From the NCBI RefSeq assembly GCF_006345805.1, contig NC_043006.1, positions 75,702,001 through 75,766,000 on the forward strand: a stretch of 64,000 bases of DNA. Direction: 5' to 3'. The DNA is from Octopus sinensis. Taxonomy: Eukaryota. The notes below the pieces were generated by a model. That model did no database searches. It was not told where the DNA came from and saw only the letters and a list, made by a program, of their open reading frames with translations. Position 1 is the first letter of the stretch. Every line of letters starts with the position of its first letter. Shown here in pieces: positions 1-64,000 of this stretch. The translations under genes were made by a program, and so were the position numbers.

Positions 1-672
1 CGTATACTAAATTTCATTTCATAGTCTTCTCTACTTTTCTTCAATTTTATGTTCTATGCGTCTATAACCAAGCAAATTTGTGCCGTTGACACCACTGGAT
101 TTGAAGATCATTGCTGGAAGGTGTGGCCATCGTAATGATATCCTGTTGGCAACAGATAAAACGACTGAATTTACCTATGTTCTTCTCCTTCGTATTTTCG
201 TTTTGCCTTACGTTGCAATTACGGAAAAAAAGATGGTTGACAAATAATTGTGTTGGGAGCTAAATGCAAGGATGGTAAATACGGTAATAATGAAAGGGAG
301 TCGTTAGCAAAACTAAATTCCAGAGAGTAATGCGAAGTACCTGATCCAATATTGTATAACTCTTTTCTCAATTACTTCATTCTATAAAATATTGGTATAA
401 AAACATGTGAGGTGTAAGACACAAAAGACATTAAAAGAGAATAAAGGAAGTGTTTGGGAAACCCTTAGAAATATTTTTTAGAATTAATATAGTGTAAATT
501 TAATGCGGCGAGCTGGCAGAATAGACGGAGATTGGCAAAGAAGCTGAATAAAAGATTCGTTCGTTTACTTGAGAAACTACCAGTCTCTAGAGCAATGCAC
601 TGAATGAGAATTTATAATAGAAACAAACGTATATTATATATACACACACACACACATACACACACACACACA

Positions 673-718
<46 letters not shown>

Positions 719-719
719 G

Positions 720-1075
720 GGGGTAGCATGTGCCGCCTCTCGTGACGTGGATTAATCTGGTATCTCAGATAAAGAAATTTGTCCAGGCGTTCTCTGAAGA
801 CCTCCAAATCTACACTCCGTAAATGACAGACGTTGTTAGGCAGAATGTTGAATAGTTGTTGACCCCCTTAATCTAAAGCTCTTACAGTAGTGGGTCCCTG
901 TTTTAGGTAGAGAAGACCGTATCATTGGTACTATGCACTACCGTTCGGTTCGATGTCTGATATAGCTTTCAATTCCAAAGTTGGCTGCTAGAACTTCCAG
1001 GTACATATCTTTCGCCTCTTCTCTTTTCGGAGTAGAGTTTCTGAGCCCTGTTTAGGAGCTCGTCTATCATAAGTG
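720..1075 (-). mobile_element. Decayed CR1-group LINE, ORF2 C-terminal fragment
   Basis: Hand translation of the minus strand with frameshifts gives KLYSEKRRGERY..ANFGIESY..CIVP and GQQLFNILPNNVCHLRSVDLEVFRERLDKFL. These resemble the conserved LYSLERRRERY / GPRLFNxLP..FKxxLDKFL C-terminus of CR1-group RT ORFs. Confidence 0.65.
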
Positions 1076-1120
1076 AACAGAAACATAGTTTAAGAATAGA
1101 AGATACAAGACATTATACAG

Positions 1121-1454
1121 TAAGCGTTTAATATTTAAACAGAGAGAATACCGCCATGGTTTTCAGAGTAGAGCAATTGATTTCGGGGATTCAGTGAAAT
1201 ATGTCCCCGGGAGAAAGTCACAAAACAACTACTATATAATGATTCTCCACTTATACCAAATGTGGCTTTTGCCATAGGATATATATATATTTATAAGCGT
1301 TTAATATTTAAACAGAGAGAATGCCACCATGGTTTTCAGAATAGAGTAATTGAAGTCGGGGATTCAGTGAAATATGTCCCCGGGAGAAAGTCACAAAACA
1401 ACTACTATATAATGATTCTCCACTTATACCAAAGGTGGCTATTGCCATAGGATA

Positions 1455-1496
<42 letters not shown>

Positions 1497-1607
1497 ATAT
1501 ATATATTATATATATATATATATCCTATGGCAAAATCCACTTTTGGTATAAGTGGAGAATCATTATATAGTAGTTGTTTTGTGACTTTCTCCCGGGGACA
1601 TATTTCA
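1121..1607. repeat. 173-bp direct repeat x2 plus inverted partial copy (Penelope-like terminal structure)
   Basis: The unit starting taagcgtttaatatttaaac occurs at 1121 and 1294. After a (TA)n tract, ~1519-1607 is the reverse complement of the unit's 3' part. Confidence 0.8.
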
Positions 1608-1609
1608 TG

Positions 1610-1770
1610 CGCCCTTACGTTCAGAGTTCAATTTTTACCGATGTCGACTTTACCTTTCATCCTTTCGGGGTTGATAAAATAAGTACGAATCGACCACTGG
1701 GGGGTCGATGTAATCGACTTACCCCTCTCCTAACATTGCTGATTGTGTGTGCCAAAATTTGAAACCAATA
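1610..1770 (+). mobile_element. SINE family A fragment (tail type 2)
   Basis: Core gtcgactttacctttcatcctttcggggttgataaaataagtac, followed by tail gtgccaaaatttgaaaccaat. Confidence 0.8.
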
Positions 1771-2026
1771 TTTTGTCATTGCGTGTTTCATCTACTTTCT
1801 TTCGTTTTATTGTCTTTCTTCGGTTTCGATAAGAGGAAACCTTGCAATAATCATAAATGCGAAGACATCAAACTAGAAAGATTTCTCTTAAGAGTCTAGT
1901 GAACAATATTAAATTATATTGACGATTATTTCGCAATAAAGTTCATTCGGCTATATCAGTAATACACACCCTCAGCGGAGACAAACATACGTACAGACAC
2001 ATATACACACAGACATATATATATAC

Positions 2027-2061
<35 letters not shown>

Positions 2062-2086
2062 CGTTTATGTATCTGGGTATATATGC

Positions 2087-2131
<45 letters not shown>

Positions 2132-2372
2132 CATACACACACACATATATGTATCTTGTGTATATATGCATATATACATATATACATATATACATAAACA
2201 CACGGATACACAGACACACACACACTCACACATTTATTGTGTATATATTAATATATGTATATCTATCTAATATATGTGTTCGTAGGTTTGTTTGCACATA
2301 TATTTATATATGTCTGTGTACGTATATTATACCCACATGTGCATATACACTCACACACGCTTATACATAAAT

Positions 2373-2449
<77 letters not shown>

Positions 2450-2536
2450 CTCACAGATACACACACACACATATATACATATGCATGATGCACATGTACA
2501 ATCAAATTCAAGATGCACACGCACATACACTCATAT

Positions 2537-2593
<57 letters not shown>

Positions 2594-5546
2594 AATGTAT
2601 AGAAACAAACACACGCGAAATCGTATTTTTGAATTCAAAAGGTGAATGCCAATAATAAGATTGAGTTATCGAGAAGCACATACTTCAACGAAAGTTGGTA
2701 ACAATTAACCAACCAGAAAGCGAAAGAAAACATGAAAACTTCAAGACATCAAAACATTTATTCACTCCCCACTTGATATAAATGAACCATTCTCAGCACG
2801 ACGAAAATGTTCGTCCGCTTACTTTTAATTTACTCGTATTATATCCCTCAGGCTATGTGCGAATCGCCTGATTTGAAGAAATCTTTGTCGTTGAGAATTT
2901 AATAACCTCAACAATAATTACACGCATGCACGGAGATTGACCGCGATATCTACTTCACAATTTGTTCATTCTGTGACTGCAGAATAAAAAGCTATCTGTG
3001 GAAATTTGATATTTGTTTATTTCATTTATTGTTTATGTATTTATTCTATGTAGTAATTTGCGAACAATAGCGTCGTTGGTTACACGTTTGCAAATGGGTT
3101 AATCACTGGTTCATTTAGTATCTATTATGGCAATAGTGAAAAGGATGCGTCTAACTCTATTTTGCCAAAAGGCTTGCAAGGGGCAAGGCATGCGTTTAGC
3201 AGCTCTTTCTTTTTTCTTTTTTGCCTTGTTTTGATTTGTTGATGTTTATATATCTCCTCACCGATTTAATTCGGTCAGAGTTGTTGATATACATACGTAC
3301 GTACGTACATACATATACATACATACATACATACATAATACATACATACATACATACATATATACATACGTATATATTATATACATATATGCACACGTTA
3401 TTTGAAAGGAATAGAAGATTACCAATATACTGAATCAATACATACATGCATACACACGCACACACGCACACACACACCACACCACACACACATACACACA
3501 CACACACACATACACACACATACATATATGCCTCAATGCTCGAAGCATGTCCGAAGTTGCTTTCTGTACTTGCTAATATAATTAAAATTACATTGCTAAT
3601 AAAGCTAATATTTTCTTTACCTCAGCGAATAATTAGTTATAGATTATTTTTGATGTTTTCAACGTTAACTACATACTCGTAGCTAATATGTTAATCTGTT
3701 GTATGTCCAAATTTTGTCAAAAGCGTTTTTGTAATATTTGATTTTGCTTGCAATAGCCAGTTCTTTGGGTAAAACTATCGTATCTCCAGCTGCTTCAGAT
3801 GGTATGATATGAAAATTGGCAAAATGTATTACAACCGTTTAGCATTTTTCAAAAGTGTAGTAAGTCCCACATACGTAAGTTTTACAAAAATATTTCTGGC
3901 TGTAAATATACATGCTTGGAGGTACGATTTTACGCACCCAACAGAGTTAAGCTGCAACTGTTGCTAATGTAAAATGAAATGGAATGGTGAAATTATCTTT
4001 TCGTTTTCTGAAAAAGCAACGCTTTGGACTTCCGACACTTTTGCATAATAGCAACGATATGTTACCACATACGTACATAAGTGTATATCGATATCAAGAC
4101 GGCAAAAATCATTCCTCTCCTCCACGTACCTTTGGATTAATCTTAATAATTCTAAGAATGGGAGCTAATATATTTTGAGCTTCAGAATCACGCAAAAAAA
4201 TTGAACAAAAGTTATTATTACCTCATGACATAAATACTTAGGATTAGATTTTTGATTCTTCCAGTTGTAAAAATATATTATCACAATAAGTATATGGATC
4301 ATCGTTGGGTTCAACGGTGAGTGTTCAGTTGTCCTGTGAAAGGAAATATCATCGCAAACACGTTTCCAGGAAGCTGTCTACTTACTGTCAGGCTGAAGAT
4401 CAGAAAACGTCAGTCAAATGAACATTTGTTACTATCAAGCAACTCTACCACAATAGATATTACTATAACTAATGCATATTCTCACCGCTTCTTTAAATTC
4501 GTGGGCGAGATATTCATGGCTATATTATTATTTATCTATTATCGTATTTATTTTAAATTTTGATTAAAACGTTCATTTTTGAGATGATTTATGATTAAGC
4601 ATAAATCAAGTGAAATATCGAATAGGAAAATAAACAATTCCTCAACTCTCTTGGCAGAAGACTGGATAAAATAAAGAACGCAATATCAGAACTGCAATAA
4701 TATGGAACATAATTTAGTTATAATGTCAGACATTAAAATTAAACCTGGCGGTGTTATTATGGATTCACAATCGATTGCAAGGTAGTAGAACTAGCCAACC
4801 ACGTTGGCGATAACACTGCCTGTCAACGGAAGAACTGAATATGACTGTAAAAGCGGAATATTGATTTATTACCTCTATGGAGCAATTTTGTCCACGACAA
4901 TTTCATTGAAAAGCCTGTATTGAGAATAAAACAAAAAGAAATAAGGTCAAACGGGACACTTGTTCTCGAGTTGTGATGTTATATTTCATTACAGTATATC
5001 TGTTTAGTACGCCAGGAAATAGAGTAATAGAAATATTAGAGTATCAGACGCAATACCTAGCGGACTCTAATATCAGTTTTAAGGCCTCTAATTTCAAATT
5101 CTTTCTAAATTGGCTTTTACTTTCATCTGCTGCTCTTGAGACTTATATAATATTTTGCAGTCTGGTAGTTTAGACAATGTTGATTCTATAGCGCCATCAT
5201 CGAAATGTATAATAAACTTTGCACGGTGGTTAGATAACGACGCTTAAGTAACACAGGAAGACATAAGGAACTATCCCATCATCTATAAGTCGTGGTCAAA
5301 CCTTGTGAGCCCTTGACTATGTTAAAAATTATTGGTTTTAATTCAAAATTCAAAATCAGGGTGAGATGTTTGGAATGGGGATGTTAATCAATATAATTGA
5401 CTTCAGTACTTGAGTCCTTCTTTATTTTATCGATCTCGAAAGAATGAAAGGTAACGTGAAATCTAAGTGCAAAGAGCTGGGACGAATAAAAACATATTTT
5501 TGGACGCTTTGGAGATTCTGCCAATCCACAGCCCTCGTATGTTATA

Positions 5547-5649
5547 AACAACAACAGCAGCAGCAGTAGCAGCAGCAGCAGTAGCAGCAGCAGCAGTAGC
5601 AGCAGCAGCAGCAGTAGCAGCAGCAGCAGCAACAACAACAACAACAACC
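5547..5649. repeat. (CAG/TAG/CAA)n trinucleotide microsatellite
   Basis: Directly visible; source of the poly-L and poly-A ORFs. Confidence 0.95.
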
Positions 5650-6149
5650 ACTCTTTGTCTGTTCCCTCTTCCCTGCCAGACAAGTGGACCAATGATTACG
5701 ATATTTTTCGGATTTACAAAGACGGTCGTCAGCATTAAAAGATCAGAAAGTATCATTATTTCGTTGATATCGATTTCTGAATCGATAAACCACCTTCGTG
5801 TTTCTATTAAAAATTCACCGACCACGCGTAACTCTGGATTTTCACCGTATAGTTCGTGGCCCCATCGTACCTTTATCAGACTAGTAGTCATGATGGGTAT
5901 ACTGGGCTTCGTATCTTTTACCCTAGTGTCACTTTGATGGCGTGCACTGCTCTCTCACTCAATAATATTAATACTTATTGATTCATTTATTTATCCCCAT
6001 TGCAATGAATGAAGGGAATATTTCAATATTTTAAAACCCCAGATGTATGTATGCAGAGTCAGTTATGAAAAATATTTGCATGGACAAAAGAGCCTACGAA
6101 TGTTATGAAATGGACGAACATCGATGATTTTGAATAACCCTCACTCACA

Positions 6150-7300
6150 GGGGTCACATGCTCCTATCTTGTCTCGTCTAGAGGTGTACACTAGCACAAG
6201 CCCATTTACGCAGTCCATTCCCTCAACCTTCCATTCACTTGACCCAAGACTACAACTCTGTCAAAATTATCTTGACAGGATTTTCGTTCGAGAAGTCTAC
6301 GATGCTGCCATCTGTTCTTCTAATAAGGACCTTCTTTCCAGCGACCCGACACACTGACGCGTATGAATCTGCTATTCCATGTGCTGAGCTGCAAGTCAAG
6401 TGATTTCTGGCTAACTTATTCTCTTGTTACCAAACTGTATCCTCTCAGTAGGGTGCAACTCATATGACCTTTTACAATGCTCCATGCCATGATGCTTAGG
6501 TGGTCTGCGTACATGACCTGATAGCATGTCTCATTTCAAGTGCATTTCTAGTCAACATCTCAACTTCGGTAGTAATAATTGAAAAGACATGGAGGGAAAA
6601 AGAATGAGAAAGACACATTAAACAGAAGTAGGGACTATTTCTAAAATTTCAATAGCTGACCATTTAATTTAATGACCATGCAAACACCACATGTTACTGA
6701 AGCGAACTCAAGGCCTGAAACGTAGCAGTGAACAGAGCTAGGAATTGCTGCTGAAGCCCCTCTTCTTCGTGTCCTTTCTCACTAGTGACACTACCCATAT
6801 AACGCAGCTGGAAATATTCCTTCATGATAAATACAACAGGCTGTAGAAGTAGGTATCGAAGTACACGGTCTATGATTCATCAGAATTCTCAAACAGCTGG
6901 GAAAAGTGCTGCTTGCAAATAGCATCCACCTGCCGGGACGACAGCTCACACCTGTTGTAGTTCTTCAAGATCTGAATTACTGCTTTGTTATCACATTGTT
7001 CTCTGTCTCCTCAGCCCATCGAATAGTATCACGAACTCGTATCTAAGAGCATTCGCTTTAGCCTGGCAAAGCAGTATTTGCCACTTTCGCCACTAGCAGC
7101 TTATCCGTGGGGTTACGATTTCGCCACAGTGCCTTGTCTAATTCGCGTATCGAATCGAATGTTTTATGTTACTAGTTCTTAGTCAAAACTCGTTAAAACT
7201 TCTTTAATGGGTCACTTCAGAGGGGACTCTCAACAGTTGGCTGATGATCACACTCAAATACCAGTCACCATCCTACGTCTATATATCCCACCTTTATTTA
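6150..7300 (-). mobile_element. Highly decayed RTE-like LINE reverse-transcriptase remnant
   Basis: Minus-strand pieces RTTTGV (cf. TTGVRQGC, ~6940-6965), QLRYMGSVTSEKG (cf. FxYLGS, ~6770-6810) and VVLGQVNGR (~6225-6255). Many stops and frameshifts. Confidence 0.5.
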
Positions 7301-7599
7301 ACTTTGCGCATGTATATCAACACGGAGAACTCTTCACCATTTTAAATAGAATTTTCATCTTAGCTTAAGCGAAACGATTTATAATAACCAAAGACAACTT
7401 TTTATTTCAGTATTTCTTTACTTTTCTATTCAAAGTTATAAAACTGTGCACAGAGCTATGAACAATTATTTACGCTATCCTGCTATCATATCTGAAGAGA
7501 AAACCAAGAATAGATTAAGAACGTGATGCTATTTAAAATGACAGTAATACATTTATCTTTTAAATAACTCTGTCAGATATTTTATATCTACTATCATCC

Positions 7600-7930
7600 A
7601 AACTGTTTTATTCGATTTTTGTTGGCGATGAAAGCAATATGCATGTGGTAACACTTTCGAATGTCTCTGAAACTGTCAGCCACGTTGATTTTTCTTTTTT
7701 TCCCTCGATAAACGATTAATATGTCTAGTCGATCTTTCAACAGTTTTGCGAGGCTTCCCTGATCAAGAACGTTGAAAGAAGCCATCAGTTTCTTTGAAGA
7801 TGTCCATAACATAGTAAGCAACAGTTACTGAGCATCCTGTATCCACAGATATAGCTTGCAAATTCCACTTCATCTTATGCAGTTCGACAATTCTCGATTG
7901 CGTCTCTAATGATAAGCACGCTTTATTTAC
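7600..7930 (-). mobile_element. Tc1-like transposase N-terminal remnant
   Basis: Minus strand LSLETQSRIVELHKMKWNLQAISVDTGCS..FKET..SGKPRKT resembles the Tc1 paired-like HTH plus GRPR motif. No TIR found. Confidence 0.55.
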
Positions 7931-8029
7931 TTATCACAACAGGCTTTTCACTATTGTAACCACATAACTATTAATGGTCTATCTTACCTAGATAGAGTAA
8001 GATATCTCTTCTTTCTTTTCTTTTGCCTG

Positions 8030-8322
8030 TTTCAATTATTGAACTGCAACCGTACCGCCTCGAAAAAATCCACTCTAGTACTTACTTTCAAAGTTTGGAA
8101 CTTATTTTAACGGTTTCTTTTGCCGAACCGCTATGCCACAGGGTTATAAACCAACTAATACCAGTTTTCAAGTGGTGGTGGTGAGGAACAGAGAAAAAAC
8201 ACACAGACATACACATATGCATATACACACATATATACGATGGGCTTCTTTCATTTTCCGCTTACCAAATCTACTCAGAAATCTTTGATCGGCCCGTAAG
8301 TACCGTAGAAGATACTTACCCA
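8030..8322 (-). mobile_element. SINE family B, diverged and 5'-truncated
   Basis: Contains tttgccgaaccgc, an internal (CA) tract and gggcttctttcattttccgcttaccaaatc, matching the other copies. Confidence 0.75.
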
Positions 8323-8754
8323 AGAAAATTAAAATAATTTTTCTAAAATGCCCCTATGTTAAACAGTCTTTACTTTGTGGCCAAATTGATACAACCAATG
8401 AGAAGGTGGATTGACAGAATGCTTTGGGTTATTTCCCCTGGCTTCTTACGTACTGAGTTCAAATATTGCCAAGGTGAACTTTGGTGTGGACAAAACAGCA
8501 TATCAGTCAATGGGGTCGCGTTAGCAACTAATACTCTCTCCTCAACATTACTGGCCCCGTGTCTAAATTAGAAACAAATAGCAATACAAATAATAATTGT
8601 GTGAAGGTAACTGAAATTAAATTTGCAGCAATTAATAAAAAATTCTTTTTATATTCATAGACACTTCGAATCGAAAGTGATTTAATAAGCGGAAAAAACA
8701 ACAAATAATAACTGTTTTAAAGTGACTCCGACATATACACAAATAAGCATACGC

Positions 8755-8818
8755 TTATGTGTGTAAGTATGTATGTATATGTATCTATCTATAAATGTAT
8801 ATATGTGCGTGTGTACAC

Positions 8819-8883
<65 letters not shown>

Positions 8884-9102
8884 CATACATACATATATAT
8901 ATATACATACATACATATATATATATATACATACATACATATAAATATATATACACATATATATATATATATACACATACATATGTATATATACATATAT
9001 ATATATACGAATATACATATATATATACACATATATATGTATATATACATATATATATACGAATATACATATATATATACACATATATATACATATACAT
9101 AT

Positions 9103-9185
<83 letters not shown>

Positions 9186-9359
9186 CATATATATACATAC
9201 ACACACATACACACACACACACATATATATAATATATGTATATATATACACACGTACACATATACATATCCATATATCTATATACTTAAATATATATTCT
9301 TATCTATGTGTGTCTCTTTTCCTTTCTCTTTCTATATATATAATTACACACACACACAT

Positions 9360-9435
<76 letters not shown>

Positions 9436-9619
9436 ATACATATATATATAATACACACACACACACATACACACACACACATATATATAATATATGTATA
9501 TATATATACACACGTACACATATACATATCCATATATCTATATACTTAAATATATATTCTTATCTATGTGTGTCTCTTTTCCTTTCTCTTTCTATATATA
9601 TAATTACACACACACACAT

Positions 9620-9670
<51 letters not shown>
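8755..9670. repeat. (TA)/(CA) compound microsatellite containing a 260-bp tandem duplication
   Basis: Non-repetitive core tatctatgtgtgtctcttttcctttctc at 9301 and 9561. Confidence 0.9.
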
Positions 9671-9671
<1 letters not shown>

Positions 9672-10829
9672 ACGCACACAGACTTCTATAAATGAATACA
9701 CCCACCCACTGATATAATTACATATAAATATACATAAATATGTGCGTATATGTGTGTACGTGTATTTATGTATGTGCAATCATGCATATATATGTTTCTA
9801 TATTTGTTAAAATTTTAGTATAGATATTGTAACATTCCCCACACCAATCGATAGAACACACCAGAAAATCACGAACAACACAAAGTCTTATTACTTTTCA
9901 TCATATACAGTTAAATTCTAGCCTTGTGCCTTCTTTACGAATCAATATTCCTATGTGTTTCCTAACAAAGAAATCAGAACCAAGTATTACCCTGAAAGAA
10001 GCGAAAGTGAATATGTCATTATGAAGTAAATGTACACATCAGACTGTGTAATAACATGAATCACTATGTTTTGTTTGGTTTCTCACTTTGTATGTTAACA
10101 CACGGACGACATATGTGTTTTGAAATCTAGCGCTGTCTGAAGATGTCAGATGAAAGCAACATAGAATGACTTCATCGTGTATTCTGCATTGTCATAGAAT
10201 CTAACAATTACTTTTGCTGTAAGACTTTCTGTTATCTTAGCTATTGATTGATATAATTGAGCTTTTGGCATTTCGGTCTAAGATCATGCAAATGTAATTT
10301 CGTAGATACACTACCACTCTTTCGGTTGACATAGTTATGGGGAAATACAAAGACTTATTGTCGGCGACTCTGCCTATTTACCAACATACCTATCTCCCTG
10401 CTTCCTTGCCTGTCATCTTGGCTGCCTGTCTGTTTGCTTGCCTTCCTCATTACGTATCCTTGCATACTTACCTACACATACACAACCAAGCAGCCCAGAG
10501 GATGATTCTCAAATTTTCATATCCCACGTAATTTAATACGTTTTAATGTCAGGAGTTATCGATATTTTTGTATATTTTCTACATAAATGTATTAAAAGGT
10601 TGCTAGCCGGAGATTCCTTTCACTGTAGAATAATGCCAAACGTATTGTTGTTCTACGTACTGTTGTACGAAAATATATCAAAGGCGCAAAAATTTCCAAG
10701 AAAATCTTGACATAAATTAAGATAAAATAAGCAAATAAAATGTGTAATAAAAGAACTAATTTCACATTGCGAATTTAATTTGTTAGATTTGTATGTACAT
10801 ATACCTGTGTATGTGAGTGTGTGTATTTG

Positions 10830-10867
<38 letters not shown>

Positions 10868-10914
10868 TTTCTTTATGTATATAGCTTTATGAATCTGGAT
10901 ATATATGTATGTGA

Positions 10915-10947
<33 letters not shown>

Positions 10948-11030
10948 TATATATATTATATAATATTATATATATATATACATACACACACACAAACACA
11001 CACACATATATATATATATATGTATGTGTA

Positions 11031-11077
<47 letters not shown>

Positions 11078-11146
11078 GCATGTATGTATATATGTAATGA
11101 CAAATGAAAGGCAGAAGATGAAATATATGAGAATATATTATTAATC

Positions 11147-11246
11147 AAAACATTTGTTTCGACACATCTAGCATCGACTCCTCTTGTGGGACACACAAAA
11201 ATTGGTACAGGAGTATCCGGTGGTGCAGACGTATCTCGTCGGGGGT
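11147..11246 (-). ncRNA. Degenerate hammerhead-like motif (Penelope-type)
   Basis: Minus strand: cCGACGA, long stem II (gatacgtct/agatgtgtc), then GAAAcaaatgtt. The core U>C change and cleavage triplet are non-canonical. Confidence 0.4.
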
Positions 11247-11424
11247 TAAATTAAAAAAATCTCGTTAAAATGACAGTTCCATAATGCAACTTTTCGTTTT
11301 GTAGAGAGAAAAGCAGCCAGACGGAGGAAAATTCTTCATATATGTACAAGATCCCAAAATAAAATTGCAGAAGACAAAGAGAGAAACGAACACTTAATCC
11401 AGTGAGAAAAGTATTGAAAATATG

Positions 11425-11505
<81 letters not shown>

Positions 11506-12534
11506 GTATATGTGTGTATGACCCGTCCTTGTTTTTTCTGTATCGTCTATCTGGATGTTTTGTTGTCCAGTTTTGAATCATTTAGTTGTCCAGATGTTTT
11601 GCGTTCTTGTCACATTTTGTATCTTATATATCTTATATCTTATATATGTATATTTATATATCTATATATGTTTGTATGTGAATGTGTGTGTTCGTGTAGG
11701 GTACCAATAAAATCGATAAAATTTTTATGGCAGAGCATAAGAAGGCATTTGGGACTAATTTAATACATTCTTAGAAATAATTTTCGGTAGGCAATCGGTA
11801 AACATATGCAGACGAAGAAATTATTTCTTACATGAATTTCTTCATTGCATACAATTAAAAAATATTATCCGACAGAAAGGAGATGCTATTTTATGAGTAT
11901 GCATGTATTTAGAAGGAAGTATAAATTCGTTTCTTCTCAGAGTAGTGCCGTAATTGAAAACAAATATTGTATTAATACTGGAGTGTTGTTTGAATAATTT
12001 CAAGATTTTTATGTATAAGAGAACTCTGTCAAATTTAGAGAATATGCATAAATGTAAGGTCAAAATGCCATCGCACACCAATTAGCGAGATCAATATTAA
12101 AAGGAAATAATATTTGTCTTATGATAATGCTCTTGACTTAAGAAAAACGGAGAGGAATTGTATCACTTTGTCTCTTTGAATGCATATGATGGTACTCAGT
12201 TGAGTAAATTTATTGGGATGTTTAACAGTATGTAGCTTTAAAAAACAATCCTGAAGTTACAAGAGGTATTTATAGAATCGATGGGCATTTAATATCGAGA
12301 AACAAGTGTGGACATAAGATTTATAGATTTAGAACAGACCTAGTACAATGTCCCAGGTAAGTAGCTGGGTAAGTAGCTGTATATATTACGGTAGACATTC
12401 TCTTCATTTAGATATCATCCTGATGTATTGATAGATTTATGCTCATTTTCCACCATAACCCTAACGAAAAGTTAATTTATATAAGTAGTTGTAACAACCC
12501 ACTAAACATTTTAAGAAATTTAATCCCAAATATT

Positions 12535-12715
12535 GGTTTCAAACTTTGGCACAGGGCCAGCAAATTAGGGGAGGGGCTAAGTTGATTACAGCAAACCCAA
12601 TACTCAACTAGTACGTATTTTATCGATCCTGAAAGAGATGAATGGGATATCAGCTTAGGTGGAGTTTGAACTCACTGTGTAAAGACTGACGTAATCATTT
12701 TCCCCGCCGCCTTAA
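12535..12715 (-). mobile_element. SINE family A, diverged (tail type 2)
   Basis: ttggtttcaaactttggcacagggccag tail, ttttatcgatcctgaaag core and gtttgaactcac B-box-like motif. Confidence 0.65.
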
Positions 12716-13567
12716 TTTAACCCATAAAATTAATAAGTAAATATAATCCGCCGTTGTGTAAATCCTTTGGTTGGATTATACCCTTTAATTCAATGATCTA
12801 GCCACGTTCAAATGTGAAGCTGATTCAACCTGAAAATATAATTAACGAGAAATATAACTATGGATAATCGATCACTTAAATTAAAATCAAAGAACTTTTG
12901 AGATTAATATGTTTAGGACCTGATAGCTCATACCTAAAAAGTCTGACTGATATCCGTTTGTTAGATGTATATTTACCAATTTAAATAGAACCAATTTAAA
13001 TAGATGTATACGAGTATTCAAGATGTTCACTTCAACAATTTCAATAGACGCGAACTACAACTTCAACAATCTTATGAATATGTTTTCATTGGAAAATTGC
13101 ATTGTAGTACTTCTTTAAGTTTTATACTTATCGCCTTTAGACAGATATATATATTTTAGATAAGCTTTGTTTATAATTTATTCGCATATGACATTTTTCA
13201 AACGTATAACCGAAAAGTTATATTTATTTGTACATCATTAATTTGATCTAATTGTGTTTCAGATGCAAACATTGATTAATTTTGAACCATCCCAGTTTCT
13301 GGTGAAAAACTACTTAACATTTTGTTTGCTGATCTTTATATCAGAACAAAAGTTTCAACTTCGCTCAAAATTTCCAGGTCTCTATGACGCTGAAGGGTTC
13401 AAATTAATACGAAACACGGACCTTGGACGGTCAACTAACGTCATTCTGGGCGATCTGTGCTTTTTATGCACAAAATCTTGTAAGAGAAAATTTTCTGAGA
13501 TAAAATATTTTTGCATGTATATATGTATCTATATTTATATATATGTATATGTTTATGTATGTATGTA

Positions 13568-13940
13568 TCATCATCATTGTTCGACCGTGGTCGAGACAAT
13601 GGAATTTACCATGCTACGTCAGACTTCACAGTCCATCATGGCATTACGGAGGTCCTGTTGCTGGATGCCTGTATCCCTGGAGATTACATCTGGGTAGGAG
13701 AGTGTGCGCCCTCTGGTATTGCGAGTAGATGGCTTCCAGAAGAGAAGAGTAGAAATTACTTCTATTTCAGCTCTACAACAATGTCCAGCAAACTGGACTC
13801 TCCTACCTTTCACAAGAGATGACACAGGTGGTAGTTTCCCATATATTTGCATTTTGGTTGGATGGCGCCTCCACGAGAGATTTTGAGCTCTCATAAGGAG
13901 GCGAGTGTAGGTTCCATCCAACCGCCTCTCAAGCTTATCA
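13568..13940 (-). mobile_element. RTE-clade LINE, 5'-truncated 3' end
   Basis: ORF 13619-13948 (ERRLDGTYTRLLMRAQNLSWRRHPT..RRVQFAGHC..LLFWKP) is a typical RTE C-terminus. It is followed by a short (TGA)n tail. Confidence 0.85.
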
Positions 13941-14519
13941 CACAACATAAATAATTATAAAAACCAAAAGACGCCAATTGTTGCCACTTATATATATATT
14001 TTCTGATATATATAAGTTCCATTATATATATAGTCACTTCAGGTTCTTTTGGTTTCGAAAAAGACGAAAGTCCGTGTGAAAGGACGGCTGGATTGTAAAA
14101 TTTAATTTAAATGTCTGTGTTATGAGCGTCAGCGTTAACTATTCAATCATATATAAATTTCAATCGAGTGCTATCTACAACCACCGAACTTCACTTCATT
14201 ATATCTCAAACACATAGCAATTGAAACCCTTTCATGTCCAAGATAGTCGCATGTCACCACAACATACAACAATAATATACGTGTGTATATATATGTATAT
14301 AATTAAGTATCTAAGTCTTCTACGTGTAACTGCAACAAAAAATATATAAACAATTACATCTTCAATACAACAACTCTTTTATCCATTTAAATTAGTTGGT
14401 ATGAAAAACATTGTTTAAATAAAATAATAATAATTCATATATATTATTTTCTCGGAGGTATAATTCTCTAATTTTGCTAATATGGACTTAAGAGTGTAAA
14501 TGGGATATCTAAAATAACC

Positions 14520-15270
<751 letters not shown>

Positions 15271-15401
15271 ATATATATATATATATATATATAGTTAATT
15301 CAAACAAGAAAACACAGAAAAAAAGAGAAAAAAACCCCACAGCAACGCAGGACGTGGAACAATTAGAGTATTATTGACGCTCAGGAAAGAAGGGAAGGAG
15401 G

Positions 15402-15436
15402 GTTTAACGTTTCGAGCGGAGCTCTTCGTCGGAAAC
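15402..15436 (-). ncRNA. Hammerhead variant in Penelope-like terminal repeat
   Basis: Minus strand gttt-CCGACGA-a-gagc-tcc-gctc-GAAA-cg-TTA-aac, with palindromic aacgtt. The core has a U>C change. Confidence 0.6.
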
Positions 15437-15897
15437 AAGGAGAAGGAAAGATCCCAAGAAGGGAAGACAGAGGAAAAAATATTTGAGCTGGTGGTGCTCA
15501 AGAGATCACGGCACAACAATAGAAATAAAATTTACTAATATTTTAAGGCTAACCAGATTTGAAGTTAATTAAATAATGATTGTTATTCGCACAGTATGGA
15601 AGGGAGAATTTAGTAACTCGACAGGAATCATCAATACAGACCAAACAAGCAACAAGCACATTTCCCGATGAACTAATATATATTATTATTTACAAAATGA
15701 GGGACTATATATGCCGCATATCCAAACTCTATGAATACTTTCGGAAGTAACAAACAACATTCTTGTAATAAGAATACAATTTATAAACTGTACAATACTA
15801 TAACAATTAATAATTCGGTTGTTAAATTTATTTAGTAAAATTAAACTATTTTTTGTCATACATATATATACATATACACACATACACACATACACAT

Positions 15898-15945
<48 letters not shown>

Positions 15946-16479
15946 GCATATATATATACATACATATTTTACGAAATATTTACCCTATTTTAAAAGTAAT
16001 TTTCACTTGAAAATATTTTTAAAATATGCGAAAAAAAGTTTATGGTATTCACTTGAAAATAATTTTAAAAATTTATATTGTCTGTTTAAAGAAAGCTAAA
16101 ATATAAATACTTACTGTACAATTTTGAAATCACATTCACTAACTGATTAAAATATTAAGTTTAACAAAAAGATAAATAGAAACAATTACTGTGAAGAACA
16201 ACTCGTATTTTTTCGTTGTCAAGTCACTAATCTATCAAATTGAATGGTTAAAGTTTCTTCCCTTTCAGGATTAAATTACTTTCGGAGTATTTTCCCATTA
16301 TGCACCGTCTTGGGTACTTATACGCCGAAACCCCCTAATATCTCTCTAACGAGTTGTCCGATTTAAGCGAAAAATGTTTTATTCCGTTTGTATTCACATT
16401 TCAGGGTGTTTATATTCATAGTATTTTCCCATTATGCGCCAGTTTGGCTGGGTATCACTGGAAGCAAGCAAGCGTGATT

Positions 16480-17105
16480 CAAGCTGGGAGAATCCTTAGT
16501 ATACCGTTCAAAATGCGTACCGGCATTGCTTCTGTCTTTACGGTCTTATTTTAAATTACACCGAGGTCGATCTTAAATTACATCAGTTTCAGGCTCAATG
16601 AAATATGTACCAGTTGAATGCTGGGGTCGATGTAATCGACTTAACCTTCCCCGAAATTTCTGGTCCTATGTAAAAACTTAGGGCGAGGAGCTGCCAGAAT
16701 CGTTAGCAGGCCGGGCAAAATGCTTAGCGGTATTTCGTCTGCTGTTACGTTCTGAGTTCAAATTCCGCTGAGATCGACGTTGCCTTTCATCCTTTCGGGG
16801 TCGATAAATTAAGTACCAGTTACGCACTGAGTTTGATGTAATCGACTTAATCCCTTTGTCTGTTCTTGTTTGTCCCCTCTATGTTTAGCCCCTTGAGGGC
16901 AATAAAGAAATAAGAAACGTTAGCACGCCGGGCAAAATACTTAACAGTAATTCGCCCGTCTTTACGTTCTGGGATCAAGTTCCCTCGAGGTCGACTTTGC
17001 CTTTCGGTATCTATAAAATAAATGCCAGTTGAGCACTGGGATCAATGTAAACGACTTAGCCGCTTGCACGAAACTTCTGGCCTTGTGCCAAAATTAGAAA
17101 CCAAT
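16480..17105 (+). mobile_element. SINE family A cluster: old copy, then tail-1 unit fused to a tail-2 unit
   Basis: tRNA-like head at 16682 (B-box gagttcaaattcc), core gcctttcatcctttcggggtcgataaattaagtaccag, tail tttagccccttg..aataaagaaat, then a second unit ending ggccttgtgccaaaattagaaacc. Confidence 0.9.
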
Positions 17106-17577
17106 ACTTATATTTCTTAATCCCCACATTTAAATCTTCGTTTTAACAACAAAAATTTTATTGTATAGTCAAATATCAAACCAGATACCGTCTGTATAAA
17201 GCAGGACAATTCAACTAACCACAACTAATTCTATGAAGTATCACTGTTTGTAAATATTTCCCTTAATGTTTACTCTGTCCCGTTCTTAGTATTTTTTTTT
17301 CTTTTTCTTTGTGCGTACGGTTTCCTTTTGGTATTATGACAGTTAAGATGTCATTACTGAAAGAAACGTCTTTCAGTAACAGACAATTTTGATAATGTAA
17401 TTTTCTTACTGAGTGATTTTAATATCACAATTGGTTTCATACAAGATTCATGTAGCAAAAACTAACATCCAGATTAATCGATTCGTGTCAACAGACCGAT
17501 TTCGATTTCTAGTTGGAAATCAATGCCCCGGAGAAAATATATACGTATGTATGTATATACGTACGTATGTATGTATG

Positions 17578-17578
17578 C

Positions 17579-17651
<73 letters not shown>

Positions 17652-17772
17652 CCTACCTACCTACCTATCTATCTATCTATCTATCTATCTTTCTATCTAT
17701 CTATCTATCTATCTATCTACCTACCTACCTACCTACCTACCTACCTACCTACCTACCTACCTACCTACCTAC

Positions 17773-17851
<79 letters not shown>

Positions 17852-17884
17852 CCTACCTACCTACCTACCTACCTACCTACCTAC

Positions 17885-17925
<41 letters not shown>
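17578..17925. repeat. Compound (ATCT)n/(ACCT)n microsatellite
   Basis: Directly visible; generates the SIYL/PTYL ORFs. Confidence 0.95.
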
Positions 17926-18204
17926 AAGTACCACTTGAAAAGGAAAGTGAGAGTAGAGAGGCAAGTTTTGTCTAGCGAATGTTTTAAAAAAAGATGGGTG
18001 AATGTAGCAAGAATGGCACGTATGAATGACGAAGCCACCTTGAGCATAGTCCTATGAACCCAGAAATCGAAAAGAGAGAGTTGCTTATTTGCAAAAAAAA
18101 AAAAAAAAAAAAAAAAAGAAATATAAAATGTGACTTCATTGACCGAGGTTACCGTGGTCTTTTCCGTAGGCTTTTCTTTCCACGGGTAAACCTCACCTGC
18201 CCTC

Positions 18205-18323
18205 CTTTACACTTCATATTGTCTGTGGAGTGCTCAACCACTTACACGTTAATTTCACGAGCAGGCTGTTCCATTGATCGGATCAACCGGAACCCTCGTC
18301 GTCGTAACCGACGGGGTGCTTCC
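18205..18323 (+). mobile_element. SINE family C, 3' fragment
   Basis: Reverse complement of ~37270-37375 (gtggagtgctcaaccac..acgagcaggctgttcc..ctcgtcgtcgtaaccgacgg). Confidence 0.75.
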
Positions 18324-18503
18324 ATTAGTCAGTCACACTATCTACCTCTGCGCCAAGTTTATGTAGTCTGTCTTGGTACATCAGTTAATGTATGATCAAC
18401 AAGCCGTAGTAAGCCCTTCCTTTTTCTGGCACATCAGTAACGTAAAACGAAATGATTAACATACATATTTAACTCGAAGTTTTGTAATGTTTATACTTAT
18501 ATA

Positions 18504-18745
18504 CAGGGTTGGCCAAAACTCACCTGCCAGTAAATCAAAACCCATTTAATTCCAAGATTAAAACAAAAAATTATTTTATATGAGACTTCGCTAATAAATA
18601 AACAAAAACAAAAGTTAAAACAAGAAACTTGCTTTAATTCACAGCATTCAATTATTGAACATTCATATTTGGAATTAATAAATAAAATTGAATATTAAAC
18701 ATTTATGGAATTTTGGTTTACTATCGAGTGACTTTTGGCCAATCT

Positions 18746-18747
<2 letters not shown>
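18504..18747. mobile_element. Tc1/mariner-type MITE (244 bp)
   Basis: TA flanks. Left end cagggttggccaaaactcacctgccagtaaatcaaaa; reverse complement of right end ctagattggccaaaagtcactcgatagtaaaccaaaa. Confidence 0.75.
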
Positions 18748-18795
<48 letters not shown>

Positions 18796-20055
18796 CAGAC
18801 GTGCAAGAAGTAAATATATAGCTTTAATTTTCAAAATTTCTGACCTAAGCGCCTTAATTATGTTTTCAGCGGTGTACAATTTACAATGTAATTATTCTTT
18901 TTCATTCCAGATGCCATTATATTAAATATTTTCGAAGAGTAACCATGCCACGCGCAAAAATTCAGCAGAACTGTCAGAATTTCAAAGAGGTCTTATTGTT
19001 GGTCAATCTGAGGCTGGTCTTAGCCAGCGAAAAATTGCCGAAAATCTTCAAATTCCTCTTGCTACTGTTAATAGAATTATAGTGAAATTCAAAAGCCAAG
19101 GAAAAGAATCAACGGATTCTCGTCCCGGCTGATGTGGACTCTCGGAAAGGAAGCTTCGCTGTTTCAAGAGAATTGTGGGAAACGAACCCCGTTGGAAGGC
19201 TTGGCTTCTGACATTGCAAAACAGCTAGAAGTTAGTCCAAGAAGGTGTGTTACGTATCTGCATAAGCTTGGGTATTATGGACGAGCAGCTAGAAGAAAAC
19301 CTCTCCTTCTACTAATATCATGAAAAGAAAGAAATGGGCTAAGATGTCAGAAAACTCCAGTTCAATTTGTGATAGAGTAATTTTATCAGATGAATCCAGA
19401 TTTGCATTATTTTCAGACAGTGGACGTGTTTGGGTCTGCAAGCTTCACAATCAATATTTGATTTGAAACGACTCCAACCAACTGTGAAACATGGCGGTAT
19501 CTTTGTAATGGTATGGGGAGCTGTCACCAGTAATGGTCGTTCTGAGCTGATCGAATGTGTTGGAACTATAAACTCTGAAAAATACATCGAAATACTTAAG
19601 CAAGGATTAGTTCCGATGTATTCACACGATAACGAAAAAGGAGTTTTTATTCATGGAAGATGGGGCTCCAGCCACAGAGCGAAAAGGAATCAACAATGTT
19701 TGATTGAAAATGGGATCAAAAAGCTTTCTTGGCTGAGCAAATCTTCTGACATGAACCCAACTGAAAATCTTTGGCGCATGCTAGATAGAGCCATACGAAA
19801 AACTCGACAGAATCCTAAATCTAATGATGAATTGTTTCGATTGTTGCGAGAAAAGCGGGCAGAAATTCCACAAGAGACAATCACAAAGCTCATTAGTTCA
19901 ATGCCAAAAAGAGTTTCTGAATTAAGAACTGCAAAGGGAATGTCATCTAAATACTAAAGTATATAGTCCTACCTATCGATTACATTTCAATTGCTCGCTT
20001 TGCGTATTAAATAAAAGATCTTGAAAATTAAAGGTGTTTATTCACTTCCTGCATG

Positions 20056-20059
<4 letters not shown>
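18796..20059 (+). mobile_element. Full-length decayed Tc1-family DNA transposon
   Basis: ~42-bp degenerate TIRs (acgtgcaagaagtaaatatatagctttaattttcaa vs acatgcaggaagtgaataaacacctttaattttcaa) in a (TA)n site; ~1.26 kb. Confidence 0.9.
18945..19957 (+). pseudogene. Tc1 transposase pseudogene
   Basis: [38 protein letters not shown] and [11 protein letters not shown] motifs spread over several frames with stops. Confidence 0.9.
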
Positions 20060-20095
<36 letters not shown>

Positions 20096-20911
20096 TAGGC
20101 ATACTTTGTTTTAGTCCACTGGCACTCTCAGTCAGCCAAAGAGAAGCTGAATTAGATTCATTTCCAGAGTTTATGATAATCAATCCTTCAGAGAAATAAA
20201 TAGCTATTATACTCAATATACAAGCGACAAATATGTGTGCATAGTAAGAATAAGAATTGTATTTTCGTTGCAATGTCGATGAAGACTATTAAACATATAA
20301 AATATATTGTGCATTTACAAATTAGATTCAAGAACAGTAATTATCGCAAATATATTACTATGTTACTATATTAATTATTAATTACCTGGATTACTAATTA
20401 AGCGAATATAAGGCAACATTTTATAGAAGGAAATGTTAGCTATTTGTTAACGATCAATAACATATTTCTTTTTTGGGGAAGACAGCGAGTTTCCAAGCTG
20501 CCTTGATATAATATTTTATGTTTGCTTCAATGAAACAACTGAGGCTAATAAAGAAGAATGATCTGAAAGCTCTTACAAGTTGTTATATTGTGCTACGGTG
20601 ACAATGTAACGTAATAAAGGTTGTCCATAATAGATTGTGTACGGTTAAGGAAAGCGTACACATGTTGAGGAAATTCAAAACCCTTTTTTCTGTTACGTAA
20701 CAAATCTGCCAATAAAAATGTTTGATAGCTTCTCTTTCTTTTAACTTCAAGAGAGTAATATAGTATGTTTCTACTGAACTGACATTTAAGGCAGTAGATA
20801 GCATCTCTAGTGTTTCACGTAAAATGGTAAGTAATAAAGAAGCGATGTTAGTTGAGTCTAAGAAATATAGTTGAATGTAAGATACTATGTGTTGGGCTCA
20901 GTGGATGTGAA

Positions 20912-21346
20912 GCGCAGGAGTGGTTGTGTGGTAAGTAGCTTGCTTACCGGGTTCAATCCCAGTGCGTGGCAATTTGGGCAAGTGTCTTCTACTATAGCCT
21001 CTGGCCGACCAAAGCCTTGTGAGTGGATATGGAAGACGGAAAGTGAAAAGAAGCCAGTCGTATATATGTATATTATTATATATATAATATATATAATAAT
21101 AATATGTGTGTGTGGTGTGTGTGTGTGTGTGTATGTGTGTGCATTTGTGTATTTGTCCTCCAACAGCGCTTGACAACCGATGCTGGTGTGTTTACGTCCC
21201 CGTAACTTAGTGGTTCGGCAGAAGAGAATGATAGAATAAGTACTAGGCTTACAAAGAATAAGTCCTACTGTCGATTTGCTCGACTAAAGGCGGTGCTCCA
21301 GCATGGCCGCAGTCAAATGACTGAAACAAGTAAAAGAGTAAAAGAG
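20912..21346 (+). mobile_element. SINE family B (tRNA-derived, CORE/V-like tgggcaag motif, internal microsatellite)
   Basis: Head gcgcaggagtggttgtgtggtaag..ggttcaatccc, then tgggcaagtgtcttctactatagcc, a (TA)/(TG) tract and tail gactgaaacaagtaaaagagtaaaagag. Confidence 0.9.
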
Positions 21347-21688
21347 ATGAGTATATACTTACATATATGTGAGTATACTCGTATGTACATTTTATGTGAA
21401 TTAGTGTACATTTTATATGAATAATATATAGTCTATTGACTAATTTTTCTATACGCTAGGCCACTGGTAGTAAAAATTTCTAAAATTGTTATTAGCCTGA
21501 TATTATTAATTATCTATATATAAGAATATAAGGATAAAAATCACATTAATGATGTACATCAAGTAGTCAGCATGCTATAAAAAATTATAGGCAATTAATA
21601 CATTAAATTAATAATAATGTACATATGAATATAACTATATCAAGGGAGATCGGGCAAAAGCGACCTTTTTCCAGCATGCTTAAGTGCC

Positions 21689-21849
21689 GGTAGCTTCAAA
21701 AACTACCAAAATCTCCAGCTAAAACACGTGGTTCAAAGCAGGCAAGCGATAGAAAATTAAAAAGTTAGTCTTTTTAATTTTCTCTCGCTAACCCGCTTTC
21801 AACCACGTGTATGTTTTAGCTGGAGTTTTTGGTAGATTTTGAAGGTACC
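21689..21849. repeat. ~160-bp imperfect palindrome
   Basis: Arms ggtagcttcaaaaactaccaaaatctccagctaaaacacgtggt.. and ..accacgtgtatgttttagctggagtttttggtagattttgaaggtacc, centred near 21767. Upstream 21400-21510 matches 49670-49780. Confidence 0.85.
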
Positions 21850-22159
21850 ACACAGTTACAAGTATTTCATTTACTTCCTTTTGTTCTCTGCCCATGAAGG
21901 AAACAGCTTTTTAGATTAATCCAGAAATTGGTCCAATCCAGAGATAACTAAATTTCATGAATTTCTGTTAGCTTGCTTCCGTGTTTCGACTGTTGTCTAA
22001 TAAGAATAGTGAAAATATTTTACGTGGTTCAACGATTTAACGTCTATTTTCTAAATATAGGCAAAGAAGTTTTTCTATGCACTTATTTTTAATTGTATAT
22101 ATGTATGAATGCATATGCGTATGCATGTATGTTTGTATGTATGTATATTTGTATCTATG

Positions 22160-22206
<47 letters not shown>

Positions 22207-22278
22207 ATAACATACATATATATATATATGTATATTGATATATATATATGTATATTGATTTATGTATATATATATGTG

Positions 22279-22319
<41 letters not shown>

Positions 22320-22655
22320 TATATATATATGTATATTGATATATATACCTGTATGGGTGTGTATGTCTGTGTGTGTTGAAATATGCGTGCGTGTGTGGTG
22401 CATGCACGTGTACATACACTTGCTTGCTTTGTGTATCTCGCATGATGAATCATTCAATAAAACCACGATCATAAGTAGAAACCTAACTCTGAGCTTTTTT
22501 TAACGACTGATTTCTATTCATAGTATAGCTGTGTGAAGTTCACTGATATCTTGAGGTTCCCTTGACAGTTCATTGAAATATAGTCAGTGACTAATTTCGT
22601 CATATTTTATTTTCAATCACATTTGTCACTCGATTTTTTTTCTCTTATTATATAC

Positions 22656-22709
<54 letters not shown>

Positions 22710-23628
22710 TATATGTGTATATATATTGTATATATATATATATATATATTATATATAATATATATATATATATACACATGCACATACATATCTATCTATA
22801 TTATATATATACATATATGTATGTATGTGTGTGTGTGAGAGAGAGAGAGTGTATTTGTACACACACACACACATATATATATATATTGCGATTTATAACC
22901 ATGTTACCACTTCAATTTTGTTTCTATTTTTCTGTCCACATACATGCATACATATACATACATACTTCCATACATACATACATACATACATACATACATA
23001 CATACATACATACATACATACATACATACATACATACATACACATGTGTGTATATGTGTGTATGAGTGTGTGTATATGTATGCGTGTATATTTAACTATT
23101 TATATATATGTATCAATAGATGTTTTATGATTTTCAAATCATAAATTGTCTGCGTTCATGTAGCTTCGTATGAGAAAGTTTACGATGCCACATATATTTA
23201 CAAACCTAAATTCCAACATGTTTACACTATTGCCTGTCTGTGCGATCGATTTTATCGACATTGCCTCATCAAGTCTTGTAATGGCAATCGGGAGTAATTT
23301 ATCTAAAAAAATCATTTCTCGAGCAACACACACACACACACACACACATAGATACATACATACACACACGCACATACATACTTTTGCACGAAGATACGCA
23401 CACACTTCCTCTCTCTCACACACGCGCGCACACACAGATACGTACAACTAACGAAAAGAAGGCAGTGAAAATAAGCTGTAATTATTATTTTCAGCCTCCG
23501 TGAGAAATTAAAATTATCGGACATTGACCTCTTCATTCTAGATTCTTGAATGGTAACTCTGCTAGACTGCAGAGTCCAACGGGATACATACATGCATTTG
23601 TACATACATACATACATACATACATACA

Positions 23629-23661
<33 letters not shown>

Positions 23662-24055
23662 TCTTTTATTCTTTCTGCTTGTTTCAGTCATCTGATTGCG
23701 GCCATGCTGGAGCGCTGCTTTGATGAGTTTTAGTCGAACAAACCTACCCCAGGAATTATTATTTTAAGTATTATAATTATTCTCTCCGTATCTTTCGCCG
23801 AACTGCTGAGTAAACAGGGACATAAACACACCAACACTGGTTGTCAAGCGGTGATAGGGGACAAACACAGACACAAAATATACACAGACACACACACACA
23901 CACATACACACACATGACAAGCTTCTCCCAGTTTCCGTCTACACGTCTTTGGTCAGCCCGAGGCTGTAGTAGAAGACCCTCGCCCAATGTGCCACGCAGT
24001 GGAACTGATACCGGAACCATGTTGTTGGGAAACAATCTTCTTACCACGTGGCCAC
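23662..24055 (-). mobile_element. SINE family B
   Basis: gcggccatgctggagc, gcccgaggctgtagtagaagac and gtgccacgcagtggaactga..ggaaccatg match the family consensus seen in other copies. Confidence 0.85.
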
Positions 24056-24129
24056 GCTAAACTGAGGAAAATACCTGCTGAGATTAGCAGTATCGCGGTT
24101 GTTGGTACGCTCACACGATGCGTATTGTT

Positions 24130-24900
24130 TCACTCGGTGTGTAATTTGAAATCCGCGCATATGTACGTACGCCGTTGTCTAATACGGGAAACTTATGCTT
24201 TACGCGTTCGAGCTGGGCCATATCGCTGCGGAAGCAACAACAAAAAAAAAATGGTTGTGCGAAAATCGAATGTGCAGTTGACCAAAGTGCAGTTATCAGA
24301 AGGTTCTTGAAAATTCTCTCGGTTTGCAAGAACTTCGAAGATCAGGCAAGGTTAGGTAGGCCTAACCGTGCTCTAAGATATAAAGGCAAGGTTGGCGAGG
24401 GGCATTCGGGGAGCATCGAGCATCGAGCAAGATCGGCACATTACGGATGTATGCACATGTGCGACAAAAATACCTAGCATTTGTTAACAGAAAACGAGTT
24501 CTTCTGCCGCAGAGCAACACAAGATCCTACACCATTCGAATGGACCGGAATGATCTCCTGGAACTTGATGGAATCGAACTGATGCCCGCTGCATTCAGCA
24601 TATAGTACGGATCAAGCTCCTTCGGATTATTAATTGTTCCGATCCTTGACTTACTTTCTGCGTTTGCGAGGCTTCATCAACCAAGAATGGAGGAGTTCTT
24701 CGCCTTGGAAGATAAGAACTGGTATCAGCGTGGGATGAAAGGACTGGTATCAGCGTGGGATGAAAGAACTGGCAGAAAAGGGGCTTTAGACCGTGCAACA
24801 TGCTGGCTTCTACTTTCAACGCTAGGCTGCTCTGTTTTACTTTTATGAATAAAGAATATAAGTTAATAAAGAATACTGCTGAACTTTTAACAGAACACAA
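24130..24900 (+). mobile_element. Decayed mariner remnants (N- and C-terminal transposase pieces)
   Basis: FELGHIAAEAT..AVDQSAVIRRF..FEDQARLGRP (24205-24365) and AYSTDQAPSDY*LFRSL..DKNWYQRGMK (24595-24790). Includes a ~25-bp tandem duplication actggtatcagcgtgggatgaaag. Confidence 0.8.
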
Positions 24901-24955
24901 TACACACACACACACACTCTCTCTCACACACACACACATACACACACACGCACAC

Positions 24956-24996
<41 letters not shown>

Positions 24997-25084
24997 TACA
25001 CACGCACTCACACGCACACGCACACACACACATTATTTAATCTCTGAGCGAGAATTAAACAGTAGCAGTACGGAATCGTAAAAT

Positions 25085-25451
25085 ATAATTGCCAACTAAA
25101 TGTGGCGGTCCCATAGAGGACTATGCTACTGTTGTTTTTAGGTCCAGGAGGACATCCCGAGCTGGCTAACGGCAAACTGTCTGTGTTCGATTGCCTATTT
25201 CTCCTTTTTCGAGATCAGAGACTGTCACTGGGAAAAGCATATAGTATTTTGCGTGTGGAATGATTTTTCATCAATAGCTCGTGATTGTCACACACTGATG
25301 ACGGGTTACGTCCCAGAAACCCGGGTCTGTCTGTATCACGTAAGGCTAGAGATAGGGACAATGACTGCTTCTCACAAATACCAGCTGAAGGAGATGGACT
25401 CCTCGGGATAAAAACAACAGTCCCCTCTATAGGACTGCCAGATTTAGTTGG

Positions 25452-25459
<8 letters not shown>
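25085..25459 (+). mobile_element. ~370-bp element with ~80-bp inverted ends and an internal hammerhead
   Basis: Left tataattgccaactaaatgtggcggtcccatagagg..ctgttgttttta; reverse complement of right end tataattaccaactaaatctggcagtcctatagagg..ctgttgttttta. Confidence 0.75.
25289..25333 (+). ncRNA. Type I minimal hammerhead ribozyme
   Basis: aca-CTGATGA-c-ggg-ttacgt-ccc-a-GAAA-cccgg-GTC-tgt, with palindromic stem III acccgggt and a GUC triplet. Confidence 0.7.
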
Positions 25460-25501
<42 letters not shown>

Positions 25502-25559
25502 CACATATTTATATAAATATTATATCTTCTGGTAAAATTCTAAATACCAATTTATTGTC

Positions 25560-25755
25560 CTTTCCACTAGAGGTACTAGGCCTGGAATCTGTAGGGCAGG
25601 GGATAGTCGATCCTATTGACCCCAGTACTTGACTGGTACTCATTTACCGACCCCCAACGGTATGAAAGGCGAAATAGACCTCAGCAGAATTTGAACTCGG
25701 AACATAAATACGGGCGAAATGCCGCTAAGCATTCGATTCTGGCAGCTCGCCACCT
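25560..25755 (-). mobile_element. SINE family A, diverged
   Basis: gaccccagtacttgactggtac..atgaaaggcgaaa..gaatttgaactc..gccgctaagcatt..gcagctcgccacc. Confidence 0.75.
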
Positions 25756-26545
25756 TATCTTCACCAATTTATATTATCATGTATTATACATTCGAGTAGA
25801 TTACTATCTAGTTACTAAATTTAGCCTTAAACCAAGTAAATTTTAATATATATTATTTAAATTAATTTGAAAGGACTTTTATACAGACATATAAATCACA
25901 ACTAATATTTAAAGCGCTTTGTGGAAATTAGCCAAAAGTGACGAAATCTGGCAGAAATCTCTCAACAATCAGCCGTTCCCTTCATTGAAAAAAGAGAAAA
26001 TATATTGAATAATGTAATCTAAGACATGCCGACTGAAAAGGAAAGATGGGTTTGCCATATTTAGACGGCCCCTAATCGTAAAGTTTGCTTCATACGAGAG
26101 CTGATGCGGAATTAAAATACATTCACAACAGTAGCAACAACACTGACAAATAAAATAAGAGTAATGGATGGTCTCATTTTGCTTAATGCTTCAAGGTTTG
26201 CGCGTGTTCTTTGTGAATATATTAGCGCTACCATGCTTAAAAGAAAAATAGGGATTGCTTTTTAGATGTTATTAGTGGTGATGGTTGTGGTGGTGGTGGT
26301 GGTGCTACGTGGTTTAGGCGTAACATAAAACGGCGCTTTGTTGTTTGATTTTGAAATTTTGGTATAGCATTTTTACCGTTTCCATCTACAGCTACGACAA
26401 TATTTTTAGAAATCACTGAGAATTTCTTTGATCGTAATGCATTTGACATTTCTCGCATCCCACATTTCTTTCTTCTCATAGGTGAGATTATTTTTCTGCA
26501 TTTCCTGTTACATATATTACTGTACAACTTTGTAAGTATGAAATA

Positions 26546-26650
<105 letters not shown>

Positions 26651-26839
26651 ATATATATATATAATATATATATATGTGTGTGTATATATATATATATATT
26701 ATATATATATATATCATATATATATGTATATATATATATATATTATATATATAATATATATATACACACACACACATATATATATACACACACGTGGTAT
26801 TTTGATTTTGCATTATGTATTTCTTAATGGCAAAATCTC

Positions 26840-26878
<39 letters not shown>

Positions 26879-26921
26879 TATGTGTGTGTGAGTGTGTATG
26901 TGTATATATATATGTGTACAC

Positions 26922-26970
<49 letters not shown>

Positions 26971-27286
26971 ATATATGCTAACACACTCACACGCAGGCGC
27001 GCACATACACACACATTTATATAGAGTGTCTATGTTAGAGCAGTAATGCCAATCGACGTTGAAAAGAAAACTTTCCTTACGATTCTTTATAACCTATTCC
27101 ACTTGAACATTTTAAAGATTCGGTGATATGTGAAACAAATTTGCTAAGCATTAGGCGAGAAATTTATTTTATTTTACTCCAAAGGTACATCATAGCAATA
27201 ACCACATTTTCTTGTTATATACATTTTAAATCTTAGACGAGTATTTCGAACGTCTGTTTTCTTGTTGTATTCTTATGCGGTTTCAA

Positions 27287-28015
27287 GTTGGCGAGCTGGC
27301 AGAAACGTTAGCACTCTGGGCGAAATGCTTAGCGGTATTTTGTCTGCTGCTACGTTCTGAGTTCAAATTCCACCGAGGTCGACTTTGCCTTTCATCCTTT
27401 CGGGAGCGATAAAATAAGTACCAGTTACGCACTGGAGTCGATATAATCGACTTAATCCGTTTGTCTGTCCTTGTTTGTCCTCTCTGTGTTTAGCCCCTTG
27501 TAGGTAGTATAGAAATATATATTTCGTCTGCTGCTACGTTCTAAGTTCAAATTCCGCCGAGGTCGACTTTGCCTTTCATCATTTCGGGGTCGATTAAATA
27601 AGTACCAGTTACGCACTGGGGTCGATATAATGGACTTAATCAGTTTGTCTGTCCTTGTTTGTCCTCTCTGTGTTTAACCCCTTGTGGGTAGTAAAAAATA
27701 GGTATTTCGTCTGCCACTACGTTCTGATTTCAAATTGCGCCGAGGCCGACTTTGTCTTTCATCCTTTCGGAGTCGATTTAATCTCTGGGTTCGACATAAT
27801 CGACTTGATCAGTTTGTCTGTCCTTGTTTGTCCTCTCTGTGTTTTGTCCCTTGTGGGTAGTAAGGAAATAGCTATTTCTTCTGTATTTACGTTCTGAGTT
27901 GAAATTCCGCCGAAGTCGACATTGTGTTTCATTCTTTCATAGTCGAGAAATTAAGTACCATTTACTACCGGGGTCGATATAATCGATTGGCCCCCACTCT
28001 CCCAAAATTGATGGG
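27287..28015 (+). mobile_element. SINE family A tetramer-like array
   Basis: One head, then ~185-bp units restarting at tatttcgtctg (~27520, 27703, 27873). The last unit ends in tail type 2. Confidence 0.9.
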
Positions 28016-28039
28016 GTAGCGCATTAAAGAATTTAATCG

Positions 28040-28408
28040 GCTCCGATTCTTGATATTTCTTATGCCTGGTACGTATTGTAATGGGTTATTCTGCCGAACA
28101 GCTTTGTTACTGAAGTATAAACAGACCAGCACACGAAGGTCAAACGGTGGTGGAGAACAGACAGACACAAAGACACTCTCTCTCACACACACTCACGCAT
28201 GCACACACAAAGGCCCAAAAAGACACACACACATACGCATAAATAGAGTGCAGGCTTCGTTCATCATCTGTCTACCAAATCCACTCACAAGGCTTTGGTC
28301 GGCTCGAGACTATAGTAGAAGTCACTTAACTAAAGTGTCATGCAGTGGGACTGAACCGCAACTATTTGGTTGGGAAGCAAGCTCCATACCACACTGCCAA
28401 ACACTCGC
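28040..28408 (-). mobile_element. SINE family B, diverged
   Basis: taccaaatccactcacaaggctttggtcggc..ctatagtagaag..gcagtgggactgaacc. Confidence 0.85.
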
Positions 28409-28441
28409 GTGTATATATATACATATATAATATATATTATA

Positions 28442-28486
<45 letters not shown>

Positions 28487-28489
28487 CAT

Positions 28490-28597
<108 letters not shown>

Positions 28598-28626
28598 CAT
28601 ATATATATATACATACATATATATAT

Positions 28627-28677
<51 letters not shown>

Positions 28678-28844
28678 GATGGTTTGTTGCCAGCTTAGTG
28701 TGGCAGGCCCAGGAAAGGGGAGAATGCTACTGCTATTTAACTCCAAGAAACAACGTTTCTAGTTGGCTATGTGGCACAAGCCTTCTGTGTCCTTAAGTTT
28801 TCAAACAGGGGAAATCAGCACTTCTACCCAACAAAGCCAGCACA

Positions 28845-28883
28845 CAGAGACTAGTTTCAGGGTAGTTGCTCTTCATCAGTCTG
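28845..28883 (-). ncRNA. Type I minimal hammerhead ribozyme
   Basis: Minus strand caga-CTGATGA-agag-caacta-ccct-GAAA-cta-GTC-tctg. Stem I is a perfect 4 bp, stem III is palindromic (actagt). Adjacent 28685-28790 is homologous to the 25088-25190 arm. Confidence 0.75.
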
Positions 28884-28959
28884 GAGTAGCTTGGCGTTGC
28901 TAGCTGAATTCTTTATTATAAGCATATAGCTCTGAGAAAGAAGCGACGAAGAAAGACAG

Positions 28960-30590
28960 ACAACACAATACAGTGGGGTACATAAAACAAAAATCCAATA
29001 AATATGAATATAGTGATATAATGAGAAAACGGAAATGTCTTATTTGCGCCCCATTTAACAGTATATGCAGTTCATGTTCGTATGCACTTTATGGTTCTAT
29101 TTTTTTAAAACACATTTCAATTATACATATTTTACTTACGATTTTCATCGACAAAGTATTGCACAATGTCTTCGAATGCCATCACTGGTGGCAACTCGTC
29201 ACATCTAGACCACAACGCCGTTTCATCAATCCGCTCACCGAACAATTCTTTCAATTTATCCGCTCTATCACTTTCCAGCAAAACTGCTCTATCGTGCTCT
29301 GTATATTCACTTCCTGTTATCTTAACTCTTATAACATTTGTCTGTTTCTATACTCTTTATGTATTCCACCATTCTCCTCAAATTTCTTCTTTTCGCTTCC
29401 TCTTTCCAATTTCCATTTCCATTCTCTCCCGATGTTCCTGGTACTTGTGTATCCATCTTACTGCCGCTCCACGTTGTTGCTTCCTTTCCTTTCTGCATGC
29501 TTTCTTTTTCGTTTGCTCTCTCTTTTGCAATTTTCTTTTTTGATTCTTCTGCATCTTCTATCTGCATCTCCTCCGAATTGCATTTTCTCTTTTTTCTGTG
29601 GGCTTTTTGGAGACAATAATGCATTTCCTCCCTCTTTTTCTTTCTCTTTCCGATTGGATGTTTCGCTTCTGTTGCTTCCATTACTTCCTTTACCTGGCCT
29701 TGCGCCGCCACACCTTGCTCCTCCTGCTCCTGGTCTACCCCCTGTTCCACTTCTTGTTTTTTGGGACAACTCGTTTACATGTGACCCCGTGCTCCACAGT
29801 GGTAGCATTTGTCCTCCGGTAACACAATGGTAACACAATCTCATCCACACTTTTTTGCAGATCCGGGACGCTGATTTGGACGGTCACCGCAAGGCCGTAT
29901 CCAAACCAGTTCACTTCCGTTGTCCTCGTGACCTTCAAGACATTGGTTTCCTCCTCGGCGTTGAAGATGATTGCCGCCACTAGCCATGTTTCATCAATTT
30001 CTGGGAGTACTCTGCTAATCCTAATTCTGGCCGTACGTTTTCCACAATAGGTCGGCAGCAGTGCCCACTCATCCGATCTTAATGGCACAGTGGAGCAATT
30101 TATGGCGTCTTCTGTCGTAAACCGTACCTCCACTGTGCTGTACTTCTTGTCTCTGGTGTAGTACGTGGTAAGGTGTTTCACCTCCTTGAGGCACTCCTCA
30201 GTTTCTTCAATGCTTGCTAATTCAATCTTTTTGCTGCTGCTCGACAGTGTTCTATAAACAACCGTTTTTTCTCGCTATTTCTTCCAATGTTTCTTTTGGA
30301 TGGGTCAGTCTCAGGCTGTTTCCTTCTTTAACAATTAGCTCATTAGCTTTTCAAAGTCTTCTTTCGTCTAACCTGACTTCCTTGTCTTGTACAACGTCGC
30401 TATTTGCACACCTTCCTGCTGCTGTAGCATAGCTAACGGCTGGCTAAGTGTGCCTAGCTTCGTTGGTTAATATAAAAATTGTCAGAAATTGTCTTCACAA
30501 ATTTACAATTCAATAAATAATTTGCAGAAATTATACAAAAATTCACGATAACAGAACAGGAAACGAACTCACATACTGCAGGTAATAACT
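28960..30590 (-). mobile_element. ORF1/gag-only retro-element, copy 1 (decayed)
   Basis: Minus strand SYATAAG..ARKTVVYRTL..EECLKEVKHLTTYYTRDKKYSTVEVRF..NWFGYGLAVTV, then a CCHC knuckle CYHCGARGHM*TSC (29766-29807), a K/E-rich linker and a C-terminal block ending ~29160. No endonuclease or RT follows. Boundaries are approximate. Confidence 0.7.
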
Positions 30591-30749
30591 TAAAACAACA
30601 CCGTGTCGTAGACTAAAAAGGATGGCTTGGTAGCTTAATTCTATATTACTGGCATAAGGCCTAATTACAGAGAGGACATACAAAGACATGCGGGAACAAA
30701 AAGTACGTGAAAGGATGAATGTGAAATTAATAAAATTACAATGCAAATG

Positions 30750-32643
30750 AGAGGGCCATCTCGCTCCCGCTGCGAGATGAATCCGCGGATTCTTTTCCCT
30801 TTAAACCTTTACCGACGTTTTTTTGCTTCGGTGCGTTTTTTTTTGTCGGTTGAATTGTTTTGTGCTGCTTTACAGCGGTGTTTGTGTATGACGCCACCAT
30901 TGTTTGGTGAGCATTGCTGAGATGGAGAAGATGAAGACATGTGCGACAGCGACAAGGATTCTGGCGTCCGTCGTCCCGGACCTGCTGAAGCAATACGAGA
31001 TACATTGAAATGAAGACATGGCTAAGAAATTTGGAAAATATCTAGAGATGGTACAGAAATTACGTGAGTCAACCCCATCAGAGGAGGAAAAGGCGAAAAT
31101 AGAAATTACGGTGGTGGAATATAAATCATTTTCAAATAAAGAATGGAGAGCGCAACGAAGGAGGATGTGTAGGAGTGTTTGAAGGAAATGAAGGATGTGT
31201 CGTTTTTCGCAAGAGGCAAGACATACGCGTCTGTAGAGATCACATTTGTATCGGAAGAGGCTGCAAGGAAATACACCAATGAGACGTTAACTGGTGGAAA
31301 TCGGATGCTCTTTCCCAATCTCCTGGGTAGACGTCCACACGGAAAATAGAGCTGGAATGGGTAATGGCAGTATTTTTTTCTGGAAAAAAGGAAGAAGTAG
31401 GGGTAGTTATGATAACCAGAACCCAACAAATAAATTGTTGGGGGTATGGTTTGGAGGTGGTTTTCACGGCAAGTCAGGCAATATACGATACTATACTGGA
31501 GACACTGGAACTGCCAATCGAGGAAAAGCGGGATACAATGTTGGAAGGGAGTCCTGCAAAGTGCTATGAATGAGACAAAAGAGGTAGCCTTAGAAGGTGT
31601 CCAAAAATAATGGAAAACAGAAATGAAAACGTTAGAAGGCGTGATAGAGGAGAAGAAACAAAGCAAGAGGACCAGAGAGCTGATTTTGAGGAAGCTAAGT
31701 CAAGGAAGCGAGAAAGGAAGGGCTCATCGCCAAAATTTGAACAATAAAAGAAATATAAATCACAAGATCTAGTGGGATCACCGAGGAAAGAAGATTAAAG
31801 CAGAACATCACCAAACAGACGGATTCACAGGCGCATAAACACACAGACATACATACACACGGAAGCGTGAAAGATAAGATAGAGTTGCAAAGACCAAAAA
31901 AACAAATAACCTGAAAGCACAGACACACAGACATAATATGCAGATCCACATACAAATAAACACACATACATACAGCTACAAATAAATATGCAAGAACAGA
32001 CACATGATAGTACAGAGTCACAAAAACAAAAAAGAATAGATGTACAGACGCAAGAGCTACACAGGAACAGAATATATTTGATAAAATATCGGTCGACACA
32101 AAAAAAATAGAAAGGAAAATAAATGAAAGACATTGTTAAAGTAGACCTCTCGGAGTGTTATGATAAGGAGACGAGCAGGATTTTAATGGAAAAAGATAAT
32201 TATAAAAAATTAAAAGAGGCTTTCTCATCAGATATAAAGCCATTGGGGACCGAGGTGAATTTCGAACCCAGCGCTCCAGTGGTGAACTATGGGGAAATTA
32301 AGAACTATATAAAATGGTAAGTAGAGTTTTATGTTGTAAAGAACTGTTGAGTTAATTGTGAAAAGAACTTTTGATGTTTAAATAATTTTGAAAAGACTGC
32401 TGAGATAATTGTGAAAAGATGTTTTTAAAAATGTTGAAATAATTGTGAAAAGAACTTTTGATGTTGAAATAATTTTGAAGTTTTGAAATAATTGAAATAA
32501 AGTAACAACCCCGGAGCGGGGCTGGGGTGGCCGTTCCTTCTTCATTGTATAATTTCACTATTCCATTCTTTCATGTGTTGATGGTCCCCGCATGTGTGTA
32601 TTGTCCCATCTATATTTTAGCCCCTTGTTGGTAATAAATAAAT
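30750..32643 (+). mobile_element. ORF1/gag-only retro-element, copy 2 (decayed), head-to-head with copy 1
   Basis: ATG at 30922 (MEKMKTCATAT). ECLKEMKDVSFFARGKTYASVEITF..INCWGYGLEVVF..EGSPAKCYE* aligns with copy 1. C-terminal ORF 32123-32320. The 3' end is tttagccccttgttggtaataaataaat. Confidence 0.7.
32341..32480. repeat. Degenerate ~23-31-bp minisatellite in the 3' UTR of copy 2
   Basis: Repeated taattgtgaaaagaacttttgatgtt(g/t)aaa motif. Confidence 0.75.
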
Positions 32644-33375
32644 CAGTTGCAAAATTTACTTATTTTTCTTTTTTTTTTCTATAAAAAGTTCAAACAAATA
32701 TTTCACTCAGTTACAGTCTTTACAAATTTATATCGACTTACCTATTCTGTCTCTTACAATGTCTTTCAATTTTGCAATCTTTACGTTGGGGTGTCCTATC
32801 TCACTATAATTTTCCTTTTGTTTGTGTTTTTCATGTGGTTGCGTCTATGTGTCTGTGTTGTTCTTTTGACTGCAACTCTACCTGTTTCGTCTGTGTGTCT
32901 CTCTCTTTAGGTTTCCGTAATTATGGTTGTCCTGTTTCTGGTCTGAATGATTCTGTACTTGTAATTCATTTACTGCTACTTCTATTGGTAAATTTTGTCC
33001 ATTTGTCGTCGTGGGCTGGGTCTCCTCTTCCATTCCTTTACACTTCTTCAATCCCACTGTCGTCGGTGACACCCTGGGTTTCACCTCCGCAAAATTCCCG
33101 CCATGTTCTGCTTTCTGTTTCTGCTCTTTATCTACCATTTTTTCCTCCTGAACACTCTCCGAATAAATCAATAGGCAATGCGGATGATTTCATTAGTTAC
33201 TGTAGCGCTGTCTCTCAGTTTAAAACGAGTTTCAAAATTGTCTTAACGTCTCAGCTACATTCTGTTAACTAGTCATCTGTAATAAGCAGTATTTAGTAGG
33301 GTGCTCTCAGAGTGCTGGCACAGCCGTCTCTTTGAATCTGGAATGACAAAAGTGACAGCTTATTAATTGAATTCT

Positions 33376-33672
33376 TTTTTCTTTTATTTGTTTCAGATAT
33401 TTGACTATGGCCATGCTGGAGCACCGACTTTAGTCAAACAAATCAACCCCAATAAACACACACACACAAATTCACACACACATACATACATGCATATATA
33501 ATACATACATATATATATATGATGGGCTTCATTCAGTTTCCGTCTGCCAAATCCACTCACATGGCTTTGGACGGCCCGAGGCTGCAGTAGAAGACATTTT
33601 CCCAGTGTGCCACGCAGTGGTACTGAACACGGAACCATGTGGTTGAGAAGCAAACTTCTTACCACACAGCCA
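33376..33672 (-). mobile_element. SINE family B (internally deleted)
   Basis: ggccatgctggagcaccg..aaatccactcac..gtgccacgcagtgg..accacacagcc. Confidence 0.85.
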
Positions 33673-33674
33673 AT

Positions 33675-34060
33675 AATGGCTTCAAACTTTGGCACAAGGC
33701 CAGCAATTTCGGCCGAGATGTAAGTCAGTTAGATTGACTCCATCGCCTTCCACCAGTGCTCAACAGGTACTTACTTTATCGACCCCGAAAGGCTGAAAGG
33801 CAAAGTCGACCTCGGTGTTATTTGATCAAAGAGCATAATGACGGACGAAATGCCGCTAAGCATTTTAACCGGCATGCTAACAATTTCGTCAACTCACTGT
33901 CTTAGATGAACTGTAATAATATACTAAAATCCGCCGAGATCGACTGTGCGTTTCATCCTCCGAGATCGATAAAATAGTTACTAGTTGAGCCCTGGGGTCG
34001 ATGTAATTGACTAATTCCCTTCTCCGAACATCCTGGGCTTGTGCGAAAATTTGAAATCAA
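33675..34060. mobile_element. Two SINE family A (tail 2) copies in opposite orientation
   Basis: Minus copy 33675-33900 (gaaaggcaaagtcgacctcgg) and plus copy 33925-34060 (ccgccgagatcgac..ctggggtcgatgtaattgact). Confidence 0.8.
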
Positions 34061-34212
34061 TAACATACTAAAAATACAATAAACTAGGATAATTAAAATT
34101 GCCTTTCCTAAAAGAAAGTTTCAACTCTCAGAGCCTCTGGAAAGTATCTTTTATGCATACATAAATACATGCATGTATGCATACATACTTCATATAGGTA
34201 TATATATATGTG

Positions 34213-34280
<68 letters not shown>

Positions 34281-34468
34281 TTGATAGTTATCGCCAAGCT
34301 AACATGGCAGTCCAGAAAAATAGGACAAATGCTAGCTTGGTGATAGCTATCAATATCCAGTACTGCTGCCGTAGTCTCCTTTAGAGAAATTTAGAAATAT
34401 TAATATATATATATTTCGTTTTGGGATTTGGTTTGCAAGATTCTTTGTATAAGTTCGTCTGTTGAAGC

Positions 34469-34751
34469 ATATTCTGTTGTATCTGGAGAAAGTCATTTTC
34501 TTTTTCTGCCTTATAATATAACACAGTCACTGGTAAAATTTCCACTTTTTTCTTATTTTTATTGTCTTAAAATTTTCGTTGCGTCTTACAACATTTTCCA
34601 TAGTTTTGACTCAAAACTATGGAAAAGGTTGCAAGACGCAACGAAAATTCTAGGACAATAAAAATAAGAAAAACGTGGAAATTTTACCAGTGAGTGTGTT
34701 ACATAATAAGGCACAAAAAGAAAATGACTCTCCCCAAACACAACAGAATAT
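34469..34751. repeat. 283-bp near-perfect palindrome
   Basis: 141-bp arms centred on C34610 (tagttttga-c-tcaaaacta), with scattered mismatches. Confidence 0.92.
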
Positions 34752-37264
34752 ATATATATATATACATATTATTCATATATACATGAGAATATGTTTACTA
34801 AGGGTAATTCAATTAACAGTAATACGCTTTCAGACCAAAATAGCAAGGCTAAGAAAATAGTCCATAACCTGAGGCTGATTTATCCTTATTTACGAAGTGA
34901 GTGTTCCCTGAAAACTCCAGACCAGAGACTTACTCTACCCCTTTTATTCGTTGCACCAGTAATAAGTATTAAAATTCTGTTCTTAAACTATAGAGCTTTC
35001 TGTTAACCATTTAATATCATATTGCGCGACAGACCTTTCAACCTTCCTCAATTCACTATGATCTCATAAACGATGCAAGAATACATAATTTACCTTTCCC
35101 CGGATCTGATTTCGCCGACAAAATCACGTCATGCTCGTAAATACACGATAATGTTCATCATTTCAAACGAGATTAAAAGCGCAATAACATCCGAAGATCC
35201 TATTCTCTCGTCTCAGAGCAACGTTATATGCTACTAACTTAAGTTGTGATCTATGGATCACCGAATGCAAAAGAACATTTCCCTTTCTTCTGTAATATTT
35301 TATTCATTTATTCTTGCTTGATTCAACATTTCATCCATTAGAAAGAGTGACCGGATTTAATGTTCGCCTCGCTTTATGTTGGTACCATAGCAATCTTTGA
35401 TCCCCCTCACAATTAAGGAAGCACTTCATTATTTTTATCACTTCAGTTTTGAAGAAACAGCTTTAGTTTTTTTTCATACATCTCATATACAATGAACATA
35501 TGTGTGAGAAAACTTAATTACTGCAAAATAACAACAACAACAATAAGAAGAAGAACAACAACAGCAATAATAATAACAACAAATATGATAAATGAAATAA
35601 AGTCATGACAAGATGTTAATAGGTAACTAGAAAGGAAGCCCATATCAACGACTTACTGAACAATAAATACATTTTGATCTTTTAAATAACATATAATTGT
35701 ATTTCGAAGTTGACAAAGAAAACCAACAAAAGCTTCAATGGTTCTATACTGAAAATTCTATAAGACATAGTAATTTGGCCTCAGCCCAACACTATCACAA
35801 GAATTCAAATATGACAAATGTCTGTTGTCTTTTCTTAGTAGATGCCAAATTTTCTTTGATTCTTTAATCATGAAATCGATTTTTGCCAAGGACAACTGTT
35901 GTTGGAAGTTGTAATGAGTTTGTAAGAAGAAGTGTAGCTCTGTTTTTCCAGAGACATACAATTAAATTTGGCACTACCACATTAGAATCGATGTTTTCTA
36001 ACCAGCAGCTGTAAGAAAATCAAATCATACTAGCAGCTACTTTACTGAAGAAAGTTTCTTATCATCACTATGTTAAACAAATTGATTGGCCTTACAACAA
36101 TGTTTGCAAAAATATATGCTGTTTATTGTTATTTACTTCTTTAAAACATCCAATATCATTTGTTTAGAATACAGAGGACAGATCCAAAGAAAAGATACGA
36201 AACATTTTTTTTCCTTGAATTCTGACCAGAATTAGTATTCTTCCTATATCGGCTTTAATCACAAATGAATTTGTTTAGCTCTCCAAAAATAAGTGGCCAA
36301 ACCACTGAATAGCTTATAGTTATCTCTTTGCTTATTGCTAAATGGAAATTGACGCAGATGTTTCTGTCCAAATGCATAAAGAATGTTAGTAATTGACTAG
36401 TTTCTCTCATTCATTTCTTTGTATTACACACTCTATTGTTGACTAGCGCTTGGAAATACTTTGGTAATAGATATTTAAAGAATATTATTTAATATAAATA
36501 ACAATGTGAAAATGTGATGATAATACAGGTCGCACATTAATATATTAAATAAATCCTTTATGATATGCAATCAAGGATAAATATGTTTTGATATAGACCT
36601 GCAGAAACGTTCTCTGTCGTTATAAACAAATATGTAACTTCTGCTTCAAGCAATTTCTTTGACAACATTCAATAATATTCAATTATGCAATACATCAATG
36701 TTTTTATCCGATTTTTATAATCGTCAATTAACCGATAATGAAAGGGATTCAATAAAGAAAATAAATGTTTACCTTCAAAGAAATATTTATCACTTATTGT
36801 TTGAAACTTTCAGCAAACAGTGCATCCAGGGTAGTCTTACAAGTATTAGATATACGATATTGTACAGTGAATAAAAACTATTATTCTTTTAGAAGAGAAC
36901 TCCCCTTCATCGAATTCCCTTTCCAATGAAATTAACATGTGTTATACCATAATGGGTCTACAAAATTTCTGGCATCTCTATCCGATATAGAAATACCTTA
37001 GACAAACATATAAGAGTCGCACCAGATATGTCATAAACGTATTTCTTTAAAACATTGAAACATTTTATTTAAAACAACAACGCTTTCTGTTTTTCTTTCA
37101 TGACAAAATGTTCCTTATCTACAATTTCATTATATACAATTTCAATAATTTAGCACCAACGAGATTTATAATTCGCATTGATGTATATTCTGTAAATTAT
37201 AAAGAAATATGTAATCTTTATCGACTTATTTTCTGCAAAATATCAACAATAAATATCTTTGAAT

Positions 37265-37575
37265 TATCAGGAAGCACTCCGTCGGTTATGACGACGAGTG
37301 TCCCAGCTGAAACGATCAACGGAACAGCTTGCTCGTGAGATTAACGTGCAACTGGCTGAGCACTCCATAGACATTCATTCTCCTTTTTACATATTTCTCT
37401 GGGAGATTCCGCGTGACACTGAGTATGACAAGCTTGGGCCCTTGAAATACAGGTACTACTCATTTTTGCCAGCTGAGTGGACTGGAGCAACATGAAATAA
37501 AGTATCTTGCTCAAGGATACAACGCGGCACCAGGAATCGAACTCGCGACCCTACGATCGCCACTAAGCCGCTTAC
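37265..37575 (-). mobile_element. SINE family C (tRNA head, V-like tccttgagcaag motif)
   Basis: Minus strand B-box gagttcgattcc, then gcgttgtatccttgagcaagatacttt. The 3' part is shared with 18205-18323. Confidence 0.8.
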
Positions 37576-38154
37576 CTTTCACGTATCAATGCCCAGAAAA
37601 CTGTATAGACTGCTGTGTTTACGTTGTAATCGGTATATCTATTACAAGAAAATTCACATGTACAGATTGTAATATGTATAGAATTTAAGCATAAGATTCT
37701 ACGTTGTCTATATCTCAGATTGAATTAGCTGTACAGCAAATGTTCAGAGATGTGACTTAAAAGAGAGATTTTTCAGTTGTTATGGGCCGTTTCAGTTACA
37801 CTTGTCAACGATTCTCAAATTAATCGTGACAATGTCTGGGGATATGTCTGAATAAGCGTATGGTGAATTGTGTGTGCATGTGTGTGTGTGTGAGAGAGAG
37901 AGAGCGAAAGAGAGAGAGAGAGACAAGGAGAGTGAGGGAGAGAATACTACGAGAGCAACATTCAATCAGCGTAAACACATGTTCATTTGAAATCTAATTG
38001 ACTTATTACAGTATTTGTTATTGCTAATGTATTTAATCCACTAATATTCTCTTGTCAATGCTGAGTGCAAATACGTTTTTAACTGACCGAAATGTGTTGA
38101 AAATAATAAAACTCAGTGAATACGTAATCGACAATTACATTTATTGTCAAATTC

Positions 38155-39172
38155 AGTAGTAGCTGTGTTAAGAAGTTTGCCTCCCAGCCTTATGATTCTG
38201 GGTTCTGTCCCATAGTGTACCACTTTGGGAGAGTGTCATCTACTATAGCCTCAGTCCGATCAAAGACTTGTACGTGAATTTGGAAGACGGAAACTGAAAG
38301 ATTCCGTCTTTCAGTAAGGCGGCGAGCTGGCAGAAACGTTAGCACGCCGGGCGAAATGCTTAGCGGTATTTCGTCTGCCGTTACGTTCTGAGTTCAAATT
38401 CCCCCGAGGTCGACTTGGCCTTTCATCCTTTCAGGGTCGATAAATTAAGTACCAGTTACGCACTGGAGCCGATGTAATCGACGTAATACCTTTGTCCGTC
38501 CTTGTTTGTCCCCTCTATGTTTAGCTCCTTGTGGGTAATAAAGAAAAAGATATTTCGTCTGCCGTTACGTTCTGAGTTCAATTTCCGCCGAGGTCGACTT
38601 GGCCTTTCATCCTTTCAGGTTCGATAAATTAAGTACCAGTTACGCACTGGAGTCGATGTAATCGACGTAATCCCTTTGTCTGTCCTTGTTTGTCCCCTCT
38701 ATGTTTAGCTCCTTGTGGGTAATAAAGAGAAAGGTATTTCGTCTGCCGTTACGTTCTGAGTTCAATTTCCGTCGAGGTCGACTTTACCCGTCATCCTTTC
38801 CGGGTCGATAAATTAAGTGCCAATTACAAACTGGGGTCGATATAATCGACTTAATCTCTTTGTCTGTTCTTGTTTGTACCTTCTATGTTTAGCCCCTTGT
38901 AGGCCATAAAAAAATAAGGAAACTGAAAGATTCCCGTCATATATATCTATGTCTATATCCACATGTGTCTTGTGTTTGTGTTTGTCCCTCACCATCTCTT
39001 GACAACCGTTGTTGGTATGTTTACGTCCCCGTAACGTAGCGGTTTGGCACAAGCAGCCTATAGACTAAGATTTTATAAAAAAGTTCTGGAGTTGATTAAT
39101 TCGATTAAAATTCCTCAAGGTAGTGCCCCAGAATGGCCGCACTCTAATGACTGAAACAATTAAAAGATAAAA
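38155..39172 (+). mobile_element. Old SINE family B copy interrupted by a family A trimer
   Basis: The 5' half runs to 38308 and the 3' half resumes at 38918, continuing the family B consensus. Confidence 0.85.
38316..38917 (+). mobile_element. SINE family A trimer with ~20-bp TSD
   Basis: Head plus three ~185-bp units. TSD ggaaactgaaagattcc(c)gtc at 38289-38308 and 38918-38938. Confidence 0.92.
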
Positions 39173-40639
39173 TATGTTAACAGAATTTGCATAACATAAT
39201 TAAAAAATAATCTTTTCATTATTTGGTTTAAAATTTGCTTCATTAGTTTCTTCTTCAATGAGTTGTGATCTTATGCGCTAATATCTGCTCTCCATAAACC
39301 TATGAGTTTTGCAGTGCCCTTTCATTTTGAAATATCTCTGACATATCCTTCTTTAAGATGTGTTTTCAATTTCGTGTTAATCTGTCCAAGCTCCCCGCTT
39401 TCCTTCTCACTATTGTGTAGCACAGGGACAAATTGCCTGTTGACGATATTTTGTCGTTCCCTTACTAACGTTCATTTGCTGTAACCAAGAAATATATGAC
39501 ATATCTGAAATATATAAATTCATAACGGCATTTATCATAATAATGATTCGGTCTTGAAGGGAGCCCAGCAGAATAAGATCGAAATACATTGTCGCTAAGC
39601 TTATGAAAGATCATTATATATTTCCTTACCGATATGTCTGTCTATTTAAAATGTCAATTAATAGGGTGTTGCTGTGTTATCGCATTCTTTCGATTTCGAT
39701 TTCGGTTTGTCACACTTGCCTTTGGTCGACTAAATCGTTGATATGTGTTCCTTTCTCTCCCATACGAGTTTAGCTTTGTTTATTTAATTTTATCTTGTTT
39801 TCTGCCATATCAAATGTGTTAAGTCTTACTATTCATAAATTGTTTTGTTTCGTAATTGTACTTTCTGAGTAGAACTTCTGCGTTAGACAACTTTGATTTG
39901 TATCTCTCGGTGGTCTTTAAAATAACCAATACTAATGTACCATAATTGACTCAATCGGCTTCGTCTGAAAAGATTTGGCCTTCTGCCCAGTCAAAAGAAA
40001 TATATATTTTCTTAATCAATGTTATTAGCTGACAAATGTTATTAGAAGTTATCCGGTAAGGTAACCTGTTTCAGAATATACTAAGTGCTCTGTGTTGTAA
40101 ACGGCTCACGAAGCAGTTTTTAAGTTTTTGACTGATCATATAATAAAACTTCGATCAAAAGTGACCCATCATATAGTCTTCAGAAAAACTTACTATTGAG
40201 AGACCCGCTACAAAGTTCGGGAAATTGGTAGAAATCGTATCCAAATCTTCCTCAAATCATGTCCTACTGCCGCAAGAAAGGGCACATTGGATATGCCCAG
40301 TCGTCCAAAATTAGTCTGATACGTTCAAAGCTGTTAAATACCTGCTCAAGCAGGCTGAGGTGGACTCAGCGACCACGCATCGATAAAATCTTTGCCTAGA
40401 TTGTAGACACTACTGTTTTACAAAAGGGTGGACACATTAAATAATATAGTAACAGATGCATTATGCCTGAAAAGAGAAAATAATATCGGAAGTGTTGTTA
40501 GTACTGGATTATACCTGGAAATAATTTAGCTGATTAAAAGTAAATATGGGACATCACACTAGCAGCAGTAACGTAGATCATCTACGTTATCAATTTAACT
40601 CATAGAAATAATATTCATATGTTCTGCAATTGACATCTC

Positions 40640-41100
40640 TTTTTAAACATGGTTAGCTTTCTGTTCTAGACTGTTTTTACTACTTGCAGATCTGGAGCAA
40701 AAGGCAGTACTCATGGTCTTCGCAACCCCAGCAAGATGAATGAGAATGGCGCTGTTGAATTTCTCCTTAAAAACTGTTGCTTCATCATCTGCAGAAAATA
40801 CAAAGACCTGCAGGGAAGTGCAGACGATCCACATTTCGCGGATGAAGGACTTGGGGTGTAGTTTTTAATGTAGGGATGAGGGAGTTAGGCACAACATTAT
40901 TGATGAAGGGATGAGGAAAATTTGGGTGAGAGGACGAGTACGTCCGAAGTGCTTAAGTAGAGGTGTAGCGAAAACATCCAGCACCAAAGAACAAAGGCAA
41001 TTGTAATGGCCATAGAAAAGGGGGGAAGAGGAGATAAGGCATCTGATCTGAACAAAAGCATGATCAGAAATTGGACACTTCGTCGATCAAGGATCATCTC
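40640..41100 (-). mobile_element. Possible decayed LINE ORF2 fragment (endonuclease-RT linker)
   Basis: SDHAFV-like and HLAGVAKTMSTAFCS..LEQKANHV segments resemble SDH and KAxLF motifs. Weak. Confidence 0.35.
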
Positions 41101-41121
41101 AGGTTAAACAACAACGACAAA

Positions 41122-42291
41122 TCTCTTTCTATATAAACGGCAGTTTGTCTGTCTGTGTGTCTGTGTGTCTGTCAGGTTGTACCCTCACCCTGACCACGGC
41201 TTTCAACCGATTCTGATGAAACTTGACACACACATAGCCCAATGTCATAATTCAAAACTAACGCAGCGAAAACTTTGAAGAGTCTCCCCAGTTCTGAAAA
41301 GAATCGATAAATTCGACATCGGGTCGAATTTTTATATGAAACACATTTTTATATGCAACACATTTTTTGTTGTAGTTTTCGCAACTTGCAATCGATTTTC
41401 ACCAAACTCATGGTGAAGCTTAATGTTACCCTAAGAAACTTAATTCTGACGTTAGTTTTCCATGCAATACCTTACCATCAGAAAAAATCGATAAAATCAT
41501 GCCATTTTGGGAAATCGCGTTCAAATTCAAGATGACATATTTTCGACAATATCTTTCACAAATTGGCAGGAATTTTTTTTTTAATTCACAGCGAGCATCA
41601 TGTCTGCTCCAAGGAGCTATATGGCCCTTTTTATTCCAATAGGATACTTTATTACTGGAAAAAATCGGTTAATTAAATCATATGTGGCACACAGCAAACC
41701 GATTTGTGTATTAAACACAAACCACAGACTGTCTAGGGGACGCAACTCGACCTTTTTAACTCTCGGAACACGTGGGGTAAGTATCCCAAAATATATAAAA
41801 ATGTACAAAAACGGCAAAAAAGCGGGCAGCAATGTGAGTGACAACAACGAAAAAGTCAAAAGTGACCAAACTGAACAAACGAATGGCAAAGGTTTTTTGG
41901 TGCACACGACAAAAGCGGTTTATAATAAACCAAGAGTTTGCAAGTAGCTTCCGAGGACCCTTAGGATACGTCAAAAATTTAAGGTAAAACGTTTGGGGTA
42001 GTGGTTATAAAGAAAGTTTAAACAAAAAAAGTATTCGAATAACTTGCGGCTGCAGCAGCTATTAGCAGAAGTGGCGGTGTTGGGGGTAAAGTCTCGAATG
42101 TAATTTCTTCCTGGTACGAATTGGTTGGGTTGAATTATCGATAGCTGTTTGATAGTTATTTGGGAGAGAAGAGAAGACATTGCAACCTACACATGCGCCT
42201 TCGTTTCCTAGAGGGAAAGGACTAGATTGGGATTAGTCGTTGCCTACTAGGGCTTCTAACATACCCGGGCAACGCTGGGCTATGCTGCTAG
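41122..42291 (+). mobile_element. Non-autonomous Helitron (~1.17 kb)
   Basis: Preceded by A and starts TC. Has (TCTG/TG) repeats and accgattctgatgaaactt near the 5' end. The 3' end has a GC-rich hairpin cccgggcaacgctggg, then CTAG followed by T. No TSD. Confidence 0.8.
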
Positions 42292-42993
42292 TCTTATATA
42301 AATGAGCTCAAGCCAAGGTTTCATATCAAATTTTATATCATATAATTTGTAATTATTTTTGATCTTCCGTTTCATTTACTAATCTAAACTTGTCACTTGT
42401 GCTTCAGATATGAAAATTTCATTTTGAACTTTCATATTTACTATGCTGTATTCATTTTTGAGTTTACGTCAACAACTAAAAACCACCTTCATACAGTATT
42501 TATACATTACTTCATAAATATGTAACTGAATGAAGTTGGTTTACATTGAAGTTTAAAATATTTGGTTTTGCAATACGTAATCTTCTTCATCTGATAAGTG
42601 ACGACGTGTTTGTTGTTTATTGCTGAATGTACAAGAATGAATTTCATGAAATGTACAGTGTGCTGAGTGGAGACTTGTGATATTCTCCGCGGTGATGTAT
42701 TTGCAACTCGAATATTTAAAAAGCAGGTGCATACGCATACTGTACTGTACAAAAGATTTGAAGTAATATTTGTATCTTAAAAGATTGGAAGTAATATCTT
42801 GTGTTTCAGAAGCGAGGCGCATCATTTTCAGAATCTTGTGGAACATCTAGACACCGTTATCACATTTGCACTATAATTCCCATGTTTGTGACAATTAAGT
42901 TCTGAACTTGAGAAATGAATAAACAAAATAATATCACAGTAGAGTGACTTGTGCACAGTTTCTGGGTGGCAAAACTATTCTTATTCGAAAATA

Positions 42994-43535
42994 TTGGGTT
43001 GTCCGAAAGTTCGTGCCGATTTTTGAAGGAGAGAAAAAGGTCAATAAATACATTTTTGATGAACCAAATATGAACCATTTTGTTGCACAATGCGTCTCCA
43101 TCTTTCCTTTAATGTGAAAATACCCTCTTCCCAGAACTGAGGTGGTTTCATGGCAAAGAATTCATCAAGGTATCTTTTTACGTCATCCAAGGAATTGAAA
43201 TTTTTACCATTAAGTCTATTCTGCAGAGACCTGAATAAGTGGAAATCCAAAAGAGCAATATCTGGTGAATATGCAGGGTGGAGTAACACATCCCAGCCGA
43301 GGTGCAGCAATTTTTGTCTGGTTCCCAAAGCATCATGTGCCGAAAATGAACTTTCTTATCTTCTATTTTAAATGGTTACATAATTAATACATAAATCTCC
43401 TTCCACGAAAAGATAGATTAAACTGTACTCTAAATGGAGGTGTAGTCAAATCCTATTTTATGGACTCAACCATGTTCTAAAATAAGTCGAATGGTAAGCT
43501 ACTATAAATCGGCATGAACTTTCCAGACAACCCGA
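42994..43535 (-). mobile_element. Internally deleted mariner (mellifera-like) with both TIRs
   Basis: TA flanks. TIRs ttgggttgtccg-aaagttcgtgccgattt and tcgggttgtctggaaagttcatgccgattt. EDKKVHFRHMMLW is joined to TRQKLLHLGWDVLLHPAYSPDIALLDFHLFRSLQN. Confidence 0.92.
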
Positions 43536-43693
43536 TATCTATACGTACACCAAAACTTCACTTAGATTTAGAGATAAATATAATTAAAATTTAGGAGTTG
43601 TTATCTTTTCGAAAATTAGTTGCCCAAGATCGTGATTATGATGAATTCAGACTGGGCATGAATCCATTAACTTTCTTAACAGTATTAATAAAT

Positions 43694-44046
43694 TTACTCT
43701 TTACTCTTTTACTCTTTTACTTGTTTCAGTCATTTGACTGTGGCCATGCTGGAGCACTGCCTTTAGTCGAGCAAATCGACCCCAGGACTTATTCTTTGTA
43801 ATTCTATCGGTCTCTTTTGCCGAACCGCTAAGTTACATATACACACACACACGCACACACACATATATATATATGCATATATACGACGGGCTTCTTTCAA
43901 TTTCCGTCTACCAAATCTACTCACAAGGCTTTGGTCGGCCCAAGGCTATAGTAGAAGACACTTGCCCAAGGTGCCACACAGTGGGACTGAACTAGGAACC
44001 ATGTAGTTTGTAAGCAAGCTACTTACCACACAGCCACTCCTACGCC
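43694..44046 (-). mobile_element. SINE family B
   Basis: Near-consensus head and tail, with an internal deletion near the microsatellite. Confidence 0.9.
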
Positions 44047-44237
44047 TATGATAACATTTTTTTTTTCTTATATGCACATATTTTAAATCATATATGAAAA
44101 ATTTAATAAACAGTTAACTTTTACCACGATTCCAACGTAGCAGGTATTCTCCAAAATTTATCTGCAATGTTACATTTTATTTTGAACCGTGTTTTTAGTG
44201 AAGGTCAATAATACGTCAATAACATAGGCAGAACAAA

Positions 44238-44482
44238 GGTGGCGAGCTGGCTGAAACGTTTGCACGTTGGGCGAAATGCTCAGTAAGTATTTCGTCTACC
44301 GTTACGTCCTGAGTTCAAATTCCGCCGAGGTCGACTTTGCCTTTCATCCTTTCGGGGTCGATTAAATGAGTACCAGTTACGCAGTGGAGTCGATATAATC
44401 GAATTAATCTATCCTTGTTTGTCCTCTCTGTGTTTGGCCCCTTGTGGGTAGTAAAGAAATAGGTATTTCGTCCATATTTACG
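44238..44482 (+). mobile_element. SINE family A monomer plus start of a second unit
   Basis: ggtggcgagctggc head, core, then tail-1 ..gtaaagaaataggtatttcgtc. Confidence 0.9.
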
Positions 44483-45949
44483 ATCAGAGGTTCTTACTCC
44501 TTGCAAAGGCATAAATGTCAGAATTGATTTCATATATGTGCCAGAGGGGTTGCTACGTGAGCATAATTTTAGATTTTGGATCGTCATCCAATTGTGTACC
44601 CTTCTATGTCTACATCTTATGTTTTTACCTCAGTGGGTTATATTCATCAGAACTAGCAATCAATGTAACATTCTCATCAAATTCTACATGACCTCCGACC
44701 CCGTATCTCACCCATAAAATTCCATGTTAAATATAATTGTTTAATCATTTTTGTACTAAAGAATACCAATCTAAAATTCATCTCGGCCTTCATATTCCAT
44801 ACAAGCATAAAAATAATGGAGTATGTATCCAGTGATTCAAACTGAAGAGATAGTGTTGGATTGTAAAGGCTATTGGTGCTATCCGAATTCCCATCTTCTA
44901 TGTAGTTAAACTCCTTTCTGTTCAATAAGATGTAGGAACAAAACATTCCCTGTTTCATAAAATGAGATTTATTTGATATGCAAAATAATGTACACATGTG
45001 CGCAAATGTGTCCAAGCGCACACACACACATACACACACGCATACAGTTCAAACTTACAGAAAACAAAAGACGAAGACATGTGAAGGAGTAACAAGCAAT
45101 GTATATCATAATATAGAAAGAAATAAGATATTTATATACGTTTCATTAAACTGCGGAACAACAGTCGTTAAATAAGAATTTTCAATGGTGAACTAAATTT
45201 TATCATGCTAAATGTCTTTCGCTATACGGGTGGTATACGGATAGTATACCATCTTTGCCCTGTATACTACAGATAGTATACCATTTTTGCTCTTTCTTGT
45301 GCCTGCTTCAATTATTGTTTTCTCACTGTCGCACACAGGGGGAGCCCTTGTAGCAGCACAAGCAGTCAGCGCCATATTGGATGAGGTCTCGCGGCAGCCA
45401 TTGCGATCTCTGAGACTGGAGAGAGACTTCATCTGCATCCACTTGCCATGCGCGAGATCACAACGAGGCTCGCTATGGCAAACTGGATATAAGAGCAAAA
45501 CAGAAACAGATTCATTCATTTCCGCTTCTTCGCAGCAGCGCTTGCTGAACACACTTCACTGACTGGGCCTGTTGCATGCTGTACCCTCAGAGGCAATGCG
45601 CCCGCGCTAATGGAGATACAATACCACGCACACAGCTCGAGATGGTTGCTGAAAGCCACGCATTCCACCTGGTCTGTGAAACTTGTAAATAAACCGGTTG
45701 TAAATTGCATTTGCACTTAAAGATTTCTTTCTTCGCCTGCCGGACCCTGAAATACATGAAGAACAAGATATAATGGGAGAAGGCGATATTATCCCGATAT
45801 CGTAAACCTTGCCTTCCGTTATACACTAAAGCGGTTTTTTTCCAAAGCTTGGTTCAAACGCTCTAATTACTGACAGTAGACTTGCGTATTGATTGTTGCA
45901 TTAGGTGGTAACAATTCAAAGTGAATTACTCCTTTGCAATATCACCAGA

Positions 45950-46687
45950 TAGAAGAACACTTTTTCCATGAAGTTCCAATCTCCGTTCTGGTTTAGCTTT
46001 TTACCTTTTACCAAACCACTGTTTAAGACGTTTAGCATTTCGATAGAAGATCCATTTTTCGTCACGAGTCACAACTCTATCTAAAAAGGATGAAATAAGT
46101 GAAGAGCAGAAGTCAACTCGGGATTTGCGGTTGCTTTCGGAGAATCCACGAGGCACCCATTTTCCAAGTTTAGGAACCTTTCTAAGTTGTTGAAGATGAC
46201 AATGAACAGTTGTATGATTTGAACTAAGCTTTATTGCCAATTTTTCAACTGATAATTCAGGCTTTTCTTCAAGTAATGCCTCAAGGAGCTTCTCATCAAA
46301 CGTAACTAGACATCCTGTTCGATCTTCATCTTCAAGGCTGAAATCTCCACTTCTGAATTTTGCAAACCATCTTCTACAAGTTCTTTCATTCATGCATTCT
46401 TTCTCATAAATTGAGTGTATGTTTCGAGTCGCTTCGGCTGTAGAGTTTCCTTTTTGTAATCATAGAGCATTATGTGCCTCAAATGTTCTTTGGATACTTC
46501 CATGTTAGGAAGGGTTTTAATCAAAGAAATTTTAATTCTATTATTCTGTAAAATGATATCTAATTAGTTTAAATATATACAAATGCATAAAAATAATTTT
46601 TAATTCCATTAGACATTATAAAATGCTATTAAGTTACATTCAATTTTAAAAAAGGTAAATTCGGACAGAACTTATGGGATGATCTGA
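45950..46687 (-). mobile_element. 3'-truncated mariner
   Basis: 5' end TA-tcagatcatcccataagttctgtccg; ATG at 46503. MEVSKEHLRHIML..RRWFAKFRSGDFSLEDEDR..GKWVP..VVTRDEKWIFY. Confidence 0.9.
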
Positions 46688-46982
46688 TACACTGACACAG
46701 ACAGACAGACACACACACATACACACAAATATATGTGCGTTTGTGTGTGTGTGTGTATGTGTGTGTATGAATGTACATATGCATGCATGGATGAGTAAGT
46801 AAATATTCACATGTGGCCCGCGATATGATTTTATGAGGAAGACAATCAGTTGCTCATAATTGAAAGACTCCTGCCAGACAGAACCAATGATTATTATAAG
46901 GAAAAGACTGCCGACTTCAACCGATATAGTTTAGCATCATTGGCCTTGCAGCAGTCGCTCCTCCCGGGGCCCAAAAAGCCAG

Positions 46983-47064
46983 CTGATGATGATATTGGTG
47001 ATGGTGTTTGTGGTAGTAGTACTGACGACGACGACGATTATGATGGAGAAGCTGATGATGATGC

Positions 47065-47121
<57 letters not shown>

Positions 47122-47146
47122 CGATGAAGATGAAGATGACGATGAC

Positions 47147-47181
<35 letters not shown>

Positions 47182-47203
47182 CGACGATGAAGATGAAGAT
47201 GAC

Positions 47204-47245
<42 letters not shown>

Positions 47246-47380
47246 ATAAAAATCGATATAATGGTAATCGATGGTGATACCGACGATGATGATAATATTT
47301 ATGACGATGCTTCTGCTGGCGATGATGGTGATAAAGAATGATGATGATGATGATGACAACAATACAACGACAACGACGAT
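46983..47380. repeat. (GAT)n microsatellite with degenerate flanks
   Basis: Directly visible; generates poly-D, poly-M and poly-I ORFs. Confidence 0.95.
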
Positions 47381-47674
47381 TACATTAACGCCGCGTAGGA
47401 CGAAGAAAGATAAACAAAATCCAAAGAGTAATAAAACGAACGTGACCGGATGAAAGTTCAGCCTTAGTTTTTCTCTTTCTGTCTTTTTTTAATTCATTAT
47501 TTAACACTTCAAAGCCTCGAATGAAATATAATAAACTCCATTTGTTAATGTTTATTCCATATTTGAGAAAAAAAAAATTATTTCATCATTCATTTATTTT
47601 GCGAATTTCTGGTCAATGTAATATTCTATAAATACACCACAGGCAAGACACACATATAAATATGTATGCATACA

Positions 47675-47728
<54 letters not shown>

Positions 47729-47741
47729 GTATCTCTCTCTG

Positions 47742-47774
<33 letters not shown>

Positions 47775-47783
47775 ATGTGTGTG

Positions 47784-47830
<47 letters not shown>

Positions 47831-48555
47831 ACATATATATGTATACATATATATATTGATATACATCTATAAATATATATATATATTTGCGTACATACGT
47901 ACATACATTTACAAGCACATGAAGGAAAGTAGATATGGCAGTGAGAGAGAAATAATAGCATATGCGAAATAGGAACTCGTTAATATGCATTATGGAATAT
48001 TGAGTCAGAAGGATATAGTGTAATGGCATAAGCGAATGAAAAGTCTGCGAAATATTATGGCACGTTCGTATAATCATTTGGATTCAATCCCAATGGTTTC
48101 CAAAGAGAATGCATTACTTTCCGAAATGATTCATTTACTAAAGCTGATGCAACTCATCCGTGTCTGTGGAATATGTATTTCCTCCATATTCAGATATTGG
48201 CGCAAGTGTAAAAATGACTTATATCAAAGAATGAATTATTTTGGTCTGAAAAAAAAAAAAAAAAAAAAACAGCCAAAGACCAGAATATAAAGATAAAATA
48301 AAGCAATAATGAGTTTACGTAAGCAGCTGTAAATGCATGATCGGATTGTATGTGTGTATATATATATGTGTCTGTGTGTGTGTGTGTGTGTGTGTGCTTG
48401 TGTACAAACACACATTCACGCCCGCGCCCGCATATGTGTCTCTATATATATATCGAGTATTTATGTTCATAAATGTTTGTAATCACCTTGTTTTCTCTTA
48501 CCTTCTGTCTATATAGGTACATATACATGGTTGTCTACGCACTCAAAAACACACA

Positions 48556-48602
<47 letters not shown>

Positions 48603-48728
48603 GTGTGTGAGTGTGTATGTTTGTATTTATGTGGGTGTGTGAGCATATATGCATCTGTACACAAAGAGACACTTATCTGCATAGATGCACATGTATACAC
48701 GCAAAAAGATACATACGCACATATGTGC

Positions 48729-48782
<54 letters not shown>

Positions 48783-48790
48783 ATTGTGTA

Positions 48791-48821
<31 letters not shown>

Positions 48822-48909
48822 GTATATATATACATCTATCTATGTAACTATCCATATCTGCGTTTCCCCCTATATATGTATATATATGGATTTTTTCAGT
48901 CTCAGTCAG

Positions 48910-49100
48910 ACTTTTTAATTAATTGTTTTTAACTAAACAGTTTGAAACTTCTGATACTAGTTGAATGTCTCACGTAGAACACGGTTTATTCCTAAGGTTT
49001 TTTCCATAAAATTTTGTATTTTAGAAGTTATTTCGTGTTAAAGATGTCATATGTGGGTAATTTAAACTAATCAATGACGTGTATTCACTTGAGGAAAGTC
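48910..49100. repeat. Unclassified dispersed repeat; inverted homolog at ~62495-62685
   Basis: taactaaacag..aaactt..atactagttgaatgt..taatcaatgacgtgtattc aligns with the reverse complement of 62495-62685. Confidence 0.6.
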
Positions 49101-49158
49101 ACTGCTGTTTTGCGAAAGTAATGGAAGAGTAACAATTTCCAGGTCATCGGATCATGAA

Positions 49159-49221
<63 letters not shown>

Positions 49222-49475
49222 GTAGGAGAAAAATATAAAAGATAAGAAAGGTGTGTGAGAAAAATAGAAAGCTCTTTTATAAGGAATCGGTGAGAAAAAC
49301 AAAATTTTCTTTTATAAGGAATATATTCGTGTGTGTGCGTGTATTTTTTCATCTTATCCAATATGTCCTCTCGTTTATGCATTGTTAGCGTGTGACATAC
49401 ATATACAAACATATACAAACAATGAGTTTACATGCTGACTCGATCTCGTTGGGTGTATATTTAAATCTAAGGCTA

Positions 49476-49541
49476 CCCGCTGAGGAAGACGGCCTCGGTA
49501 AATCTTATTTTACTGGAATAAGTCAGAAACCATGGTCCGGG
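49476..49541 (+). ncRNA. Type I hammerhead ribozyme
   Basis: cccg-CTGAGGA-a-gac...gtc-a-GAAA-ccatg-GTC-cggg. Stem I is perfect, stem III is palindromic (accatggt), and the triplet is GUC. Confidence 0.8.
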
Positions 49542-49860
49542 AATTAAATTAGATGGTAAATGTTTTAAATGTTCATTCCCTTCGAGACTTTAACCCTAAT
49601 TAGCGACTTGAACTTTAACTGTTCTTTCTAGCGCAAAGCTTTCCTATTATGGAAGCCTCTTAATGTGTTTTAATGTACATGATATTTATATGAATAATAT
49701 ATAAGCTATTGAATAATTTCTTTGCGCTAGAGCACTGGTAGTAAAAATTCCTATAATTCTTATTACCCTAATATTATTTATTATATATATATATATTTCT
49801 ACATACGAGCATATATATATATATACACACACATACATGTATACATATGTGTAGATATAT

Positions 49861-50805
49861 ATAAAACCGGCTGACAAGGGTGGATCCGTGGTGGTGTGGC
49901 GCGCAGCCTTCTACAAGGCAGAAGCTGTCCGCCAACTTCAAGACACTTCCTTCTCTTGCCTTCTGCCCTCCAACGCCACGCCTACCTACCAACAGAGTGT
50001 GTCCGCCACTAGTCATGAACGTATCTCCTCCTCCCATTTCCCTCTCACCGCCTCCAACCTCTTTGTCCACACTCCACGCAACTCCACCATTTATTTCCTT
50101 CCCCAAATCCACTAGCCCAATAATTCCGGCCGCCCCTTCGTCTCCGCTTGTAACTACTCCATGGAATTGATCTCAAAATATCTTAACCGTGTCCTTTCGC
50201 TCCTAGTAGCTTGCCTCCTCTTCCACATCTATGACACTAACCATGCTCTCCCTCTCTTCAACTCTTTCCCCTTGTCTTCTGGCCCCTCTAAACTTCTTTT
50301 CACTTTTGATATCAATAATCGAAATACGGTGATCCCACACAACGAATAACCTCTTGCACTCAAACACTTCTTAGACCTCACACATCCACACTTCTTCGTC
50401 TGACCGAACTTGTTCTCTCCCTCAACTGCTTCTCTTTCATGGAAGAGTTTTACCAATATGTCTCGGGAGTGGCCATGGTAACAAGAACGGGACCCAGCTA
50501 TGCTAACCTGTTAGTTGGGCCCAACGCGCACCTTCGTTTTGGGATCACCATCACTTTATTATCTCCCCTTCTTTCTACCTCTCCTCTCAAATCGTCCTTT
50601 CCAAACCAGTTGCCATGCTTGATCAATAAATACACAAGTTTTTTATTATCATTCTCTCTCTCTCTCTCTCTGTTTCTTTTCTCTTATTCCTTTCTTTGGG
50701 GAGAGTGGGCTCGAAACGTAAAAGAATTTCTCACTTTTCCGAGCGTCAAACTAAAACACCTTCGTTGTTCATACATTTTCGTCTTTTGTTTTTCTGTAAC
50801 TTTCA
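49861..50805 (+). mobile_element. Penelope-like element: RT fragment plus terminal repeat
   Basis: IKPADKGGSVVVW..YFLPQIH..GRPFVS..GVAMVTRTGPSYANLLVG (to ~50520) are Penelope RT motifs. A degenerate hammerhead gctcgaaacgta lies at ~50690-50725. Confidence 0.88.
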
Positions 50806-50806
50806 A

Positions 50807-50850
<44 letters not shown>

Positions 50851-50866
50851 ACACACACACACACAT

Positions 50867-50919
<53 letters not shown>

Positions 50920-51079
50920 AAAACAGGATGAGGTAGAAAATGGTAAAATAATGTTATCATGAAGAACATTTTAGTACTGGTTCAGTCTTTGCTTCTTTTT
51001 CAACTTGCTTTAAAGCATGAAACACAATTAAATTATGGAAAAATTAAATGAAATGCTTTTTAAAAATATTTCCATAATT

Positions 51080-51830
51080 TTCAGATACGTGGGACATTGT
51101 CCTTCTCTCTCTCTCTCTCTTTCTTTTACTTTTGTGAAGACTCAGTAGCGTAAAGATCTGAAGAAACATTTAATAAGAGGCATGTGATTCCTGGATTTTG
51201 ATTGTTTAAGCAGCTGTAACCGAGGAGGGAGACTGTGAGAAGAAGATAAAGAAGCGGAAGAAGTAAAAGGCGTAGGAAAAGAAGAGAAAGAATAAGAAAA
51301 ATACAGGTGCGGTATGACTAGTAGGCTGTTGGTAAAGTATTCTTAAATGGTCAAGTGACCTAAAAGTGATTGTTGTGGTTATAGAAGTAGTGATTAGAAT
51401 TGTTCTGAATAAGTAAATAGGTAGTGACTGTTCTGAATATATCGTTTCTAATATTTGCGTGGATATTTTCTAAGGTCCTTATAATAGTGTCATTTGTGGT
51501 GGGAGCATTCAAAAGGGGTTTATATTTTGCGATAGAATATGACTCTCTACTAATGTGCTGATTATAGGTTGCATCGCCCTATAATTCATGGAGTGGAAAA
51601 ATTCTGAAGCTAGGTTGGTCGTTAGTGGTGCAAATGTCGATGAGTTCACTAAATGCTATTTTTTCTGTATTCCCGAATTTTAATCTGGGATCTATGTAGA
51701 GTCATCCTTTGGTGTTGACTGTTTTTGGTTTAGCCTTTCTACTGCTCTCGACACCCTGAGCATGCTAATGCATATATTAGGTTTTCCGAAGCACATGTGA
51801 AGGTGTTTTCCACTGTAAAACGATGATCTT
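51080..51830 (-). mobile_element. Penelope-like GIY-YIG endonuclease C-terminal remnant and 3' region
   Basis: Minus strand SQIKIREYRK..AFSELIDIC..PSFRIFP..RESYSIAKYKPLLNA resembles the PLE endonuclease end (RExxxIxxxxPxLN). Confidence 0.65.
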
Positions 51831-51943
51831 GTTTCAAGGAGAACTATTTAAACAGACATGACACCAAGAACAAGAACACAATACAAAATGATTAGTAACA
51901 CCATACCTATGTAATCCTAACGTCTTTTTAGTTTTTATATAAC

Positions 51944-52020
51944 CTACTGACGAGTAGTTTCTGATAACTCAGATTTTCTAATACGAATATCTTATCTTTC
52001 TGTACGAAACAATTCTATAG
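51944..52020 (+). ncRNA. Degenerate hammerhead ribozyme
   Basis: cta-CTGACGA-gta...tac-GAAA-caattc-TA-tag. Stem III is one mismatch from the palindrome acaattgt. Confidence 0.5.
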
Positions 52021-52577
52021 AAAGATGAGTAATACAACCTATTATCCAACTTAACATCTAATTTCCTCCATTTACATAAAAATGAATGAATTTGTTCAAC
52101 TGTGCTTAATAAGGTTTAATCATGTACTTTATATTTCTATATAAGTTTTCATATTTACACAAATTTACACAAGGAAATTCAAAAGTAAACTATGAAGGAA
52201 CAACGTTAGAAATCTTTGGAAATTACTCCAATTAAAGGACGGACTCGTATTCAATCATTTAAATATAACAGTATTGATATAATATATTAACATATTATTA
52301 TTATTATTAATTAAATATGTATATATATATATATACATGTAATCTATACTTATATTTATATTTACTTATATTTATATTCTCTTTTATATATATTCTACTT
52401 ATACAACATTACTCTTTTATGTACACTTTTTTATGTACATTCTTTTATGTACACCGATTTGTTCTGCTTTTTATATTTAACTCTACAGTCTCTTATGTGG
52501 TGGTTTAATAAAATATGTGATTGAGTATTATCTGTAATTGATATTTGATTTAGATGTATATCTCCATTCTCTTATCT

Positions 52578-52609
<32 letters not shown>

Positions 52610-52617
52610 TATATATA

Positions 52618-53103
52618 GGCGCAGGAGTGGCTGTGTGGTACGTAGCTTGCTAACCAGCCACATGGTTCCGGGTTCAGTCCCACTGCGTGGCATCTTGGGC
52701 AAGTGTCTTCTACTATAGCCTCGGGACGACCAGTGCCTTGTGAGTGGATTTGGTAGACGGAAACTGAAAGAAGCCTGTCGTATATATGTATATATATATA
52801 TATATGTGTGTGTATGTGTTTGTGTGTCTGTGTTTGTCCCCCTAGCATTGCTTGACAATCGATGTTTACATCTCCGTCCCTTAGCGGTTCGGCAAAAGAA
52901 CCGATAGAATAAATACTGGGCTTAGTATTTGCTCGACTAAAGGCGGTGCTCCAGCATGGCCGCAGTCAAATGACTGAAACAAGTAAAAGAGTAAAAGAGT
53001 AGAAGAGCGAGAGAGTGTATATATATATATATATATATATGTATTGTATTCAAGGCGGTGCCTCAGCATGGCCGCAGTTTAATGACTGAAAGAAGTAAAA
53101 GAT
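52618..53103 (+). mobile_element. SINE family B with duplicated 3' tail
   Basis: Full copy 52618-53000. The tail aaggcggtgc..cagcatggccgcagt..atgactgaaa is repeated at ~53052-53103. Confidence 0.9.
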
Positions 53104-53105
53104 AT

Positions 53106-53136
<31 letters not shown>

Positions 53137-53654
53137 AGGAGAGAGAAAAGGGGACAGAGATAGAGATTGAGAGTGAGAGAGATAGAGAGAGCCAAACACC
53201 ACAATGCATACATGAATGCCGTAGCGATACAGCAACTCTTCAGTGAATCATATATACTCACACGTGCACGTACACAAACACACACACACACATACAAACA
53301 CTCACACACACACATACACACACACAATCTCACACACACGGATATTTGAGTAAATAGGTAGATGCAGTGTTCTTCTTTCCTTGTATTTGTACCTGATATT
53401 TCGTATAACACTATTTTCCATGCTGCTCACCAACATCACTGCTAGAATACATAATTGGTTCCATAAGTGTGTGAACAGGCAGCATGTGAACCACACTTGC
53501 ATTTACGTGCGTACATACGTATGCATGCATGTATGTATGTATGTATGTATGTATGTATGTATGTATGTATGTATGTATGTATGTATGTACGTGTGTATGT
53601 ATGTACATGAATGCATGAACGCACGTATGTATATATATATCTATAACTATATCT

Positions 53655-53746
<92 letters not shown>

Positions 53747-54385
53747 TATATATATGCATATCTGTATGTATTTGTATTTATACACACTCACACACAGCTA
53801 TATGAAGCATGTGTGTTTATATATACATATGTATGAATCTTTAATTATATATTTATCTATCGCTGAGTGTTTGGTCTGTCTGCCTGGGCGCCTGTATGTA
53901 ATACGTATATACTATCGTTTTATTCATTTCCATAATGGTACAAGCGTTGATGATCGGATTTAGTAAGCGAAAGCATAAACACAGCAGCTTTTGAGACAAC
54001 CGCGCGTATAGATTTCCTATTGAATATATGTTAAATAAACATATATTTAATATCGCTGAGTAAATATGCAGTTCCCACTAATCCTATATGATTTGCCGAC
54101 ATATAGTGTGAAATTGGTCGTCATATATCTATGTTTTGACATTAAGAATTGATGTCTGTATTATATTTTGTAAATAACGTTTTACGTACGTGGCGTTTCA
54201 AATCACTACTGTTGTGGTATTTTGTTATTAAATCCCGCTTGCCGATCTAAAATCACTTATGTAAATGACTCAATGCTGGTTGTATTTCTTTTGCCTTTCT
54301 CGTCATGATTTTTTGGTTCATGACCTGGGTGATTCAGAAATGTTTTACACAACTTTACTGAGTCGTATGATAAACAGAACGTATC

Positions 54386-55025
54386 TATTTCTTTACTGCC
54401 CAGAAGGGGCTATACATAGAGGGGACAAACAAGGACAGACGAAGGGATTGAGTCGATTATATCGACCCCAGTGCGAAACTGGTACTTTATTTATCGACCC
54501 CGAAAGGATGAAAGGCAAAGTTGACCTCGGCGGAATTTGAACTCAGAACGTAACGACAGACGAAATACAGCTAAGCACTTCGCCCGTATCTATTTCTTTA
54601 CTGCCCAGAAGGGGCTAAACATAGAGGAGACAAACAAGGACAGACGAAGGGATTGAGTCGATTATATCGACCCCAGTGCGAAACTGGTACTTATTTATCG
54701 TCCCCGAAAGGATGAAAGGCAAAGTTGACCTCGGCGGAATTTGAACTCAGAACGTAACGACAGACGAAATACAGCTAAGCACTTCGCCCGTATCTATTTC
54801 TTTACTGCCCAGAAGGGGCTAAACATAGAGGGGACAAACAAGGACAGACGAAGGGATTGAGTCGATTATATCGACCCCAGTGCGAAACTGGTACTTTATT
54901 TATCGTCCCCGAAAGGATGAAAGGCAAAGTTGACCTCGGCGGAATTTGAACTCAGAACGTAATGACAGACGAAATACAGCTAAGCACTTCGCCCGGCGCG
55001 CTAACGTGTCTGCCAGCTCGCCGCC
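54386..55025 (-). mobile_element. Young SINE family A trimer with 15-bp TSD
   Basis: Near-identical units of 205/204/205 bp starting at 54381, 54586 and 54790, with a single head at 54995-55025. taaacagaacgtatc occurs at 54371-54385 and 55026-55040. Confidence 0.95.
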
Positions 55026-55682
55026 TAAACAGAACGTATCGTCACCGATTCATAGTCTCCTGTTACTGACGTTTATGTAAAGTGTCAGGTTTATTATAGC
55101 ATGTCGTTGTGTTACATTTTATAACTTAGTGCAGATACGATTTTCATATACACATCTATTCGAAACTACTGTGTAACTACAACTGCTAGCTTTATATCAA
55201 TACGTAAACAAGTTTATTTCTGTAATACATTTTCTTTTGATAACTTCATTTGTTTGCAGATGAGGTTAGCGACTCTGATTGAACCGTGATAAAAGATGGA
55301 AACTATATTCTCTTATTCTTCAACCTTAACCACCTAAGTTTCTATGATTCGCCCACAGGTTATAATGTCCCAGCGATACTAAATATATATCGATTAAATA
55401 CGCATATAGAATTTCTATATAGTCATATATACATGTATGTGTAAGAGTGTGTAGCTATTCATGAACTAAATTTTCTTCAACTGATTTTCCACGAGACAAA
55501 CCTATTATTCAAGACATTTGCAATGAAATACAGGCATTCCTATTCCTCACCATTTTAAAATAATCCTGCAATATATGTGAATTATATTTCAAGCTTCGTT
55601 GAATCTTGTTTGTGCGCCAACATACATGCTTCGTACTACTCAAAAGTATTATCCGAAGAACAGGATAAAGGTAAATATCTTC

Positions 55683-56106
55683 CTTTTATTTATTTCTGTC
55701 ATTAGACTGCGGCTATGCTGGGGCACCGCCTTGAAGAATTTTAGTCAAATGAATCGACCCCAGTTCCTTATATTTCATTTTGAAGCCAGGTACTTATTCT
55801 ATCAGCTTCTCTTATGGAACCGCTAGGTTACGCAGATGTAAACAAACCGACAGCGAGTGTCAAGCGGGGTGGGGGTTCAAATACAGATGCACAGACACAC
55901 GCACGCACACACGCACACACACACGCACACACTCACACACTACGGGTCTCTTTTAGTTTCTGTCTAGGAAACCCATCCACAAGGTTTTGACAGGTTCGAG
56001 AAAATAGCCGGCCCGCGAAGACACTTGCCCATTGTTTCATGCAGTAGGACTGAACCCGGAACCATGTGTTTGGGAAGCAAGCTTCTTAACACACAACCAC
56101 ACATGC
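55683..56106 (-). mobile_element. SINE family B, diverged
   Basis: gcggctatgctggggcaccgcc..gacacttgccc..ggactgaacccggaaccatg. Confidence 0.85.
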
Positions 56107-56308
56107 AACTATTTTCTGTACTGCAATATTGTAAATATATAAAAAAGAAAACAAGAAAAATGTGAAGGTGTGTAAGATGGCACGAGGAAGTATGTAAATG
56201 GATAATTTTTCTCAGGAGATTAATATGTGATAAATTTTAAGATATATTTTCTTTACAGAATCATTAAAAATATTGTCTTACTGTATCGTGTATTTAAAGC
56301 AGCAACGA

Positions 56309-56722
56309 GTTTTACTCTTATACTCTTTCACTTGTTTCAGTCATTTGACTGCGGCCATGCTGGAGCACCGCCTTTAGTCGAGGAAATCGACCCCAGGACT
56401 TATTCTTTGGAAGCCTAGTACTTATTCTATCGGTGTCTTTTGCCGAACCGCTAAGGTACGGGGACTTAAACACACCACCATCGGTTGTCAAACGATGTTG
56501 GGGGACAAACACAGACACAGACACACACACACATACACACACACACATACATACATATAAACGTCCAGCTTCTTTCAGTTTCCGTCTACTAAATCCACTC
56601 ACAAGGATTTGGTCGGCCCGAGGCTATAGTAGAAGACGCTTGCCCAAGGCTCCACGCAGTGGGAGTGAACCCGGAACCATGTGGCTGGTAAGCAAGCTAC
56701 TTACCACATAGCCAATCCTGTA
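56309..56722 (-). mobile_element. SINE family B
   Basis: Near-consensus, full-length copy. Confidence 0.9.
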
Positions 56723-56739
56723 CCTTTTTGTTAATAAAG

Positions 56740-56945
56740 ATTTCAAATTTTGGCAAAGGCCAACGATTTCAGGTGGATTGAGGTGGTAAATCGATTCCAT
56801 CGATACCACTGCTCAACTGATACCTATCTTATTGACTCCGAAAGGATGAAAGACAAAGATGACCACGGCGAAATTTGAACTCAGACCGTAAAGACGGACG
56901 AAATGTCGCTAAGCGGTGTGATAACGATTCTGCCAGTTCCCGTCC
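56740..56945 (-). mobile_element. SINE family A (tail 2), diverged
   Basis: ccgaaaggatgaaagacaaag..gaaatttgaactcag..ctgccag. Confidence 0.8.
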
Positions 56946-57020
56946 TAATGAACTGTAATTTGAAAGGATAAAAACAGTAACTATCAAATGCAGACAGCAT
57001 ATAAGCAAGGAAGAAAATAT

Positions 57021-57248
57021 TTACTCTTTTACTCTTTTACTTGTTTCAGTCATTTGACTGCGGCCATGCTGGGGCACCGCCTTTTAGTCGAGCAAATCGA
57101 CCCCAGGACTTATTCTTTGTAATCCTAGTACTTATTCTATCGGTCTGTTTTGCCGAACCGCTAAGTAACGGGGGCGTAAACATACCAGCATCGGTTGTCA
57201 AGCGATGTTGGGGGGACAAACACAGACACACACACACACACACACACA

Positions 57249-57289
<41 letters not shown>

Positions 57290-57442
57290 CGACAGACTTC
57301 TTTCAGTTTCCGTCTACTAAATCCACTCACAAGGCTTTGGTCGGCCCGAGGCTATAGTAGAAGACACTTTCCCAAGGTGCCACGCAGTGGGACTGAACCC
57401 GGAACCGTGTGGCTGGTAAGCAAGCTACTTACCACACAGCCA
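57021..57442 (-). mobile_element. SINE family B
   Basis: Near-consensus, full-length copy. Confidence 0.9.
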
Positions 57443-58144
57443 ATTATCTACAAAAATATATCATTCCAATAATGGTCTTTAATGTAGGAAGAACGACAGT
57501 AATTTTGTGGTGTTATTAGAGTTAGTCGATACCATCGACCGTAGTATTCGACTGGTACATTATGTTATAGATCTTTTGGTTGGTGGAAGCACAAGATGAC
57601 ATCGTTAGCCTTTGAGCTGAGGACACAAAGGGCCGGCCGGAAGAAATAGCGTTCGGCATTTGTCCAACGCTTTAACGATTTTGAGAGTACACGGTCTACA
57701 TTCATGTCTATATGAGAAAAGCTGATATAAATGCTGATCTGTTGGCTGGTTGCCTCTCCAGTCAAGTTTTATACCAGATACAGAGAGGGGAAAGAGAGGA
57801 AAAGAGAGAGACAGGGCGAGTTAGCTTAAGAAGATAAAGTCAATAGGGGAACACTGAAAATGACAAGCAGTGGTAAGGTAATGTAAAAGATAATAAAACT
57901 TACATAGGCGAGCGATGCCAAATGGATGACACAGCGCGCGCGTATACATATACGCACGCACACACACACACACACACGCACACACACGCACACACACACA
58001 CAAACACATACTCACACACTCTGAAAGAAATATAACTGCAGTTTAAGTACAATAAATTTGGCAAACAGTTTGCAGGTAGCGGTGTAGAAATAGTAGATTT
58101 ACTCAGTTCTCTTGCTCTTTCTTTCTCACTCTCTCTCTCTTTGT

Positions 58145-58189
<45 letters not shown>

Positions 58190-58192
<3 letters not shown>

Positions 58193-58384
58193 CATTCGCC
58201 ATGATAGTTCGCTAGCCATTACACATTCTTTATTTTCTCTCCATGTTTCTGTGTTCCTTTCTGTGGAAGAGCGCGGGCTCGAAACGTTATAGAATTTTTC
58301 ACTTCCCGAGCGTTATACTAATACATCTGCTTGTTGTCTACACCACTTGTCTTCGTGTTTTTTCTGGGTTTTTTTATGAATTCT

Positions 58385-58390
<6 letters not shown>
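58190..58390 (+). mobile_element. Penelope-like terminal repeat fragment with hammerhead variant
   Basis: CTGTGGA-a-gagc-gcgg-gctc-GAAA-cg-TTA at ~58261-58289. Downstream sequence matches 50710-50790. Confidence 0.6.
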
Positions 58391-58444
<54 letters not shown>

Positions 58445-58490
58445 GTTCATATGCGCATGTCCGTTTTTTGTATATACATGCATGTATGTA

Positions 58491-59784
58491 CGAGGGACGT
58501 TCAATAAGTAATGCCCCTGACCCACTTGCAGTTGTTTGATCCAGCTAAAATTTTGTATGTGCAATTATTCATATCTCCACAGATTAAGTGATAAACTACA
58601 GCCTTGAACTAATTGTGGTTTCTGATTTACAGGAGTTTGAAATGAGTCAAGTGTGAAATGGAGCCTGTTGAGTGTCGAACAGTGATCCGGTTTTTGTATT
58701 TGAAAGGACGCACACCAAGGGAGACTTTTAATGAAATGAAAGTAACTTATGGTGATGATGCCCCATCATATGACCTTGTAAAACGCTGGCATCGTAAATT
58801 CAAACATGGTCGGAACTCTGTGGAAAAAGCTCCCAGATCTGGTCGCTCCCCTTCTGCCATTGATGAGGTATCTGTCTGTCAAGTTGAGGCTGCCATTTTG
58901 GAAGATCGATACATAACTATTCGCCAAATAGCCCATGAGGTCAAGATTAGTACCAGGTCTGTGGAAACTATCATTCATGATTATTTGCATATGCAAAAGG
59001 TGTCTGCCAGATGGATTCCCAGGTTGCTCACACCTTTCCAGAAGCAAGAACGCGTCGAGTGCTCGAGGATGAATTTGGAGATGGGTCAAGAAGATGAGTC
59101 AAATTTTTTCAAAAGTCTGATTACACAGGATGAAACCTGGGTCCATCACTATGATCCAGATACCAAAGCCCAGTCAATGCAGTGGAAGCACCGTGACTCA
59201 CCTCCTCCAAAGAAGGCAAGGGTGCAACCCTCCGCTGGCAAGGTCATGCTCATAGTCTTCTGGGACCAGGACGGAGTAGTGATGACAGATTTCCTGGCAA
59301 AAGGTACCATAATTACAGGAGCCTATTATGCTTCACTTTTGAAGAAATTAAGAGAAGCTATCAAAATCAAGAGGCGGGGCAAGATCAGCAAAGGCATCTT
59401 CCTCCTGTAGGACAACGTTCCGGTCCACAACTCGCGTATCACCAGATCAGAAGCACAGGCGTACGGCTATGAACTCCTACCCCATCCCCTCATCTCTCCT
59501 GACCTTGCACCCTCTGATTCTCACCTCTTCCCAGCCATGAAATTGTTTTTGAAAGGAAAGCGTTTCCCAGATGATGCAGCCTTGATTTCTGAAGTCACGT
59601 CGTGGTTGGAGGACCAAGCTGGGGGTCTTCTCTAAAAACGGTCTCCAGAGCTGCATCAAACGATGGGAGAAATGCGTAACTCTGTGTGGTTCCTATGTAG
59701 AAAAAGACTAATAACTGTGCCACGTTTCGTTGCTCTACTGCTATGGGAAGTGGGTCAGGGGCATTACTTATTGAACGCCCCTCG
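58491..59784 (+). mobile_element. Full-length mariner transposon (1294 bp, DD34D)
   Basis: TA flanks. 37-bp TIRs with one mismatch (cgaggg[a/g]cgttcaataagtaatgcccctgacccactt). Confidence 0.97.
58658..59711 (+). pseudogene. Mariner transposase with one nonsense codon and one frameshift
   Basis: WIPRLLT and ITQDETWV motifs; TAG at 59408-59410 directly before DNVPVH; 34 residues to the D of SPDLAPSD; an extra G in a G-run near 59621-59625; ends RWEKCVTLCGSYVEKD*. Confidence 0.95.
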
Positions 59785-60207
59785 TATGTATGTATGTATG
59801 TATGTATCTATCTATCTGTATATATATATATATATATAAATATATATATATACACACACACACGTATATATGTATGTATTTTATGTATTTCCATTTGATA
59901 ATAATCGATATAAATGTTACTCGGTACGTTGATTGTTCTCTTCACACACGCTTTACAACGTAGAAAGAAAAATGAGAGAGAAAGAGAGAGTAAAAGAGAG
60001 AGAGAGAGAGAGTTAAACAAGAGATGCATGATAGGTGCACATACTAGGCTTATTGGCAGGCATGATTTGATGTAACGTTATGCATACATAGTGAGAGAAA
60101 AAGAATCATAGAGAGAAAAATGGGAAGTAGGAGTTGAGAGTAAATGACAGAGTAGGTAGCTGCATCTGAAAAATGGTCGGTAATGGTGAATATTTATTGT
60201 AATGAAT

Positions 60208-60787
60208 ATTCTTTTCTAGGCACAAGGCCCGAATTTCTTTGGGGGTCGGGGCAGTAGATTACATCGACTCCAGTACGCAACTGGTACTTACTTTATCGAC
60301 CTCGAAGGTATGAAAGGCAAAGTCGACCTCGGTGGAATTTGAACTCAGAACGAAAAGACAGACGAAATACCTACTTCTTTACTACCCACAAGGGGCTAAA
60401 CACAGAGAGGACAAACAAGGTCAGACAAACGGATTAAGTCGATTATATCGACCCCAATGCATAACTTGTACTTAATTTATCGACCCCGAAGGGATGAAAG
60501 GCAAAGTCGACCTCGGTGGAATCTGAACTCAGAACGTAGCGGCAGACTAAATACCTACTTCTTTACTACCCACAAGGGGCTAAACACAGAGAGGACAAAC
60601 GAGGACAGACAGGCGGATTAAGTCGATTATATCGACCCCAGTGCGTAACTGGTACTTATTTAATCGACCCCGAAAGTATGAAAGACAAAGTCGACCTCAG
60701 CGAAATTTGAACTCAGAACGTAACGGCAGACAAAATACTGCTACGCATTTCACCCGGCGTGCTAACGTTTCTACCAGCTCTCCGCCT
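60208..60787 (-). mobile_element. SINE family A trimer (tail1-tail1-tail2)
   Basis: Head at ~60760-60787, two tail-1 units, and a terminal unit ending ggccttgtgcctagaaaag. Confidence 0.9.
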
Positions 60788-61929
60788 TATCGTGGTTAGT
60801 TGAGTAAGTTGGTTTTGCCTGAATCACAAGGACATTCACTAACTTAAGATGTTAGAGCAAATTCTTCCAAATAAATGTCTCACTGCAGTTGCTGCAATGA
60901 TATTATTACCACGGGTAGTATCAGGATATATGATATACATAAAACACTAACTTATCTTTATCAAGTTACTCGTTGTGACAAAAGAATACTTCTAAACTTT
61001 ATAATACTAAAACTTTGATTAAACGAAAACATAAAATTTCACTACAGAATCCAAAAGAAAATAATGGAATTTGCTATTTTTGCCCGACTATTTCGATTAC
61101 TTATTCAAAATCAGTATATTAAATTTCATGCCGACACTAAGTATACCACTGAGATAATTCACATGCGTCAGCATTCTGCAGAGACGATACACAGCATCTT
61201 CAGTATTTGATGTTGATGTTTCTTTGTTAACAACTGATTCCTAACTATACATACAAATAGTTTTTTTTTTTTACTCTTCAACAGAAACACTTTTTGAGAA
61301 TATAATCTTTAATGAACTTGAATGTTATTCTGTCATTAACGATTTGGCAGTGAATTATTCTATATCTTCTGAGTGCTAAGTTTTGTTATTGCAGACTCAA
61401 TGAAGCATGGATAGTCTCAATGGATTTCTCCTCCAGACATAAATATCTAACGAAGCTATTGTTCAGAAAGCTGAAGCGTAAATTGCATGAAAGAAATAGC
61501 GTAGTGTAGTTTAGCATTTACAACATATCACATTATATTTTCGCATATAAACGTGTAAATATGCACAACTACATATCTACAAAATTATAAATTACAGTCA
61601 CACGCATACACATAGACACACATAGCCACACACACACACAATGCTCACACCCACGCTCAGAAACACATATTGGAATTTGACTTTTAGTAAATCAACTGAG
61701 TTGATGAAGATAGGATTGCGCCAGGGATATAGGGAAAATTGGATGAAAGCCCGCCACAGCTTCGTTGAAGCCGCCCGGAAGACTAGCTATAACACCATCA
61801 GCAATCATGATTGACACTTCATGCTGGTCGAGCAATGCCCTCTCAAAATTGAATGGCCACTTAAGAAAAAGGAAATGATTAGAGTTTATCGTCTTCTTTG
61901 CTTCAGACTAATTGATAATAATAATAATC

Positions 61930-62861
61930 CTTACTACTATAGGCACAAAGCCTGGATGTTTGTGGGGAGGGAGACAATACATCATATCGACACCAGTACT
62001 TGACTGGTACTTTATCGACTCCGAAAGGATGAAAGGCAAAGTCTCTGAAAGGATGAAAAGCGAAATTTGAGCTCGGACGAAATACATATTTCTTTACTAC
62101 CCACAAGGGGCTAAACACAGAGAGAACAAACAAGGAGAGACAAACGGATTAAGTTGATTATATCAACTCCAGTGCGTAACTGGTACTTATTTAATCGATT
62201 CCGAAAGGATGAATGGCAAAGTCGACCTCGGCGGAATTTGAACTCTGAACGTAGCGGCAGACGAAATACTTATTTCTTTCCTACCCGCAAGGGGCTAAAC
62301 ACAGAGAGGACAAACAAGGTCAAACAAACGGATTAAATCAATTATATCGATACCAGTGCGTAACTGGTACTTGTTTAATCGACCACGAAAGGATGAAAGG
62401 CAAAGTCGACCTCGGCGGAATTTAAACTCAGTGGGTGACAACCATTAATACCTATTTCAGCGCCAGAAAACTTTGTTGACAAAGAACAGCAGAAATTGTA
62501 TTCACCTCAATAGAGGTCATTGATTGGTTGAAATTGCCGAAATGCAAGAAATCTAACAAGAAATTGCTTACAAACTACAGAATTTTCTCAAGAAAGCCAA
62601 GAGAAAAAGATGTTTTATGTAACACATTCTACCAGTATACAAAGTTTAAAAGTGTTTAGTTACAAAGAAATTATTTTAAAATTCCGCCGGTCAAAGTTAA
62701 AAAAATCCTCAGTGCGTCACTGGTACTTAATTTATCGACTCCGAAAGGATGAAAGGCAAAGTCGACCTCGGCGGCGGAATTTGAACTCAGAACGCAGCGG
62801 CGGACGAAATACCACAAAGTATTTCGCCCGGCGTGCTAACGTCTCTGCCAGCTCGCCGCCT
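61930..62861 (-). mobile_element. SINE family A array interrupted by an unclassified repeat (62434-62707)
   Basis: Head unit at 62708-62861; further units at 61930-62431, ending in tail 2. Confidence 0.85.
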
Positions 62862-63190
<329 letters not shown>

Positions 63191-63299
63191 TAAAATAGAC
63201 CCTCGTCGAGTATTTTAGAATATCAGTTGAAAGACTGATAAATGTAGTTATTATAAGGTGGACTGTAAAATGGGGGACACATAAGTGGCGGTATGAAGA

Positions 63300-63580
63300 A
63301 AATAGGGAAGGAATAAAGTATACAATTGTGAGAAAAGGAAATGTCGCATAGAAGAATTATTGGGAATATAGAAGAAATAAGAAGTATTAAATCTTGGAAG
63401 TGGTTAGAAAAAGGGTTTTTGAAGAAGGAAGTAGAACGATTGATATCTGCATCAAACGATAAATCTCTCGGTAGGATTTGAATAAAGAAATATATTGACA
63501 TGGAAGATGAATCAGAGAAGTGTGAAATGTGCGATGAAAAGAATGGGTCAATTTTCCCATGTAACATCAGAATACGACAC
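63300..63580 (+). mobile_element. R4/Dong-like (RLE) LINE C-terminal remnant
   Basis: Plus strand SWKWLEKGFLKKEVERLISASNDKSL..IKKYID..SEKCEMCDEK matches the WxWLxxGxLKxETE..AAQDQAL..KCRxC region before the RLE domain. Confidence 0.75.
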
Positions 63581-63884
63581 GCAGGCGTGGGTGTGTGTGA
63601 TGTGAAGTTTGCTTGTCTGCTCAAAGCCTCGTGAATCGATGTGGTGGACGCGAACTCGTCGTGTGTATATTCTTTTATGCTCGTATACGTTTCAACCCTA
63701 AAGCTGTGCCCATACTGGAGCAACGCTTGTATATATGTATATATATGTGTGTGTGTGGGTGTGTGTGGGTGTATAACTATTATAATATAATATAACTATC
63801 ATAACTATTATATTATATATGTGTGTGTATACATATATATATTCACACTTATATAAATTTTATATATACATGTGTGCCTTTATA

Positions 63885-64000
63885 ATTGTGTTTGTCCTCC
63901 CATCACCACTTGACAACCGGTGTTGGTGTGTTTAATGTCTATGTTCCCCGTAACTTAGCAGTTCGGGAAAGGTGACCGATTGAATAAATACGGGGCTTAC
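63885..64000 (+). mobile_element. SINE family B 3' half (runs off the window)
   Basis: tttgtcc..cttgacaaccggtgttggtgtgttt..ccccgtaacttagcagttcgg. Confidence 0.8.

Follow-up and report, generated by a model that had tools for sequence, protein, structure and literature searches.

The window analysed here, a 64-kb stretch of the Octopus sinensis genome, carries what we identify by homology as three broken copies (A, B and C) of an abundant octopus retroelement family encoding only ORF1, a predicted RNA-binding protein. We consider it likely that this family is copied in trans by ORF2 of Tx1-like LINEs via a shared 3′ tail, and that it inserts at the predicted transcription starts of other repeats, the promoters of which it probably uses. 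The observations behind this reading are the absence of ORF2, the shared tail, target-site duplications, purifying selection, a fixed insertion base and the spacing of this base to a U2-type upstream motif or a TATA-like box.

Organization of the copies in the window

Copies A and C form a head-to-tail pair just upstream of a predicted hammerhead and are flanked by a 12-13-nt duplication, and copy B is an antisense insert splitting C (Table 1).

Table 1. Features of the ORF1-only elements and their target in the window
Feature	Position	Strand	Evidence
Target repeat, downstream half; ~340 nt, circularly permuted, retrozyme/Penelope terminal-repeat-like	28682..28905	-	genome matches
Minimal type I hammerhead motif	28843..28885	-	descriptor match and covariation; predicted from sequence
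Hammerhead parts: helix I, CUGAUGA core at 28879-28873, helix II, GAAA, palindromic helix III, UC	28843..28885	-	
Target-site duplication, 3′ copy	28893..28905	-	junction read; agrees with empty site
Copy A, full-length ORF1-only element: 5′ UTR, broken ORF1, 3′ UTR, tail	28906..30623	-	
Copy A ORF1: SYA motif, RRM1, RRM2, damaged CCHC, charged linker, C-terminal domain	29132..30440	-	tblastn, frames
Target-site duplication, 5′ copy, between copy C tail and copy A 5′ end	30624..30635	-	junction read
Copy C, end of 3′ UTR and tail, separated from C body by B	30636..30812	-	
Copy B, full-length diverged ORF1-only element, antisense within 3′ part of C	30813..32642 (approximate)	+	
Copy C body: linker and start of C-terminal domain	32650..33165	-	homology to L046

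Copy A is 76% identical to locus L045 across 1.7 kb. Its tail, which ends in the AATAAAGAA motif and lacks poly(A), scores 42 bits against the tail profile and is also matched by a profile made from Tx1 tails alone. The ORF1 of this copy is broken into at least four frame pieces with stops; compared by tblastn with the intact natural ORF of L031, its N-domain shows 41-48% and its C-domain 32% identity. No A-to-G hyper-editing was seen in copy A (5 of 299 A). A spacer like that between A and the C tail also separates units in L045, L046 and L063.

The body of copy C is 79-89% identical to the C-type unit of L046, the homology ending at ~33160, and its 3′ end is 83-84% identical to the 3′ ends of C-type units in L046, L063 and L132. 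The two parts constitute one element, the same build being found in L046 and L063; its 5′ part and the upstream half of the target are absent. Copy B retains a broken ORF1 (~30922-32323) and a complete tail, and some C sequence was lost where it inserted. Neither a duplication nor a hammerhead was found at its ends, and it follows none of the target rules described below. In the tree, B clusters with the C-type unit of L063 (SH-aLRT 99; long branch), a locus in which a 5′-cut relative of B lies antisense inside a C-type unit. Both CCHC knuckles are damaged, in A by an internal stop and in B by a cut after C-x2.

The initial annotation had placed a cluster of copies in alternating orientation at 28960..33300. 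The copies are there, and all peptides that it quoted were found in the orientation it gave, but the spans required correction (A, 28906-30623; B, about 30813-32642). The homology of the A and B frames was confirmed in three blocks (20/53, 19/63 and 18/57 identities; 0 of 1000 shuffles as high in each block). These copies do lie head-to-head as placed, but solely because B is nested antisense inside C; A and C are head-to-tail. The third piece, assigned to 32650-33300 (-), also exists, but it ends at 33165 and belongs with the 3′ UTR and tail at 30636-30812. Alternating orientation was not supported as a trait of the family and is the exception: of 107 pairs of neighbouring units, 101 have both members on one strand (85/87 and 16/20). 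The initial annotation did not mention the 3′ UTR and tail of C, nor did it include the target-site duplication or the hammerhead (28843-28885).

The absence of endonuclease and RT behind ORF1 was confirmed: Tx1-type ORF2 has no match in the whole 64-kb window, in which the sole RT-type match is a Penelope-like fragment (49.9-50.5 kb), and no RT was revealed behind the copies by tblastn, for which the queries came from Tx1, Penelope, RTE and RLE elements only. A Pfam search with the window's own fragments gave no significant match. The term gag, in its LTR sense, could not be upheld, and an LTR retrotransposon or provirus was rejected: the copies end in a short duplication and a LINE-type tail, and no long direct repeats surround them.

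ORF1-only state and relationships of the family

The best 150 of 11,992 first-look candidates in the octopus genome were scored, and all match. Each genome search scored 150 of its 12,000-15,000 candidates, taken in order of resemblance to the query; the unscored remainder could thus include an autonomous element whose ORF1 is closer. Of the 120 units of the window (old) lineage, not one leads into an ORF2 start; in 85 the tail comes first, and 30 were left unassigned. The first sample (66 units) comprised 46 tail-first units, 16 unassigned ones, two running into the next ORF1, two into an internal ORF2 fragment and none into an ORF2 start, and the fresh loci (54 units) comprised 39, 14 and one unit of the first three kinds and none with ORF2. 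Since the tail profile was seeded from first-sample copies, only the 39/54 count and the Tx1-tails-only profile are independent. The tail also comes first in 82/89 units of the young lineage and 9/11 of a third lineage, and ORF2 comes first in 29/29 units of the Tx1 lineages.

These counts support the proposed family of ORF1-only, non-autonomous elements within the L1/Tx1 group. The homologs do not mostly continue into an EN-RT frame, as had been considered, and the ORF2-bearing elements fall on branches other than that of the window lineage. The quick tree (108 rows, midpoint root, young copies thinned at random, rows <170 aa dropped) needs 2 changes of the ORF2 label, and its starred branches force only 1. 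Duplications were found at 35/76 and 18/39 first-in-array units, those of the family being at least 11 nt long.

It is very improbable that the pieces are merely deleted or truncated copies of autonomous LINEs, an explanation already contradicted among the sampled copies. Truncation by TPRT takes away the 5′ end; the present copies instead retain this end together with ORF1 and the tail, and lack ORF2. The homology of ORF1 to that of full LINEs would suit truncation, as would the ORF2 fragments behind two old-lineage units, but these fragments begin at ORF2 residues 729 and 1062 and no unit has an ORF2 start. ORF2 is often present within a few kb, but in separate units with their own ORF1. Continued selection across synonymous saturation (see below) also argues against simple decay products.

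The ORF1 protein

ORF1 combines a pair of RRM-like domains with a CCHC knuckle, followed by a charged linker and a C-terminal domain; an intact natural copy encodes 460 aa. A model computed with a 40-sequence alignment has a pLDDT of 79, and its best structural matches are tandem-RRM proteins; a single-sequence fold (pLDDT 38.5) was set aside as unusable. In the Atlas search, the first named domain family besides zf-CCHC rows was that of ZCCHC3 RNA-binding domains (rank 6, score 0.90). Among the 40 members, 32 match zf-CCHC (Pfam) and none matches the L1 ORF1 Pfam family (Transposase_22-type). The listed fold matches include no L1 ORF1p, which does not in itself exclude kinship with it. The C-terminal domain, barely covered by the wide fold search, had no usable Atlas match; its order, read from the predicted model, is beta-alpha-beta-beta-alpha-beta.

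Median dN/dS values among copies, proposed as a check, are 0.12, 0.19, 0.12 and 0.10 (range 0.10-0.19) for copies picked for open frames. They point to purifying selection having maintained ORF1 past synonymous saturation. Longer fused ORF forms were absent among 1,014 candidates (weak evidence). Young copies at separate loci are 96.5-100% identical. Contigs from four runs guessed to be RNA cover a young copy, and one contig of such runs joins the empty site with 12 shared letters.

Tx1-like partners and the shared tail

The ORF1 of full LINEs in the genome is homologous to that of the family (26% over 300 aa, E 4e-36), and Exo_endo_phos, RVT_1 and zf-RVT (EN, RT and zinc-binding domains) score above the cut-off in 2/2 partner ORF2s. 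We assign these partners provisionally to the Tx1 type from their domain layout and target specificity. The ORF1-only elements, the full-length Tx1-like LINEs and a SINE have a common 3′ tail, and a profile built from Tx1 tails only matches the tails of the ORF1-only family. Judged from the shared tail and shared targets, it is likely that the ORF1-only copies are moved in trans by the Tx1-like ORF2.

The target repeat and its hammerhead motif

The target repeat yielded 1,887 first-look candidates, of which 40 were scored (86-90% identical); empty sites and inverted 5′-cut partial copies were seen, and no autonomous Penelope ORF linked to the repeat was found (30 loci, 1.5-kb flanks). Its motif conforms to a predicted minimal type I hammerhead, with a CUGANGA/GAAA/UH core and three paired helices. 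In an alignment of 13 motifs drawn from several families of targets, 93% of cells are paired (18-53% in slid controls), double changes occur in 9/11 pairs, and the covariation score was reached by 0/500 shuffles. Rfam over 26-36 kb (E<=5) returned microsatellite-driven matches only, with no hammerhead listed, and the hammerhead region and three tails, folded as monomers, did not surpass shuffles (z -0.07 to 0.53).

With the strict descriptor, a hammerhead was found behind the tail in 7/33 terminal copies (controls: 12/5000 random places, 2/3300 shuffles and 0/56 SINE tails). Among pattern-picked loci, 13/30 have a full tail, in every case 21-22 or 29-30 nt before the core. The relaxed core was present at 12/33 terminal old-lineage copies of the first sample, and a hammerhead at 1/26 in fresh loci and 0/15 young terminal copies. 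The hammerhead target is subfamily-specific; measured as one sequence type in >20% of flanks (PMC4494074), target preference shows in subfamilies and not family-wide.

A genome-wide count of tail motif plus core (308 vs 48 in the control) was rejected as evidence because it shows no enrichment beyond that of cores by themselves (15,806 vs 2,067). The idea that all Tx1 targets are hammerheads was also discarded: the strict descriptor accepts 2/38 Tx1 tails, of which one is probably a chance match, and it does not accept those of L075 and L078.

Directly behind the tail, the window hammerhead might be part of the element itself (Terminon- or retrozyme-like, with a gag-like protein and a Penelope RT), or the ORFs might be domesticated ZCCHC3-like host genes. 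We regard both as highly unlikely. Hammerheads follow 0/88 array-internal units, empty hammerhead repeats are continuous across the site, and the tail matches Tx1, not Penelope. The ZCCHC3-like features, and database proteins annotated as octopus genes, would fit a host gene family, an alternative named in the initial annotation, but the copies are intronless, mostly broken, flanked by duplications, provided with a LINE-type tail and, by first look, present in thousands.

Insertion at predicted transcription starts

Two window copies are stacked at one fixed base of the hammerhead repeat, which is its predicted transcription start, and independent loci have the same insertion base. In 6/7 hammerhead-type sites checked, it lies 58-59 nt below an ATCAGTG-type motif, and the same motif is found about equally far above U2 snRNA genes. 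At L277, the +1 of U2 is occupied by a full Tx1-like copy whose sequence opens with the initial bases of a hammerhead-type target; this is a single locus, noticed by coordinates, and the copy is autonomous. A TATA-like box at -38..-22 (~30 nt upstream) was detected in 12/16 targets in-sample and 10/13 out-of-sample, including 7/8 new targets, against 16.5% at random and 1/13 in a distal window; the -38..-22 interval was picked after the data were seen, the motif is near-palindromic (10/16 also on the other strand), and some new-target duplications, in AT-rich sequence or far upstream, may be spurious. Placement of the insertion at +1 is a reading of sequence, and the start is a predicted one. 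The targeting suggested earlier from clustering was supported and made specific by the fixed base and the promoter-motif spacing.

Within the same family and partner relationship, the endonuclease might pick the site solely by recognizing a short stretch of DNA sequence, aided by pairing of read-through RNA with the target, so that promoters would matter only as landed copies get transcribed. We regard this as a serious contender with somewhat less than an even chance of being correct. Many targets start alike (ATCG, AGCT or ATCA after an A/T run), the donor tag of L277 and U2 have their first 6 bases in common, and the endonuclease mainly sets target choice according to the available text of Kojima 2015 (PMC4494074). 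A lone 4-6-base motif, however, would be present millions of times over, the targets of one young lineage include several sequences unrelated to each other, and the upstream-motif spacing is constant across different repeat families.

The younger lineage forms intact head-to-tail arrays. It is improbable that arrays stem mainly from a single inserted copy multiplied locally by duplication or unequal crossing-over: they mix distant-branch lineages and full Tx1 elements (L034, L098, L100, L117), window copies A and C lie on different branches (C-type placed by its L063 relative), and the insertion base recurs at independent loci. Near-identical units with the same spacer in some young arrays (L093, L095) and the segmental duplicates L033/L081/L082 and L153/L154 do fit local duplication.

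Under the preferred reading, that of trans-copied elements inserting at predicted starts, a copy at a host +1 would be transcribed from the host promoter, so that its RNA would start with the duplicated host bases. Its own ORF1p may package this RNA in cis, and Tx1 ORF2p would bind the tail and prime at another +1. As each insertion would recreate the site, later copies of any lineage could stack head-to-tail. In the window, C and A would have been stacked at the +1 of the hammerhead repeat, with B inserting later antisense into C and the 5′ part of C being lost.

A wider reading is put forward only tentatively. The Tx1-like LINEs and several long-lived ORF1-only lineages may be general promoter parasites without a promoter of their own. 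Proteins bound to snRNA-type and TATA promoters (those of U2 genes, hammerhead repeats and other repeats) would guide them to the +1 by position, with their own selected ORF1p as a possible tether, and a few 5′ bases from each earlier landing site would form a readable history. A complex prediction of ORF1 with TBP, run without alignments, scored 0.01 and speaks neither for nor against contact.

Relation to known elements

ORF1-only LINE derivatives are already known, namely HAL1, HeT-A, Ag-Sponge and TRE5-A.2. HeT-A is telomeric and forms head-to-tail arrays with its partners. In the available part of PMC5786205, HeT-A (Jockey clade) and Ag-Sponge (CR1 clade) are ORF1-only and rely on an autonomous partner; these are LINE clades other than that of the octopus family, and Tx1 has 0 occurrences in this source. 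HAL1 of mammals is described, in the accessible text, as a long-lived non-autonomous LINE derivative with ORF1p only and possibly more than one origin (PMC5753468, PMC5786205). Like HAL1, the octopus family encodes only ORF1, but HAL1 derives from L1 proper, whereas the octopus ORF1 is of the RRM-RRM-CCHC type of its Tx1-like partners. Unlike HAL1, it has a 3′ end without poly(A), fixed insertion sites and stacked arrays.

TRE5-A.2 of Dictyostelium is an ORF1-only derivative moved in trans, and TRE-TRE tandems occur. TRE5-A inserts ~47 bp upstream of tRNA genes, its site being set by position relative to the transcription complex, and its ORF1p, unrelated to other ORF1s, binds TBP in vitro (PMC5391098, as excerpted). 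The octopus family differs in inserting at a predicted +1, downstream of the promoter.

The target-specific Tx1 clade includes Tx1L in Tx1D, Keno in U2, Tx1-Mar and SINEU, and the targets listed are DNA transposons, LTR elements, microsatellites, satellites and RNA genes; the consulted text names no hammerhead repeat and states no common +1 rule (PMC4494074). The octopus family resembles this clade in its fixed sites in other repeats, tandems sandwiching the duplication and non-autonomous riders on the same target. The riders described in that part of PMC4494074 are SINEs not coding for ORF1, whereas the octopus riders code for it. The target repeat resembles non-LTR retrozymes and Penelope terminal repeats (~340 nt, low-GC, type I hammerhead; PMC7229834, bioRxiv 10.64898/2026.07.22.740005, available portions); its predicted hammerhead is minimal as in Penelope-like elements, and 5′-cut and inverted partial copies are alike. 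It differs in having no Penelope ORF tied to it here.

No Tx1-type ORF1-only element targeting start sites was found in the literature searched; Repbase or supplementary tables may list such families. With the octopus elements, the Tx1 type joins the few LINE clades known to have ORF1-only riders, and they show that such riders can last under selection past synonymous saturation. An old question, which cis function of ORF1p is valuable enough to be retained, thereby becomes testable. Should the +1 rule prove true, the octopus elements would be the second non-LTR element, after Dictyostelium TRE5, guided by transcription complexes, landing at the start site itself, and would be relevant to site-specific insertion tools. 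Many annotated octopus 'CCHC-domain genes' are copies of ORF1-only elements, and such annotations call for caution.

An ORF1-only family with a constrained protein

All the peptides quoted in the initial annotation were found in the window sequence, which lies at G000:C10:75702001-75766000, the homology of copies A and B was borne out by three matching blocks (each above 1000 shuffles), and the window contains no Tx1-type ORF2 match, in line with the stated lack of endonuclease and RT. A genome search with a 179-aa piece of A yielded 11,992 first-look candidates; all of the 150 that were scored match the family, with 46-74% identity among the matches listed. An intact natural copy in locus L031 encodes an ORF1 of 460 aa, whose only near-length database homologue is a CCHC protein of Octopus bimaculoides, and in a profile search six of the ten top matches looked up came from Octopus or Argonauta. 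Fold prediction with a 40-sequence alignment (pLDDT 79) suggests that this protein begins with two RRM-like domains (~50-137 and ~136-220), followed by a knuckle and a long helix, and that a disordered linker connects these to a C-terminal domain that is again folded; zf-CCHC is matched by 32/40 family members. A second search revealed many intact young-lineage frames of 470-504 aa, 1.8-1.9 kb apart, a spacing too short for ORF2. Among copies chosen for their open frames, dN/dS values for the N-domain have medians of 0.12 (11/21 pairs computable), 0.19 (38/55), 0.12 (20/28) and 0.10 (5/6), compared with 0.04 and 0.06 in autonomous ORF1s.

The first sample comprised 100 ten-kb loci plus the window (a few loci overlapping or duplicate), in which 195 of 212 units reached at least 100 bits; lineages were assigned by best hit, and the old-lineage count includes A and B. 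The shared tail was the first feature downstream of ORF1 in 46/66 old-lineage units (16 unassigned, two followed by another ORF1 and two containing internal ORF2 fragments), 82/89 young and 9/11 third-lineage units, whereas ORF2 came first in 29/29 units of the Tx1 lineages. With rules fixed beforehand, 60 fresh loci gave 39/54 tail-first old-lineage units (14 unassigned, one next to another ORF1) and none with ORF2. The ORF1-only family is real, large and partly young. The window copies themselves are dead and ordinary, and the interest of the family lies in the start-site rule described below. In a quick tree (108 rows) the ORF2-bearing ORF1s fall outside the old and the young clade, and the third lineage lies among them; two origins of the ORF1-only state are possible, though not forced by this tree.

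The full-length LINEs of the genome carry an ORF2 with endonuclease, RT and zf-RVT, and their ORF1 is 26% identical to that of the family over 300 aa. We call them Tx1-like on the basis of target specificity and of a domain layout that we take to be that of Tx1. A profile built from ten Tx1 tails alone matches the family 3′ ends and the SINE repeats of the window, the SINE 3′ end matching at several of the five arrays. SINE heads are the insertion site of some family copies (L044, L064, L199, L230).

ORF1-only derivatives are on record from L1, Jockey and CR1 (PMC5753468, PMC5786205), the targets and tandem stacking of Tx1 elements are covered in PMC4494074, and hammerhead repeats are treated in PMC7229834 and bioRxiv 10.64898/2026.07.22.740005, the latter making no mention of Tx1. 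Among titles and abstract openings on HAL1 with Tx1, or on Tx1 with hammerhead, octopus or TATA/start site, no description of such a family was found; the original HAL1 paper and Repbase lay outside this comparison.

Layout of the locus and its target repeat

The alternating orientation described initially did not hold as a property of the family: neighbouring units mostly share a strand (85/87 and 16/20 pairs), and the head-to-head appearance of A and B is due to a nested insertion. In locus L046 a C-type unit continues into the same tail as window copy C and then into an A-type unit, and in L063 the upstream target half is accompanied by a complete C-type unit, into which a short B-type insert has entered antisense, and by an A-type unit. 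The B-type inserts of the window and of L063 have nearly the same 5′ junction and different tail junctions, opposite to what TPRT usually produces.

Features of the window and of other loci (window copies in minus-strand order)
Sequence	Position	Strand	Feature
Window	33165-32650	-	C body
Window		+	B, inverted; 5′ junction at 30812
Window	30812-30636	-	C tail
Window			Duplication
Window	30623-28906	-	A
Window			Duplication
Window			Remaining target repeat
Window	27336-27986, 38367-38914, 54380-54995, 60253-60738, 62076-62429		SINE tandem repeats, 184-205 nt, presumably tRNA-type
Window	34469-34751		Inverted repeat of 141 nt, 91% complementary, loop 1 nt; either MITE-like or an inverted insertion
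Window	49861-50519		Remnant of a Penelope-like RT, 25-33% identity
Window	58646-59407	+	Mariner transposase open frame, 254 aa (Transposase_1, HTH_48)
L036	1286-2300		Inverted, rearranged array; ORF1-only unit start fused in frame to C-terminal part of Tx1 ORF2
L063	~1860-1890		Antisense B-type insert junction
L063	2070-3400		A-type copy; sense strand has G in place of 84/288 conserved A (1-10 in other copies), which hints at hyper-editing of ADAR type that became fixed
L277 (G000:C3:19724500-19732000)	1430-6900		Full Tx1-like LINE at +1 of a U2 snRNA gene
L251	G000:C7757:278234-281473		Second TBP-like gene

A minimal hammerhead motif lies 29 bases beyond the end of A's tail profile. In an alignment of 13 such motifs, drawn from several families of repeats, pairing holds in 93% of cells and 9/11 pairs show both-sided changes, values that no shuffled or slid control approaches. 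The host repeat (~340 nt) is permuted and often accompanied by inverted 5′-cut copies. A family tail sits at the identical base in four of 29 other copies (three independent), and most others have an empty site; this supports the earlier suggestion that clustering reflects targeting. A strict hammerhead descriptor matched 7/33 terminal old-lineage copies vs 12/5000 random places, and none of 56 SINE tails or 88 array-internal units. The repeat is a target of a subfamily, because the relaxed core was present in 12/33 terminal copies of the first sample but only 1/26 in fresh loci. A genome-wide count of tail plus core revealed no enrichment; among its first 30 matches, 13 (three already in the locus sample) have a full tail, invariably 21-22 or 29-30 nt ahead of the core, with ORF1 upstream in seven, ORF2 in one and no protein match in five. 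The O. sinensis genome carries a very large hammerhead-repeat load (~15,800 core matches vs ~2,070 for the reversed control).

Insertion at predicted start sites

The other targets have unrelated sequences, and include another repeat, SINE heads and, for the young lineage, a decayed ORF1-like repeat. A TATA-like box lies 22-38 nt upstream of the site in 12/16 target groups, a range set after the data had been viewed (35/39 rows used, four self-matches at locus edges having been removed). Out of sample, the box was found for 10/13 targets, among them 7/8 new ones (exact in 5/8), the random values being 16.5% and 1.8%. At hammerhead-type sites, an ATCAGT motif is located at -58/-59 from the first base of the duplication in 6/7 cases checked; the same motif occurs upstream of 10/10 U2 genes compared, at ~-58 in the single gene counted. 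In L277 the U2 promoter above the LINE is intact and a duplication is present; the 5′ end of the element starts with the opening bases of a hammerhead-type target. Judging from the sequence of this one locus, an autonomous copy, such a tag is what a donor transcribed from the +1 of its host would leave.

At loci L091-L130 (e.g. the flanks of L113), the young lineage and full Tx1s enter the decayed ORF1-like repeat, whose once-coding sequence contains a TATA-like word 29-38 nt above the insertion; the arrays reach six or more units.

The structure of the elements, their selection, shared tail, fixed site and spacing are direct observations. We propose that the element is transcribed from the promoter of the host repeat, its RNA being packaged in cis by ORF1p and copied in trans by the Tx1 ORF2p; copies would stack because each insertion recreates the site. 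One way to locate the +1 would be a tether to proteins bound at the promoter, the mechanism proposed for TRE5-A, whose ORF1-only derivative is TRE5-A.2 and whose ORF1p binds TBP in vitro (PMC5391098). Recognition of a short sequence together with RNA pairing is about equally probable.

The second TBP-like gene (L251) is intron-poor and lies on a small scaffold, whereas the gene on C14 is multi-exon; it possibly derives from another organism in the assembly.
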